64,000 nucleotides of DNA from Alphaproteobacteria bacterium (GTDB lineage Bacteria; Pseudomonadota; Alphaproteobacteria; Rhizobiales; Rhizobiaceae). Under the pieces are notes generated by a model. It was given only the letters and a program-made list of their open reading frames with translations, was not told the DNA's origin and searched no databases. This document shows, piece after piece, positions 1 through 64,000 of this stretch. The stretch is from positions 68,245 through 132,244 of the forward strand of contig JAHJHT010000010.1 in NCBI GenBank assembly GCA_018823835.1. The letters are read 5' to 3'. Each line of letters opens with the position of its first letter. The stretch's first letter is position 1. Both the position numbers and the translations under genes were made by a program.

Positions 1-457
1 TCGTCCGGATGCCGCGCGCGGCGAGCACGGCAAGCGTTTCCGCAAGTCCCGCGACACCCTGGTCTAGGGCATGGTTGTTGGCGAGTGAGAGCACCAGCCG
101 ATCCGACAGCATGCCCGCCGCGGCGAGCGTCCCGTCGAGAAAGTCGGGTTGCATGGCGTGTCGCAGACCGAACCCGGTCGAACGGGGAAAGCCGGCGCTT
201 TCAACAACGGGGCTTTCGCAATTGGCAGCCACAAGGTCGGCCGAGGCGATGGTTTCGCGCAGGGCCGGGTGGAACTCCGGCGGCGCGCGATTGGCGACGG
301 ACGACATGTCGCCGAGAAACACCAGCCGCACGCAGGCAGGCGGCCTGGGCGCAGCCGTCTCCCGCCACCCGGGAGCAAGGCCCGGACTGCCGGCAAGCGA
401 CGGTTTCAGCAGGCGCGGCAGCCAGGACAGCTTGTAGGAGGGCGGAAAGTTCGACAC
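1..457 (-). CDS. CapA/PGA_cap-family metallophosphatase-like protein (N-terminal part; gene runs off window start)
   Basis: Own minus-strand translation from GTG at 457: SNFPPSYKLSWLP...VFLGDMSSVANRAPPEFHPALRETIASADLVAANCESPVV...LSLANNHALDQG. The GD and N-x-E motifs are spaced as in CapA-type phosphoesterases. The frame is open to position 1, so it is not in the ORF track. Confidence 0.45.
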   Translation of the reverse strand, partial: MSNFPPSYKLSWLPRLLKPSLAGSPGLAPGWRETAAPRPPACVRLVFLGDMSSVANRAPPEFHPALRETIASADLVAANCESPVVESAGFPRSTGFGLRHAMQPDFLDGTLAAAGMLSDRLVLSLANNHALDQGVAGLAETLAVLAARGIRT

Positions 458-483
458 GGCGCGCCCTCCTCGGTGGTTGATTC

Positions 484-1221
484 TTAGCAGGTTTCTGCGC
501 TGCTGGCGCGTGCGCGAGCACCGTCGAACGCAGGCGCGCCGGCGTCTGCCTGAGCAATGTCGAAGGCAAAGACCGTGCTGCGCGCCGCCTTCTTGTCCCC
601 GGCGCCGCCAAAGTCTGGGACTGCGTAGTCGGCGACGGGAACCAGACGATCGAGGGGCAGGAAGGCGCGCCCCGGATCGCCGACCAGCACCGTGATCCCC
701 GCCTCGCGGTAGCGCTCCAGATAGGGGACGACTCGGGCCGCCAGCCGCTTGCCGTAGAAAAGGTCGCCGACCGCGATCAGGTCCACGTCGGGCAGAGGCG
801 GCCCGTCGAGCAGGTCGAAACCGGTCGCGAGGATGGAGACGCCATTCAGCGCCGCGTTCAGGCCCAGCGCGGCAATCGCATGGGGATCCGTGTCGCAGCC
901 TGTCACCTTGGAAGCCCCGGCAAGCGCCGCTGCAATGCCGACGATGCCGGACCCCGCGCCGAGGTCGAGGACCCGCTTGCCGCGCACCGTTTCGGGCCGG
1001 TCGAGAAAATGCCTGGCAAGCACCGTTCCGCCGGCCCATTGATAAGCCCAGTAGGGCGGCGCACCGCCCCCCTGCTCCGCCAGCCGCCGCAGGCCGCTTC
1101 CCGGATGCGCCGAATGAAGCCGAATCTCCGGCACCATGGGCGCGCTCGCGACATGCATGTTGTCGCGGATGAAGCGCTCCGTCTCGGCAAGCGGCCGACG
1201 CTGCGATGCTTGGCTGCTCAC
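484..1221 (-). CDS. class I SAM-dependent methyltransferase
   Basis: 245-aa ORF with the SAM-binding motif VLDLGAGSGIVGIAAALAG followed by CDTD (motif II). Divergent from uvrB. Confidence 0.8.
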   Translation of the reverse strand: MSSQASQRRPLAETERFIRDNMHVASAPMVPEIRLHSAHPGSGLRRLAEQGGGAPPYWAYQWAGGTVLARHFLDRPETVRGKRVLDLGAGSGIVGIAAALAGASKVTGCDTDPHAIAALGLNAALNGVSILATGFDLLDGPPLPDVDLIAVGDLFYGKRLAARVVPYLERYREAGITVLVGDPGRAFLPLDRLVPVADYAVPDFGGAGDKKAARSTVFAFDIAQADAGAPAFDGARARASSAETC

Positions 1222-1402
1222 CGTGAATTCCCCGGAAACGACTGGAGCGGACTGAACAGCAGTGGCGCGGCCTTATCAAGCCCGCCTCGCTCGGCATGAT
1301 TGTCGGGGCTCCTGACACCCTCCTGTCAGCAGCGCCCTTGCGCGCTCCCTTGGCCGGCACTCGACCCTTTCCATTTCGCCGTTTCGATCCCATATTCCCG
1401 AC

Positions 1403-4324
<2,922 letters not shown>

Positions 4325-4405
4325 ACTTTGCCAAGGGCTTGCGCCTGCCGCGCTTCCGTCCGAGGCAAAAACATGCATCCTTGCCCGGTCAACCCGGAGG
4401 GGATC

Positions 4406-4795
4406 ATGCAGCCCAGAGAACTGATTGATCAAATCTACGCCGATTATGCGCGTGGCGACATCGATGCTGTGCTCGACAAATGCGATCACCGCATCAGCTT
4501 CTTCATGGTCGCCGACCCGAAATTCTCGAAGTATGCCGGCGCCGCCGTCGACAAGCATGGCTTTCGCGAGCGCGCCGCAGCGCTGCACGAGGACTTCGAG
4601 TATCTCGCCGTGGAGCGCATCGACACGATCGCCGAGGGCGACCGCGTCGTCGTGCGCCACGAGATGCACATGCGGCGTCGAACCTCCGGCATCGAGTTCC
4701 GGATGGAAGTAGCCGACTTCTGGACCGTGCGCGACGGCAAGGCCGTCGAACTGGTCGAGTTCTACGATACGGCGCTGGCCGCGCAGGTTCTTTGA
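4406..4795 (+). CDS. SnoaL-like / NTF2-fold family protein
   Basis: Track ORF 4328-4795 trimmed to the ATG at 4406, which is preceded by GGAGGGG. The sequence (IYADYARGDIDAVLD...FWTVRDGKAVELVEFYD) is typical of SnoaL-like small proteins. Confidence 0.65.
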   Translation: MQPRELIDQIYADYARGDIDAVLDKCDHRISFFMVADPKFSKYAGAAVDKHGFRERAAALHEDFEYLAVERIDTIAEGDRVVVRHEMHMRRRTSGIEFRMEVADFWTVRDGKAVELVEFYDTALAAQVL

Positions 4796-4865
4796 CTATC
4801 TGAGGCGGCCATGTCGGCATGGCCGGGTCCGTTTCGTCCTTGAGAAAGAAACCGAAAGGACCGTC

Positions 4866-5219
4866 ATGACCTATGTGGATGGATTTCTGCTCGCCGTGCC
4901 CAGGGCGAAACTCGACAGCTACCGAAAATTGGCGGAGCTCGGCGGCTCCGTCTGGATGGAGCATGGCGCACTGTCCTATGTCGAGTGTACGGGCGACGAT
5001 GTACCCTACGGGGAACTCACATCGTTTCCGCGCGCCGTCCATGCTAGGGAAGATGAAATCGTGATCTTCGCCTGGATCACCTACAAGTCGCGCGCCAGCC
5101 GCGACGAGGTCGTCGCCAGGGTCATGGCCGACGAGCGCTTGCACTTCGACATGGCCACCGCCCCGTTCGACGGTAAGCGCATGATCTTCGGCGGCTTCGA
5201 GACGATGGTCGAGTTGTGA
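4866..5219 (+). CDS. DUF1428 family protein
   Basis: 117-aa ORF: MTYVDGFLLAVP...ECTGDDVPYGELTSFPRAV...VIFAWITYKSRASRDEV...FDGKRMIFGGFE. It matches my memory of DUF1428. Confidence 0.7.
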   Translation: MTYVDGFLLAVPRAKLDSYRKLAELGGSVWMEHGALSYVECTGDDVPYGELTSFPRAVHAREDEIVIFAWITYKSRASRDEVVARVMADERLHFDMATAPFDGKRMIFGGFETMVEL

Positions 5220-5339
5220 CCGCCGCTTGACAGCGGCGCCGTTCGGCGCAATTGAAAATCCTCATGGGGACCGCGATCTCCCCACGAGGCTCCGGCCCAA
5301 GTATCGCGTCCAGCAACCCGGTAAACGGAAGGACGCGTC

Positions 5340-6158
5340 ATGCCGTCTACAACGACGATTTCCATCGACAAGCTTGCCCGCCTGGTCGGCACGCCGAACT
5401 GCCCTGCCCTGATCGACGTGCGCACCGACGAGGACTTTGCCGCCGACCCTCGCCTCATTCCAGGCGCCCTGCGGCGCGCCCATTCTTCGGTCGAGGCATG
5501 GGGCAGCGCGCTGTCCGGCCGCTCCGCGATCGTCATTTGCCAGCGCGGCAAGAAGCTCAGCGAGGGCGTGGCCGCATGGCTGCGCCAACTCGGCGCGACG
5601 GCTGAGACGCTCGAAGGCGGGCATGAAGCCTGGACCACCGCGGGCCTCCCGGCCGTGACTACCGAGCGTCTCCCGGCGCCGAACGCGGCGGGCCGCACGG
5701 TCTGGGTCACGCGTGCACGCCCAAAAATCGACCGCATCGCCTGCCCCTGGCTGATCCGGCGCTTCGTCGATCCCGGCGCGATCTTCCTGTTCGTGGCTCC
5801 GCAAGAAGTCGAGGCGGTTGGCGACCGCTTCGACGCGACCCCCTTCGATATCGAAAACGTGTTCTGGAGCCACCGCGGCGGCCTGTGCACCTTCGACGTC
5901 ATGGTCGCGGAATTCGGCCTGGTGGCCGAACCGCTGCAGCGCCTCGCGGCAATCGTTCGCGCTGCCGACACGGGACAATCCGAGCTCGTCCCCGAGGCGG
6001 CCGGCCTGCTCGCCGTGTCGCTCGGCCTGTCGCGCCTCTACGCCGACGACCTCGCCCAGCTCGAGGCAGGCATGACCCTTTACGACGCCCTCTACCGCTG
6101 GTGCCGCGACGCGACGGGTGAAACCCATAACTGGCCGAACGCGAAAGTCGCGCAATGA
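5340..6158 (+). CDS. rhodanese domain fused to ChrB C-terminal domain (chromate resistance-associated)
   Basis: The N-terminal half is rhodanese-like (ALIDVRTDEDF...IVICQRGKKLSEG...LEGGHEAW). The C-terminal half (WVTRARPKIDRIACPWLIRRFVDPGAIFLF) is ChrB_C-like. The stop overlaps the chrA start by 4 nt. Confidence 0.7.
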   Translation: MPSTTTISIDKLARLVGTPNCPALIDVRTDEDFAADPRLIPGALRRAHSSVEAWGSALSGRSAIVICQRGKKLSEGVAAWLRQLGATAETLEGGHEAWTTAGLPAVTTERLPAPNAAGRTVWVTRARPKIDRIACPWLIRRFVDPGAIFLFVAPQEVEAVGDRFDATPFDIENVFWSHRGGLCTFDVMVAEFGLVAEPLQRLAAIVRAADTGQSELVPEAAGLLAVSLGLSRLYADDLAQLEAGMTLYDALYRWCRDATGETHNWPNAKVAQ

Positions 6159-7546
6159 CCGCCTCGCTCGAAACGCCGGTGCGCGTCGCGGCGCCGCACG
6201 CCATTCCCTTCGCCGACGCCGTCAGGGTCTGGTTGCGCATCGCCGCCTTGAGCTTCGGCGGCCCGGCAGGACAGATAGCCGTCATGCATCGTATCCTGGT
6301 GGAGGAGAAGCGCTGGATCGGCGAGAACCGTTTCCTGCACGCGCTCAACTACTGCATGCTGCTGCCAGGGCCGGAGGCACAGCAGCTTGCCGTCTATATC
6401 GGCTGGCTGCTGCACCGCACGAAGGGCGGGCTGGTTGCCGGTTCGCTGTTCATCCTGCCGGGCTTCGTCTCGATACTGGCGCTGAGCTACGTCTATGCCG
6501 CCTTCGGCGATGTCGGGTTGGTCGCCGGCCTGTTCTTCGGCCTCAAGGCCGCCGTGCTTGCCATCGTGCTGCATGCCGTGCGGCGGATCGGCACGCGCGC
6601 CATGCAGAACTGGGCGATGGTGTCGATTGCCGCCGCCGCCTTTGTCGCCATCTTCTGTTTCCGCGTTCCCTTTCCGGCCATCATCCTGGGGGCAGCGCTG
6701 GTTGGCTATGCCGGAGGCCGGGCCGGCTCTCCGCTCTTCCGGCTCGGCGGCGGCCATTCGGCGGGCAAGCAGAATGCCTTTTCTGATGCCGGATCCGCCC
6801 TCGGCGAGGCCATTCCAGACCATGCCCGCCCGAACCTCGCCTGGTCGCTGCGCATTTCGGCAGTTTGCCTGGCGCTCTGGCTCGGCCCGGTGGCACTGCT
6901 ATTTGCCCTGCTGGGCCCCGACGACGTGTTCAGCCAGATCGCAGCCTTCTTCAGCCAGATGGCCGTCGTCACCTTCGGCGGCGCTTATGCGGTGCTTGCC
7001 TGGGTCGCCCAGGCCGCGGTGCAGCATTTTGGTTGGCTGAGGCCCGGCGAGATGCTGGACGGGCTCGGCATGGCGGAGACCACGCCCGGCCCGTTGATCA
7101 TGGTCGTCCAGTTCGTCGGCTTCATGGCCGCATTTCGCCAGCCGGGCACGTTGGATCCGATGCTGGCCGCAACGCTCGGCGCCCTGCTCACGACCTGGGT
7201 TACCTTCGTGCCGTGCTTCCTGTGGATCTTTCTCGGCGCTCCCTTCATCGAAAGGTTGCGCAACGATCCGGCACTCACCGGTGCGATGTCGGCAATCACT
7301 GCCGCTGTCGTAGGCGTAATCCTGAACCTCGCCATCTGGTTCGCGCTGCACGTCCTGTTTCGCCAGCTCGACCAGTGGAGAGGCTACGGCGTGACGCTGG
7401 ATGTTCCGGTCTGGTCGACGCTCGACCTGCCGGCGCTCGTGCTGACGCTCGGGTCTATCGTTGCGATTTTCAGGTTTGGTGCCCCGATGCCGGCCGTGCT
7501 GGCGGTGTCGGCGCTGGCCGGCGCTGCGTGGCACACGTTTGGCTGA
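6155..7546 (+). CDS. chrA: chromate efflux transporter ChrA
   Basis: 463-aa polytopic protein with a duplicated CHR motif: FGGPAGQIAVMHRILVEEKRWI in the N half and FGGAYAVLAWV...GWLRPGEMLDGLGMAETTPGP in the C half. Confidence 0.9.
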   Translation: MTASLETPVRVAAPHAIPFADAVRVWLRIAALSFGGPAGQIAVMHRILVEEKRWIGENRFLHALNYCMLLPGPEAQQLAVYIGWLLHRTKGGLVAGSLFILPGFVSILALSYVYAAFGDVGLVAGLFFGLKAAVLAIVLHAVRRIGTRAMQNWAMVSIAAAAFVAIFCFRVPFPAIILGAALVGYAGGRAGSPLFRLGGGHSAGKQNAFSDAGSALGEAIPDHARPNLAWSLRISAVCLALWLGPVALLFALLGPDDVFSQIAAFFSQMAVVTFGGAYAVLAWVAQAAVQHFGWLRPGEMLDGLGMAETTPGPLIMVVQFVGFMAAFRQPGTLDPMLAATLGALLTTWVTFVPCFLWIFLGAPFIERLRNDPALTGAMSAITAAVVGVILNLAIWFALHVLFRQLDQWRGYGVTLDVPVWSTLDLPALVLTLGSIVAIFRFGAPMPAVLAVSALAGAAWHTFG

Positions 7547-7631
7547 CAGGAGCAATCGACGGGAAGCCGAGAACGGCAACTCATCGGGCATCGGGGCGTT
7601 GCCTTTCCTCAAAACAGGAAAGGAGCCCGAA

Positions 7632-8264
7632 ATGGCTGCAGACAAGCCGCTCACCGCATACGCCCTCAATTGCTCTCTCAAGCCCTCGTCGGCCGACGAG
7701 AAGTCGTCGACCGACAGGATGCTGTCGGAGATCCTGTCGGCACTGGGAAAACATGGCGTGACGTCTGAAGCGCCCGTCCGGGTGCTCGACCACGACGTGA
7801 AGCCGGGCGTGCTGTCCGACATGGGCGACGGCGACGAGTGGCCGGCACTGCGCGAGCAGATCATCGCCGCCGACATCTTCGTGCTTGGCCTGCCGATCTG
7901 GATGGGCCAGCCCTCGAGCGTCGCCAAGCGGGTGCTTGAGCGGCTCGATGCCTTTCTTGGCGAAACGGACGACCGCGGGCGGATGCCTGCCGCCGGCAAG
8001 GTCGCCCTCGTTGCCATCGTCGGCAACGAGGACGGCGCGCATGCATGCCATGCCGCCTGCTTCCAGTCCCTCAACGACGTCGGCTTCACCATCCCGTCCA
8101 ATGCCGGCCTCTATTGGGTCGGCGAGGCGATGGGCAGCGTGAATTTCGTCGACCTTCTCGAAACTCCTGAGAAGGTTGCCGGCATGATCGAAATGGCGGC
8201 CTCGGACGCCGCGCACCTGGCGACCTTGCTGAAGGGGGAACCCTATCCGGGGGTCAAGCAGTAG
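7632..8264 (+). CDS. NAD(P)H-dependent FMN reductase / flavodoxin-like oxidoreductase (ChrR-like context)
   Basis: Trimmed to the ATG at 7632, after AGGAG. The sequence (LNCSLKPS...ADIFVLGLPIWMGQPSSVAKRVLERLD...VGNEDGAH) is typical of the FMN_red/flavodoxin_2 fold. It lies directly downstream of chrA. Confidence 0.7.
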   Translation: MAADKPLTAYALNCSLKPSSADEKSSTDRMLSEILSALGKHGVTSEAPVRVLDHDVKPGVLSDMGDGDEWPALREQIIAADIFVLGLPIWMGQPSSVAKRVLERLDAFLGETDDRGRMPAAGKVALVAIVGNEDGAHACHAACFQSLNDVGFTIPSNAGLYWVGEAMGSVNFVDLLETPEKVAGMIEMAASDAAHLATLLKGEPYPGVKQ

Positions 8265-8443
8265 CTTCAGCTTTGCAGGTAGCGTGCAGGGCAGGCCGGA
8301 GCTGAGAATTCCGCACTCCGCGGCAACCGAACGTTAACCAGCCTGAAGGGTGATGGGGGACGCGCTGGTCCCGTTGCGTCACTTCTGCGGTATTATCGGA
8401 TAAGAAACCATAACATTCGCAGCAACGCCAAACAGGAGCAGCC

Positions 8444-8689
8444 ATGCACTTCCGCTCTATCGCTCTCGCGTTTCTACTATCGGCATTTGCCGGCGTTGTT
8501 GTGGCGGCCACCGCCATGCCGCCCTCGGCCATGCTCGACAAGAGCAGATCGCTGGAGGCCGGATACCGTAAGCCTGTCGACTGCCACCGCAGCGTCCGGA
8601 CGCACCGCATCTTCGGCCGAATGGTCCGTCACCGCCACGTCGGCGACGACTGCGCGGTGCGCGAGGTCAAGAAGCTCAACAGCTTCTGA
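8444..8689 (+). CDS. small secreted protein with one Cys/His module
   Basis: 81 aa with signal peptide MHFRSIALAFLLSAFAGVVVAATA. It contains the module DCHRSVRTHRIFGRMVRHRHVGDDCAVREV, which also occurs twice in ORF 9906-10340. AGGAG lies upstream of the ATG. Confidence 0.55.
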   Translation: MHFRSIALAFLLSAFAGVVVAATAMPPSAMLDKSRSLEAGYRKPVDCHRSVRTHRIFGRMVRHRHVGDDCAVREVKKLNSF

Positions 8690-8734
8690 ATACAGACAAG
8701 GCCTCCGCGCGCGAACGCAGAGGCCAGGCGTTTG

Positions 8735-9124
8735 TCAGCAGGGGCCTCGGTCGACAACCCGCCATCCGGCTACGTCCGCTTCGCAGGCATTCGGGAAGGT
8801 CCGGAAAGCGCCGCGCTTGCGGGCACACACTGGCCGGTATTCGCGGGTGCAGAAGCGCGGCTCTTCTCCGCCTCCGCCGCACTCGCCCCGTCGCACCACA
8901 TTGTAGCCCGAACGGTCAGCCAGGCAGGCATTGGCAAATGTCTTGCGTTCCCCGCCGCGCCGCGCACAGACCGGATCATATTCGCGCGTACAGTAATCCG
9001 GGCCCGGTCCGGGTCCGGGGATCGGCCCCGGTTCGTCGACCACGACGGTGCAGGCGGAGATCGCGACCAGGCAGGCCAGTGCAACGGCCGCGCCGCGCAG
9101 GAAGAACGGGATCGAAAGGTTCAT
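8735..9124 (-). CDS. lipoprotein with two Kazal-type inhibitor-like domains
   Basis: Lipobox VAISAC after a hydrophobic N-terminus. Two repeats follow, CTREYDPVCA...TFANACLA...GEC and CTREYRPVCA...TFPNACEA...GPC, matching the Kazal Cys/Tyr spacing. Confidence 0.7.
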   Translation of the reverse strand: MNLSIPFFLRGAAVALACLVAISACTVVVDEPGPIPGPGPGPDYCTREYDPVCARRGGERKTFANACLADRSGYNVVRRGECGGGGEEPRFCTREYRPVCARKRGAFRTFPNACEADVAGWRVVDRGPC

Positions 9125-9328
9125 TTGACACTCCTCCTAAGGCACATTTCCGGGCGCGTCTGCCGCAAGGTAAGGCGCAAGCATGCCGTGGCGTGACCCT
9201 CAATCTCCCCATTTAGCCCAGCAAATGCAAGACTTGGAGCCCCCGATGCACGTTTCCCGGGCCTTGCAGGCGGGCCCGTACGCGGCGGCGACTTGTCAGA
9301 ATTGTGTTTCCGTGCGATAAAATCCGTG

Positions 9329-9351
9329 TTCGGGCATTTGCTGACCCGGAG
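9329..9351 (+). promoter_or_regulatory. conserved block at the probable 5' end of the csp leader (copy 1)
   Basis: TTCGGGCATTTGCTGACCCGGAG lies 185 nt upstream of the csp ATG. A near-identical block lies 187 nt upstream of the second csp. It is preceded by TTGTCA-N17-GATAAA. Confidence 0.35.
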
Positions 9352-9513
9352 ATCTGGAACGTTTTGATCGACCCTTTCCCCGATGCCGTGAATCTCTGAC
9401 AGCCCTGCCATGGCGGGGGGCAATATCATGCCGCCAGAAACCACCGGACCTTCACGCCGCAGCGAAACGGCGAAAAGGACACCAGACTCGCAACGGGTGA
9501 AGGAGTTCTCCCA

Positions 9514-9726
9514 ATGGCCCAGACCGGCACTGTAAAGTTCTTCAACGCGACAAAAGGCTTCGGCTTCATCACGCCTGATGGCGGCGACAAGGACGTCTTC
9601 GTCCACATCTCGGCGATCGAGGCATCCGGCCTGCGTACGCTGGTCGACGGCCAGAAGGTCACCTTCGACGTCGAGCCCGACCGCATGGGCAAGGGACCGA
9701 AAGCGGTCAACCTGCGCGCCGAATAG
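9514..9726 (+). CDS. cspA: cold-shock protein (CspA family)
   Basis: 70 aa with RNP motifs KGFGFI and VFVHIS. Good SD (GAAGGAG). Confidence 0.95.
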
Positions 9727-9773
9727 TCGCTATTCTCCGCTCCCGGGAGCGGCACATCCACAGTCGAAAAAAA

Positions 9774-9805
9774 GGCATGGCCGCCCTGTCCGCCATGCCT
9801 TTTTT
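9774..9805 (+). terminator. rho-independent terminator after csp
   Basis: GGCATGGC-(10 nt loop)-GCCATGCC followed by TTTTTT. Confidence 0.65.
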
Positions 9806-9905
9806 CATGCTCTATCCACAGCGAACCTGACGTTAGGTAATTTGAATGGGAAAGCCGTTTCTTTCGTGCCATGTATTCCTTGAAAAGGACGGGCGGGAGA
9901 ATCGG

Positions 9906-10340
9906 ATGAAAGCGATCAGGATCTTGGGGGCCGCAATGCTTGCATTGGGCCTGACGACAACCGGTCAGGCGGGGTCGATGCAGGTAGGGCCCATGCCGGC
10001 GGTCGGAGGCAACAGTCTCGTCATCAAGGTGGCCGAGGATTGCCATCGCGACGCGAGGCGCCATTTCCTGCCGGAATTCGGCCGGAGAATCTGGCATCGC
10101 CACCGCGGTTCCCGATGCCGGGTGGTGCGGGTGGAACGGCCGGATGAGGACGATTTCGACGGTGGACGCCGCGACTGCCACCGCGACGTGCGCAGCCACT
10201 ACCTGCCGGAATATGGCGGCCGTGTCACCCACAAGCATGTCGGCGGCAGTTGCCGTGTCAGAGTATATCGCCAGTATGACGGCGGTGGTTCGGGGCGCAA
10301 CTGCATCCAGATCGGCGTCGTTCGGCTCTGCGAAGAATAA
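9906..10340 (+). CDS. secreted protein with two tandem Cys/His modules
   Basis: Trimmed to the ATG at 9906 (signal peptide MKAIRILGAAMLALGLTTTGQAGS). Modules are DCHRDARRHFLPEFGRRIWHRHRGSRCRVVRV and DCHRDVRSHYLPEYGGRVTHKHVGGSCRVRVY. Confidence 0.6.
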   Translation: MKAIRILGAAMLALGLTTTGQAGSMQVGPMPAVGGNSLVIKVAEDCHRDARRHFLPEFGRRIWHRHRGSRCRVVRVERPDEDDFDGGRRDCHRDVRSHYLPEYGGRVTHKHVGGSCRVRVYRQYDGGGSGRNCIQIGVVRLCEE

Positions 10341-10451
10341 CGACACATTAGAAGCTGGCCGAAAGGCTGTCTCCCCGCCCGTAGCACTGGCTTCGCGGGT
10401 GGGGAAAGTTTCCACTTGCCCGAAACTGCAAAATGAAGGAAAAATTTCGAC

Positions 10452-10474
10452 TTCGGGCATTTGCCGGCCCGGAG
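10452..10474 (+). promoter_or_regulatory. conserved block at the probable 5' end of the csp leader (copy 2)
   Basis: TTCGGGCATTTGCCGGCCCGGAG lies 187 nt upstream of the second csp ATG. It matches 9329-9351 at 21 of 23 positions. Confidence 0.35.
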
Positions 10475-10638
10475 GCAGATTGGTTGCGCCTGGGCAAGCA
10501 AGGGGGTTTGGGCGTACCGCGCACAGAGGACATCACAAAAGTCCCGGCGGCCTACCAGCCCGTCTCCCCCAGTGAACGGCCGAGCCAGCGCGGATGGTAT
10601 CCGGCTGGTAATGAAGCAGTGGGATAGAGGAGTTTCCC

Positions 10639-10851
10639 ATGCCGCAGACCGGCACTGTCAAGTTTTTCAACCACGCAAAGGGCTTCGGCTTCATCACGCC
10701 GGAGGACGGGGAAAAGGATGTCTTCGTTCACATTTCCGCCGTGCAGGCTTCGGGCCTTACGGGCTTGGAAGATGGGCAGAAAGTGACATTCGAGACCGAG
10801 CCGGACAAGCGCGGCAAGGGTCCCAAAGCAGTCAATCTTTCGGTCGCCTGA
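10639..10851 (+). CDS. cold-shock protein (CspA family), paralog
   Basis: 70 aa with KGFGFI and VFVHIS motifs. Highly similar to 9514-9726. Confidence 0.95.
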
Positions 10852-11059
10852 ACCGATCGATATGCGGCTGCCGGAGCCGAAGGCTTCGGGATTGAGGGGT
10901 GGGATTCCCGCGGCATGAGCTGCGGGGCTATTCCGGATTACGTCCTAAGTTTCACTTTCCATCGCGGCCGGCATTCGTTCAGCCGGCGTTCAGGTGCGCG
11001 CCCCTAGATTTTTCTCCATGCACCGGCCTTCATCTTCCCCCCGGCGCCAAGGAGACACC

Positions 11060-11479
11060 ATGAACCGCATCCTCAAGACCGCCGTCCTCTCGGTAGCCGT
11101 GGCAGCCACTACGCTCGCCACCCTCCCCGCCGCCAATGCCGGCGACCGCAACTGGCGCCGCCATCACGGCCACCACGATTCGCGCGGCAACGATCTCGCC
11201 GTAGCCGGCATTCTCGGCCTGGCCGCCGGCGCACTGGTCGTCGGACTGGCCAACCAGTCGCAGCCGGCCTACCGCGAGCCGGCTTATGCGCCGCGCCCGC
11301 GCCCCGACCGGGGTTACCCCGTTGCCTATGACGAGCCGCGCTATCACTATCGCGCCACGATCGAGCCTTGGACGGCCGACTGGTACGACTATTGCTCGGA
11401 TCGCTACCGCAGCTTCAAGCCCCGTAGCGGTACCTATACCGGTTACGACGGCCAGCAGCACTTCTGCGTCGCCAACTGA
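11060..11479 (+). CDS. BA14K family protein
   Basis: Trimmed to the ATG at 11060 after AAGGAGA. It has a signal peptide and a TM-like segment. The C-terminal signature YCSDRYRSFKPRSGTYTGYDGQQHFC is typical of the BA14K domain. Confidence 0.8.
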   Translation: MNRILKTAVLSVAVAATTLATLPAANAGDRNWRRHHGHHDSRGNDLAVAGILGLAAGALVVGLANQSQPAYREPAYAPRPRPDRGYPVAYDEPRYHYRATIEPWTADWYDYCSDRYRSFKPRSGTYTGYDGQQHFCVAN

Positions 11480-11545
11480 CGTAACCCGCATCTAGGCTTG
11501 GCGGCGCCTCCGGAAGGACAGGCGCCGCTTTTCGTCGTGGCCTGG

Positions 11546-12187
11546 TCAGGTCAGGAACGGATTGCTGCGACGCTCCTCGCCGAGGCGGCCGCCCGGGCCG
11601 TGACCGCAGATGAAGCCCACATCGTCGCCGAGCGGCAGCAGCTTTTCCTTGATTGACCGGATCAGCGCGGCGTGGTCGCCGCCCGGCAGGTCGGTGCGCC
11701 CGATCGAGCCGTGGAAGAGCACGTCGCCGACATGCGCGAAATTGGCCTCCCGATTGAAGAAGACGACATGGCCCGGCGCGTGGCCTGGGCAATGCAGCAC
11801 CTCGAAACTGTGCGTGCCGAAGGACACGGTCTCGCCCTCGGTCAGGAAACGATCCGGAGTGCAGTTGCGGACCGCGCCCGAGACGCCGAATTGCCTGGCC
11901 TGCACCTCCAGTCCGTCGAGCAGGAACCGGTCGGCCTCGTGCGGGCCGACGATATCGACGCCGAGCGCCTCCTTGAGCTCCATGGCCCCGCCGGCGTGAT
12001 CGATATGGCCGTGCGTGAGCCAGATCGCCGTGACGGTGATCCCGTTGTCCTTGAGCACGCTCAGGATCTGGTCCACGTCCCCGCCGGGATCGACGACGAC
12101 GCCTTGCTTGTCGTCTGCATCGAACAGGATCGTGCAGTTCTGCTGGAAGGGTGTGACCGGCACGATGCCGGCATTGAGCTGCCCCAT
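11546..12187 (-). CDS. MBL-fold metallo-hydrolase (glyoxalase II-like)
   Basis: 213 aa with the HxHxDH motif (THGHIDHAGG) and downstream His/Asp ligands (CPGHAPGH, GD..F...IGRTD). Confidence 0.85.
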   Translation of the reverse strand: MGQLNAGIVPVTPFQQNCTILFDADDKQGVVVDPGGDVDQILSVLKDNGITVTAIWLTHGHIDHAGGAMELKEALGVDIVGPHEADRFLLDGLEVQARQFGVSGAVRNCTPDRFLTEGETVSFGTHSFEVLHCPGHAPGHVVFFNREANFAHVGDVLFHGSIGRTDLPGGDHAALIRSIKEKLLPLGDDVGFICGHGPGGRLGEERRSNPFLT

Positions 12188-12308
12188 TCTATTCCTTTCA
12201 TGACGACCGCGCCCGCGGCTGGCCGCTTCCGTTTCGATAGCGTGTCGCCCAACGCAAAACGGGCGACCGCAGGGTCGCCCGTCACTATAGGGATCAATGC
12301 GGCCCGGT

Positions 12309-12602
12309 CTATTTCTTCATCGCGCCCATGACGGCTCCGACGATGCCCGTCAAGATCGCTCCGCCGCCCGCACCGCCGACCACGGAACCGAGCAGGTCGC
12401 CCATGCCGCCGGCCATTGCCGGATCGCCGCCGCCGAGCACGCTGCCCAGAATGGCTCCGCCAGCCACGCCGCCTACGGCACCGCTGAGGATCTTGGGCAG
12501 TTGCGACATTGCCGCCTGCTTCAGCGCGGCCCCGACGGCCTGGCCGCCGATGATGCCCGTTACGACCTGGACGATGATAGGGAGTAGCGCGTTCATATCC
12601 AT
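12309..12602 (-). CDS. glycine-rich small membrane protein
   Basis: Trimmed to the ATG at 12602, preceded by GGAGGGAA. The 97-aa protein has Gly/Ala/Val/Ile-rich hydrophobic segments (GIIGGQAVGAAL..., GGAGGGAILTGIVGAVMGA). Confidence 0.5.
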   Translation of the reverse strand: MDMNALLPIIVQVVTGIIGGQAVGAALKQAAMSQLPKILSGAVGGVAGGAILGSVLGGGDPAMAGGMGDLLGSVVGGAGGGAILTGIVGAVMGAMKK

Positions 12603-12743
12603 GTGTTGGTTCCCTCCAAAAGCCGATCTCAGGGGAATCGGCCCTTCCATCAGACGCCGTGGCGGGGGAAAGTCAAACGTGCGGTCGCAAAAGAATGCCG
12701 GCGACCCGAGGGCCACCGGCGGGATTTTGAAGCTTAACTCGGC

Positions 12744-13637
12744 CTACTCGGCCGCGATGGCATGCTTTGGCTGAACTGCGGCAGCATAATCGTTCATCAG
12801 CGTCTTGGCGATTTCGCCGACTTCGAAACGGTATGGACCGATTTCAGAGACAGGCGTCACTTCGGCTGCCGTACCGGTCAGGAAGCACTGCTCGAAACCC
12901 TCGAGTTCCTCGGGCATGATGGGTCGCTCGATGATTTCCAGCCCGCGCTCCTTGGCAAGTCCGATGACGGTGCGGCGGGTGATGCCGTCGAGGAAGCAAT
13001 CAGGTGTCGGCGTGTGGATCTTGCCGTCCTTCACGAAGAAGATGTTGGCCCCGGTCGCCTCGGCCACCTGGCCGCGCCAGTCGAGCATCATGGCGTCGGC
13101 ATAGCCCTTCGCCTCGGCCGCATGCTTCGACAGCGTGCAGATCATGTAGAGGCCTGCGGCCTTGGACTTCGAGGGCGCGGTGCGCGGGTCCGGACGCCGC
13201 CATTCGGCAAGGTCGAGGCGGATGCCCTTGAGCTTCTGCGCCGGGTCGAAATAGCTTGGCCACTGCCAGATCGCGATGGCGCAGTTGATACGGTTGTTCT
13301 GGGCCGAAACGCCCATCTGCTCGCTGCCCCGCCAGGCGATCGGCCGGACATAGGCGTCCTTGAAGCCCTGCTTCTGCAGCAGCGTGCTGCAGGCGTCGTC
13401 GATTTCCTCGACGCTGTAGGGAATCTTGAAGCCAAGGAGCCGCGCCGATTCATGCAGCCTCTGCGTGTGCTCGGTCAGCTTGAAGATCTCACCGCCATAG
13501 GCGCGCTCGCCCTCGAACACGGCGCTGGCGTAGTGCAGGCCGTGCGTCAGCACGTGCACCTTGGCGTCGGCCCAGTTGACGAACTGGCCGTTCATCCAGA
13601 TGAATCCTTCAAGCTGGTCGAATGGAACGGATGCCAT
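12744..13637 (-). CDS. ilvE: branched-chain amino acid aminotransferase
   Basis: 297 aa with class IV aminotransferase signatures (HYASAVFEGERAY, AAGLYMICTLSKHAAEAKGYADAMMLD, ATGANIFFVKDG). Confidence 0.9.
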   Translation of the reverse strand: MASVPFDQLEGFIWMNGQFVNWADAKVHVLTHGLHYASAVFEGERAYGGEIFKLTEHTQRLHESARLLGFKIPYSVEEIDDACSTLLQKQGFKDAYVRPIAWRGSEQMGVSAQNNRINCAIAIWQWPSYFDPAQKLKGIRLDLAEWRRPDPRTAPSKSKAAGLYMICTLSKHAAEAKGYADAMMLDWRGQVAEATGANIFFVKDGKIHTPTPDCFLDGITRRTVIGLAKERGLEIIERPIMPEELEGFEQCFLTGTAAEVTPVSEIGPYRFEVGEIAKTLMNDYAAAVQPKHAIAAE

Positions 13638-13828
13638 GAAGTACCTCCCGCGGGCAGTTGCCCGATCGTGCTTAATCCTGTTGCTTCCCAGACTTCCGAA
13701 AAGCTAAAGCCTATGTAGTCGCAAGGCTTAAGGCAAATCGATGGAAATTCCCGAAAATGCGGTCCAATCTTGCCTTTTCGTTCGTCGTCACTCCAGAAGC
13801 TTGGCAAAAATTACCATCGGCCGAAATT

Positions 13829-13849
13829 TATGTCAATAGTGCTGACATA
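13829..13849. promoter_or_regulatory. perfect inverted repeat, candidate MarR operator
   Basis: TATGTCA-N7-TGACATA lies 24 nt upstream of the marR-type gene start, inside an AT-rich stretch. The arms extend imperfectly to 13824-13854. Confidence 0.4.
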
Positions 13850-13872
13850 TTTTTGAGGACAAGAGGGAATTC

Positions 13873-14406
13873 ATGAACGCAGATCGTGCGGCCGCAGCCA
13901 GCAAGCCCATCAAGACCGCAATCTCGCGCGAGGACGGTATCGACTTCTCGATCATCGAGCTCCTGTTCTTCGCCTATCGTGATTTCACTTCCGACCCCGA
14001 CCAGATTCTTGCCGAGTATGATTTTGGCCGCGCCCATCACCGCATCCTGCATTTCGTCAATCGAAGGCCGGGCCTGACCGTTGCCGAACTGCTCGATGTA
14101 CTGAAGATCACCAAGCAGAGCCTTGCCCGTGTGCTCAAGCAGCTGATCGACACCGGCCACATCGTGCAGGTGCAGGGGCCGCGCGACCGCAGGCAGCGGG
14201 AGCTCTACCCGACGGCCAAGGGCCGCGCGCTGGCGCTTGCCCTCGCAAGGCCACAGTCGCGCCGCATCCATGATGCATTGCAGGGAGCCGGCAGCAGCGA
14301 CCGCGCCGTGGTTGAACGCTTTCTGAAGGCAATGGTAAACCCGGAACTGCGGGCGCAGATCGACAATCTGCCCGGAAACGTGCCAGGAAAAGTCGATGGA
14401 GACTGA
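13873..14406 (+). CDS. MarR family transcriptional regulator
   Basis: 177 aa with a winged-helix region (LTVAELLDVLKITKQSLARVLKQLIDTGHIVQVQGPRDRRQRELYPT). Its end overlaps the response-regulator start by 11 nt. Confidence 0.85.
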   Translation: MNADRAAAASKPIKTAISREDGIDFSIIELLFFAYRDFTSDPDQILAEYDFGRAHHRILHFVNRRPGLTVAELLDVLKITKQSLARVLKQLIDTGHIVQVQGPRDRRQRELYPTAKGRALALALARPQSRRIHDALQGAGSSDRAVVERFLKAMVNPELRAQIDNLPGNVPGKVDGD

Positions 14407-15115
14407 CGACAAGACCGATCGTGCGGCAGCACCGAGCGACGACGCCCCCCATTTGCTGGTGGTCGACGACGACACCCGGATCCGCAACCTGCTCAAGCAG
14501 TACCTGACGGAAAACGGTTTTCGGGTGACGGTGGCCGGCAATGCCGGCGAAGCGCGCCGCAAGCTCGAGGGTCTGGACTTCGACCTGCTGATCCTCGACG
14601 TCATGATGCCGGGCGAGACGGGCGTCGACCTGACCAGGGCCCTTCGCGCAAACAAGACCGTGCCGATCCTGATGCTGACGGCGCTGTCGGAGACCGACAG
14701 CCGCATTGCCGGGCTCGAGGCCGGCGCGGACGACTATCTGCCCAAGCCCTTCGATCCGCGCGAGCTGATCCTGCGCATCAACAACATCCTGCGCCGCGGC
14801 GGGCCTCTGGCGACGCCGAAGGTCGAGCAGTTGGTATTCGGGCCCTACACGTTCCAGATTGCCAAGCGCGAGCTGAAGCGCGGCGGCGAGCCCTTGAAGC
14901 TGACGGACCGCGAGCAGGAAATCCTGGCGATCTTTGCCGGCCGCGCCGGCGAGACCATTCCGCGCCACGAATTGGTGACGGGCGAGGCCGACGTCGGGGA
15001 ACGCACCATCGACGTGCAGATCAACCGGCTCCGCCGCAAGATCGAGCGCGACCCTTCCAATCCGGTCTGGCTGCAGACCGTGCGCGGCATCGGGTATCGG
15101 CTGAGTGTGGAATAG
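14396..15115 (+). CDS. OmpR-family response regulator (CenR/PetR-like context)
   Basis: Receiver domain (LLVVDDD...DLLILDVMMPG...LTA) plus a winged-helix output domain (IDVQINRLRRKIE...TVRGIGYRL). Confidence 0.9.
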   Translation: METDDKTDRAAAPSDDAPHLLVVDDDTRIRNLLKQYLTENGFRVTVAGNAGEARRKLEGLDFDLLILDVMMPGETGVDLTRALRANKTVPILMLTALSETDSRIAGLEAGADDYLPKPFDPRELILRINNILRRGGPLATPKVEQLVFGPYTFQIAKRELKRGGEPLKLTDREQEILAIFAGRAGETIPRHELVTGEADVGERTIDVQINRLRRKIERDPSNPVWLQTVRGIGYRLSVE

Positions 15116-15170
15116 TCTGCGCTCGGCGGTCGCCGGACTCCGGGGCGGGCGCCGGCCAACGGAAGATGTC

Positions 15171-16592
15171 ATGGCCACAACCGAACTGGAGGCACCCGGG
15201 CCGCAAACTGGCAGCGGCATTTCCGCACGCATCCGCCGCGCGGCGGCGGCCTTCTCGGCCGGCTGGACCCGTTTCTGGCGGCTCGTGGCGATCTACATGC
15301 CGAAGCGGCTCTATGCCCGCTCGCTGCTTATCGTCATCACCCCCATGATCCTGCTCCAGTCCGTGGTGACGCTGGTCTTCATGGAACGCCACTGGCAGAC
15401 CGTGACGCAGCGGCTCTCGACTGCCACCACGCGCGACATCGCCGCGATCATCGAGATGATCGAGACCTTTCCCAACGATGACGACTACGCGAGGGTCATC
15501 CGCATCGCCCAGGACCGCCTGTCGATGAAGATCGACATCCTGCCGCCCGATCCCTTGCCGCCGCCCGGCAGGAAGCCGTTCTTCTCGATTCTCGACCAGA
15601 TCCTGTCGGCCGAGATCACCCGCCAGATCAACCGGCCGTTCTGGATCGAGACGGTCGGCAATTCCGGCGTGCTGGAGGTCCGTATCCAGCTCGAGGACAA
15701 GGTGCTGCGGGTCTTCGTGCGGCGCAGCCAGGCATACGCGTCGAATACCCACATCTTCCTGATCTGGATGGGCGGCACCTCGCTGGTCCTTTTGACCATC
15801 GCCATCCCCTTCCTGCGCAACCAGATTAGGCCGATCCTGAAGCTCGCCGAAGCCGCCGAGAGTTTCGGCAAGGGCCGGCCCATGCCGCCCGATTTCCGGC
15901 CGCGGGGCGCCGAGGAGGTGCGGCGGGCGGGCTTTGCCTTCATCCAGATGCGCGAGCGCATCGAGCGCCAGATCGAGCAGCGCACGGCGATGCTGACCGG
16001 CGTCAGCCACGATCTGCGCACCATCCTGACGCGCTTCAAGCTGCAGCTCGCCCTGAGCGGCTCGAAAGTCGACACCGAGGCGCTCGACCATGACATCGAC
16101 GACATGCAGTCTATGCTGGAAGGCTACCTCGCCTTTGCCCGGGGCGAGGCCGCCGAGGATGCCGGCAGGTTCGACCTCGCCGGCTATTTCGAAAAGCTCG
16201 CCGAGGAGGCCCGCCTGCGCAAGCGCAAGCTGACCACGGCACTCTCCGGCGACCCCGAAATCCACGTTCGCCCCAACGCCTTCGAGCGGCTGCTCGCCAA
16301 TGTCGCCGGCAATGCGATGCGCTACGCCAAGACGATCCGCGTGGAGGCGGTGCACGCGCGCGGTTCGCTCACCGTCACCGTCGACGACGACGGGCCGGGC
16401 ATTCCGGCAGAGAGCCGCGAGGACGTCTTCAAGCCCTTCGTCCGGCTCGATCAGGCGCGCAATCTCGACACCAGCGGCACGGGTCTCGGTCTGGCGATCG
16501 CGCGCGACATTGCGCTCAGTCATGGCGGCGAGATCCGCCTCGACGACAGCCCGCTGGGCGGCCTGCGCGTCGTCATCCGCGTGCCGGCCTAG
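15171..16592 (+). CDS. EnvZ-like sensor histidine kinase
   Basis: H-box GVSHDLRTILT, N-box NVAGNAMRYA, G-boxes DDDGPGIP and GTGLGLAIA. It has two hydrophobic segments with a HAMP-like linker. The GTG at 15105 is an alternative start. Confidence 0.85.
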   Translation: MATTELEAPGPQTGSGISARIRRAAAAFSAGWTRFWRLVAIYMPKRLYARSLLIVITPMILLQSVVTLVFMERHWQTVTQRLSTATTRDIAAIIEMIETFPNDDDYARVIRIAQDRLSMKIDILPPDPLPPPGRKPFFSILDQILSAEITRQINRPFWIETVGNSGVLEVRIQLEDKVLRVFVRRSQAYASNTHIFLIWMGGTSLVLLTIAIPFLRNQIRPILKLAEAAESFGKGRPMPPDFRPRGAEEVRRAGFAFIQMRERIERQIEQRTAMLTGVSHDLRTILTRFKLQLALSGSKVDTEALDHDIDDMQSMLEGYLAFARGEAAEDAGRFDLAGYFEKLAEEARLRKRKLTTALSGDPEIHVRPNAFERLLANVAGNAMRYAKTIRVEAVHARGSLTVTVDDDGPGIPAESREDVFKPFVRLDQARNLDTSGTGLGLAIARDIALSHGGEIRLDDSPLGGLRVVIRVPA

Positions 16593-16669
16593 GCATCGCG
16601 CCAGGCGGCGTGACCTTGCGCCCGGCCGGATTCATCCGCCTGTCATGAAAGGATGTTGAAAAGCGCCAC

Positions 16670-17752
16670 ATGAATGTGGCGCGAATCGACCCCGTGGCAG
16701 CAGAGCCGGCAGCGTCTGACGGCGGCCCGCCGAAGCGCATCTTGATGGTCACCGACGCCTGGCGGCCGCAGGTCAACGGCGTCGTCCACACGCTGGAGCG
16801 CCTGACCGAGAACCTCGCCGAATTTGGCGTCGAGGTCGAGTTCCTGACCCCGAACCGCTTCCGCACCCTGCCGATGCCGACCTATCCCGATATCCGCCTT
16901 GCGCTGACGACACCGCGCCGGGTCCGGCGGATGATCGCCGAAAGCGGGGCCGACCATATCCACATCGTCACCGAGGGCCCGCTCGGCTGGATGGCGCGAC
17001 GCTACTGCCTCAACCGCCGCGAGCCCTTCACGACCAGCTATCACACCCGCTTTCCGGAATACGTCACCGCGCGCCTGCCCGTGCCGGAGGACTGGACCTA
17101 TCGCTGGCTGCGCTCCTTCCACAACTCAGGCCAGGGGACGATGGTGGCGACGCAGTCGCTCGCCGACGATCTCGCCGCGCGCGGCTTCGACAAGCTGCGG
17201 CCGTGGACCCGGGGCGTCGACATTGCTCACTTCCGGCCCGATAGGAAGACGGAGCTCGACTTTCCGAGGCCGGTCTTCCTGTGCGTCGGCCGCGTTGCGG
17301 TCGAGAAGAACCTGCCGGCCTTCCTCGATCTAGACCTGCCCGGCAGCAAGGTCATCGTCGGCGAGGGGCCGGAACTGGCCAGGCTGCAGGCGAAATATCC
17401 CGAGGCGCATTTCCTCGGTCACAGGCCGAATGACGAACTGGCCGAGATCTACGCCTCGTGCGACGTCTTCGTGTTTCCAAGCCGCACCGACACATTCGGC
17501 AATGTCATCGTCGAGTCGCTGGCCAGTGGAACGCCAGTCGCCGGCTATCCGGTCACCGGCCCGATCGACATTGTCGGCGACGGCGTCGGCGGCGTGGTGG
17601 ACGAGGATCTGGGAAAGGCCGCACGCGCAGCGCTCGACGTCAGCCGCGACGCGGCACGCGAACGCGCGCTTCGCTACACCTGGAAGGCCTGCACGGAAAT
17701 GTTCCTGGAAAACATCCGCGCCGCGCGGACATCGGCAGGAGCGACGGCTTGA
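16670..17752 (+). CDS. glycosyltransferase family 4 (GT-B, GT1/GT4 type)
   Basis: 360 aa: N-terminal ILMVTDAWRPQVNGVVHT and the C-terminal retaining GT-B motif (FVFPSRTDTFGNVIVESLASGTPV). Confidence 0.85.
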   Translation: MNVARIDPVAAEPAASDGGPPKRILMVTDAWRPQVNGVVHTLERLTENLAEFGVEVEFLTPNRFRTLPMPTYPDIRLALTTPRRVRRMIAESGADHIHIVTEGPLGWMARRYCLNRREPFTTSYHTRFPEYVTARLPVPEDWTYRWLRSFHNSGQGTMVATQSLADDLAARGFDKLRPWTRGVDIAHFRPDRKTELDFPRPVFLCVGRVAVEKNLPAFLDLDLPGSKVIVGEGPELARLQAKYPEAHFLGHRPNDELAEIYASCDVFVFPSRTDTFGNVIVESLASGTPVAGYPVTGPIDIVGDGVGGVVDEDLGKAARAALDVSRDAARERALRYTWKACTEMFLENIRAARTSAGATA

Positions 17753-17767
17753 GGCTGGCGCCCTGAG

Positions 17768-18127
17768 CTAGAAGAGCTGCCCGCCATTCGGCACGGTCCG
17801 TTCGATCGCACCGAGCACCACCGCGCCCTCCTCGTCGGGAAAGCCCAGCGTCAGCACTTCCGACATGAACTTGCCGATCTGGCGCGGCGGGAAGTTGACG
17901 ACGGCAAAGACCTGCCGCCCCACCAGCGTCTCGGGTGCATAATACTTGGTTATCTGCGCCGACGATTTCTTGATGCCGATCGGCGCGCCGAAGTCGATCT
18001 TCAGCTTGATGGCCGGCTTGCGCGCCTCCGGAAACGGCTCCGCCTCGACGATCGTGCCGGCGCGGATATCGACCCGGTCGAAATCCGCGAAGCTGATGTC
18101 CGGCTTCTTCTCGGCCCCCGAACTCAT
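17768..18127 (-). CDS. csaA: tRNA-binding protein (CsaA / EMAP-domain)
   Basis: Trimmed to the ATG at 18127. The sequence [33 protein letters not shown]...[18 protein letters not shown] is typical of the CsaA OB-fold. Confidence 0.8.
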
Positions 18128-18131
18128 CGGT

Positions 18132-18632
18132 TCAGGCGTTGCCCTGCGTCTCGAACAGGACGCTCGACAGTGCGTCGCGCGCACTCGTTCCCGACCAGAC
18201 GACGAACTGGAAGGACTGGAAGTAGCATTCGCAGGCCTCGAGCGCCGACGACAGCAGCACCTCCACCTGCTGGCTGGTCGGCTCGGCGCCGCCGGCCAGG
18301 AGCAGCGACTGGCGGAACATGATCGCGCCCTCCTGCTCCCACAGGTCGAAATGGCCGAACAGCATCTGCTCGTTGATCAGCGACAGAAGGCGCATCACCT
18401 CCAGCGCGCGCGCTTCGGGCACCTTGATGTCGAAGGCGCAGGCCAGATGCAGCGCCTCGAAATCCTCCATCCAGGAGAACGAGACGTGATAATCGGTCCA
18501 GCTGCCGGCCACCGAGATCGAAATCTCGTCGTCGCCGGCCCGCTCGAAGGCCCAGTCATTCGTGTGCGCGACATGCTCGATAACATCCACCGGATGGATT
18601 TCGCGGGCGATGTCGAGTTCTATCAGTTCCAT
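18132..18632 (-). CDS. YbjN domain-containing protein
   Basis: Trimmed to the ATG at 18632. The 166-aa acidic protein ([29 protein letters not shown]...[13 protein letters not shown]...) is organised like YbjN-type chaperone-like proteins. It ends 4 nt before the csaA start. Confidence 0.65.
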
Positions 18633-18939
18633 GAAATGCTTCCTGTCGTTCTGGGGAGCGCCGCCGCGCTCCGCGCAAAGGGCACACACGTCGAACAATC
18701 TTGTCTCGAACTCGGGCGGGCGGCCTCGCACACCAACACTGACCCGGCCCCACTTGCCCGGTGCCTGATCCGGTTCCGAATCATGCAACAAATTCAGTGT
18801 ATTGATGCGGAGTCGCGTGAACAGCCCCTTTTTGGAAAGCCCACCGCTATGAGGCCGTCACCAAGATTCACGCAGACAGGATAAGCGATTCAGGAAAAAG
18901 CGCTTTTCGCGATCGCGCGTTGTGGAAAAGTTTAACGAA

Positions 18940-19251
18940 TTATTTTTGTGGGCGACGCTTTGAGGCGGTCTTTGGCGCTGCGACCGGCGCATCTTTCGTT
19001 CCGCCGCCGAGTTTGGCCTCGAGTTCGGCGATCCGATGCTCGAGCTTCTTGTTCTCGGCACGCGCCTTCAGCGCCATCTCCCGTACAGCCTCGAACTCGT
19101 CGCGCTGCACCACGTCCATGCCGTTCAGCACCTTCTCGGCCTGCGCCTTGAAGGCGGCCTCAACCTCACGCCTGACACCCTGGGCCGCACCCGCGGCGTC
19201 GGTCATCAGCTTGGCGAACTCATCGAGAATACGGTTCGGTCCGGTCGACAT
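18940..19251 (-). CDS. UbiK/YqiC (BMFP) family coiled-coil protein
   Basis: Trimmed to the ATG at 19251. It starts MSTGPNRILDEFAKLMTDAAGAAQG and has a coiled-coil C-terminus (VQRDEFEAVREMALKARAENKKLEHRIAELEAKL). Confidence 0.65.
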   Translation of the reverse strand: MSTGPNRILDEFAKLMTDAAGAAQGVRREVEAAFKAQAEKVLNGMDVVQRDEFEAVREMALKARAENKKLEHRIAELEAKLGGGTKDAPVAAPKTASKRRPQK

Positions 19252-19354
19252 GGCATACCTCCTGGGACGTCCATTCGAGGTAATGTCGGAACCGTGCGAA
19301 TGCAAGCTGGTTAAGCGCCGCAGGCCCATCTTGACCGCGTAGGGGCCCTGCCCC

Positions 19355-20239
19355 ATGGTCCGCGCGCCACGGCCACCGGAGTTACCCTTGATCGACCTTC
19401 TCGCCTTGCCGCTCGCCGCCCTGCCCTTCCCGGACATCGACCCGGTGATCGTCAGGATCGGCCCCCTGGCCATCCACTGGTACGGCCTCGCCTATGTCGT
19501 CGGCATCCTGTTCGGCTGGTGGTACGGAAGGCGCATCATCACCAATCCGCGGCTCTGGCCTGGCGGCAAGGCGCCGATGCGCGCCGAGGATCTCGATGAC
19601 TTCCTGGTCTGGGCCGCCATCGGCATCGTGCTCGGCGGCCGCATCGGCTACATCCTCTTCTACGATTTCGCCCGCTACCTCGCCAACCCGTTCGACATGC
19701 TCGCGGTCTGGCAGGGCGGCATGTCCTTCCATGGCGGCTTTGCCGGCACCACGCTGGCCATGATCCTCTTTGCCCGCAAGCGCGGCATCAGCATTTGGTC
19801 GCTGTTCGACATCGTCGCCGCCAGCGTTCCGGTCGCGCTCGGCCTCGTTCGCCTCACCAATTTCATCAACGCCGAACTCTGGGGCCGTCCGACCGACGTT
19901 GCCTGGGCCTTCGTCTTCCCGAACGGGGGCCCGCTCGCCCGTCATCCGAGCCAACTCTATGAGGCGGCGCTGGAGGGACTGGTTCTGTTCATCGTGCTGC
20001 GGCTCCTCACACACGTCTTCCTGAAGCTCGGCAAGCCGGGCTTCGTCGCGGGCGCCTTCGTAACCGGCTACGGCCTGTCGCGCATTTTCGTCGAGTTCTT
20101 CCGCGAGCCTGACGTCCAGCTCGGCTATCTCGCCGGCGGCTGGCTGACCATGGGCATGGTGCTGTCGACGCCAATGGTTCTGGCCGGCATCTGGGCCATG
20201 TGGCGGGCGGGACGCCAGGCCTATTCGCCGGCGCCATGA
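19355..20239 (+). CDS. lgt: prolipoprotein diacylglyceryl transferase
   Basis: 294-aa polytopic protein with Lgt signatures ([49 protein letters not shown]). Confidence 0.9.
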
Positions 20240-21324
20240 ACCGGCTCGGCCAGAAGATCGCCCGGCTGGTCGAAACATCCGGGCCGATCTCGGTCGCCGA
20301 CTACATGGCGATCTGCCTGTTTGACCCGGCCGACGGCTACTATACCACCCGCGATCCCTTCGGCGCCGGCGGCGACTTCGTCACCGCGCCCGAGATCAGC
20401 CAGATGTTCGGAGAACTCGTCGGCGCCTGGCTGGTCGCGGCCTGGCATGCGCTCGGTCGCCCGGTGCCCGTGACGCTTGCCGAGATCGGCCCCGGCAGGG
20501 GCACGATGATGAAGGATGTCATCCGCACCGTCGGGAGACTGGCGCCCGACCTCGGGCACGGCGCTTCCTTTGCCCTCGTCGAGGCGAGCCCGCGCCTGGC
20601 CGCCCTGCAGAAGGAAACGCTGCGGGACATCGGCGCCAGACTGGACTGGTTCGAAAGCCTGGACGCCGTGCCGGCCGGTCCGCTGCTCGTCGCCTGCAAC
20701 GAACTTTTCGATGCGCTGCCGTTTCGCCAGTTCGTTCGCCAGGATGGCCGCTGGCTGGAACGCGCCGTCGGCCTCGACGACGCCGGCGGCTTCCGCTTCG
20801 TCGCGGGCACGGCCACGCTGGAACCGGGCGCCCTGCCGCCGGATGCCGATCAGGCTCCCGAGGGCAGCATCTTCGAGATCGCGCCGGCCCGCGACGCCTT
20901 GATGGACCTCATCGCCGGCCGGCTGGTCGGACAAGGCGGCGCCGGCATATTCTTCGACTACGGCCACCTGAGGCCAGGCTTCGGCGACACCTTCCAGGCG
21001 GTCAGCCGGCACGGCTTTGCGCGTGTCCTGGAGTCGCCTGGCGCGGCCGACCTGACCTCGCATGTCGACTTTGACGCGCTCGCCTCCGTCGCGCGCGCAC
21101 ATGGCCTTGCCGCCCATTCAGCCACGCAGGGCGAATTCCTTCTCGCCATGGGATTGCTGCAACGCGCCGGGCAGTTGGGTGCGCCGCTCGACGAGGCCGG
21201 ACGCGCGAAAATCAGCGCCGACGTCGATCGACTGGCCGGCCCGGGCGCCATGGGAGAACTCTTCAAGGTGCTAGCGATTCTGCCTGCCGGAGTGCCCGCG
21301 GCAGGCTTCCCCGGCGCGAGTTGA
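20236..21324 (+). CDS. class I SAM-dependent methyltransferase, DUF185 / NDUFAF7 (MidA)-like
   Basis: Trimmed to the ATG at 20236, which forms an ATGA overlap with the lgt stop. Signatures: [26 protein letters not shown] and [10 protein letters not shown]. Confidence 0.8.
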
Positions 21325-21420
21325 CTCGTCAAATCCCCTGCCCCACTCTCCGGCTCGGCAGGACGGGTGGGCCATCGCGACAAGCTTGACGAAACAAATC
21401 CGGGAGTCGACAAGGCGGCA

Positions 21421-22215
21421 ATGCTCTCTGACACCAAGCCCGATCCCTTGCGCGCTCCCAAGCTCGACGCCCTCGCGCCGGCGGGCATCAGGCATGGCTA
21501 TTTCACGCGCACCGGCGGTGTTTCGAAGGGACTCTACAGCGGCCTCAACACCGGCGTCGGCTCGGCCGACGAAACGTCCAGCGTGACCGAGAACCGCCGC
21601 CGCGTTGCCGAATGGATGGGCGTGTCTCCCGAGCGCCTGCTGACCGCCTACCAGATCCACTCACCCGACGTGCTTGTCGTGCGCGAACCCTTTCGCGGCG
21701 ACCGGCCTAAGGCCGATGCACTGGTCACAGACCGCCCGGGCATAGCGGTCGGCGCCTCCTCGGCCGATTGCGGCCCGGTTCTGTTTGCCGACTCTGATGC
21801 GCGCGTTATCGGGGCGGCGCATGCCGGCTGGAAGGGTGCATTCACCGGCGTGCTCGAAAACACCATTTCGGCCATGGAGGGCCTTGGCGCGCGCCGTGAT
21901 CGGATCGTCGCCGTGCTCGGTCCCTCGATCAGCGCGGCAAACTATGAGGTCGGGCCGGAGTTCGTCGAGCGCTTCGTTGCCGCCGACGAGGCCAACGCCC
22001 GTTACTTCGCGCCCTCGGCAAAGCCCAGTCACGCGATGTTCGACCTTTGCCGCTACACGACCGACCGGCTGGCCGCGGCAGGCGTCGACGCAGGCGCGCT
22101 CGATCGATGCACCTATGCCGAGGAAGAGCTTTTCTATTCCTATCGCCGTTCGACGCATCGTGCGGAGCCGGATTACGGGCGGCACATTTCTGCAATTGTT
22201 CTGGAGGAGTCTTGA
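21421..22215 (+). CDS. pgeF: peptidoglycan editing factor PgeF (YfiH / laccase-domain, DUF152)
   Basis: Signatures: GIRHGYFTRTGGVS, QIHSPDV, ADALVTD, SADCGPVLF, HAGWKG. The start is uncertain (GTG 21367 vs ATG 21421). Confidence 0.8.
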   Translation: MLSDTKPDPLRAPKLDALAPAGIRHGYFTRTGGVSKGLYSGLNTGVGSADETSSVTENRRRVAEWMGVSPERLLTAYQIHSPDVLVVREPFRGDRPKADALVTDRPGIAVGASSADCGPVLFADSDARVIGAAHAGWKGAFTGVLENTISAMEGLGARRDRIVAVLGPSISAANYEVGPEFVERFVAADEANARYFAPSAKPSHAMFDLCRYTTDRLAAAGVDAGALDRCTYAEEELFYSYRRSTHRAEPDYGRHISAIVLEES

Positions 22216-23366
22216 TGGCGCTGCACTTTGAACAGACCGAATTCGACGCGCGCCGCGACCGGCTGATGATCGAGATGGCCGAGAAGAAGCTCGATGCCAT
22301 CCTCCTGTTCGCGCAGGAAAGCATGTACTGGCTGACCGGCTACGACACCTTCGGCTTCTGCTTCTTCCAGTCGCTCGTGGTCAAGGCCGACGGCTCGATG
22401 GTCCTGCTGACGCGCTCGGCCGACCTGCGCCAGGCCCGCCAGACCTCGATCATCGAGAACATCCAGCTGTGGACCGATCGCGACGGCGCCAACCCGGCGA
22501 TCGACCTGCGAAATCTGCTCAACGACCTCGACCTGCTCGGCGCCCGGATCGGCGTCGAGTACGACACGCATGGCCTTACCGCCTTCAACGGACGCCGCCT
22601 CGACGAGCAATTGCAGACCTTTGCCCAGATTTCCGACGCCTCGGGCATCGTCAATCGCCTGAGGCTGTTCAAGAGCCCGGCCGAAATCAAAAAGGCCGAA
22701 AAGGCCGCAAGCCTCGCCGACGACGCTCTCGACGCGGCGCTGCCCCTCATCAAGCAGGGCGGCGACGAGGCGGCCATCCTGGCCGCCATGCAGGGCGCCA
22801 TCTTCGCGGGCGGCGGCGACTACCCGGCCAACGAGTTCATCATCGGGTCGGGACAGGACGCGCTGCTCTGCCGCTACAAGGCCGGCCGCCGCAAGCTGAC
22901 CAAGAACGACCAGTTGACGCTGGAATGGGCGGGTGTCTACCACCACTACCATGCCGCCATGATGCGGACCGTCCTGACCGGCAAGGTATCCAAGCGGCAC
23001 CAGGAGCTCTTCGACGCCGCACGGGCGGCCATGCTCGCCGTCGAGAAGGCAATGATCCCCGGCAACACATTCGGCGACGTCTTCGACGCCCATGCCCGTG
23101 CCATGGAAGCGCACGGCCTGACCAAGCACCGCCTCAACGCCTGCGGCTACTCGCTCGGCGCGCGATTTGCCCCGTCCTGGATGGACATGCCGATGTTCTA
23201 CCAGGGCAATCCCGAGCCTATTGCGCCAAGCATGACGCTCTTCGCGCACATGATCATCATGGATTCGGAAAGCGAGACGGCAATGACCCTTGGACGGACC
23301 TATCTGACGACGGATTCGCAGCCCAAGCCTCTGTCCCGCCATGATCTCGACTTGATCGTGCAGTGA
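22215..23366 (+). CDS. M24 family metallopeptidase (Xaa-Pro peptidase / creatinase-like)
   Basis: Trimmed to the ATG at 22215, after GGAGGAG, overlapping the pgeF stop by 1 nt. It has a creatinase-like N-domain and a pita-bread C-domain (HYHAAMMRT...GYSLGA...H). Confidence 0.8.
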   Translation: MALHFEQTEFDARRDRLMIEMAEKKLDAILLFAQESMYWLTGYDTFGFCFFQSLVVKADGSMVLLTRSADLRQARQTSIIENIQLWTDRDGANPAIDLRNLLNDLDLLGARIGVEYDTHGLTAFNGRRLDEQLQTFAQISDASGIVNRLRLFKSPAEIKKAEKAASLADDALDAALPLIKQGGDEAAILAAMQGAIFAGGGDYPANEFIIGSGQDALLCRYKAGRRKLTKNDQLTLEWAGVYHHYHAAMMRTVLTGKVSKRHQELFDAARAAMLAVEKAMIPGNTFGDVFDAHARAMEAHGLTKHRLNACGYSLGARFAPSWMDMPMFYQGNPEPIAPSMTLFAHMIIMDSESETAMTLGRTYLTTDSQPKPLSRHDLDLIVQ

Positions 23367-23415
23367 TACAATGATGCCGGGTAACGAGGGGGCGCTACGT
23401 CGGGAGTACAAGCCA

Positions 23416-23979
23416 ATGAGGCGCTTGCCGCATCTCGCCGGTTCGCTGTTTGTCGCGGCAGCACTTGCCGCCTGCAGCAGCAGTCAGGACGTGCTCGAGC
23501 CGTCCGCCATCTCTCCGCTCAGCGCCGTGCAGCCGGGCGACGCCGGCTCCGCTCCATCGACCCAGACCGCTTCGGCCGGTGCATCGGTCCCGCTCAATCC
23601 GGCCATTGCCGCGCGGACGCGGCTGCATTTCGACCCGATCGTCGGCGCTACCGTCGAAACGGCAACGCCGCTGACCGAACGGCTTGCGGTGCGCGCAAGG
23701 GCGCAGGGCTTCACACTGGCCGGCAATGCCGACCCTGCGACCACGCACGTCCTGAAGGGCTACTTTTCGACGATGACGGAGGGCAACCAGACAGTCGTTC
23801 TCTACGTCTGGGACGTTTACGACCAGAGCGGCAACCGGCTGCACCGCATCAATGGCCAGCAGAAGTCGGCGACCGCCGGGGGCGAAGGATGGAGCGCCGT
23901 TTCCGCAGCGACGATGCAGCAGGTTGCCGACGACACGATCAATCAGCTTGCATCCTGGATTGCCGGGGCGACGGGCTGA
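23416..23979 (+). CDS. hypothetical lipoprotein
   Basis: Trimmed to the ATG at 23416. Lipobox AALAAC after MRRLPHLAGSLFVA. No recognisable domain. Confidence 0.55.
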   Translation: MRRLPHLAGSLFVAAALAACSSSQDVLEPSAISPLSAVQPGDAGSAPSTQTASAGASVPLNPAIAARTRLHFDPIVGATVETATPLTERLAVRARAQGFTLAGNADPATTHVLKGYFSTMTEGNQTVVLYVWDVYDQSGNRLHRINGQQKSATAGGEGWSAVSAATMQQVADDTINQLASWIAGATG

Positions 23980-24102
23980 GATGACGCGGTTCGGGGCTGC
24001 CTGCGCGGATTCTTTGGATTAATTCAGGCTGCCGCTTGCAATAGCGGCCCATGCCGCTAAAAGCCCGGTCAACGCAAAGTGGCCTTTCGCCAGGGACGTT
24101 GC

Positions 24103-25038
24103 ATGAAACTTTTCGCAGGCAATTCGAACCGGGTGCTGGCCGAAGGCGTCGCCCGATACCTAAACGTGCCGATCGGAAAGGCCAGCGTCAGGCGCTTCGC
24201 CGATCAGGAAATCTTCGTCGAGATCCAGGAAAACGTGCGCGGCGAGGACGTCTTCGTCCTTCAGTCGACGTCGTTCCCGACCAACGACAACCTGATGGAA
24301 CTCCTGATCATGATCGATGCGTTCATGCGCTCCTCGGCGCGACGCATCACTGCCGTGATCCCCTATTTCGGCTATGCCCGCCAGGACCGCCGTGCTTCCG
24401 GCCGCACGCCGATTTCGGCCAAGCTCGTCGCCAACATGATCACACGCGCCGGCGTCGACCGTGTGCTGACGCTCGACCTGCATGCCGGACAGATCCAGGG
24501 CTTCTTCGACATTCCGACTGACAATCTCTTCGCCGTGCCTGTCATGGCGCGCGACGTGAAGGCGAAATACAAGCAGCTCAACAACGTCATGGTGGTGTCG
24601 CCCGACGTCGGCGGCGTGGTGCGTGCACGCGCACTCGCCAAGCGCCTCGACGCCCAGCTCGCCATCGTCGACAAGCGCCGCGACCGGCCGGGCGATTCCG
24701 AGGTAATGAACATCATCGGCGAGGTTCGCGGCAAGGATTGCCTGCTGATCGACGACATTGTCGATTCCGGCGGCACGCTGTGCAACGCGGCCGAGGCCCT
24801 GCTTGCTGGCGGCGCAACCAGCGTGACCGCCTACATTACCCACGGCGTTCTCTCGGGCGGCGCAGTGGCGCGCATTGTCTCTTCCAAGCTGCAGGAACTC
24901 GTCATCACCGATTCCATTCAGCCGACCTCCAGCGTCGACGCTGCCCACAACATCCGCGTCGTCTCGATTGCCGACCTGATCGGCGAAGCGATCTCGCGCA
25001 CGGCGACCGAAGAATCCGTGTCCAGCCTGTTTGACTGA
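24103..25038 (+). CDS. prs: ribose-phosphate pyrophosphokinase
   Basis: MKLFAGNSN start and the PRPP-binding loop ([12 protein letters not shown]). Full-length similarity to Prs by eye. Confidence 0.95.
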
Positions 25039-25050
25039 CGGCCCCGCCAG

Positions 25051-27294
25051 TCAGCCGACCAGACGGCTGACTGCTGGCAGGACATCCTCGATGTGAACCG
25101 GGAATTTCCGCGCCCGGTGACCCGTGGCGTCATAGACGGCGTTGGCAATTGCTGGTCCTGCACCGCAAATCCCCAACTCGCCAATCCCCTTGCTGCCCAG
25201 CGGATTGGAATGCCTGTCGAACCCGTCGAGCATGTGTACCTCCAGCCGCGGCACATCACGGTTGACCGCGATGTGATACTCCGCGAGGTCGCGGTTCATG
25301 AAGGCGCCGTAGCGCTTGTCCATCAGGCTTTCCTCAAGCAGCGCCGCGCCGATGCCGAAGATCATGCCGCCCATGAGTTGCGAATGCGCGGTCTTGCGGT
25401 TGAGGATACGCCCGGCATCGAAGACGCCGAGCAGCCGGCGGAGCCGGATCTCGGCGGTATCGGTGTCCACGCCCACCTCGGCGAACAGTGCGCCGTAGGA
25501 ATATTGCGCCATGGTCTCGTGCGCGTCGCCGGCCTTGATGTGTGCCTTGCAATGAAAGGTCTCACCGCCGACCGCGTCCAGAATGTCGCCGAGCGGCAGG
25601 CTGCGATCGCCGACGGAGACACGGTCGCCGTCGAGCCTGAGTTCTCCTGAATTCACGCCTGACCAGCCGGCATCGATGCGGGCGGCACGGGAGAGAATGT
25701 CGGCACGAATGTTCTGGCAGGCTTCGTGGACCGCCGTTCCGGTGCTGCCGGCTCCGAACGAGCCGCCGGAACCGCATGTCTCGGCAAAATCGCTGTCGCC
25801 GAGCCGGACCTCGATCATCCCGGCCTGCATGCCGAGCGCCTCGGCCGCGATTTGACCGAGGATTGTGTAGGTGCCGGTACCGATATCCGTCATGTCGAGC
25901 TTCAGCGTCAGGCGCCCATCGCGCGACAGCGAAGCCTCCGCTCCCGCCGGTTCGATGTTGTTCGACCTGATGGCGGCCGCAACCCCGTGCCCGACCAGCC
26001 AGCGCCCGTCGCGCTTGCCTCCCGGGCGGACGGGCCCACTGCGCCAGCCGAAGCTTGCCGCACCCTCGCTCAGGCAACGTGCCAGGGGGCGCGTGGAGAA
26101 CGGCTTGCCGGAACCCGGTTCGGTTTCGGGCTCGTTCAGCAACCGGAATTGCACCGGGTCAACACCGCAGCGCTCGGCCAGTTCGTCTATCGCGCTCTCG
26201 AAGGTCAGCGTGCCGATGGCCTCCCCCGGCGCCCGCATCGAATCGACCTTCGGAATATCCGCCTCGACGATTCGGTGCCTCATGCGGATGGCCAGAGCCG
26301 CGTAGCTGCTCTGCGTAAGTCCGCCGGCCGCCTCGGCGAAGGGATAGCCGCGCGCCATCGCTGCCAGGCTGTCATGCGAGATGGCCAGCAGGCGACCATC
26401 GGTATCGGCACCAAGCTTCAGCCGCTGCCGATGCTCGGTCCGATGCGGTCCGTTTGAGAACAGATTGCGCCGGGTCTGCGCGACCCGGACCGGCCGGTCG
26501 AGTTCGCGGGCGGCCAGCGCCGCCAGCACCGCCTCGTTGTGGATGCCGAGCTTCGAACCGAAGCCGCCGCCGATGAAGGGCGACACGATCCTGACGTCGC
26601 CGGGCTCCATCTTCAGCGTATGCGCCAGGCCCTTGCGGGCATCCGACAGAATCTGGATGGCCATGTGGACGGTGAGCTTGCCCTCCGACCACTCGGCCAC
26701 GGTGGCGTGGGGCTCCATCGCCGACGCATGTTGTGCCGGCGTGTGGTATTCCGCCTCCACCGTCACCGGGGCCTTGTCGAAGGTTTTCTCGAAATTGCCG
26801 GTTTCCTTGTCGGCCTCGTCCGCGCCATCGAGACTGTCCGGCCTAACGGCATCTTCCTCATGCGCTTCGGCGTCGAAGACGCCTGCTTCAATGTCGTATT
26901 TGACTTCGATCAGATGCGCGGCATGGCGGGCCTGCTCCAGCGTCTCGGCCACCACGAAGGCGACGGGGGCGCCGTGGTACTTGACCCGGTCATTTTCGAG
27001 CGCCGCATGTGACTGGCCGAAACGACCGGCATCCTTATGCGAACCGAAGGGAGCCTGCTCGGGCGCGTTCTTGTGGCTGAGCACGAGAAGCACTCCGTCG
27101 CTTGCCTCGGCCGCCGTCGTGTCGATCGATGAAATTCGCCCCTTGCCGATACCGGCTTCAACGATGAAGCCGATGCTGGCGGCGCGCGCGCCTCTGTAAT
27201 CGGCCGCGTATGTAGCCTGTCCGGTGACCTTGGCGGGTCCGTCCACCCTGTCGAGCGGCTTGCCGATCCAATTCCTGCTGTCCTGCTGGTTCAT
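25051..27294 (-). CDS. xanthine dehydrogenase/aldehyde oxidase family molybdopterin-binding large subunit
   Basis: 747 aa with typical motifs (GGGFGSK, KVTGQATYAADY, GIGELG near the C-terminus). Third gene of an S-M-L operon with 4-nt overlaps. Confidence 0.9.
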   Translation of the reverse strand: MNQQDSRNWIGKPLDRVDGPAKVTGQATYAADYRGARAASIGFIVEAGIGKGRISSIDTTAAEASDGVLLVLSHKNAPEQAPFGSHKDAGRFGQSHAALENDRVKYHGAPVAFVVAETLEQARHAAHLIEVKYDIEAGVFDAEAHEEDAVRPDSLDGADEADKETGNFEKTFDKAPVTVEAEYHTPAQHASAMEPHATVAEWSEGKLTVHMAIQILSDARKGLAHTLKMEPGDVRIVSPFIGGGFGSKLGIHNEAVLAALAARELDRPVRVAQTRRNLFSNGPHRTEHRQRLKLGADTDGRLLAISHDSLAAMARGYPFAEAAGGLTQSSYAALAIRMRHRIVEADIPKVDSMRAPGEAIGTLTFESAIDELAERCGVDPVQFRLLNEPETEPGSGKPFSTRPLARCLSEGAASFGWRSGPVRPGGKRDGRWLVGHGVAAAIRSNNIEPAGAEASLSRDGRLTLKLDMTDIGTGTYTILGQIAAEALGMQAGMIEVRLGDSDFAETCGSGGSFGAGSTGTAVHEACQNIRADILSRAARIDAGWSGVNSGELRLDGDRVSVGDRSLPLGDILDAVGGETFHCKAHIKAGDAHETMAQYSYGALFAEVGVDTDTAEIRLRRLLGVFDAGRILNRKTAHSQLMGGMIFGIGAALLEESLMDKRYGAFMNRDLAEYHIAVNRDVPRLEVHMLDGFDRHSNPLGSKGIGELGICGAGPAIANAVYDATGHRARKFPVHIEDVLPAVSRLVG

Positions 27295-28280
27295 GCCGCG
27301 ATCTCCCGCTTGCCTTCCGAAAGATCGCGCAACGCGGCCACGATCAGGCGCTTCGACAGGTCGATCTTGAAATCATTGTGTCCTTGTCCGACGGCACGGG
27401 CGAGTTCGGCTTCCGCTGCCATGGCGAAAAGCTCGGCACTCGGGCTGCCGCCTTCCAGAACGCTCTCGGCGCGGTCTGCCCGCCATGGCTTGTGGGCAAC
27501 GCCGCCGAGCGCGATGCTCACGTTGGCTATTCGCCCACCTTCCAGATCGAACGCCACCGCGATGGAGACAACGGCAAAGGCGTAGGACGAGCGGTCGCGC
27601 ACCTTGCGGTAGAACTGGCGCTTTGGCGGCGACGCCGGCAGCACGACATGGGTGATGAGTTCGCCCGTTTCGAGCACATGGTCGAACTGCGGCGTGTCGC
27701 CGGGCAGCCGGTGCAGCGAGCGCGCCGGAATACTGCGGGTCGAACCGTCGGGCTTCAGGGTTTCGACGGTCGCATCGAGGGCTGCCATCGCCACCGCCAT
27801 GTCGGAGGGGTGGACCGCGATGCACCGTTCACTCGCACCGAGGATGGCATGAAAACGGTTGATGCCGTCGAGCGCGTCGCAACCGCTCCCGGGCACGCGC
27901 TTGTTGCAGGCCCGGAACACATCGTAGAAATACTGGCACCGTGTGCGCTGCAGGAAATTTCCGCCGACCGTAGCCTTGTTGCGCAGCTGCTGCGTGGCGC
28001 CCGACAGAAGGGCTGTCGAGAGCAGCGGGTAACGCTCACGCACCAGCGGATGGCCGGCGAGAGCGGAGTTGCTGACACCCGCACCGACCCGCAGGCCCTC
28101 GACACCGTCTTCGATCTCGTCTGACGCCAGGCGGGACACATCGACCAGCCGGTCCGGCTTCTCGATTTCGAGCTTCATAAGGTCGACAAGATTGGTGCCG
28201 CCGCCGAGGAAGCGACCCTCGGCTCCCGCGCGCACGGCGTCCTGCGCCGATCCGGCGCGTACATAATCGAAAGGCTTCAT
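27291..28280 (-). CDS. FAD-binding medium subunit (CoxM/XdhB-like)
   Basis: 329 aa with an FAD_binding_5-type N-terminus (GGGTNLVDLMK) and a CO dehydrogenase flavoprotein C-domain. Its start and stop both overlap the neighbouring genes. Confidence 0.88.
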   Translation of the reverse strand: MKPFDYVRAGSAQDAVRAGAEGRFLGGGTNLVDLMKLEIEKPDRLVDVSRLASDEIEDGVEGLRVGAGVSNSALAGHPLVRERYPLLSTALLSGATQQLRNKATVGGNFLQRTRCQYFYDVFRACNKRVPGSGCDALDGINRFHAILGASERCIAVHPSDMAVAMAALDATVETLKPDGSTRSIPARSLHRLPGDTPQFDHVLETGELITHVVLPASPPKRQFYRKVRDRSSYAFAVVSIAVAFDLEGGRIANVSIALGGVAHKPWRADRAESVLEGGSPSAELFAMAAEAELARAVGQGHNDFKIDLSKRLIVAALRDLSEGKREIAA

Positions 28281-28777
28281 GCTGGCTCTCCGGCGACCGA
28301 AAGGATGGCGTCGACGATGTTGTTGTAGGCGCCGCAGCGGCAGAGATTGCCGCTCATGCGCTCACGGATTTCCTCCTCGCTGAGCCTCACGCGCTCGTCG
28401 GTCACGACACTCGGCTCGCCGCGCGCGATCTCGTTGAGCAGCGCCGTCGCCGAACAGAGCTGGCCGGGCGTGCAATAGCCGCACTGGAAGGCGTCTTGCG
28501 TCACGAAGGCTTTCTGCAAGGGGCTGAGGCCGTTACCCTCGGCCAGCCCTTCCACGGTCGTCACCGTGTCGCCCTCGTGACCGACGGCGAGCGACAGGCA
28601 TGAGTTGATGCGGGTACCGTTGACGATCACAGTGCAGGCGCCGCACTGGCCATGGTCGCAGCCCTTCTTGGTTCCGGTCATGCCGAGTGTCTCGCGCAGC
28701 AGGTCGAGAAGGCTGGTGCGAACGTCGGCTTCGGCCGAGACGGGCTCGCCGTTGACGGTCAGTGATATGGAAGGCAT
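28277..28777 (-). CDS. (2Fe-2S)-binding small subunit (CoxS-like)
   Basis: 166 aa with Cys clusters CDHGQCGACTV and CGYCTPG...CRCGAY. Confidence 0.9.
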   Translation of the reverse strand: MPSISLTVNGEPVSAEADVRTSLLDLLRETLGMTGTKKGCDHGQCGACTVIVNGTRINSCLSLAVGHEGDTVTTVEGLAEGNGLSPLQKAFVTQDAFQCGYCTPGQLCSATALLNEIARGEPSVVTDERVRLSEEEIRERMSGNLCRCGAYNNIVDAILSVAGEPA

Positions 28778-29277
28778 CGGGGAACCTCGTCCGTTGCGCC
28801 GCCGCTGGAACGGACGACCTGCGTAGGGGCACGCCTGGCAAATGGCTGGGCGGTCGGGTGGTCAGGAATCCGCCACCGAAGGGCCTGTTCGCTCTGCGCT
28901 TGTTCGGGGCATTAACACCGGCGCGCTGAAGCGGTTCCACCTGACGGCCTTTCCGCAAGGTGAAAGGCGGCTATCCCCACCCGGCGTGGTGCCCGATGTA
29001 TCTGCAGATTGATCGAACGCACGCTGCTCGGAATGTGCCATCGACCTGTAAGGAAGTTCAGACCGACGCCGAATTGAGCTGTCCGGTCCGAAAGCGCCGG
29101 GGCTGGAACCGGAAGCAACGCCTTGCGCAGCAACGCCTCGTCCGCTATAGCACCGCCACCCGCGTAGACACCCTTGGAGGCAACGCGGCTGAGAGCCGCC
29201 CTATCCGGCGGCTTTCGACGTTTTCGGTCGGCCCCGGCTGTCCGCGAGCGCTCCAGTTGAAACGAAAAGGAAATGCC

Positions 29278-29940
29278 ATGAGCAACGCAAGTTACGAGCT
29301 CAAGGCCGAAGCACGCGAACAGGTCGGTAAGGGGTCCGCCCGTGAAGTTCGCCGCAACGGTAAAGTGCCTGCAGTAATCTACGGCGACAAGCAGCCTCCC
29401 CAGGCGATTGCGCTGTCCTACAAGGAAATCTACTACAAGATTCATGGTGGCGGCTTCCTGACCACCGTGGCGACCATCGACGTCGGCGGCAAGAAGATCC
29501 AGGTCCTGCCCAAGGACTACCAGCTGGATCCCGTGCGCGACTTCCCGATGCATGTCGACTTTCTGCGTATCGGCAAGAACACCGAGGTCAACGTCAACAT
29601 CCCCGTGCACTTCATCAACGAGGAGACGTCGCCCGGTCTGAAGCGTGGCGGCGTGCTGAACATCGTCCGTCACGAGGTCGAGTTCCACTGCCCGGCCAAC
29701 GCCATTCCGGAATTCATCACCGTTGATCTCCACGGTACCGAAATCGGCGACTCGATCCACATTTCTTCGGTTACGCTGCCTGAGGGCATCAAGCCGGTTA
29801 TCTCCGACCGCGATTTCACCATCGCAACCGTCGCCGGTTCGTCCGCGATGAAGTCGGAAGCCGACGAAGCCGCCGAGGAAGCAGCCGAGGCTGCCGAGGC
29901 CGAGGGCGAGGAAGAAGCAGAGGGTGAGACCGAGGAGTAA
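29278..29940 (+). CDS. rplY: 50S ribosomal protein L25 / general stress protein Ctc
   Basis: Track ORF 28960-29940 trimmed to the ATG at 29278, after AAAGGAAA. It has the L25 N-domain ([20 protein letters not shown]), the Ctc C-domain and an acidic tail. Confidence 0.9.
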
Positions 29941-29970
29941 TCCTCGGTTCGCGCCGGGAGGGCCGCCACG

Positions 29971-30678
29971 ATGCTGCTGTTTGCAGGTCTCGGCAATCCG
30001 GGAGCGAAGCATGCCGACAACCGGCACAATGTCGGGTTCATGGCGGCGGACGCAATCGCCCGCCGCCATTCCTTTTCGCCCTGGACCAAGAAGTTCCAGG
30101 GCCTCGTTTCGGAAGGCACGATCGGTGGCGAGAAAGTCGTCCTGATCAAGCCGCAGACCTTCATGAACAATTCCGGCCAGGCGGTCGGTCAGGCGCTGCG
30201 CTTCTACAAGCTCGAGCCTGCCGACCTCACGGTATTCTACGACGAGATCGACCTGCCCGAGGCAAGGGTGCGCATCAAGCGCGGCGGCGGTTCGGGCGGC
30301 CATAACGGCATCCGCTCGATCGACAGCCATGTCGGCCGCGACTATCGCCGGGTCCGCATCGGTATCGGCCACCCCGGCAGCCCCGAGAAAGTTCACCACC
30401 ACGTGCTCGGCGACTTCGCCAAGGCCGACCTGATATGGCTCGAACCGTTGATCGAGAGCATCGGCGAGCATGCCGACATGGTCGTGAAGGGCAGCGAATC
30501 CGAATTCATGAACAAGCTCGTCCTGGCCGTAAAGGGTGGAGCGCCCGCCGAGGCGTCGCGGCCGGTGGCCAGGCAGCAGAGCCACATCCGCCAGGCGAGA
30601 CAGCAGGCGCCGGCGATCAAGGTACCGGAGGGCGGACCGATGGCTTCCCTACTAAAGAAACTATTCGGCAAGGACTGA
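29971..30678 (+). CDS. pth: peptidyl-tRNA hydrolase
   Basis: MLLFAGLGNPG...HNVGF...NNSGQ...GHNG motifs. Conserved rplY-pth-ychF order. Confidence 0.95.
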   Translation: MLLFAGLGNPGAKHADNRHNVGFMAADAIARRHSFSPWTKKFQGLVSEGTIGGEKVVLIKPQTFMNNSGQAVGQALRFYKLEPADLTVFYDEIDLPEARVRIKRGGGSGGHNGIRSIDSHVGRDYRRVRIGIGHPGSPEKVHHHVLGDFAKADLIWLEPLIESIGEHADMVVKGSESEFMNKLVLAVKGGAPAEASRPVARQQSHIRQARQQAPAIKVPEGGPMASLLKKLFGKD

Positions 30679-30794
30679 TCGCGCAGCGCCAGGGCGCGAA
30701 TGTTTCCACTCCCGGCCGGCCAAGCCTTGACGATGGGCGACCCGATCGCCCATAGCCCGGGTACTTCCGATCTCCAGACAGGACTTCAAGGATC

Positions 30795-31898
30795 ATGGGT
30801 TTCAAATGCGGCATCGTCGGCCTGCCCAATGTCGGCAAATCGACGCTCTTCAACGCGCTGACCAGGACGGCGGCGGCACAGGCGGCCAATTACCCGTTCT
30901 GCACCATCGAGCCTAACACCGGCGAGGTTGCCGTACCCGATCCGCGGCTGAAGAAGCTCGCGGCCGCCGGCAAGTCGAAGGAGATCATCCCGACCCGCAT
31001 CTCTTTCGTCGACATCGCCGGCCTCGTGCGTGGCGCGTCGAAGGGCGAAGGCCTCGGCAACCAGTTCCTCGCCAACATCCGCGAGGTTGACGCCATCGTC
31101 CACGTGCTGCGCTGCTTCGAGGACGACGACATAACCCATGTCGAGGGACGCATCGATCCGGTGGCCGATGCCGAGACCGTCGAGACCGAGCTTATGCTCG
31201 CCGACCTCGACAGCCTCGAGCGCCGCGTCGCCCAGTTCCGCAAGCGCGCTGCCAGCAAGGACAAGGAGGCGCTCACCGTTCTGCCGATGATGGAACAGGC
31301 CCTGGCGCTGCTGCAGGACGGCAAGCCAGCCCGCCTGCTGCTCGACGGCATAGCGACCGAAGACCTGGAAATCCTGCACGGCCTCAACCTGCTGACCTCG
31401 CATCCCGTTCTTTATGTCTGCAACGTATCGGAAGCCGACGCGGCGACCGGCAACGAGCACACCAGGGCCGTGGAAAAGATGGCGGCAAGCCAGGGGGCGC
31501 AGACGGTCGTCATTTCCGCCGCCATCGAAGCCGAGGTGGCGCAGCTCCCCGACGAGGAAGCGGCGGAGTTCCTCGCCGATCTCGGCCTGGAAGAACCCGG
31601 CCTCGACAAGCTCATCCGCGCCGGCTACGAGCTCCTCCACCTGATTACCTACTTCACGGTCGGCCCCAAGGAGACGCGTGCCTGGACAGTAAGCCGCGGC
31701 ACCAAGGCGCCGCAGGCCGCGGGCGTCATCCACACCGACTTCGAGCGCGGCTTCATCCGCGCCCAGACTATCGCCTATAATGACTTCGTGACGCTGGGCG
31801 GCGAGGTTCCGGCCAAGGAAGCCGGCAAGGCGCGTGACGAAGGCAAGGAATACGTCGTACAGGACGGCGACGTGCTGCTGTTCAGGTTCAACACCTAG
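30795..31898 (+). CDS. ychF: redox-regulated ATPase YchF
   Basis: G1 motif GLPNVGKSTLFNALT and the C-terminal TGS-like domain (HTDFERGFIRA...YVVQDGDVLLFRFN). Confidence 0.95.
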   Translation: MGFKCGIVGLPNVGKSTLFNALTRTAAAQAANYPFCTIEPNTGEVAVPDPRLKKLAAAGKSKEIIPTRISFVDIAGLVRGASKGEGLGNQFLANIREVDAIVHVLRCFEDDDITHVEGRIDPVADAETVETELMLADLDSLERRVAQFRKRAASKDKEALTVLPMMEQALALLQDGKPARLLLDGIATEDLEILHGLNLLTSHPVLYVCNVSEADAATGNEHTRAVEKMAASQGAQTVVISAAIEAEVAQLPDEEAAEFLADLGLEEPGLDKLIRAGYELLHLITYFTVGPKETRAWTVSRGTKAPQAAGVIHTDFERGFIRAQTIAYNDFVTLGGEVPAKEAGKARDEGKEYVVQDGDVLLFRFNT

Positions 31899-32052
31899 CG
31901 TCATCGCCAGTCTGTGCGGCCGGGCCTGCCGGCGGCGACCGGCCTTGACGCAAAACGGTGCCGGGGCTAAGCGCGGCAGCTGACTGACTGCCGTTTTCAG
32001 ACACTTTGACACGCACCGGCGGCGTGTCGCTGCAGAGCAAGGGGGTCCGGCG

Positions 32053-33027
32053 ATGATAAGACTATTCGTCGTCGAGAATGAGCGGCTGCGCATCGTTGAC
32101 GATTTCGAAGCCAACAAGGACCGAATCGTCTGGGTCGACCTTTTCTCACCGACCAAGGAAGAAGACGCCGTCATCGAGGATTGGATCGGCGTTTCCATCC
32201 CCTCCCTCGAGGAGATGGAAGAGATCGAGATTTCCTCGCGACTCTATGTCGAGAACGGTGCCCAGATCATGACCGCGACGCTCCCGGCCCATGCGGACGG
32301 CGATCGCCCCAAAATGTCGCCGGTGACCTTCGTTCTGGCCGGCACGAGACTGATCACCGTGCGCTATCACGAACCGCGCGCCTTCCAGACCTTTCCACAG
32401 CGCGCCGAGAAGGTCGATACCGGCTGCCACAGCGGCGACACCATCCTGATCGGGCTGCTGGAAGCGATCGTCGACCGGCTGGCCGACGTGCTCGAGCGGG
32501 CAAGCACCGAGGTCGTTGCCATCTCGCACGACATCTTCCATCCGTCCGAGAAGAAGGCGTCCAAGCGTGACCGCGATTTCCAGCTGGTCCTGCGCCGCAT
32601 CGGCCGCAAGGAAGACCTCGTGTCGAAGATCCAGGACAGCCTGCTGACCCTGCAACGCCTCTCCGGCTTCCTCGCCAACGCCGCGATCCAGCACAAGAAC
32701 CCCAAGGACATGCGCGCGCGCATCAAGACGTTGTCGCGCGACATCCTCTCGCTGAGCGACCACGCCTCCTTCCAGACCCAGAAGATCAACTTCCTGCTCG
32801 ACGCGACGCTCGGCATGATCAACATCGAGCAGAACGCCATCATCAAGATCGTCTCGGTCGCCGCCGTGGTCTTCCTCCCACCCACCTTGGTGGCCTCGAT
32901 CTACGGCATGAACTTCGAACTCATGCCGGAACTGCGATGGATTCTCGGCTACCCGCTGGCGCTGACCTTGATGGTGGTGTCGGCGGTTCTGCCCTTCTGG
33001 TTCTTCCGCCGCAAGGGCTGGCTCTGA
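32053..33027 (+). CDS. corA: magnesium/cobalt transporter CorA
   Basis: 324 aa with the YGMNF motif followed by two C-terminal TM helices. Confidence 0.9.
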   Translation: MIRLFVVENERLRIVDDFEANKDRIVWVDLFSPTKEEDAVIEDWIGVSIPSLEEMEEIEISSRLYVENGAQIMTATLPAHADGDRPKMSPVTFVLAGTRLITVRYHEPRAFQTFPQRAEKVDTGCHSGDTILIGLLEAIVDRLADVLERASTEVVAISHDIFHPSEKKASKRDRDFQLVLRRIGRKEDLVSKIQDSLLTLQRLSGFLANAAIQHKNPKDMRARIKTLSRDILSLSDHASFQTQKINFLLDATLGMINIEQNAIIKIVSVAAVVFLPPTLVASIYGMNFELMPELRWILGYPLALTLMVVSAVLPFWFFRRKGWL

Positions 33028-33093
33028 CCGGAGGGCTTGCCTTGCCCGTTCTGCCCCGCCATCACTACCGCTCAATGTCGTACAGGGATCGCC

Positions 33094-33561
33094 ATGCCAG
33101 CTAAGAAGTGGGCCTTCGAGGACTTCGTCGTCGGCGATGTGATCGAACTCGGCTCTAAGCGCGCCGTCGCGGAAGAGATCGTGGCATTTGCCAGCGAGTT
33201 CGATCCGCAGCCGATGCATCTCGACGAGGAGGCCGGCGCGGCGAGCATTCTGGGCGGGCTGTCGGCCTCTGGCTGGCACACCTGTGCCATGTTCATGCGC
33301 CTGTTGTGCGACGGCCTCCTCCTCGCTTCAACCTGCGAGGGCTCGCCCGGCATCGACTACGTGAAGTGGAAGAAGCCCGTGCTGGCCGGCGACGAGCTGT
33401 TCGCGGCGGTAAAGGTAGTCGCAACGCGGGAGTCGAAGTCCCGCCCGGCGATCGGGCTGGTCACCATCCATTCCGAGATGAAGAACCAGGACGGCGTCAT
33501 CGTACTCGAAATGGAAAACACGATCATGTTCGGCAAGCGTGCGGCCGGAGCGGCAGCATGA
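33094..33561 (+). CDS. MaoC-like (R)-hydratase hot-dog protein
   Basis: Trimmed to the ATG at 33094. The sequence FDPQPMHLDEEAG......GLSASGWHT is a MaoC-type motif. Confidence 0.8.
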   Translation: MPAKKWAFEDFVVGDVIELGSKRAVAEEIVAFASEFDPQPMHLDEEAGAASILGGLSASGWHTCAMFMRLLCDGLLLASTCEGSPGIDYVKWKKPVLAGDELFAAVKVVATRESKSRPAIGLVTIHSEMKNQDGVIVLEMENTIMFGKRAAGAAA

Positions 33562-34028
33562 CGCTCGACAGCTATCTTGGCGTCGGCATCGTCCGCGAGC
33601 TCGGCACCCACCTCTTCGAGGCGGAAGCAATCAAGGAGTTTGCCCGCAAATTCGATCCGCAGCCGTTTCACGTCGACGAGGCGGCGGCTGCCAGGAGCGT
33701 TCTTGGTGGCCTTTGCGCCTCGGGTTGGCATACGGCAGCGGTATGGATGAGGCTGAGCGTCGACGCCGGCATGACGGCCCGCGACACTCCGTGGGACGGC
33801 CCTGGACCCGAGCCGGTCTTTGGCCCCTCCCCGGGATTCAGGAACCTGAAATGGCTGAAGCCGGTCTATGCCGGCGAGACGATCCGCTTCACGCGCACGG
33901 TCCTCAATCACCGTGCGCTCGCGAGCCGGCCAGGCTGGCTCGTGCTGACCGTCCGGGGCGAGGCTTTCAACCCCAAGGGCGACAAGGTGCTGGAGTTCGA
34001 CAGCGGTGTCATGGTGAGGGCGGGATGA
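33558..34028 (+). CDS. MaoC-like hot-dog protein, paralog
   Basis: ATG at 33558 forms an ATGA overlap with the upstream stop. The sequence FDPQPFHVDEAAA...GLCASGWHT parallels gene 33094-33561. Confidence 0.8.
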   Translation: MTLDSYLGVGIVRELGTHLFEAEAIKEFARKFDPQPFHVDEAAAARSVLGGLCASGWHTAAVWMRLSVDAGMTARDTPWDGPGPEPVFGPSPGFRNLKWLKPVYAGETIRFTRTVLNHRALASRPGWLVLTVRGEAFNPKGDKVLEFDSGVMVRAG

Positions 34029-34843
34029 AGCTACGCACGAAATTTGAGGCGCTGGGCTTTCGCTCGCCGCCGAGGACCTACGGCCACCGTGTCGCCACCT
34101 TCCAGCTTGAGCGCGAGGGCAGCGTGCAGTTCGCACAGTGGCTTCATCCGAAATGTGCGCCCACCAACTTCGATCAGGCAGAGGTCGACGAGCTTCGCAA
34201 TTACCTCCGGCCGGGAGACGCGGTGATCGATGTCGGAGCACATTCCGGCGACACCACCGTCCTCTTCGCACTGGCGGCTGGCGCCGAGGGCCGTGTCTTC
34301 GCCGTGGAGCCAAACCGCTACGTGCTTCCGGTGCTCCAGGCGAACGCAGCCTTGAACCCGAAGGCGGCGCCGATCGAAATCCTGCCTTATGCTGCGACCA
34401 GCGAGACGATGCCGCTCGTCTTCAACTACTCTGACGCTGGCTTCTGCAACGGCGGCGACCTGTCCGACAAGGGCATCTTCCGGGCCGGGCATCTCTACCG
34501 GCTTGATGTAGAAGGCCGAAATATCGCAGACGAACTGGCGGCAACGGCGCCCGAATGGCTTTCCCGGGTTCGCCTGATCAAGACCGATACGGAGGGCAAC
34601 GACCAGTCGGTTATCGAGTCACTCGCGCCCATCATCCGCGAGACGCGCCCCTACCTGATCAGCGAGATCTACAAGCGCTCCACAGAGGCTGAGCGACGCG
34701 CCTTCCATCGCCTGCTGACAGAGGACCTTGGCTACCGCGTCTACCGGGCCGAACTCTATACAAGGCTCAGGGCCGAAGAGCTCGGCGCTGACGACATGAT
34801 GAAGTTCGAGCATTTCGACATCTTCTGCGTGCCCGCAGACTGA
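34025..34843 (+). CDS. FkbM family methyltransferase
   Basis: ATG at 34025 forms an ATGA overlap with the upstream stop. The sequence DVGAHSGDTTVLFA...VFAVEPNRYVLPVLQAN...IKTDTEGND is typical of FkbM. Confidence 0.8.
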   Translation: MKLRTKFEALGFRSPPRTYGHRVATFQLEREGSVQFAQWLHPKCAPTNFDQAEVDELRNYLRPGDAVIDVGAHSGDTTVLFALAAGAEGRVFAVEPNRYVLPVLQANAALNPKAAPIEILPYAATSETMPLVFNYSDAGFCNGGDLSDKGIFRAGHLYRLDVEGRNIADELAATAPEWLSRVRLIKTDTEGNDQSVIESLAPIIRETRPYLISEIYKRSTEAERRAFHRLLTEDLGYRVYRAELYTRLRAEELGADDMMKFEHFDIFCVPAD

Positions 34844-35389
34844 TCAGTGCCCCTCGAAGCCGACCAGGGTGCGCACGGTGACGCCCAGGTCCTCGAGCTT
34901 CTTGCGACCGCCGAGATCCGGCAGATCGATGACGAAGCAGGCGGCGACTATGTCGGCGCCCATCTGCCGCAGCAGCTTGACCGCGCCTTGCGCCGTCCCC
35001 CCAGTAGCGATCAAATCGTCGACCAGAATGACCTTCTCGCCTTCCTTGACGGCGTCCTTGTGCATTTCCATCTCGTCCAGCCCGTACTCCAGACTGTAGG
35101 CAACGCGCACCGTCTCGTGCGGAAGCTTGCCCTTCTTGCGGATTGGAATGAAGCCGGCCGATAGCTGATGCGCCATGGCGCCGCCGAGGATGAAGCCACG
35201 TGCCTCGATGCCGGCGATCTTGTCGACCTTGAGACCGGCATAAGGATGGACCAGTTCGTCGATCGATCGCCGGAAAGCCCCGGCATTGCCGAGCAGCGTA
35301 GTGATGTCGCGAAACATGATGCCGGGCTTCGGATAGTCCGGGATGTTTCGGATCGAAGACAGCAGCGTCTCTTCGAGGGATGATTTCAT
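34844..35389 (-). CDS. apt: adenine phosphoribosyltransferase
   Basis: Trimmed to the ATG at 35389. Sequence: [18 protein letters not shown], with PRPP loop [14 protein letters not shown]. Confidence 0.95.
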
Positions 35390-35484
35390 GTCTGTCGCCC
35401 CATTGCATTTTATTGATGCCGGTGAACCCGGCAAAAGAAAAGGGCGCACGCGGCGCCCTTGTTCCCCTTGCGATCGGCCGCGCG

Positions 35485-36345
35485 TCAGTGCGCGACGTCG
35501 CTCCAAACCTTGCGCTTGGTGAGATAGACCAGGCCGCCGAACAACAGCAGGAAAACCATGACGCTGAAGCCGGTCTTCTTGCGGTCCTCGAGGTGCGGCT
35601 CGGCGGTCCACATCAGGAAGGCCGACACGTCGCGCGAATACTGGTCGACGGTCTGCGGCGTGCCGTCGTCGTAGGTCACCTGGTCGTCCGACAGCGGCGG
35701 CGCCATGGCCAGCGACTTGCCGGCGATAAAATACGGGTTGTAGTAGGTACCTTCAGGGATGTGCATGCCCGCCGGCGGTTCCTCGCCGTAGCCGGTCAGC
35801 AGCGCGTGGATATAGTCCGGGCCGTTTTCCGCATACTGCGTGAAGATGTCGAAGACGAAGGTCGGGAAGCCGCGCTCGACGCCGCGCGCCTTGGCCAGCA
35901 GCGACATGTCGGGAGGAGCCGCCCCGTTGTTTGCGGCAGCGGCCGCGATCGCGTTGGGGAACGGCGCCGGAAAATGGTCCGACGGAATGCCCGGCCGTTC
36001 GAACATCTCGCCGTCATTGTTGGGCCCGTCCTGGACCGTGTACTCGGCCGCGAACGCCTTCACCTGGGCCTCGGAATAGCCGAGATGCTCGAGCGTGCGA
36101 AACGACACGAGATTCATCGAATGGCAGGCCGAGCAGACCTCCTTGTAAACCTTCAGGCCGCGCTGCAGCTGCGCCTTGTCGTAGGTCCCGAAAGGACCGG
36201 CGAAGCTCCAGCTTTCCTCGGTCGGCTTGTGGATCGGGAAATGCGTAGGCTCGGCCGCGTTGTGTGCTTCCTCGGCCCGGGCAACCCCCGCTGCGCCAGC
36301 GGCGGCAAGACCTGCGGCCACCAGAACGCTGAGAATCCTGTTCAT
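35485..36345 (-). CDS. petC: cytochrome c1
   Basis: Trimmed to the ATG at 36345 (signal peptide [24 protein letters not shown]). It has heme motif CSACHS and a C-terminal TM anchor. Confidence 0.9.
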
Positions 36346-36376
36346 GCGAAATATTCCTCTCAACATTCTCGTCCGA

Positions 36377-37681
36377 TCAGCCTTTGGTCTCGGGCGCAGC
36401 AACCGCGCCCTCCGGATGGCTTATCGCGCCGACACGGTTCTTTGCCAGCACGGCCTCGGTAATCGAATTCGGCAAGCGGCGGGTCGGCTCGATCAGGCCG
36501 AGGAGCGGCATGATGACGACGAAGAAGCCGAAATAGTAGAGCGTCGCCAGCTGCGACATGATCACGTAGACGCCCTCGGCGGGACGTGATCCGAGCCAGC
36601 CCAGGAAGATGGCATTGGCGGCAAACAGCCAGAAGAACAGCTTGTACCAGGGCCGGTAGACGGCCGAGCGCACCTTCGACGTGTCGAGCCACGGCACGAA
36701 GAACAGCACCGCGATGGCACCGAACATGGCCAGCACGCCGCCGAGCTTGGAATCGATCGGCCCGATGTTGAAGGTGATGGCGCGCAGGATGGCGTAGAAC
36801 GGCAGGTAGTACCATTCGGGCACGATGTGGGCCGGTGTCTTCAGCGGATCGGCGATGATGTAGTTGTCGGGGTGGCCGAGATAGTTCGGGATGTAGAAGA
36901 CGAAGTAGGCGAAGAACAGCAGGAACAGCACCATCGCAAACGCGTCCTTGATGGTCGCATAGGGCGTAAAGGCCACGGTGTCAGTCTTCGACTTCACCTC
37001 GATGCCGGTCGGATTGGTCTGCCCCACCACGTGGAGCGCCCAGACGTGCAGGATCACCACGCCGGCTATCATGAAGGGCAGCAGGTAATGCAGCGAGAAG
37101 AAGCGGTTGAGCGTCGGGTTGTCGACCGCGAAGCCGCCCAGCAGCAGCTGCTGGATCCACTCGCCCACCACCGGAATGGCGGTGAAGAAGCTGGTGATGA
37201 CGGTTGCGCCCCAGAATGACATCTGGCCCCAGGGAAGCACGTAGCCCATGAAGCCCGTCGCCATCATCAGGAGGTAGATAATGCAGCCGAGGATCCAGAG
37301 AAGCTCCCGCGGCGCCTTGTAGGAGCCGTAGTAGAGCCCGCGGAAGATGTGGATATAGACGGCGATGAAGAACATCGAGGCGCCGTTGGAATGCAGGTAG
37401 CGCAGGAGCCAGCCCGAATTCACGTCGCGCATGATCTTCTCGACCGACTGGAAGGCGAGGCCCGTGTCGGCGGCGTAATGCATCGCCAGCACGACGCCGG
37501 TCAGGATCTGCGAGACCAGCATGATGGCGAGAATGCCGCCGAATGCGTAGGCATAGTTCAGGTTGCGCGGCACCGGGTAGGCGACGAAGGAATCGTACAC
37601 CAGGCGGGGCAGAGGCATGCGTGCGTCGACCCAGCGGCCGAGACCGGAGGCGGGCTTGTAGGTAGAGTGTCCACCGCTCAT
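36377..37681 (-). CDS. petB: cytochrome b
   Basis: 434 aa with cytochrome b His ligands in TM helices and [13 protein letters not shown]-type motif ([13 protein letters not shown]). Confidence 0.95.
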
Positions 37682-37700
37682 TGGATAATTCCCTTCTGCC

Positions 37701-38264
37701 TCAACCGATCAGAATCTTGGTGTCGGACGTGAACTTGAACGTCGGCACGATCAGGTTTTCCGGCGCCGGGCCTTTCCTGATGCGGCCGGCCGTGTCGTAG
37801 ACCGAACCGTGGCATGGGCAGAACCAGCCATTGTACTCGCCGGCCTGGCCAAGCGGCACGCAACCGAGATGCGTGCAAACGCCGATCATCACCAGCCAGT
37901 TTTCCTTGCCCTCCCCCGCCGAGCGGTCGAGGTCGGTAGCCTGCGCCGACGCGTCGATGTTGGCGTTGCGCGCGAGCGGATCCTTGAGTTCCGAAATCGG
38001 CACGCTCTTGGCGGCTTCGACCTCTTCCGGCGTGCGGTTGCGGATGAACACCGGCTTGCCGCGCCATTTGACCGTCAGGGACATGCCGGGCTCGACCGCC
38101 GAGACGTCGACCTCGATCGTCGCCAGGGCCAGCGTCGAGGCGTCCGGCCGCATCTGATCGATGAACGGCCAGGCGAAGGCAGCAGCGCCGACGGCGCCGG
38201 CCATGCCGGTAGCGATGTAGAGAAAGTCGCGGCGATTGGGGTCGTGGGTTTCGGTTGCGCTCAC
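37701..38264 (-). CDS. petA: ubiquinol-cytochrome c reductase Rieske iron-sulfur subunit
   Basis: Tat-like N-terminus (RRDFLY) and Rieske boxes CTHLGC and CPCHGS. Confidence 0.95.
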
Positions 38265-38584
38265 GGCACTACGTTCCTTTCACCTCATCCTGACCGGTGG
38301 GCGGGATTCCCCGCTCCCCTGCGACAGACCGCATGCGCATGGCAAACGGCCGGCCAATCCCCCGGCAATTTCGAGTTTGGTTTATGCGGGCAGCCCCTTT
38401 TTGTCCAGTCGCCAGCAGGGGGAAGGGCAGATTGTCGCGGCGCTCCTGTGGACGTGTTGGCCGCGGCTCTCAGGACGGCAACCGGCGGCACTTCGCCGCC
38501 CCGCGTTTTCCGGGCTTTGGCTCGATGCCGTGGCGCGTGTTTGCACCGTAGCCGAGGCCGGCCAGGACCGTTGCGTCCGGTTGG

Positions 38585-38884
38585 CTAGCGGGCTCCGAGC
38601 CGCACCAGCACGGCCCGCGGAATGGCTAGCTCCCGGATCACCGAATCATGGCGCCGAAAGCCGCAGAGTTCGCGCTGGATGAAATAGGCATGCACCGCAT
38701 CCGCCGTTGCCTTCAGCAGGGCCTCTCGCCCCTCGCCGTCCCCGACATGTTCCTGCAGTCGCGCAAGGGTCGTTTCCACCTTCGCGCCGGCGCGGCCGAG
38801 GGCAGCAGCCTTTTCGGCGAGTATCTCGTGGCCGAGCAGGTCCAGCCCGGAATCGGCAGGCAGGCCCGGCCACATGGACGACAT
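38585..38884 (-). CDS. hypothetical small helical protein downstream of ABC exporter pair
   Basis: This is the last 99 codons of shadow ORF 38585-40270, which lie beyond the ABC gene stop at 38917. It starts at ATG 38884 and has a plausible composition (LAEKAAALGRAGAKVETTLARLQEH...AVHAYFIQRELCGF). Confidence 0.45.
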   Translation of the reverse strand: MSSMWPGLPADSGLDLLGHEILAEKAAALGRAGAKVETTLARLQEHVGDGEGREALLKATADAVHAYFIQRELCGFRRHDSVIRELAIPRAVLVRLGAR

Positions 38885-38916
38885 GCGTGTCGACAAGGAT
38901 GCCTCTCGTTCTTGCT

Positions 38917-40791
38917 CTATTCGGCCGCCACCTGGTCGCCCAGGAAGCCGCCCGACTGGCGCTTCCACAATTGGGCATAGAGCCCGCCCTTCGCAAGCAG
39001 CTCGTCGTGGGTCCCCTGCTCCACGACCCTGCCCTCGTCGAGCACGATCAGCCGGTCGAGCGCCGCGATCGTCGACAGGCGGTGGGCGATGGCGATCACG
39101 GTCTTGCCCTCCATCAGACGGTAGAGATTGTCCTGGATCGCCGCCTCGACCTCCGAATCGAGCGCGGAGGTCGCCTCGTCGAGAATCAGGATAGGCGCAT
39201 CCTTGAGCATCATCCGCGCGATCGCGATGCGCTGGCGTTGGCCGCCCGACAGCTTGACGCCGCGCTCGCCGACATGCGCCTCGTAGCCGCGCCGGCCGCG
39301 CGGATCGACGACGTCGGCGATGAATCCGTCGGCCGATGCACGCTTCGCGGCATCGACGATCGAAGCATGCGAGGCCCCTGCCCGGCCGTAGCCGATATTG
39401 TCGGCGATCGAGCGGTGCATCAGCATCGCGTCCTGGCTGACCACGCCAAACTGCTGCCGCAGCGACGCCTGCGTCACCGAGCGGATGTCGTGCCCGTCGA
39501 CCAGGATGCGTCCGCCCTCGATGTCGAAGAGCCTGAGCAGCAGGTTGACCACCGTCGTCTTGCCGGCGCCCGACGGGCCGATCAGCGCCACGCGTTCGCC
39601 CGGCCTGATATGAAGGTTGAAATTGTCGATGATCCCGTCGGTCTTGCCGTAGTGGAACGAAACATTCTCGAACCGGATGTCGCCCCGTGCCGGCGGCAGG
39701 ACCTCCGCGTCGGTGGCATCGCGCAGCGCCGGGCGCACCGAGATCGTGCGTGTGGCGTCCTGCACGGTGGCGTAGTTGCGAACCAGCCCGTTGATGTTGA
39801 ACATCATCCAGCCCGACATCTGGTTGAGGCGGAAAACCAGCCCGAGCGCGGCCGCGATGGCGCCGGTCGAGATTCCGCCTCCCGTCCACTTGACGATGCA
39901 AATCGCCGCGATGGTGCTCATCATGATGCCGTTGATGATGGCGATCGCCGAGCGCACCGTGGTGATGGCGCGCGTCAGGCGCACCACCGCCAGGAAATAG
40001 CTCTGCAGCCCGTCGCGCACATAGGCGTGCTCGCGCCGTCCGCTGTCGAACAGCTTGACCGACATGATGTTGGTGAAGGCATCGACCAGGCGGCCGTTGA
40101 ACACGGACCGTTCGTCGGCGGTCGCGCGGCCGGCCCGGCGCATCTCCGGCAGCAGATACCAGACGATGCCGGCATAGCTTGCCACCCAGAGCGCCACCAC
40201 CAGCCCCATCCACGGATCGACCGAGCTCAGGATGGTGATCGCAAGGATGACGAAGGTCACGAAGGCCCACATCGTCTGCAGCACGTTGACGATGAAGTCG
40301 CCGACGGCCTCGCCGCCCTGCATGATCTTGGTGGCGATGCGTCCGGCGAAATCGTTCTGGTAGAAGTCGTAAGGCTGCTCGATAACGCGCCGGAACGACT
40401 GCCAGCGCACCATCGCGTAGAAGCCCGGCACGATAACCTGTTGTTCGACCAGCGCCGAGCCGATCAGGACTGCGGTGCGGATCACCAGCAGTAGGGCCAG
40501 CAAGCCGGCGAGCTCGTGCCAGTGCTCGGCAAACAGCGTCTGCGGCGTGGCCGAGTCGAGCAGGTCGATCAGCCAGCCGATCGACCAGTAGAGCGCGGCA
40601 TCCACGGTGCCGACCAGTCCGCCCATGACGAGGAGCAGCGCGAAGGGCCCCTTCGCCTGCCTGGCGAAGTAGAGGATGAACTGCCAGGCTGTCGCGGGAA
40701 GCACCTCGCGGTCGGTATCGTGAAAGGCGTCGACGGCGCCTTCGAAGCGCCGCCAGAGGTTTTCGCGAAAGCCGGGCTCGTTGATCATCAC
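38917..40791 (-). CDS. ABC transporter permease/ATP-binding fusion (exporter half-transporter)
   Basis: 624 aa: six-TM N-domain, Walker A GPSGAGKTT, signature LSGGQRQR, Walker B ILILDEATSALD. Confidence 0.9.
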   Translation of the reverse strand: MMINEPGFRENLWRRFEGAVDAFHDTDREVLPATAWQFILYFARQAKGPFALLLVMGGLVGTVDAALYWSIGWLIDLLDSATPQTLFAEHWHELAGLLALLLVIRTAVLIGSALVEQQVIVPGFYAMVRWQSFRRVIEQPYDFYQNDFAGRIATKIMQGGEAVGDFIVNVLQTMWAFVTFVILAITILSSVDPWMGLVVALWVASYAGIVWYLLPEMRRAGRATADERSVFNGRLVDAFTNIMSVKLFDSGRREHAYVRDGLQSYFLAVVRLTRAITTVRSAIAIINGIMMSTIAAICIVKWTGGGISTGAIAAALGLVFRLNQMSGWMMFNINGLVRNYATVQDATRTISVRPALRDATDAEVLPPARGDIRFENVSFHYGKTDGIIDNFNLHIRPGERVALIGPSGAGKTTVVNLLLRLFDIEGGRILVDGHDIRSVTQASLRQQFGVVSQDAMLMHRSIADNIGYGRAGASHASIVDAAKRASADGFIADVVDPRGRRGYEAHVGERGVKLSGGQRQRIAIARMMLKDAPILILDEATSALDSEVEAAIQDNLYRLMEGKTVIAIAHRLSTIAALDRLIVLDEGRVVEQGTHDELLAKGGLYAQLWKRQSGGFLGDQVAAE

Positions 40792-42668
40792 TCTGCCGCC
40801 TGGCCGGTCTCGGCCGTCACGAGGCCCGCCTCGGCGGCATCGTCGAACAGCAGGAATCCGCCCGACTGGCGAGCCCAGAGCTGTGCGTAGAGCCCGCCCT
40901 TGGCCACCAGCGCGTCATGCGTGCCTTCCTCGATGATCTCGCCCTGGTCCATCACCACAAGCCTGTCCATGGCGGCGATGGTGGAGAGCCGGTGCGCGAT
41001 GGCAATCACGGTCTTGCCTTCCATCAGCCGGTAGAGGTTTTCCTGGATCGCCGCCTCGACTTCCGAATCGAGCGCCGAGGTCGCCTCGTCGAGGATGAGG
41101 ATCGGCGCGTCCTTCAGCATAACGCGGGCAATCGCGATGCGTTGCCGCTGGCCGCCCGACAGCTTGACGCCGCGCTCGCCGACATGCGCGTCGAGGCCCT
41201 TGCGTCCCTTGGCATCTGCCAGCCCGGCGATGAAGTCGAGCGCCTCGGCCCGCCGGGCCGCCTCGATCATCATCGCTTCGGTCGCGTCCGGACGGCCGTA
41301 CAGGATGTTGTCGCGCACCGACCGATGCAGCAGCGACGTGTCCTGCGTCACCATGCCGATCTGCGCCCGCAGGCTGTCCTGCGTCACGCCGGCGATCTCC
41401 TGTCCGTCGATCAGGATGCTGCCCTTCTCGAGGTCGTAGAAGCGCAGCAGCAGGTTGACCAGCGTCGACTTGCCGGCGCCCGAACGGCCGACGATGCCGA
41501 CCTTCTCGCCGGGCCTGACGGTGAGCGACAGGTTCTCGATGACGCCCTTGCCCTTGCCGTAGTGGAAGCCGATCGACTGGTACTCGATCTTGCCGGCCGA
41601 AACCGAGATCTCCTTGGCCCCCGGGCGATCCTCGACCAGGCGCGGCAGCGATATCGAGCTGATACCGTCCTGCACCGTGCCGATGTTCTCGAACAGTGCC
41701 GAGACCTCCCACATGATCCATTGCGACATGCCCCAGAGCCGCAGCACCAGTCCGATCACCACGGCCACCGCGCCGATCGTGACCAGCTCGCCGAGCCACA
41801 GCCAGATCGACAGCGCCGTCACCGAGAACAGCAGCAGCGAATTGAGCAGGTAGAGCACGCCGTAGAGCTGCGTCACCAGGCGCATCGATCGGTAGACGGT
41901 GTCGAGAAAACCCGTCATCCCGTCCCGCGCGTAGCTCGCCTCGCGGCGGCTGTGCGAGAACAGCTTCACGGTCTGGATGTTGGTGTAGCTGTCGATCACC
42001 CGGCCCGTCATCATCGAGCGCGCATCGGCCTGCTGCTCGGCCACCTTGCCGAGCCGCGGGATGAAGTAGCTCAGCAGCAGGACGTAGCTGACCAGCCACA
42101 CGGCGAGCGGCGCGGCAAGCCGCCAGTCGGCCGTCCCGACGATGACCAGCATGCCGAGAAAATACACCGAGACGTAGTTCAGCACGTCGAACAGCTTGAT
42201 GATGCATTCGCGCACGGCCAGCGCGGTCTGCATCAGCTTGGTGGCGATGCGTCCGGCGAACTCGTCCTGGTAGAAGCTCATAGACTGCTTGAGCAGGTAG
42301 CGATGCACCTGCCAGCGGATGCGCATCGGATAGTTGCCCATCAGCGTCTGCTGGTTGAACAGCGAGTGCGCAAAGACCGTGACAGGCAGGGCAATCAGCA
42401 CGATGGCGGCCATTCCGGCGAGCCGCCAGCCCTCTGTCTGAAGGAACGTCTCGCGGTTCTGCACCGACAGCCAGTCGACGATCGAGCCGAGAAAGCCGAA
42501 CATCCACACTTCCGTCAGCGCAATCAGCGATGTCAGCAGCGCCGACACGGCGATGTAGGGCCAGGCGCCCCGCGTGTAGTGCAGGCAGAAGGCAACCAGC
42601 GTGCGCGGCGGCTCCACCGGCTCCTGCGGCGGGAACGGATCGAGGCGTGCTTCAAACCAGCGGAACAT
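40788..42668 (-). CDS. ABC transporter permease/ATP-binding fusion (exporter half-transporter), partner
   Basis: 626 aa: Walker A GRSGAGKST, LSGGQRQR, ILILDEATSALD. It overlaps the downstream paralog by 4 nt, which suggests a heterodimeric exporter. Confidence 0.9.
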   Translation of the reverse strand: MFRWFEARLDPFPPQEPVEPPRTLVAFCLHYTRGAWPYIAVSALLTSLIALTEVWMFGFLGSIVDWLSVQNRETFLQTEGWRLAGMAAIVLIALPVTVFAHSLFNQQTLMGNYPMRIRWQVHRYLLKQSMSFYQDEFAGRIATKLMQTALAVRECIIKLFDVLNYVSVYFLGMLVIVGTADWRLAAPLAVWLVSYVLLLSYFIPRLGKVAEQQADARSMMTGRVIDSYTNIQTVKLFSHSRREASYARDGMTGFLDTVYRSMRLVTQLYGVLYLLNSLLLFSVTALSIWLWLGELVTIGAVAVVIGLVLRLWGMSQWIMWEVSALFENIGTVQDGISSISLPRLVEDRPGAKEISVSAGKIEYQSIGFHYGKGKGVIENLSLTVRPGEKVGIVGRSGAGKSTLVNLLLRFYDLEKGSILIDGQEIAGVTQDSLRAQIGMVTQDTSLLHRSVRDNILYGRPDATEAMMIEAARRAEALDFIAGLADAKGRKGLDAHVGERGVKLSGGQRQRIAIARVMLKDAPILILDEATSALDSEVEAAIQENLYRLMEGKTVIAIAHRLSTIAAMDRLVVMDQGEIIEEGTHDALVAKGGLYAQLWARQSGGFLLFDDAAEAGLVTAETGQAAE

Positions 42669-42707
42669 AATCTGTCTCTTTATCCGTGACGTGATCCCCG
42701 CGCTGCC

Positions 42708-43139
42708 TCAGGCAGCGCGGGACTCCGAATTGCGTTGATCCTCACAGACCGGCATGGGCACACGCGATTCTTCCGCGTCACTGTTGCCAATGTAGGTCAC
42801 CGAGGCGAATTCGCCGACAGGCGTTTCGGATTCTCCTGCCAAGGCCGCGCTGCCGGCGGACCCTGCCGGAGAGAATCCGAGCAGCCGACCGACCATCTCG
42901 ACGAAGATGCCGATGGCCGGCAGCGGCGCGAGTTCGGGCGTCTCCGGCATCGGCAGGTCGTCCAGCATGCCGCGATGCTGGCGTCTTTGCCGATCGGACC
43001 GGTCGGCCGGGTGGCGGTTCGCGCCAATGGCTATGTGCCAGGCATCGAACTTGGCGCGGTGCAGGCGTACCGCGCTTGAGGGTAGTACGGATGGGTAGTC
43101 ATGCGGGGCGCGTCGCCCACGCGAAAAGAGGCGCAACAT
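42708..43139 (-). CDS. hypothetical protein upstream of ABC exporter pair
   Basis: 143-aa ORF ending 40 nt before the ABC gene start. It has no motifs. Its composition is more protein-like than the overlapping plus-strand ORF. Confidence 0.3.
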   Translation of the reverse strand: MLRLFSRGRRAPHDYPSVLPSSAVRLHRAKFDAWHIAIGANRHPADRSDRQRRQHRGMLDDLPMPETPELAPLPAIGIFVEMVGRLLGFSPAGSAGSAALAGESETPVGEFASVTYIGNSDAEESRVPMPVCEDQRNSESRAA

Positions 43140-43421
43140 GGCTTGATTCCTTCGGGAACGGAAAAATGTTCCGGCGGAAATCGAGACGAGGATGCTCTAG
43201 AATGTCAGAGGATGCGTCGAACCGAAGCCGCCGTCAGGCAGTAAGCCCACGGGTGGGGCGGTGAATATCAATAGTCATCATGAATTCCATTGACCCCTCC
43301 ATCGGTTCGAGTTGACACGGCGCGTCCTATAGACCCGACGGCGTGAATTGGCTACTGGCCAGAAACGCGATTTGCGACGTTCCGTCGCAGCTGTTGCGTC
43401 TCTGCCACAGATGGAAGACCG

Positions 43422-43886
43422 ATGAACGTCAAGTCCGGCATCCGCATCGCACTCTATCAGCCCGACATTGCCGGCAACACCGGTACCATCCTGCGCATGG
43501 CGGCATGCCTCGGTCTGGCGGTCGACATCGTCGAGCCCGCGGGCTTCGATCTTTCCGACCGCAACCTCAAACGCGCCGGCATGGACTATCTGGAAATGGC
43601 GGCGCTGACCCGGCATGTCGACTTCGACAGCTTCGAGGCATGGCGCCGCAATGAAAATCGCCGGCTGCTGCTGTTTTCGACCCGCGCCGCCCTGCCCTAT
43701 TGCGAATTCGCCTATCAGGACGGCGACATCCTTTTGTTCGGCCGGGAATCGGCCGGCGTGCCGGATCGCGTGCACGAGTTGGCAGACGCCAGCCTCTTGA
43801 TCCCGATGAAGGGCGGAGGCCGCAGCCTCAACGTGGCGCTGTCGGCCGCCATGGCCGCCGGCGAGGCGCTGCGCCAGGTCGGCTGA
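43422..43886 (+). CDS. trmL: tRNA (cytidine/uridine-2'-O-)-methyltransferase TrmL (SpoU family)
   Basis: 154 aa: [20 protein letters not shown]...[11 protein letters not shown]...IPM...RSLNVA, typical of TrmL/YibK. Confidence 0.85.
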
Positions 43887-44001
43887 CCCGGTCAGGTCGG
43901 CTGGCCAGTTCGGTGCTGCATTGCCGGCCGATCCGGCTCTTTCGGCATCCTCGGGCATCCAAAATCCTCCGCTTTGCACAGTCGAGTGTCTCTTGCTACA
44001 A

Positions 44002-44019
44002 CCTCAACCAAAGTTGAGG
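44002..44019. promoter_or_regulatory. SoxR box (perfect inverted repeat CCTCAAC-N4-GTTGAGG)
   Basis: CCTCAACCAAAGTTGAGG lies 16 nt upstream of the soxR ATG and resembles the CCTCAA-N6-TTGAGG SoxR operator. It is flanked by TTGCTA on one side and, on the other strand, by TTGACC, each giving a 19-nt spacer. Confidence 0.6.
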
Positions 44020-44034
44020 TCAAGCGGGAATGTC

Positions 44035-44469
44035 ATGCTCAAGGATCTGACGGTTGGCGAAGTGGCGCGTCGCAGCGGCGTGGCCGTTTCCGCGCTGCAT
44101 TTCTACGAGCGGCGCGGCCTGATCGAGAGCCACCGCACGGCCGGCAACCAGCGCCGCTACGCGCGTGACGTGCTTCGACGCATCGCCATCATCCGCGTCG
44201 CGCAGGATGTCGGCATTCCGCTGGCCGAGATCGCCGAGGCACTGTCGGCCCTGCCGGATGGACGCACGCCGAGTCGCGAGGACTGGAGCGAGATGTCCGC
44301 GGGCTGGGCGAAGCAGCTCGACCGCCGCATCTCCCAGTTGAAGAAGCTGCGCGACGGTCTTGCCGACTGCATCGGCTGCGGCTGCATGTCGATCGACAAG
44401 TGCCCGCTGCGCAACCCTCAGGACCGCCTTGCAGGCAAGGGACCCGGAGCCCGCCGTCTGCAGCTCTAG
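44035..44469 (+). CDS. soxR: redox-sensitive transcriptional activator SoxR (MerR family)
   Basis: Trimmed to the ATG at 44035. It has a MerR HTH ([26 protein letters not shown]) and the [2Fe-2S] motif [12 protein letters not shown]. Confidence 0.9.
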
Positions 44470-44553
44470 AAGCGGGAAGGCGCGGCTTCCAGGCGCTGGA
44501 AACGGGATCGGTTTTGCCGCGCGGAGGGCCTGCAAATTTTTGCTCGGGCACCT

Positions 44554-44580
44554 CTTGAAACGGCAAAATTCCGCTATTAG
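44554..44580 (+). promoter_or_regulatory. candidate RpoH (sigma-32)-type promoter for groESL
   Basis: CTTGAAA-N13-CTATTAG lies about 110 nt upstream of groES and resembles CTTGAAA-N13-15-CCCCATNT and the alphaproteobacterial CTTG...CYTAT form. I found no CIRCE inverted repeat in 44470-44691. Confidence 0.35.
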
Positions 44581-44691
44581 CTCGATTGCGCGCGATGCCG
44601 GAAAACCGGGTCGCGCACCCCGCATCGGCCGATATTGCCGGTTCGGTGCGGAGGAACCTCAACAATCTGTTTGTCCTTGAAGGAGAACGAC

Positions 44692-45006
44692 ATGGCGTTC
44701 CGTCCATTGCACGACCGTATCCTGGTCCGCCGCATCGAAGCCGACGAAAAGACGGCCGGCGGCATCATCATCCCCGACACCGCAAAGGAAAAGCCGCAGG
44801 AAGGCGAGGTTCTCGCCGTCGGCCCCGGCGCGCGCAACGACTCCGGCCAGCTGGAGCCGCTCGACGTGAAGGTCGGCGACCGCATCCTGTTCGGCAAATG
44901 GTCGGGCACTGAGATCCGGCTCGATGGCGAGGACCTGCTGATCATGAAGGAAAGCGACGTGATGGGCATCATAGAGAACGTCGCCGGCATGAAGAAGGCC
45001 GCCTGA
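44692..45006 (+). CDS. groES: co-chaperonin GroES
   Basis: Trimmed to the ATG at 44692, after GAAGGAGAA. Sequence: [14 protein letters not shown]...[18 protein letters not shown]. Confidence 0.95.
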
Positions 45007-45027
45007 TAGGCGACCCGGGCTGTTTAG

Positions 45028-46683
<1,656 letters not shown>

Positions 46684-46689
46684 TGAAAG

Positions 46690-46717
46690 GGCGCCCGCGC
46701 AAGCGGGCGCCTTTTTT
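46690..46717 (+). terminator. rho-independent terminator after groEL
   Basis: GGCGCCCGC-GCAA-GCGGGCGCC followed by TTTTTT, starting 7 nt after the groEL stop. Confidence 0.8.
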
Positions 46718-46742
46718 CACGTACCCAAGGATCGGAGGGGAA

Positions 46743-46949
46743 ATGGAAGGACTGGAAAACATTCCCGCACCCAGTGTGCCGGTCACCGACATGGCCTACC
46801 AGGTGCAGCTGCGCGCCGCGCTCGGACCGGTGCTGGACCGCGTTCTTGACATGGCTGAATCCTGTGGATGGGACCGCCGCAAGGCCGCCTATACGATGAT
46901 GTTCCTGGCTGCACGCGCCCTGCCCGACGGCAAGGCCAGGCAAGGCTGA
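46743..46949 (+). CDS. hypothetical small protein
   Basis: 68-aa ORF starting after the groEL terminator, with GGAGGGGAA in front of the ATG. No motifs. Confidence 0.3.
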   Translation: MEGLENIPAPSVPVTDMAYQVQLRAALGPVLDRVLDMAESCGWDRRKAAYTMMFLAARALPDGKARQG

Positions 46950-47052
46950 CGACGCAAGGTGCCGCCTCGCAGGCATCCGACCCAGTCGGGTCACCGGGAT
47001 TGCGACGGCGCGCTTCCCATGCTGACATCGGCCTCTGCAGGAGGTCTGACCG

Positions 47053-47607
47053 GTGAGCGAGCGCGACAGGATGAAGGCGGGTGAGTGGTACACCTGCATC
47101 GACGACGAACTGGAGGGCATGCGCGTCCTCGCGCGGCGCGCCGTCTTCGAGCACAACCAGATGCATCCCGATGCGCGGGGCGACATGGCGCCCTCGCTGC
47201 GCGACCTGCTCGGCGATGCCGGGACTGGCGCGCGCATCGAGGCGCCCTTCCATTGCGCCTACGGCTTCAACATCGCGCTCGGCCGCAACACATTCCTCAA
47301 TGCCGGCTGCACGATCCTCGACACTGCGCCCGTCTTCATCGGCGACCGGACGCTGCTCGGTCCAAATGTGCAGATCTATTGCGCCGAGCACCACAAGGAC
47401 GCGGCCGAGCGCGCCGCCGGGCTGGAGATCGCCCGCCCCGTGCACATCGGGCACAATGTCTGGATCGGCGGCAGCGCCATCATCCTGGGCGGCGTCACCA
47501 TCGCCGACGGCGCCATCGTCGGCGCCGGCTCCGTCGTCACCCGCGATGTGCCCGCCGGCGCGACGGTCGTCGGCAATCCGGCACGCATACGGCCGGTCGG
47601 CGGCTAG
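47053..47607 (+). CDS. sugar O-acetyltransferase (maltose/galactoside acetyltransferase family)
   Basis: Mac-type N-terminus (MKAGEWY...) and hexapeptide repeats (IGHNVWIGGSAIILGGVTIADGAIVGAGSVV). GTG start. Confidence 0.85.
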   Translation: MSERDRMKAGEWYTCIDDELEGMRVLARRAVFEHNQMHPDARGDMAPSLRDLLGDAGTGARIEAPFHCAYGFNIALGRNTFLNAGCTILDTAPVFIGDRTLLGPNVQIYCAEHHKDAAERAAGLEIARPVHIGHNVWIGGSAIILGGVTIADGAIVGAGSVVTRDVPAGATVVGNPARIRPVGG

Positions 47608-47627
47608 CTATCCGTTCCCGAAAAGCT

Positions 47628-47658
47628 CAGGGCCGCCCTGCATGGCAAGGCGGCCCTG
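47628..47658 (-). terminator. hairpin between convergent maa-like gene and fhs
   Basis: CAGGGCCGCC-(11 nt)-GGCGGCCCTG. On the minus strand it is followed by AGCTTTTC (weak T tract). On the plus strand it is followed by an A-run, so it is a poor plus-strand terminator. Confidence 0.45.
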
Positions 47659-47686
47659 AAAAAGCTGAACTGGGAAACGGTGAAGC

Positions 47687-49366
47687 CTAGAACAGGCCCT
47701 CGATCTCGCCCTTGGCGTTGAGCATGATCTTCTCGGAAGACGGCACGCGCGGCAGCCCGGGCATGGTCATGATCTCGCCGCAGATGGCGACCACGAAGCC
47801 GGCGCCGGCCGACAGCCTGACCTCGCGCACCGGGACCGTGTGGCCGGTCGGCGCGCCGCGCAGGTTCGGATCGGTCGAGAAGGAATACTGCGTCTTGGCC
47901 ATGCAGACCGGAAGGTTGCCGTAGCCGGCCTTCTCCCAGGCATGCAGCTGGTCGCGCACAGACTTGTCGGCAATCGCTTCCGAGCCGCGATAGATGCGCT
48001 GCACCACCGTGTTGATCTTCTCGAACAGCGGCATCTCGTCGGGATAGAGCGGCGAGAACTGCGCCGAACCGGATTCCGCGATCTCGACCACCTTTCGGGC
48101 AAGGTCCTCGATGCCGGCCGAACCCTTGGCCCAATGCTTGCAGAGAATTGCCTCGGATCCCTGCGAGGCGACGAAATCCTTCATCGCCTGGATCTCGACT
48201 TCGGTGTCGGTGGTGAAGTGGTTGATCGCAACCACCACCGGCACGCCGAACTGCTTCACATTCTCGATGTGACGGCCGAGATTGGCGCAGCCCTTCTTCA
48301 CCGCCTCGACATTCTCGGCGCCGAGGTCTTCCTTCTTGACGCCGCCATTCATCTTCATTGCGCGCACGGTGGCGACGATGACCGCGGCAGCCGGCTTCAG
48401 GCCGGCCTTCCGGCACTTGATGTCGAAGAACTTCTCAGCACCGAGATCGGCGCCGAAACCGGCTTCGGTGACGACGTAGTCGGCGATCTTCAGCGCCGTG
48501 GTGGTGGCGACCACCGAGTTGCAGCCATGCGCGATATTGGCGAACGGGCCGCCATGCACGAAGGCCGGGTTGTTCTCGAGCGTCTGCACGAGGTTTGGCT
48601 GCATGGCGTCCTTCAGCAGCACGGTCATCGCGCCATCGGCCTTGAGATCGCGAGCGTAGACCGGCGTCTTGTCGCGACGATAGGCGACGATGATGTCGCC
48701 GAGACGCTTTTCCAGGTCCTTGAGGTCGTTCGCCAGGCAAAGGATGGCCATGACTTCCGAGGCGACCGTGATGTCGAAGCCCGCTTCGCGCGGGAAGCCG
48801 TTGGCGACACCGCCAAGCGACACGTTGATCTGGCGCAGCGCGCGATCGTTCATGTCCATGACGCGGCGCCAGACGACGCGGCGGCTGTCGATGCCGAGTT
48901 CGTTGCCCCAATAGATGTGGTTGTCGATCAGGGCCGACAGCAGGTTGTGCGCCGTGGTGATGGCGTGAAAATCGCCGGTGAAGTGCAGGTTCATGTCGTC
49001 CATCGGAACGACCTGCGCATAACCGCCGCCCGCAGCGCCGCCCTTCATGCCGAAGTTCGGCCCGAGCGAGGCTTCGCGAATGCACACCATGGCCTTCTTG
49101 CCGATGCGGTTCAGACCGTCGCCGAGACCCACGGTCGTGGTCGTCTTGCCTTCGCCGGCAGGCGTCGGGTTGATGGCGGTGACGAGGATCAGCTTGCCGT
49201 CCTTGTTGCCCTTCACGGACTGGATGTATTCAGCCGAGACCTTCGCCTTGTCGTGGCCGTAGGGCAAAAGCTGTTCGTGCGGGATGCCGAGCTTTTCGCC
49301 AACTTCCATGATTGGCTTCTTGTTGGCGGCGCGCGCGATCTCGATGTCGGATTTCACTTCGGCCAT
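47687..49366 (-). CDS. fhs: formate--tetrahydrofolate ligase
   Basis: Trimmed to the ATG at 49366. It has the P-loop-like [14 protein letters not shown] and is FTHFS-like along its whole length. Confidence 0.95.
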
Positions 49367-49752
49367 GACGGCTTGTTCCTCGGTCTGGACGGTTGGGACG
49401 ATCGGTGGATTGTCTGGTTCAGGCGGCGCCAGGCCGGCGCGCACCCGATGCACGATGTAACCTTCTCATGGCGTCAAGGTCAACCAACATGCAACATTGT
49501 TTCCTGTAAAGAAAATTCGACGTGCTGACCATTGGCTTGCGGCTCGGTTTTATCCGGGACGGACGCGCGTCGCAAACAAGCCAGAGCAAGGCCCGCCGCG
49601 CCGTCTCAAAACAGCCGTGAAATGAGCGAAATGCGACAAGGGCGTCCAACAGGACGTCATCCTTGCATGCAAGCGGTTCCCCGGTTAACGACGTCAGTCC
49701 CGCCGCGACGTGACGCGTGCCCACTCCTGGACCGCCACCGGCAATCGCGAGT

Positions 49753-50610
49753 TCAAGGCAGTCTGTAGGTGGAGCCTGCAGGCAGGGCCCGGTTCAGGAT
49801 TGCCTCGACGTATCTGACTTCGGATGCTTTCAGATGCTCCCGCAGGGCAGTCTGGGTCCCGATTTCCTGGATGATGGATTCCGCCCAAAATCTCGCGGCC
49901 TCCAACTCCCCTTCATCGATCAGTCGTTCGACACGTTGCGTCGCCTGCAGTTCTGCCTTGTCGAGTTCTCGGAACATGCCGCCGAAATATCCGGGGTTGC
50001 GGACCGATCCTTCGAAGTCCGGGCAGGCCGCCTGTGCATCACGCACATAGGCTTCCGCAATCTTGTCTCGCGCCAGGAAGGCCGCGCCGTCTCTCAGCGT
50101 CTGTATGTGCAACTGATATGCGGCATCAAACCAACCGCTTAGGGCCTGTCTGGCTTCGGGCCAGCACGCGCCCTTTGCTGCAAGATGACCAAGATATGCC
50201 TTCCGGCAGAAGAAGTATCGTTCGAACATGCCTTCCGCGGTTTCCGGCGGCCGCTTGCAGATGGCATCGACTTGATCGGATTTGGCCAATGGCAGCGCCG
50301 ACATCACAACCTGGAATTTGCACCGCTTGGAACACTGGAAAAGGTTGATTGCGAGACCGAATTCCTTGTGGTCGCTGATGGACACTCTCGCAGGAACCCG
50401 CGGAATATCGGCGGGTCGCAGGGAGTCGAGGTCAACTTCCTGCAGGCCGTTCCCGAGTCGCCCTTCCGTTAGCACCTCCAGCCCCCACTCGATGGAAAAG
50501 TTCTTGTCGGCCAATTCGTCATGGAAGCGAAAGGTGACAGAGGTTGCCCAGCCTTGGACAGGCCACAGAAGGAGGCAGCAGGACAGGACGATTAGCTCTC
50601 GGCGCATCAT
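49753..50610 (-). CDS. hypothetical secreted protein (Cys-containing), lower-GC islet
   Basis: 285 aa with signal peptide MMRRELIVLSCCLLLWPVQGWA. GGAGG SD and an ATGA overlap with the upstream gene stop. No recognisable domain. Confidence 0.6.
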   Translation of the reverse strand: MMRRELIVLSCCLLLWPVQGWATSVTFRFHDELADKNFSIEWGLEVLTEGRLGNGLQEVDLDSLRPADIPRVPARVSISDHKEFGLAINLFQCSKRCKFQVVMSALPLAKSDQVDAICKRPPETAEGMFERYFFCRKAYLGHLAAKGACWPEARQALSGWFDAAYQLHIQTLRDGAAFLARDKIAEAYVRDAQAACPDFEGSVRNPGYFGGMFRELDKAELQATQRVERLIDEGELEAARFWAESIIQEIGTQTALREHLKASEVRYVEAILNRALPAGSTYRLP

Positions 50611-51101
50611 CCAACCTCCGGAGTTCCAGGCCCACTCGGCCGCGCGTGCCCCGCACGCGCCGCCTGGGTGTCGAGTCCCAGTTTTGCCAGGAACAGGAGG
50701 CTGAGCATGCTCGTCATGGAAAGGATCGACTTGCTGATGTCGCCATACTCCGTGACATAAGGCTTGTACGCCGCCAGTCCCCCGAGGATTCCCGGGTCAA
50801 TTGCTGCGAAGGCGAGGAAGCCGCAGATGATCCCACAACCCATGACTGCAAGGATCAGGTAGCCGCCGAGACTGACGAGGTCGTCGGACCGGAAGACGAT
50901 CACGGCCCCGACTATCGGCAGCAGAAGGGTGTGTACCGAATTCGCAACGTCGGTGTCGGTCATGCCAACTGCAATCTTCATCCATCCTGCCCCGGGAGCC
51001 GCCCCGAACAGGATGCCCAGCGTGATCGCGAAGATGGGCCAACAGAAGAACAATAGGAAAACTAGCGCAAAAGCCGATACCAAATAGTCTCGACGAAGCA
51101 T
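50607..51101 (-). CDS. hypothetical integral membrane protein, lower-GC islet
   Basis: Trimmed to the ATG at 51101, after GGGGAGG. The 164-aa protein has about 5 hydrophobic segments. It is translationally coupled to 49753-50610. Confidence 0.55.
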   Translation of the reverse strand: MLRRDYLVSAFALVFLLFFCWPIFAITLGILFGAAPGAGWMKIAVGMTDTDVANSVHTLLLPIVGAVIVFRSDDLVSLGGYLILAVMGCGIICGFLAFAAIDPGILGGLAAYKPYVTEYGDISKSILSMTSMLSLLFLAKLGLDTQAARAGHARPSGPGTPEVG

Positions 51102-51200
51102 CGACACCTCCCCACGTATCCGTGGAGAGAGTGGCACAAAGTTTGCGGCAATTCAATTGTCGGTTGCGACGTCATATTTATGCAACCTGAAAGTGAACTC

Positions 51201-52337
51201 CTACCGGTCGAGCACCGAGCGCAGTTCGACGAGATTTGCGCGCGCTCCCAGAACATAAAAGCCCATTGTCGCCAGATGCGCGGGCATGATCCAGCCCGAT
51301 TCATTTCCGTTCGAAATGATGAAAGGCATGATGTTGAGGGCGGCGCGCAGGCGTTCCTCGCTGCGATTCCACAACGGCGTCAGGCCGCGCGTCGCAATCA
51401 CTTCCTGGAAGTCCGCGCGCGAGGCATGGATGATGCCGTAATAGGCGTAGAGCTGGCCGTAGGCGAACCAGAAGCGGTCGTCGGCCCGCGTGTCGAACCA
51501 GCCGGAATTGTATTCCTCGGAACGGATCCTGAGCATGTCGGAGGTCGAGCCGATGTCGCTGGCGATACGATCGAGGAATGTGACCAGATTGTCGGCGCGC
51601 GCGTCGAAAGTGGCGTTGCAGGCCTCCAGCCGCTGGTTGAAGGCGCGCAGATTGCCGATGGCCGAGCGATAGAAGCTGGGCGTCGGCGTCTTCGGGCCGA
51701 ACGGGCTGATGCCGAAATACCAGGTCTCTTCGTCGAAGGTGACGGCACCGCGCGCATCCTGCAGGTCCTGGTCGATCTGCGATGTGCCGCGCACGCGGCC
51801 GAGCGTGTCGACCAATTCGATGGCGGTGCGCCGGATCGCCTGGTTGACGCCGAGCTGGAAGGCCGCCTTGTTGTCGAAGAAGGGCGTGTGGCGCCACGGC
51901 ACGCCGAAGAAGCCCGCCTTGGAGAGGATCATCGACGGCACCCAGGCATTCTGGTTGACGTTGAAGTCGATCAGGTCCGCGGTGACGTCTGTGATGGCCG
52001 AGCGCGTGCAGGTCTTGCCTGCGCCGGCCGTGGCGGCCGCGCCGGCGACCGGGGGAGCTTCCTCTCCGGCCGAGGTCGCGCGGCCGGAGAGGTCGTAGGC
52101 AACGACATAGTCCGGGTTGAAATTGGTCCAGCGCTGGGTGACCCAGAAGAAGTAGGCATAGAGGCCGACCAGTACCACAAGGGCAAGACCGAGGATCGAC
52201 TTGAGAATCCAGCCGCGCTGCGTGTACCAGCGCCCGGCCCACAGGAATGGCCACAGGATGATACCCACGACGAAGCCGATGCCGCGTCCGATCCACTGGA
52301 AAATCCGGGTGAAGAAGTTCACGATCGGATCAAGCAT
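51201..52337 (-). CDS. membrane-anchored protein, DUF2333-like (gene 5 of AAA+ operon)
   Basis: Track ORF 51201-52826 trimmed to the ATG at 52337, 11 nt after the upstream stop. It has two N-terminal hydrophobic helices (GIGFVVGIILWPFLWA; ILGLALVVLVGLYAYFFW) and then a ~300-aa Trp/Phe/Arg-rich domain. The DUF2333 assignment is from memory only. Confidence 0.7.
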   Translation of the reverse strand: MLDPIVNFFTRIFQWIGRGIGFVVGIILWPFLWAGRWYTQRGWILKSILGLALVVLVGLYAYFFWVTQRWTNFNPDYVVAYDLSGRATSAGEEAPPVAGAAATAGAGKTCTRSAITDVTADLIDFNVNQNAWVPSMILSKAGFFGVPWRHTPFFDNKAAFQLGVNQAIRRTAIELVDTLGRVRGTSQIDQDLQDARGAVTFDEETWYFGISPFGPKTPTPSFYRSAIGNLRAFNQRLEACNATFDARADNLVTFLDRIASDIGSTSDMLRIRSEEYNSGWFDTRADDRFWFAYGQLYAYYGIIHASRADFQEVIATRGLTPLWNRSEERLRAALNIMPFIISNGNESGWIMPAHLATMGFYVLGARANLVELRSVLDR

Positions 52338-52348
52338 TCTGTCACCCC

Positions 52349-53650
52349 CTAGTCGACTAGCCCGTAGAGACGCGCGCGAAGACCCGCCTTGTCCTTGAGA
52401 TATGTACTTTTCAGCGTGTCCACAACATGGCGCCGCCAGGGCTCCGGAAAGCCCTTGTAGTCCGCGTAGAAGCCCTGCTTGTTGAAGATATAGCGCGAGA
52501 CGAAGTCGCTCGGCACGAAATCGGAAATCAGCCGGTTGGTCAGCCAGGCGTCCGGATGGTCCGGCCTCGCGCGCACCACGAGGAAGCGATGCTGCGGAAA
52601 CACCTCGTCGATCTTCAGCTGCCCGAGCTGCGCGATCTCGCGCTTCGCGGCATTCAGAAACGGAAAGATGCCGTCCTTGTTGATCAGTTCGGCATGGTTG
52701 AGAATCCAGGCCTGCAGCCAGACCTTGTCGACCTCGGTCAGGTCGCGCTTGGGCTCGGTCCTGCCGATCAGCGAACGGATCGCCATTTCGGCGCGGTGCT
52801 CGAGATAGTTCGAGGTCTCGATCCACGATCCGCGCGGCAGCTCGATGCGCCCTGTCGACGCGAGAAAGCCGAACACCCGGTCGGCGTCATGGATCGACAG
52901 ATAGCTCACCTGCCATGGCCGCGACCGCCGAAAGCCCGGCGCCGCCGGGTCGCTGATCACCGTCGTCATGTCGGGGTCGACGAAGACGTACACCCCGCCG
53001 AAATGGCTCGTCCAGAAAGCGTTGTGCCGGAAGATCACCTGATCGGGGACCAGGGCATTCTCGCGGATGTCGCCGCAGACCTTGGCCAGTTCCACCATGC
53101 GGTTGAGCATCGCGTCGTCGCGCCAGGCGTCCGGCTCCTGCTCCAGCCTGTCGGTCAGCTTGCCGAGTTCGGCGGCCTTTCCCAGCACATCTTCCGCCGA
53201 CAGCACGCGAAACTCGACCTGGTTGATCGACAGCAGGTCCTCGATATCTTCGACCCGCGCGACCGAATCCTCGATCTCGCCGTAGATGACATCCTTGATC
53301 GTCAGCGCATTGATGGCGCGCGCGTTCTTCACGAAGAACTCGTAGACCAGTTGCGAGGTGTTGGAGAATGCCGTGTGCACCACCGGCAGGTCGGCCTGCG
53401 CCGGCGTCAGGATGATGAAGCGGCGGTTGATTTCGTAAGGGTCGAGATACAGGAGATCTCCGAGTTCCTCAGCGATCTGCGGCGAGAACCCGGTACGATC
53501 GATCTCGAAGCTCTCGAGCTTCGTCGGCTGCAGCCCGAACGCCACCATCGCCTTGTTGTAGCGTTCGATCAGATGCGGCTGGTCGACCGTCAGCAGCCGG
53601 CCGTAGATCAGTTCGTTGTCGCGCAGCAGGTCCATGATTGGCTCAGCCAT
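52349..53650 (-). CDS. hypothetical protein (gene 4 of AAA+ operon)
   Basis: 433-aa ORF with protein-like composition and no motif I can name. It lies 35 nt after the AAA+ gene stop and 11 nt before the next start. Confidence 0.7.
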   Translation of the reverse strand: MAEPIMDLLRDNELIYGRLLTVDQPHLIERYNKAMVAFGLQPTKLESFEIDRTGFSPQIAEELGDLLYLDPYEINRRFIILTPAQADLPVVHTAFSNTSQLVYEFFVKNARAINALTIKDVIYGEIEDSVARVEDIEDLLSINQVEFRVLSAEDVLGKAAELGKLTDRLEQEPDAWRDDAMLNRMVELAKVCGDIRENALVPDQVIFRHNAFWTSHFGGVYVFVDPDMTTVISDPAAPGFRRSRPWQVSYLSIHDADRVFGFLASTGRIELPRGSWIETSNYLEHRAEMAIRSLIGRTEPKRDLTEVDKVWLQAWILNHAELINKDGIFPFLNAAKREIAQLGQLKIDEVFPQHRFLVVRARPDHPDAWLTNRLISDFVPSDFVSRYIFNKQGFYADYKGFPEPWRRHVVDTLKSTYLKDKAGLRARLYGLVD

Positions 53651-53685
53651 CCTGCCATATGCGCCGGCAAGGGATCAGGGCAGCG

Positions 53686-55596
53686 TCACGCATTCCACTG
53701 CCCCTTGGCCTTCATCGTTTCCATCTCGCGGACGGCGCGTTCACGCAGCCGCGCGTCGCGCAGAAGGTTGGAGACCGCCACGTCGTCGGAACGGTCCGAG
53801 TAGCGGAATTCCGAATCCGCATAGCGGTTGATCTCCTGCATCACCATGGACATGGAGAACGGGCCGCGCAGTTCCTCGATCATCGCCTTCTTGTCGTCGT
53901 AGCCCTTGTGCATGAAGGTTTCGGGCTTCTCGAACCACTCGTCGGGAAGCTCGATGTCCATGGCGCGCATCTTGATCGCATCGGTGACGTTCTTGATCGC
54001 GCGGCCGGTGAAGCGCGGTTCGGCCTCCTTGATCAGGTGCAGGTAGGCGCCGATGTCCGACATCGTCTTGGGCTCGCCGAATTCGTCGAGATAGCGGTCA
54101 TAGACCTTCTTCAGCCCCTCTTCCTGCGGCTTGGAGTGTTCCTCGTAGGCAGCCGTGACAGCCTTCTGGATGACCTGCGCCTCGAAAAGTTCATGGTCGC
54201 CGAGCGGGATCTTGTGATTCTTGCCGGCGAGCAGCACGAAGATGTCGATGTAGTCGTCGCGCGTCTGCGGACCGTCGACCAGCCATCTGGCGCCGGCGCG
54301 CTGGCGCAGTGCGTCGTCGACGTTTTCAGGGTAGTTCGAGAACATGCCGAAGGAACAGTTGCCGCGCACCACGGTGGTGGCGCCGGCAAAGCTTTCCATC
54401 AGCACGCCGGTTACTTCCTGCTGGCCGGCCGAGGCGCGGTCGTCCGAGCGCTTGGCGGCGACCTGGTCTATGTCATCGATCGTGCCGAAGCCGATGGCGC
54501 GCGGATTGATGACGTTGGTGACGAACTGCTTGCAGTTCTGGCCCGACTTGCCCTGGTAGGACGAGATCTGGTCAACGCCGAAATTCTCGTAGTGGAACGG
54601 GTAGCCTGCGACCTGACAGTAGTCGTTGATCAGCCCGGCGAGCATCTGGATCAGGATCGTTTTGCCGGTGCCCGGTGCGCCATCGCCGATGAAGGTGAAG
54701 AGAAAGCCGCCGAGCTCCACGAACGGGTTCAGCTGGCGGTCGAAATCATGTGCCATCAGCATCTTGGCAAGCTTCATCGCCTGGTACTTGGCAATGTGGT
54801 TGCCGATGATCTCGTTCGGCTTCTTGAAGGTCATCACCAGCTTGGTGCGCTTCTGGCCGGGCGCGACGTCGAAGCCGTCGAGCGTGAAATCGTCGGACTC
54901 GATGCGGATATGCGCATTCTCGAAGGTGCCGAGCCCGTCAAAGCGGCTCTTGCGCGAGAGCAGTCCCTCGATCGCCGTCCGTGCGAAGCTCTTTGCCCGG
55001 ACCGAAAGATCGGCGTCGCTCTTGGCGCCTGCAAGGGCACCGTCCAGCCCGGCAATCAGCGACTTCAGCGCGTCCTGCGGCGTGTCGAACAGGAAGTCGG
55101 GCTCCTCGATGTCGTTCGGCGCCTCGCCATCCGCCTCGATGAGCTGCAGCAGGTAGGATGCGAAGCTGAAGGCCGATATGTAGGCCGACGCCGACAGAAG
55201 CTTCTTGAAAACCGAGGCATCCTCGCCTTCGAGCGGTGCGCGCGCATTGCGCGCCTGAAGGCTTTCCAGGTCGGAGCCTTCCGCAAAGACCGCGGCGACG
55301 GCCAGCGCGATCGAGATGCCGCGCCGCGCCCGGTAGAGCAGCGTATGCTGCGGGATCGACATCAGCTGGTCGTCGGGCCGGATGGCCGCGACCGTCTTGC
55401 CGAGTTCGACCTCGCGGGTACGGCGCACCGAGCCGGTCGAAACCGTCGACACGAAACGGCGGCCGGTGCCGGCGATTTCGGTGCCCGACCGTCCGGAAGA
55501 ATCCTCCAGCACGACAATGCGCGTGATCATCGACTGCGCGGTCGCCCGGTGCTTCTCGATGTCGGCTTCGGAAATCGTGGTCAGGCCGGTGTCCAT
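53686..55596 (-). CDS. classic-clade AAA+ ATPase with ~300-aa uncharacterised N-terminal region (gene 3 of operon)
   Basis: Walker A GDGAPGTGKT (54658-54687), Walker B-like IGFGTIDDID, and sensor-1/SRH-like FSNYPENVDDALRQRAGARW. The ATG at 55596 follows GAGGAAA. The alternative TTG at 55650 would overlap the upstream stop by 4 nt. Confidence 0.85.
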   Translation of the reverse strand: MDTGLTTISEADIEKHRATAQSMITRIVVLEDSSGRSGTEIAGTGRRFVSTVSTGSVRRTREVELGKTVAAIRPDDQLMSIPQHTLLYRARRGISIALAVAAVFAEGSDLESLQARNARAPLEGEDASVFKKLLSASAYISAFSFASYLLQLIEADGEAPNDIEEPDFLFDTPQDALKSLIAGLDGALAGAKSDADLSVRAKSFARTAIEGLLSRKSRFDGLGTFENAHIRIESDDFTLDGFDVAPGQKRTKLVMTFKKPNEIIGNHIAKYQAMKLAKMLMAHDFDRQLNPFVELGGFLFTFIGDGAPGTGKTILIQMLAGLINDYCQVAGYPFHYENFGVDQISSYQGKSGQNCKQFVTNVINPRAIGFGTIDDIDQVAAKRSDDRASAGQQEVTGVLMESFAGATTVVRGNCSFGMFSNYPENVDDALRQRAGARWLVDGPQTRDDYIDIFVLLAGKNHKIPLGDHELFEAQVIQKAVTAAYEEHSKPQEEGLKKVYDRYLDEFGEPKTMSDIGAYLHLIKEAEPRFTGRAIKNVTDAIKMRAMDIELPDEWFEKPETFMHKGYDDKKAMIEELRGPFSMSMVMQEINRYADSEFRYSDRSDDVAVSNLLRDARLRERAVREMETMKAKGQWNA

Positions 55597-55646
55597 GTGA
55601 GTTTCCTCAGATTGCTCCGTCGCGCGGCACGAAATGCGCCGGGTGC

Positions 55647-56792
55647 TCAAACATCGCTGATCACCTGCCCGTTCGACAGGATGTGAACCTTGTAGTCCGC
55701 AAAAATCTTCTGCGCCTCGCCCACCGCGTAGAGCGCCTGGTAGGCCTCGTGCGGTATCAGCGCATGCTTCTCGTAGCTCGATACCCCCTGGCGCGCGGCT
55801 TCCAGGTCATCCGTGTTGATGAAGAATTCCTCGCTCGCCTGCTCGCTCGAGAACAGCCCCTTGCGGCCCGGCTTCTCGGCCTTGGAGAATACCTCCTGAA
55901 TGGTCCAGGTCAGCAGCCAGGCGCTCTCGGGTTTGCGTACTTTCGACAACACCTCGGTGACCGTCGAATTGTTTTCCGTGATGCCGGCCGAATAGAACGG
56001 CCCGAGCACGATGCGGCGCACCTGCTTGGGATGCAGCTCGGCAAAATCCTTGTCGAGATTGACCGCGATGGTCGCAGGCGACAGCGTGTAGGCCGAGTTC
56101 TTCTCGGTGAAATCGTCGAAGCGGTGGGCGAGTTCCGGGTTGAGCAGCCCGTCGACCGGCAGCGGTATTTCGACCTTCTCGTTCATCTTGCCGCTGTCGG
56201 TGACCAGCTGGCGCACCATCGCTTCGGAGGAATCCTCCACCGTCGCCATGTAGATCAGCGGGAGGTTGGCGCTGCCATCGAAACTTGCCCAATGGACGAG
56301 ATAGAAGGGCCGCCTGGTTTTCGGATTGACCGAGACCTTTGCGGTCTGGGCCAGCGTCATCGGCCCGAAGGCGAGCTCGGCGCTTACGTCCTCGAGATAG
56401 AGCCGCTCGGCCATTGACCGTCGCAACGCGGTCGGGAATTCCTTGTGGCGCAGGATGAAATCGACCATCTCGCCGCGCAATTCGTCGGCCTTGGGAATCT
56501 TGGCGAGACGCTCCGGTGCCGTGCGCCGGTCGTTCTCGAGCTCGAGCAGGTTCTGGAAGACCGGAAACCCGCTCTCTGCGCGTGAGATCCGGAAACTGTC
56601 CATGAAGCCCAGCCGGTTGCGCCAGCAGGTGAAGGAGATTTCCAGCCGCGCGATGTATTCGGCGACGATCTTCGCCACGATGCCGTGCCGGTAGAGCGGC
56701 GAACGGTCGTCGCGCATGAAGATCTCGAGTCCCCGCAGGGCCGCGGAGATCGCCTCGAAATAGCGGGCGGCGGCGTCATTCTCGGGTGTCAT
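55647..56792 (-). CDS. hypothetical protein (gene 2 of AAA+ operon)
   Basis: 381-aa ORF starting 30 nt after the gene 1 stop. It has no TM segment, no signal peptide and no recognisable motif. Confidence 0.7.
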   Translation of the reverse strand: MTPENDAAARYFEAISAALRGLEIFMRDDRSPLYRHGIVAKIVAEYIARLEISFTCWRNRLGFMDSFRISRAESGFPVFQNLLELENDRRTAPERLAKIPKADELRGEMVDFILRHKEFPTALRRSMAERLYLEDVSAELAFGPMTLAQTAKVSVNPKTRRPFYLVHWASFDGSANLPLIYMATVEDSSEAMVRQLVTDSGKMNEKVEIPLPVDGLLNPELAHRFDDFTEKNSAYTLSPATIAVNLDKDFAELHPKQVRRIVLGPFYSAGITENNSTVTEVLSKVRKPESAWLLTWTIQEVFSKAEKPGRKGLFSSEQASEEFFINTDDLEAARQGVSSYEKHALIPHEAYQALYAVGEAQKIFADYKVHILSNGQVISDV

Positions 56793-56822
56793 TCAGATCG
56801 ATCCGGCCCAGGCTTCGAGGCC

Positions 56823-57911
56823 TCAGGGCTGCACGTAGTTCGAGGCATTGTGCTTGCGCATCACCTCGTCGAAGCGGCGGGCGAAGGCATCGTCGGCCAG
56901 CTTTTTGCGGCGCTGGATATCGGCGGTGGCCACCATGTTCTTCTCGTGCAGTTCGAGCAGGTCGCCGATGTGCTTCTGCGAGGCCGCGCCGATGCCTGCC
57001 ATGGTTTCTTCGGCGGTGTTGTCCACCTTGCTGCCCAGCGTGTTGATCTTGTGCGCGACGTCCTGCTGCGCGGCGGTCTTCAGCGAGTCTTCCAAAGCCT
57101 TGTACAGCACGATGCGCTGCTCGGTATCGATCGTCAGCTTGTTGATCAGCGTGTTCTGCGCGGCGATCTGGTTGTTCAGCGAATCCACGAAGGTCTGGAA
57201 CATCGAGGTGTAGCGCTCGAGGGTCTGGCTCTCGGCCAGCAGCTCCTGTTCCTTGGCCTGCTTTTCGTTGTATTCGGTCGCCAGCTTGGAGCGTTCGCTC
57301 TCGAGGTCGGCGCGGTCCTTCTGGCTGGTCGAGGCGGCGATGCGGTTCTCCACGTCGAGCAGCATCGGGTTCAGCTCCTCGATCCGCTTCTGCACGGCTT
57401 CCAGCTTTGCCATCGTCGTCTTGCGCCGCTCGATCACCTGCGACAGGCTGGTTTCGGAGGTCTTGTAGCGCTGGTCGAGCACTTCCTTCTGCGCCTTCAA
57501 TATGCCGACGATCGTGTCCGACTTCGCCAGCAGTTCCTGCAGGTTGCCGGCCAGCGACATGTTGCGCACCCGCTCGGTGCGCATGCGCTGCTTCGATTCC
57601 GCCGAGAAGATGCCGATGAAGGTCTCCCAGCCGGTGAAGCTCTTCATGTTCTCGAACTCGGCGCCGAACACGTTGGTAGCATCCTCAAGCCCGATGATCA
57701 GGTCGGCAATGTTGCCTTCCATCACCTTCTGCTGCTTCAGCACGTCCTCGATGCGGGCATTCTCGATGTCGAAGTCGACAGAGCCGATTTTCTCGTCGGA
57801 CTTGGCGAACTGCTCCAGAACGATACCGGACTTGTCGATCTTGGAGCGCATCTCCTCGACGACCTTCTTGGTCTTGGCAATTTCGGCGTCGAAGTTCTGC
57901 AATGTCGCCAT
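56823..57911 (-). CDS. long coiled-coil protein (gene 1 of AAA+ operon), TelA/PspA-like in architecture only
   Basis: 362 aa, preceded by GGGGAGAG SD. It is Lys/Glu/Gln/Leu-rich with heptad-like stretches, no Cys, no TM segment, and one hydrophobic patch (FTGWETFIGIF). Confidence 0.75.
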   Translation of the reverse strand: MATLQNFDAEIAKTKKVVEEMRSKIDKSGIVLEQFAKSDEKIGSVDFDIENARIEDVLKQQKVMEGNIADLIIGLEDATNVFGAEFENMKSFTGWETFIGIFSAESKQRMRTERVRNMSLAGNLQELLAKSDTIVGILKAQKEVLDQRYKTSETSLSQVIERRKTTMAKLEAVQKRIEELNPMLLDVENRIAASTSQKDRADLESERSKLATEYNEKQAKEQELLAESQTLERYTSMFQTFVDSLNNQIAAQNTLINKLTIDTEQRIVLYKALEDSLKTAAQQDVAHKINTLGSKVDNTAEETMAGIGAASQKHIGDLLELHEKNMVATADIQRRKKLADDAFARRFDEVMRKHNASNYVQP

Positions 57912-58188
57912 CTTGGCTCTCCCCGGCTTCTTTGGTGAGCGGAATATATGGGCGGGGCGGAGCGATTGAAAGCCAAGAACCGAGCCGCAGGGTCGAAAAC
58001 CGGAATGCCTTCGGACCTGGAGGCCGGCAGTCCGGGACAGGCCTTTGTCGCTATGCGGTCAGGCTGTGCCGCAAAGCGACCCGTCGTAACGCTTGAAACA
58101 GCGGGAAAATGATGTTTGGCTTGCGCGATCCGGCCGGACGGCGAACACAGGACCGCCAGGCCAGAAGAATTTCAATGGGAGAATCCAC

Positions 58189-59124
58189 ATGTCGCGTATG
58201 AACTCACTAGCCGCGGGCCTCGGCCTTGCGGCCTTTCTATCGTCGGGCGTGGCTTTCGCTGCCGACCCGGAAAGCTGCAAGGAAGTCCGGCTCTCGGACG
58301 TCGGCTGGACCGACATTCAGGCGACCACCGGTGTCGCCTCGGTCCTGCTCGAAGCTCTCGGCTACGAGCCGGACGTCAAGGTCCTGTCCGTGCCGGTCAC
58401 CTATGCATCGCTGAAGAACAACGACCTCGACGTCTTCCTCGGCAACTGGATGCCGTCGATGACGGCGGACATCAAGGAATACACTGACGAGGGCTCGGTC
58501 GAGACCATCAGCCAGAACCTCGAGGGCGCCGGCTACGGCATCGTTGTTCCGACCTATGTTGCTGAGGGCGGCGTCAAGAGCCTGAAGGACATCGGCAAGT
58601 TCAAGGACAAGTTCAACGGCAAGATGTACGGCATCGAGGCCGGCAATGACGGCAACCGCATCATGCTCGACATGATCGCCGACCCGGAGAACGGGCTGGA
58701 TGGCTTCGACCTCGTCGAATCCTCGGAAGCCGGCATGCTCACGCAGGCCGAGCAGTCGATGAAGAACAACGAGTGGATCGCCTTCCTCGGCTGGACCCCG
58801 CATCCGATCATGGGCGAGATGAAGATCACCTATCTCGACGGCATGGGCGATTCGGGCTTCGGCGCCGCCACCGTCCACACCAACGTGCGCAAGGGCTATC
58901 TCGAGGAATGCCCGAACGCCGGCAAGTTCATCGGCAATCTGAAGTTCACCCTGTCGATGGAAAACGAGATGATGGACGAGATCCTCAAGGGCGGCGACGC
59001 CAACACTGTCGCCACAGCCTGGCTGAAGGCCAACCCCGACGCCATCACGCCCTGGCTTGAAGGCGTCACCACCTTCGATGGCGGCGATGCATCGGCTGCC
59101 GTCAAGTCGGCGCTCGGCATGTAG
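58189..59124 (+). CDS. proX: glycine betaine/proline betaine ABC transporter substrate-binding protein
   Basis: Trimmed to the ATG at 58189, after GGGAGA. It has a signal peptide, and VRLSDVGWTDIQATTGV...FLGNWMPS is typical of ProX/OpuAC. Confidence 0.88.
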   Translation: MSRMNSLAAGLGLAAFLSSGVAFAADPESCKEVRLSDVGWTDIQATTGVASVLLEALGYEPDVKVLSVPVTYASLKNNDLDVFLGNWMPSMTADIKEYTDEGSVETISQNLEGAGYGIVVPTYVAEGGVKSLKDIGKFKDKFNGKMYGIEAGNDGNRIMLDMIADPENGLDGFDLVESSEAGMLTQAEQSMKNNEWIAFLGWTPHPIMGEMKITYLDGMGDSGFGAATVHTNVRKGYLEECPNAGKFIGNLKFTLSMENEMMDEILKGGDANTVATAWLKANPDAITPWLEGVTTFDGGDASAAVKSALGM

Positions 59125-59344
59125 GGCAACCAGCCCGGAGACGGGAATGATCAGGGCAGCCGGGAGATGTTCCGGCTGCCCTTTCCGTTTAGCCATGCAA
59201 TGATAAGCTAATGGACGTCGTCCCAAAAATGGTAGGGGCTTTGGGCTAGCGACGTGAAAGAGCACGAGTTGGGCCGCGTCGCATGAATTCGTTTCGTAGC
59301 GACGCGCTTTAGCGTGCATGGGGCAATCCGCGCGAGGGGGCGAT

Positions 59345-60199
59345 ATGGATCCGGTTTCTGAATTTCTGGTCGATTACAAGATTCCGATTGGCGCCTGGGG
59401 CAAGGACTTCTTCGAGTTCCTGACCGACAATTTCAACACCATCTTCCGCGCCTTTTCCAACGGCCTGAACTTCCTGCTCGAAGGCATGGTGGACATCCTC
59501 CTGATGATGCCGCCGGTCGTGCTCGCACTGGTCATTGCCGGCATCGCCTACCTGCTTCAACGGTCGAAGCCCCTGGCGCTCGGCGTCTTTCTGGGTCTGG
59601 CCTTCATCATCAATCAGGACCTCTGGAAGCAGACCGTCGAAACGCTGGTGCTGGTCGTCGCCGCCGCCGCCATGTCGATGGCCATCGGTGTGCCCATGGG
59701 CATCTGGGCCGCGCACAAGCCGAAGGTCTACCGCGTGCTGCTGCCGGTCCTCGACCTGATGCAGACCCTGCCGACCTTCGTCTACCTGATCCCGGTGCTT
59801 ACCCTGTTCGGCCTCGGCAACGCGCCGGGCCTGATCGTCACCATCATCTTCGTCATCCCGACCTCGGTCCGGCTCACCCATCTCGGCGTCACTTCGGTGC
59901 CGACCGCCATCATCGAAGCCGGCGAAGCCTTCGGCGCCACCAAGCGGCAATTGCTGTGGAAGGTGGAACTCCCCTCTGCCCTGCCCACCATCATGGCGGG
60001 CCTCACCCAGTCGATCATGCTGTCGCTCTCGATGGTGGTCTTTGCCGCCCTCATCGGCGCCGGCGGCCTCGGCACCGAGATCAATCGCGCACTGGGTTCG
60101 CGCAAGATCGACCTCGGTCTTGAGGCGGGGCTTGCCATCGTCATTCTGGCGATCATTCTCGACCGGGCTACCCGGATCGGTGTCGGAGGCAAGAAATGA
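59345..60199 (+). CDS. proW: glycine betaine/proline ABC transporter permease
   Basis: Trimmed to the ATG at 59345, after GAGGGGG. It has the EAA-type loop (IEAGEAFGATKRQLLWKVELP) and a 4-nt overlap with proV. Confidence 0.88.
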   Translation: MDPVSEFLVDYKIPIGAWGKDFFEFLTDNFNTIFRAFSNGLNFLLEGMVDILLMMPPVVLALVIAGIAYLLQRSKPLALGVFLGLAFIINQDLWKQTVETLVLVVAAAAMSMAIGVPMGIWAAHKPKVYRVLLPVLDLMQTLPTFVYLIPVLTLFGLGNAPGLIVTIIFVIPTSVRLTHLGVTSVPTAIIEAGEAFGATKRQLLWKVELPSALPTIMAGLTQSIMLSLSMVVFAALIGAGGLGTEINRALGSRKIDLGLEAGLAIVILAIILDRATRIGVGGKK

Positions 60200-61380
60200 G
60201 CGTCGCGGTCGAATTCAAGAACGTCGACATCATGTTCGGCGACGACACGACCAAGGCGGTCGCCATGCTCGACAGGGGCGCGGACCGCGCCGAAATCCTG
60301 GAGGCTACCGGTAATGTGCTTGGCTGTGCCGGCGCCAACCTGACCGTTCAGGAGGGCGAGATTTCGGTCCTGATGGGCCTGTCCGGCTCCGGCAAATCGA
60401 CCCTGCTGCGTGCTGTCAACGGCCTCAACAAGGTCACCCGCGGCGAGGTCATTGTGCATGACGGCGACTGGGCGGCCGATGTTGCCTCCTGCTCTGCCCA
60501 GGAGTTGCGCAAGATCCGCCGCGAATGCGTCGCCATGGTGTTCCAGCAGTTCGGTCTGCTGCCCTGGCGCACGGTCGAGGAAAATGTCGGCTTCGGCCTT
60601 GAACTTGCCGGCGTGCCGGAAAAGGAACGCAAGGAGCGCGTCGCCAAGCAGCTCGAACTCGTGCATCTCGACCAGTGGGCCAAGAAATACGCCCACGAAC
60701 TGTCGGGCGGCATGCAGCAGCGTGTCGGCCTCGCGCGTGCCTTCGCCACCGAGGCGCCGATCCTTCTCATGGACGAGCCCTTCTCGGCGCTCGACCCGCT
60801 GATCCGCACCAAGCTGCAGGACGAATTGCTGCAGCTGCAGGACGAACTGAAAAAGACCATCATCTTCGTCAGCCACGATCTCGAGGAGGCGCTGAAGATC
60901 GGCACCACCATCACCATCATGGAAGGCGGCCGCATCGTGCAGAGCGGCACGCCCGAAGACATCGTGCTGCAGCCGGCCAATGATTACGTGCGCGACTTCA
61001 TCGCCAATGTGAATCCGCTCTCGGTGCTCACCGCCTGGAACGTCATGCGCGACAAGCGCGACCTCGAAAGCGCCGGCGAAGGCGGCTGGCTGTGGCTCGA
61101 CCGACGTGAAACGACACGCTTCAAGATCGATGAGAAGGGCCTGGTCGTCGCCGCCGAACGCAACGGCCAGCCGGCAATCTGGGTGTCCTGCGATCCGATA
61201 GAAAAACTGCCGGAGGATTCGCACGAGGTCTACTGGGCCAATCCCGGCACCTCGCTCAAGGCCGTCATGCTTGCGATGCACCGCTCGCAGACCGCGCCCG
61301 TGGCGCTGTTCGACGAAGCCTCCCGCTTCATGGGCTCCATCGGCGTCCGGGACGTACTGTCGGCGGTTCTGCGGAGGTAG
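60196..61380 (+). CDS. proV: glycine betaine/L-proline ABC transporter ATP-binding protein
   Basis: Walker A GLSGSGKST, signature LSGGMQQR, Walker B LLMDEPFSALD, and a C-terminal CBS-like region. Confidence 0.93.
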   Translation: MSVAVEFKNVDIMFGDDTTKAVAMLDRGADRAEILEATGNVLGCAGANLTVQEGEISVLMGLSGSGKSTLLRAVNGLNKVTRGEVIVHDGDWAADVASCSAQELRKIRRECVAMVFQQFGLLPWRTVEENVGFGLELAGVPEKERKERVAKQLELVHLDQWAKKYAHELSGGMQQRVGLARAFATEAPILLMDEPFSALDPLIRTKLQDELLQLQDELKKTIIFVSHDLEEALKIGTTITIMEGGRIVQSGTPEDIVLQPANDYVRDFIANVNPLSVLTAWNVMRDKRDLESAGEGGWLWLDRRETTRFKIDEKGLVVAAERNGQPAIWVSCDPIEKLPEDSHEVYWANPGTSLKAVMLAMHRSQTAPVALFDEASRFMGSIGVRDVLSAVLRR

Positions 61381-61580
61381 CTCGCCCGGTGAAGGATCGG
61401 CCGCTGCGATCTTCGCTGGCGGTCGATGAGCAGTTCAATGCCAGCATCTGAAAAACCCCTCCGGTCTGCAATGCGCTTTGGATCGGACCGGCTCTCGGTC
61501 CGGTCGAGGCCGCCTGCCTGTCCTCATTCGTTGATGCCGGTCACCGGGTCGACCTGCATGTCTACGACGAGCCGGCGGGG

Positions 61581-62267
61581 GTGCCGCCCTGCGTCCGCCT
61601 GGTCGACGCCGCACTGACCCTGCCGCGAAATCATCTGGTCAGGCATCGCAAGACGGGCAGCTACTCGCTCGTCTCCAACCGGTTTCGATACGCGCTGATG
61701 GCCGCCGATCGGGGCCTGTGGATCGACAGCGATGTCGTATGCCTGCGCGCCATCGAGGATCGCCCGTACATTTTCGGCCGCGAGGACGAGACCACGATCA
61801 ACGGCGCGGTGCTCAAGCTGCCCGCGAATGCCGCCGTGCTCGAGGATCTCCTCGGCGTTTTCGAGACGCGCCGCTGGGTACCACCCTGGATCCGCAGCCG
61901 GAAGCGGTTGCAATACCGGCTGCTCTATCGGCTGGGTGGCCGCTTCGGCCTGGCCGACATGCCGTGGGGAACGGCAGGGCCCCGCGCGCTCACGCATTAT
62001 CTCGCTCGACACGGTCTCAGCGGCCACGCCACCCCGCCACACATTCTCTACCCGGTCGGACCGAACGAAACCGACCTGCTCCTTCGGCCGGACGCCGCCG
62101 GGCTGCGCCCCCGCATCAAGCCCGACACGCTGTGCATACATCTATGGAGCAAGCTGCGCGCCGAAACCGGCCCGGCAAGCCGGGGCTCGCTCGTCTCGCG
62201 CCTCGCCGACGGCAGCTGGCGCCAGGCCCTCGGACTGGCCGATCCGGCCCGGCCGAAGGCTTGGTAG
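61581..62267 (+). CDS. DXD-type glycosyltransferase (Gly_transf_sug / Gb3_synth-like); N-terminus unresolved, possibly frameshifted
   Basis: The track ORF starts at GTG 61581. It contains SNRFRYALMAADRGLWIDSDVVCL (DXD = DSD). The same frame upstream (61452-61580) encodes the expected N-terminal motif ALWIGPALGPVEAACLSSFVDAGHRVDLHVY but has no ATG, GTG or TTG. Confidence 0.5.
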   Translation: MPPCVRLVDAALTLPRNHLVRHRKTGSYSLVSNRFRYALMAADRGLWIDSDVVCLRAIEDRPYIFGREDETTINGAVLKLPANAAVLEDLLGVFETRRWVPPWIRSRKRLQYRLLYRLGGRFGLADMPWGTAGPRALTHYLARHGLSGHATPPHILYPVGPNETDLLLRPDAAGLRPRIKPDTLCIHLWSKLRAETGPASRGSLVSRLADGSWRQALGLADPARPKAW

Positions 62268-62288
62268 AGGTCCTTTCGCAGAGCGCGC

Positions 62289-62636
62289 CTAGAGCTTGCG
62301 GCAGGCCTCGCTCTGATAGGCGACACGCGCGCAATATTCCTGCCGCGCCTTGCTGACCAGCGCCTCGCCTTCGCTGACCATGCTGCGCCCGTCCGCGACG
62401 TGATCGTCGCCGCTGTCTGCCAGCTTGCGCGCGCGCTTCTGCTCTTTCTCGCCGAGAGCAATCTCGTCGGCGCCATCGGCAATCATTTTCTGGCCGCGTT
62501 GCAGGTCGGCAGTCGTTTGCGCGCTGAATTCTCCGCTCGCGCGAATCTGCTCATCAAGCGGATGGGCGCGCGTGCCGCAACCGGCCAATATGGCGATCAC
62601 GAGCATGAGCGCAGGGAGTTTGCCGGAAAATTGCAT
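62289..62636 (-). CDS. hypothetical lipoprotein
   Basis: Trimmed to the ATG at 62636. Lipobox ILAGC after MQFSGKLPALMLVIA, followed by a helical, charged mature part. Confidence 0.55.
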   Translation of the reverse strand: MQFSGKLPALMLVIAILAGCGTRAHPLDEQIRASGEFSAQTTADLQRGQKMIADGADEIALGEKEQKRARKLADSGDDHVADGRSMVSEGEALVSKARQEYCARVAYQSEACRKL

Positions 62637-62783
62637 GATCGAATCTACCTTCCTCTTTGGGGAGGCGGCAGATCGCAAACATGCATCAATCTGTAAAGCT
62701 AATAATTGTCATGCCCTAAGTGAGTTTCACTCATTGATTTGGTGCATCCTCCGGTACGTTGACACCGAAATGCCTCCGGCAGC

Positions 62784-63716
62784 CTACTCGCTTTCAACCA
62801 GGAAAGTGCCCAGCCTGAACGCCTCCTTTTCCTCGATCCCGGCATCCTCGAGCAGGTCGACCTGATCGTCGTCGACCTTCTCGGCCACCCTGCGCAACAG
62901 CTTCAAGGCAGGCGCGATGATCTTCGTGTCCTTCTCGGGATTCCAGACGGTATAGACCGGGAACGGAAAGGCCGGCGCACCACTGACAATGTGCAGCGTG
63001 CCGTTCGCGATGAGGTCCTCGATGAAGCGGGCCGGGAAGTAGCCCGCCCGCTGGTGCTCGACCACGTAGCGCGCCGCGAGCGTGCCAAGCGCCAGGCTGA
63101 CATGGGTGGAGCGGAACTCGGGGTATTGCATCTGGTGCGCCTGCACGAATTCCGGGCCCCAGTCGATGAAGACGTAGTCGCTGTCGAGGTTTGCGTCGTA
63201 GTTCGGATTGGTCGAAGCGAGAACCAGCGTGTCCTCCATCAGCACCTCGACCTCAAGACCCGGCCTCAGTTGTGGCGTGTACATGATCCCGATGTCGAGG
63301 ACACCGTCGAGCATCATGCGCAGCAGCCGGTCCGGCATCCCCATTTCGGCGCGCAGCGAGACATGCGGAAACTGGCGTTCGAGCAGGCGCAGCCAGCGCA
63401 TGGTCAGCTTCGGCCACAGGCTGTACTGGCTGCCGATGATGAGCATGTCCTGGAACCCCTCGGGCACCGCAACGTGATAGCGGGCCTCCTCCCAGACCTT
63501 CAGCAGGGAACGGGCGAAACGCTCGAACTGCTGGCCGGCGGGTGTCAGTTCCGCTCCCGTCTTTGTGCGCAGGAACACCTCGCGCCCAAGTTCTTCCTCG
63601 AGCCTCTTGATACGCAGGCTTACCGCCGATTGCGTGACATGCAGGCGCCGCGACGCGTTGACGAAGTTTCCCGAAGTCAGGACTTCGAGGAACGTCCGGG
63701 CGAGTTCGATGTCCAT
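62784..63716 (-). CDS. LysR family transcriptional regulator
   Basis: Trimmed to the ATG at 63716. It has an N-terminal HTH (MDIELARTFLEVLTSGNFVNASRRLHVTQSAVSLRIKRLEEELG) and a LysR substrate-binding domain. Confidence 0.9.
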   Translation of the reverse strand: MDIELARTFLEVLTSGNFVNASRRLHVTQSAVSLRIKRLEEELGREVFLRTKTGAELTPAGQQFERFARSLLKVWEEARYHVAVPEGFQDMLIIGSQYSLWPKLTMRWLRLLERQFPHVSLRAEMGMPDRLLRMMLDGVLDIGIMYTPQLRPGLEVEVLMEDTLVLASTNPNYDANLDSDYVFIDWGPEFVQAHQMQYPEFRSTHVSLALGTLAARYVVEHQRAGYFPARFIEDLIANGTLHIVSGAPAFPFPVYTVWNPEKDTKIIAPALKLLRRVAEKVDDDQVDLLEDAGIEEKEAFRLGTFLVESE

Positions 63717-63871
63717 GTCTGCTCTCCTGTCATGAGCACGCCGGCTGAGCGCCCGCGTGCGCGCGAACAACCAACTTCTATCAAGTATTTCTCGTTTAAC
63801 CCATATGAATTATTCGTTTTCCTCGTTCATCTCCATCGACTAGTGCTGCACTCCTCAACAGGAGTTTTCAC

Positions 63872-64000
63872 ATGACCAATTCAACACACCGCAGCCATTT
63901 CCTGGCATTGACCCTGGGTGCAGCGGCCCTCTCGGCCGTCACGCTCAATGGCGGAAACGCTGCTGGAGCGGTCGATGCATCGAAGTTCATCAAGCGCGGC
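63872..64000 (+). CDS. secreted/periplasmic protein, N-terminal fragment (runs off window end)
   Basis: ATG at 63872, after AGGAG. It starts MTNSTHRSHFLALTLGAAALSAVTL (signal-like) and is divergent from the LysR gene. Confidence 0.4.
   Translation, partial: MTNSTHRSHFLALTLGAAALSAVTLNGGNAAGAVDASKFIKRG

Follow-up and report, generated by a model that had tools for sequence, protein, structure and literature searches.

A conserved four-gene AAA ATPase core and its lineage-specific membrane partners: a possible remodelling machine at the bacterial inner membrane

Here, we describe a five-gene operon of an alphaproteobacterium in which a divergent AAA ATPase is encoded together with a highly conserved helical-bundle protein, g1. 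Judged by gene order and homology, the unit that is constant across bacterial orders consists of four soluble proteins, g1, g2, the AAA ATPase (g3) and a DUF6638 protein (g4), travelling together in this order, and the inner-membrane partner of this core varies by lineage, being a DUF2333 protein (g5) in Rhizobiales. The best explanation, which we put forward tentatively from co-evolution and genomic context, is a new AAA-driven machine that would remodel an assembly of g1 at the inner membrane. We found no described system of this composition in the literature or in system databases, in line with the original remark that no characterised system with this gene order was known.

Layout, conservation and genomic setting

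Coordinates refer to the 64,000-nucleotide stretch that was analysed (the window), and the features, in the direction of transcription, are as follows.

57944-57972, minus strand: promoter-like block upstream of g1, with CTTTCAA at 57966-57972 and CATATAT at 57944-57950
57919-57924, minus strand: Shine-Dalgarno-like GGGGAG before g1
56823-57911, minus strand: g1, 362 aa, soluble, Cys-free, all-helical elongated bundle
57552-57641, minus strand: tip motif of g1, T..E.F.G.FS..K...MR..R, residues 91-120
56967-57101, minus strand: C-terminal module of g1, residues 271-315, including SLKTAxQQxxAHxIN
55647-56792, minus strand: g2, 381 aa, soluble, N-terminal helical bundle and beta-rich alpha/beta domain
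53686-55596, minus strand: g3, AAA ATPase, 636 aa from ATG (654 aa from an alternative TTG start at 55650)
54289-54681, minus strand: AAA core of g3, PF00004 match (E 3e-10), residues ~306-436 of 636
52349-53650, minus strand: g4, 433 aa, DUF6638 (PF20343), E 2e-70
51201-52337, minus strand: g5, 378 aa, DUF2333 (PF10095), E 1e-20, 74 bits against a 22-bit cutoff

An ORF check of 51201-57911 agrees with the five minus-strand ORFs of 362, 381, 636, 433 and 378 aa read originally and with their spacing, the gaps from g1 to g5 being 30, 50 (or a 4-nt overlap with the TTG start), 35 and 11 nt. Orthologue alignments favour the ATG start of g3 over the TTG that had been kept as an option, and suggest that Met6 may be the true start of g4, which would shorten the protein to 428 aa and widen the g3-g4 gap to 50 nt. 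All five are real genes by the evidence of full-length homologues, which occur at 50-91% identity and in the same order in 70-80 species-level genomes. As had been claimed for the intergenic regions, no terminator-like site was found on the minus strand between 50500 and 58300, and the spacing is compact enough that g1-g5 could form a single transcript in this genome. Two more minus-strand ORFs lie downstream of g5 at 49753-51137; because no terminator-like site intervenes, the transcript could extend past g5 here. Strict co-transcription is not required, because relatives tolerate insertions of 0.2-3.6 kb (toxin-antitoxin pairs, Fic, repeats) between module genes.

The block upstream of g1 is a candidate promoter. 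The alpha-proteobacterial sigma-70 consensus is CTTGAC-N17-CTATAT, which we take the block to resemble. When 12 upstream regions are aligned, the TATA at 57945-57948 never varies; CTTTCAA is mostly kept in the Mesorhizobium-type sequences but has diverged in the two from Sinorhizobium. A scan with an E. coli-type model found no promoter.

The genes g1-g5 stand in order at 70/70 Rhizobiales loci with enough downstream DNA. Among 80 retrieved Phyllobacteriaceae and Sinorhizobium loci, the system occupies a fixed genomic position in every one and is flanked by the genes for formate-tetrahydrofolate ligase (FTHFS) in 56, ChoW in 72 and ChoV in 70, Sinorhizobium included. GC content is 0.60-0.63 in the operon stretch against 0.60-0.68 over the window. 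The earlier view of a host-like chromosomal module rather than a recent island agrees with these data, and the module is vertically inherited. The loose functional fit that had been seen with the divergent osmoprotectant transporter is positional only, because other clades have different neighbours. Strict co-conservation, the support originally sought for the hypothesis, extends to all five genes only within Phyllobacteriaceae and Sinorhizobium; across orders, four genes stay constant and another gene takes the fifth place. The four-gene unit is found in Hyphomicrobiales, Rhodobacterales, Thalassospira and Vibrio megaplasmids, at three further loci (L174, L181, L183) and on the Rhizobium leguminosarum chromid, so that its order spans Rhizobiales to Vibrio at 25-50% identity with wholly different flanks.

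The ATPase and its soluble partners

By its motifs, g3 is a divergent classic-clade AAA ATPase, with a single AAA domain between N-terminal (~300 aa) and C-terminal (~190 aa) regions of its own. The classic-clade assignment made at the outset is borne out by a profile search, in which the nearest solved structures are Rpt/PAN, Afg2/Cdc48/VAT, Yme1 and katanin (E 1e-6 to 1e-3). Walker A (GxPGTGKT), the pore loop SYQG, the sensor-1 N, the SRH arginines and an RFTGRAIKN lid motif are invariant across clades, and ATPase competence is predicted from the first four, including the pore-loop Tyr. The Walker A, Walker B and SRH-like segments recognised earlier are all present; however, Walker B is DD, not DE, in every clade, the catalytic Glu being replaced by Asp, and this substitution may entail slow hydrolysis or some role that is not processive unfolding.

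The prediction of g1 as an all-helical, Cys-free, soluble protein stands, since it has neither Cys nor a hydrophobic segment (maximum 19-residue hydropathy 0.91) and its AF2 model (pLDDT 84, pTM 0.79) is helical, with helices at residues 2-37, 47-90, 120-193 and 197-285. Clustered at 50% identity, its small family amounts to 294 clusters; g1 has no match in NCBIfam or PADLOC, nor in Pfam even at E<=10. Across 80 Rhizobiales species g1 is 83-91% identical; in the same genomes the values are 81-93% for FTHFS and 64-85% for ChoV, and by this comparison the conservation of g1 matches the level of FTHFS, a central metabolic enzyme. The tip motif, which sits between long helices of the model, is kept in 39 canonical g1 members and degenerate or deleted in 18 of truncated type; in the sequences compared it is confined to g1 proteins encoded beside g2, the AAA gene and DUF6638, and it may form an interface. 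The SLKTAxQQxxAHxIN module is likewise present in all canonical members and missing from the truncated type. The extreme C-terminal helix, KxxADxxFxRRF, is conserved and is also kept in g1', the g1 of AAA-less loci.

Genes 2 and 4 had both been taken for orphans, and only the first remains one. g2 has no match in Pfam, NCBIfam or PADLOC and none in a profile search of PDB sequences; its AF2 model (pLDDT 87.5, pTM 0.85) found no structural neighbour in the PDB by Foldseek (best E 0.22, TM<=0.2) or among the viral structures of BFVD (TM about 0.1). It directly follows g1 in every locus retaining the AAA module and is missing from reduced g1'-DUF2333 loci. By curated Pfam score, g4 is a member of DUF6638. 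It is soluble, its N-terminal half is the conserved half, and its profile matched no PDB sequence. DUF6638 accompanies the AAA gene in each clade seen, and in several relatives the AAA stop overlaps the DUF6638 start (minimum gap -11).

Membrane partners and reduced loci

Gene 5, which had been left without a nameable family, belongs to DUF2333 by curated score, the match covering just the central part of the Pfam model. Outside this system, a DUF2333 gene lies beside an amidase and NUDIX gene in Pseudomonas fluorescens (PMC5256989). In its hydropathy profile, g5 has two hydrophobic stretches, residues 16-34 and 41-68 (52134-52292), which match the two N-terminal transmembrane helices noted before. 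The alignment shows an invariant N-terminal peptide, a linker that is rich in Ala, Pro and Thr and varies between sequences, and a C-terminal domain whose only two Cys are both invariant. g5 is anchored in the inner membrane, with its C-terminal domain probably in the periplasm.

In Rhodobacterales, DUF1523 is present in 30/30 loci long enough to score and a small TM ORF in 27 loci, and most scored loci, including L089, read g1-g2-AAA-DUF6638-DUF1523. The small protein is of multi-TM type and, with DUF1523, is the membrane partner in Rhodobacterales, in Thalassospira (L168) and in L175, a 43%-GC genome. In the last two the order is g1-g2-AAA-smallTM-DUF1523-Dynamin_N-DUF6638; in these two genomes only, a membrane-anchored dynamin-family GTPase with a hydrophobic hairpin lies within the cluster, which points to membrane remodelling or repair. 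The g5 anchor together with the small TM protein, DUF1523 and GTPase of relatives makes a membrane link of the module plausible. Membrane association may be non-universal, because the Vibrio, L174 and L181 cores have no obvious adjoining membrane partner.

Reduced loci single out g1. The three truncated-type loci whose context could be read (L170, L177 and L179) all lack g2, AAA and DUF6638. g5 still adjoins g1 where these three genes are missing, and g1 and DUF2333 occur alone in Rhizobium. At AAA-less loci g5 identity is 60-62% and that of g1 falls to about 25-40%, with loss of the tip motif and of residues about 286-300. High conservation, the tip motif and the SLKTAxQQxxAH module are found only where g2, AAA and DUF6638 are present, a pattern that marks g1 as the hub of the system.

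A possible machine and its alternatives

We suggest that g1 forms a higher-order assembly on the cytoplasmic side of the inner membrane, where it would be docked on the membrane partner. An AAA hexamer would engage g1 through the canonical-specific motifs, that is, the tip and the C-terminal module, with g2 and DUF6638 assisting as adaptors or cofactors, and its use of ATP would lead to disassembly, recycling or reshaping of the g1 assembly. In the cell, such a machine would have a housekeeping function, maintaining or remodelling the envelope or membrane. Polymerisation of g1, its membrane binding and its contact with the ATPase are suggested by co-evolution and context, and the machine would be an analogue, in logic, of polymer-plus-AAA membrane machines, made from unrelated parts. 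Of the membrane-remodelling idea as first advanced, the membrane link thus remains plausible, whereas kinship with PspA/ESCRT-III does not. Dynamin-like loci (BDLP, DynA, LeoABC, IniAC) resemble the Thalassospira and L175 clusters in the Dynamin_N GTPase; however, this operon and the Rhizobiales and Rhodobacterales versions have no dynamin gene. We know of no dynamin-like locus described with these partners.

That g1 is a divergent polymer of the PspA/Vipp1 (IM30)/ESCRT-III type and g3 its Vps4-type disassemblase is highly improbable. An all-helical, soluble, possibly assembling protein with a long hairpin, a classic-clade ATPase, a membrane-related context and the short conserved helix with which g1 ends recall those systems. 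The MIM1 pattern is (D/E)xxLxxRLxxL(K/R), and the C-terminal helix of g1 resembles it, but this helix persists in the AAA-less g1'. Moreover, the expected match of g1 to PspA, ESCRT-III or TelA folds did not appear: PspA_IM30, Snf7 and TelA of Pfam gave no match at E<=10, a profile search of PDB sequences returned generic coiled coils only, and no PspA, Vipp1 or CHMP chain was among the top 50 Foldseek matches, none of which reached E<=1e-3. The g1 helices are also far longer than the ESCRT-III hairpin, g2 and DUF6638, both obligatory here, have no counterpart there, and the proposed Vps4 logic fails for g3, in which MIT and Vps4_C domains were not detected and for which Vps4 is absent from the 51 solved relatives listed at a profile E<=0.001. 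The identity of the operon as a PspA/ESCRT-III system was rejected on the g1 profile and structure searches. More probable, if still unlikely, is a general quality-control unfoldase of Cdc48/PAN type acting on many clients, with g1, g2 and g4 as cofactors or adaptors rather than substrates. It would account for the nearest solved relatives, the invariant aromatic pore loop and the housekeeping type of the promoter-like block, and g3 shares with Rpt/PAN, Cdc48/VAT/Afg2, FtsH/Yme1, katanin and NSF the PF00004 core, Walker A, pore loop, sensor 1, SRH arginines and a GxSGADI-type lid motif. By contrast, the similarity is very weak (best profile E about 1e-6), the single AAA domain, unique terminal regions and Asp-Asp Walker B set g3 apart, no protease, proteasome or SNARE-like partner accompanies it in any cluster examined, g1 and the AAA module are specifically the parts that co-evolve tightly, and several clades carry membrane partners, or a dynamin, inside the cluster.

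Three other readings address g1 or the locus as a whole. The best, weak Foldseek matches of g1 are ClyA-type toxins (AhlC, AhlB, SmhB, NheA, Hbl, MakA/E, XaxB and YaxA; E 0.008-0.1, TM up to 0.53 by target, probability 0.9-1.0), and with this family (ClyA, Hbl/Nhe, AhlABC, SmhABC, MakA/E, XaxAB/YaxAB) it shares a length of ~350 aa, an elongated four- to five-helix bundle and a small tip subdomain. A pore-forming or membrane-perturbing g1 that g3 keeps soluble, delivers or extracts is nevertheless quite unlikely, as long helical bundles match one another non-specifically and g1 has no hydrophobic head, beta-tongue, signal peptide or ClyA, HBL or related Pfam match, lies in a cytoplasmic context beside an ATPase and, unlike toxins, is conserved like a housekeeping protein. 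The alternative offered originally, an anti-phage system centred on the NTPase, is very unlikely, as is a conflict system of another kind: a weak PADLOC match of the AAA core to TRIP13 (E 9e-5), carriage by Vibrio megaplasmids and a Rhizobium chromid, toxin-antitoxin and Fic genes often inserted in relatives' clusters and a patchy distribution over orders would suit it, but PADLOC was empty for the other four proteins, no effector-like domain, be it a nuclease, protease, NADase or another, was recognisable, and defence genes usually diversify, whereas g1 does not. A search of the operon for defence-system, phage and mobilizable-plasmid signals found none, 2.9 million viral contigs gave a single edge match, and all plasmid-collection matches are chromids, megaplasmids or chromosome-sized records, all non-mobilizable; the fixed position and host-like GC likewise disfavour this reading. 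Five unrelated neighbours with no shared function are scarcely credible: the insertions between genes and the variable fifth gene would allow it, but the core order persists from Rhizobiales to Vibrio amid different flanks, and loss of the g1 motifs correlates with loss of the other three genes.

Layout and conservation of the predicted operon

The ORF listing returns the five predicted minus-strand genes, g1 to g5 in transcription order, with the predicted intergenic gaps of 30, 50 (or a 4-nt overlap), 35 and 11 nt.

Genes of the operon and the element upstream of g1. Lengths are from the ORF listing; percentages are identity to the window protein among the closest 80 loci, from at least 590 genomes with a relative.
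57944-57972, minus strand: promoter-like block CTTTCAA...CATATAT upstream of g1, from an alignment of 12 upstream regions
56823-57911, minus strand: g1, helical bundle, 362 aa; 83-91%
55647-56792, minus strand: g2, no family, 381 aa; 65-87%
53686-55596, minus strand: g3, AAA ATPase, 636 aa from ATG, 654 aa from TTG at 55650; 66-85%
52349-53650, minus strand: g4, DUF6638 protein, 433 aa; 62-85%
51201-52337, minus strand: g5, DUF2333 membrane protein, 378 aa; 50-73%

The genes may form a single operon: they share a strand, are separated by gaps of 11-50 nt, have no terminator-like site between them (zero on the minus strand from 50500 to 58300, as foreseen) and are preceded by a conserved promoter-like block. 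Within this block, the TATA at 57945-57948 is invariant in 12/12 aligned upstream regions, Sinorhizobium included; the block as a whole is largely kept in Mesorhizobium-type sequences, and its CTTTCAA part is divergent in two Sinorhizobium ones. GGGGAG and then the g1 ATG follow downstream. A scan with the E. coli consensus missed the block. We take it to resemble the alphaproteobacterial sigma-70 consensus, which makes constitutive expression of the operon plausible. A general-stress promoter of the EcfG type (GGAAC...CGTT) was absent from the alignment of the 12 upstream regions, and scans of 49-59 kb of the window returned no Rfam element and no repeat. Orthologue alignments favour the ATG as start of g3 and suggest that the true start of g4 may be Met6. 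The GC content of the operon (0.60-0.63) lies inside the window range of 0.60-0.68 and is host-like, as predicted.

Relatives have insertions between the operon genes, and strict co-transcription is therefore not essential; the window has the compact form. The recurrent insertion sites in related Rhizobiales loci are the g2/g3 and g3/g4 gaps (insertion-bearing loci include L001, L016-L018, L027, L044, L052, L053, L066 and L069). A Fic-motif ORF (HPFNDGNGRTARL) occupies the g2/g3 gap in 11 loci, antitoxin and PIN pairs occupy the g3/g4 gap in about eight (PhdYeFM and PIN in L001), and repeat-derived sequence is present in intergenic gaps of the operon in 32. The g3/g4 gap has a median length of 530 nt in relatives compared to 35 nt in the window.

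g1 has 1754 close relatives in a collection of 5.8 billion proteins, the best 120 of which are 77-95% identical; with 294 clusters at 50% identity among 1.84 billion representatives, the family is small. In a scan with one genome per species, at least 590 genomes have a relative, and the closest 80 of these belong to Mesorhizobium, Aminobacter, Nitratireductor, Aquamicrobium, Ensifer and Sinorhizobium. In all of the closest 80 loci with enough DNA, the five genes co-occur in the same order. The flanks are syntenic as well: among these 80 loci, the formate-tetrahydrofolate ligase gene (FTHFS) is present in 56 and the choline transporter genes ChoW/ChoV in 70-72, Sinorhizobium included. Because FTHFS is 81-93% identical over the same genomes (ChoV, 64-85%), the conservation of g1 equals that of an enzyme of central metabolism.

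Among 2.9 million viral contigs there was one edge match, and every match in the plasmid collection was to a non-mobilizable replicon: a chromid, a megaplasmid or a record of chromosome size. Together with the syntenic flanks, these searches bear out the operon as an ancestral chromosomal module rather than an island. They also speak against an anti-phage system, which had been raised as the alternative: the position is fixed in 56-72 of the 80 loci, the plasmid matches lack the mobility of such systems, and the sole PADLOC match of the five proteins, to TRIP13, is weak and generic for AAA (E 9e-5).

Before the FTHFS gene is reached, g5 is followed by two more minus-strand ORFs (49753-51137). 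One, of 176 aa, has about four hydrophobic segments and a likely start at the ATG at 51100, directly after GGGGAGG; the other, of 285 aa, is rich in Cys and has an N-terminus resembling a signal peptide. For neither did Pfam or PADLOC give a match, and the 80 related Rhizobiales loci contain no homologue of them. They are an insertion specific to the window and might be co-transcribed with the operon. On the other side, the divergent plus-strand ABC transporter at 58187-61380 (Pfam: OpuAC, BPD_transp_1 and ABC_tran+CBS) had been read as proXWV; the syntenic genes of R. leguminosarum are annotated as the choline transporter choXWV. Most relatives carry a thymidine kinase gene, often with a small cytochrome c gene, between transporter and g1; the window has neither.

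Conservation of g1 and the ATPase core

Rhizobium provides a natural experiment on the relation between g1 and the ATPase. In R. leguminosarum (locus L179, pSK03 8001-10208) and two metagenomic relatives (L170 and L177), a fast-evolving g1-like gene and, after it, DUF2333 are all that occupies the syntenic slot choXWV-thymidine kinase-...-FTHFS; g2, the AAA gene and DUF6638 are absent. In these loci identity to the window protein remains at 60-62% for g5 and is down to about 25-40% for g1, the truncated-type g1 proteins being 17-50% identical to each other. The truncated-type proteins lack residues about 286-300 and the motif SLKTAxQQxxAHxIN, and in them the tip motif T..E.F.G.FS..K...MR..R (residues 91-120) has either degenerated or been lost. 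Both motifs are kept in 39/39 canonical family members. It follows that g1 and DUF2333 are a sub-module able to stand alone. The decay of g1 where g2, AAA and DUF6638 are missing suggests that these genes impose its extreme constraint and its two motifs, which would most likely be interfaces. Altogether, g1 has enzyme-level conservation only in loci that keep the ATPase module, which indicates an obligatory machine of several proteins. The C-terminal helix of g1 (KxxADxxFxRRF), which resembles the ESCRT-III MIM1 pattern, was considered as an AAA-specific, MIM-like docking site and rejected, because the AAA-less proteins keep it. In one R. leguminosarum strain, a 1.3-Mb replicon carries in addition a complete g1-g2-AAA-DUF6638 set that lacks DUF2333 (L180).

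More distant gene contexts, from about a dozen individual look-ups, separate the core from its membrane partner. In the marine Rhodobacterales (Loktanella, Yoonia, Cognatiyoonia, Tabrizicola and Marinovum), in which g1 is ∼42% identical to the window protein, the order is g1-g2-AAA-(114-aa multi-TM ORF)-DUF6638-DUF1523; DUF1523 is found in 30/30 long loci, and 27 loci have the small TM ORF. Thalassospira xiamenensis (L168) and a 43%-GC genome (L175) have the order g1-g2-AAA-smallTM-DUF1523-Dynamin_N-DUF6638, the additional gene being located as follows:

L168, 15656-17107: dynamin-family GTPase, between DUF1523 and DUF6638
L175, 14925-16232: dynamin-family GTPase, between DUF1523 and DUF6638

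The dynamin assignment is above the Pfam cutoff (62 bits), and hydropathy indicates a C-terminal hydrophobic hairpin; identity between the two GTPases is 41-44%, and the dynamin link comes from these two genomes. The four-gene form g1-g2-AAA-DUF6638 occurs on an 882-kb megaplasmid of Vibrio parahaemolyticus, in three metagenomic or genomic loci (L174, L181 and L183) and on the R. leguminosarum chromid; L172 and L182 read g1-g2-AAA up to the contig end. Thus, g1-g2-AAA-DUF6638 is the invariant core and the membrane partner is lineage-specific. Homology between the alternative fifth genes was considered, and hhalign shows no relationship between DUF2333 and DUF1523.

The two N-terminal TM helices predicted for g5 correspond in hydropathy to hydrophobic segments at residues 16-34 and 41-68, a weaker one and a stronger one, with a short basic loop between them. 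The N-terminal peptide MLDPIV.FF.R.F..IGRG.G is invariant in the alignment, the linker is variable and Ala/Pro/Thr-rich, and the C-terminal domain has exactly two cysteines, both invariant. These features suggest a periplasmic, disulfide-containing C-terminal domain and a cytoplasmic location of the conserved N-terminal peptide, which would be a candidate for docking. In DUF1523 proteins, both ends carry TM segments and the C-terminal tail is basic, which again suggests a periplasmic domain with cytoplasmic ends.

Family and fold of the core proteins

g1 and g2 have no match in Pfam, NCBIfam or PADLOC, and relaxed Pfam scans at E≤10, in which the HMMER filters discard many very weak matches, give coiled-coil noise only. 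The view of g2 as an orphan is thereby upheld. g4, by contrast, had been called an orphan as well and belongs to a catalogued family, DUF6638 (PF20343; E 2e-70, 238 bits versus a 27-bit cutoff, model positions 2-410 of 439), which has no assigned function. The same is true of DUF2333 (PF10095), to which g5 belongs with 74 bits versus a 22-bit cutoff, the best stretch being confined to the middle of the model (positions 85-199 of 330); the R. leguminosarum orthologue is annotated "DUF2333 family protein." The full-text library searched for DUF2333, DUF6638, DUF1523 and related identifiers yielded no functional study, and the family databases searched hold no functional information on the four-gene core. 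An exact-sequence look-up of the g4 of the window gave no record, a profile search for diverse g2 relatives returned four proteins, and single-sequence and profile searches of PDB sequences with g1, g2, g4 and g5 gave nothing specific. Among the names that the g1 homologues P0003 and P0499 bear at source are "phage-related protein" (JGI) and "Centromere protein Scm3" (Rhodobacteraceae MAG); we found no support for either name here, and both seem to have been transferred spuriously because of the coiled-coil character of the protein.

The assignment of g3 to the classic AAA clade, with a Walker A motif and an SRH-like segment, is confirmed by PF00004, its sole Pfam match (E 3e-10, 41 bits versus a 21.2-bit cutoff), and by an alignment of 11 sequences from five clades. 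In this alignment, Walker A (GxPGTGKT) and the lid motif RFTGRAIKN are invariant, as are, in segments assigned by alignment, Y347 and G349 of the pore loop SYQG and N421 (sensor-1), R433 and R437 of the second region of homology (FSNYPE...DDALRQRAGAR); the C-terminal QEINRYADSEFRY is conserved across the five clades. The predicted Walker B motif is present and reads GTIDDID, but the catalytic Glu of the hhhhDE pattern is not: Asp375 takes the position of the catalytic Glu in the alignment with Yme1, and Asp-Asp replaces Asp-Glu (54472-54477, codons 374-375) in 11/11 sequences from five clades. Asp in place of the Walker B Glu may slow hydrolysis in AAA enzymes.

In sequence, g3 shows no particular likeness to Vps4, the ATPase of the proposed analogy. 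Its profile matches in the PDB are led by Rpt4, Afg2, VAT, Yme1 and Rpt2, with PAN and Cdc48 also near (E 1e-6 to 1e-3); katanin is marginal (E about 6e-4), and Vps4 is not among the matches listed. Of the features sought for the meiotic clade (Vps4, katanin and spastin), an N-terminal MIT domain and the Vps4 C-terminal helix/beta-domain, neither came up: g3 has only PF00004 at the level of Pfam sequence matches, with no Pfam match at E≤10 in its N-terminal 300 aa. The weak similarity to Rpt/PAN, Afg2, VAT/Cdc48, Yme1 and katanin makes g3, by sequence, a classic-clade protein that has diverged very far and is not especially close to Vps4.

As predicted, g1 is Cys-free and lacks a hydrophobic segment (maximum 19-residue hydropathy 0.91). 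Its AlphaFold2 model (57 diverse homologues as input; pLDDT 84, pTM 0.79) shows an elongated bundle, in which two helices span 74 and 89 residues; confidence is lower in the C-terminal part. The g2 model (pLDDT 87.5, pTM 0.85) combines a helical N-domain with a beta-rich alpha/beta domain; Foldseek gave no neighbour in the PDB (best E 0.22, TM≤0.2) and no meaningful one in BFVD, so that the predicted fold is without a neighbour within these two collections.

A proposed scaffold cycle at the inner membrane

The conserved gene order, the correlated evolution of g1 with the three other core genes and a competent-looking motor point to a dedicated multi-protein AAA machine with g1 as its hub and, probably, its client. 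Whole-length, enzyme-like conservation of a coiled-coil-type protein is expected for a subunit with many contacts, e.g., in a polymer or lattice; homo-polymerisation of g1 on membranes is something we infer only from this unusually high conservation. That the machine acts at the cytoplasmic membrane is suggested by the repeated occurrence of inner-membrane partners and, in two deep-branching versions, by the dynamin genes. We, therefore, propose tentatively, as the best of the readings considered, that g1 forms a scaffold at the inner membrane that would undergo an AAA-driven cycle of assembly and disassembly. In a more far-reaching version, g1, a helical bundle not of the ESCRT-III type, would assemble at the inner membrane and be disassembled dynamically by the classic-clade AAA ATPase together with g2, as an adaptor of novel fold, and DUF6638, and the machine would be coupled, depending on lineage, to DUF2333, DUF1523 or a bacterial dynamin. 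That these parts make up a so far unrecognised class of bacterial machine for membrane remodelling or repair is speculative, and we consider it unlikely in this complete form.

Several rivals were weighed against the scaffold cycle. The original prediction followed the logic of a polymer remodelled by an AAA ATPase, and the machine proposed here would work alike; true ESCRT-III homology is a different matter, because neither g1 nor g3 is a member of the PspA, ESCRT-III or Vps4 families. PF04012 and PF03357 do not match g1 at E≤0.01 or at E≤10, PF05816 (TelA) is not among its Pfam matches at E≤10 and TelA not among its fold-search matches, and chains of PspA, Vipp1 and ESCRT-III (CHMP/Snf7), whose fold is an alpha1-alpha2/3 hairpin packed by alpha4/5, are absent from its top 50 Foldseek matches among 350,542 PDB chains, none of which reaches E≤1e-3. 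The best of these matches are to tripartite or bipartite alpha-pore-forming toxins of the ClyA family (E 0.008-0.1, TM 0.3-0.5) and would suit a membrane-inserting protein served by an extractor; g1 lacks the hydrophobic, membrane-inserting head of these toxins, and with neither a significant fold match nor a Pfam match it is not filed as a ClyA-family member. A defence system, a general unfoldase and neighbours unrelated in function are the other readings. The fixed order and the correlated evolution argue for the dedicated machine, for which the g1 scaffold cycle is our proposal.

The membrane partners and the dynamin genes inside the cluster suggest that the machine works on the cell membrane; should this be so, bacteria would have found in it their own, independent answer to the task of ESCRT-III/Vps4 and PspA, and DUF6638, DUF2333 and DUF1523 would gain a functional context. 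Two of its proteins, g1 and g2, are in no family, and the confidently predicted structure of g2 is without a neighbour among solved structures. The four-gene core occurs in at least about 590 species-level genomes, among them the genetically tractable Sinorhizobium meliloti, S. fredii NGR234 and the Mesorhizobium loti group, in addition to marine Rhodobacterales and Vibrio megaplasmids. In S. meliloti 1021, the DUF6638 protein is UniProt Q92N41. In the Vibrio-type loci L178 (Vibrio parahaemolyticus pVP-19-VB00998) and L183, the core has an RNase H family gene on one side and, on the other, mfd (the gene for the transcription-repair coupling factor) as a second copy borne on the plasmid, a context completely unlike the alphaproteobacterial ones.
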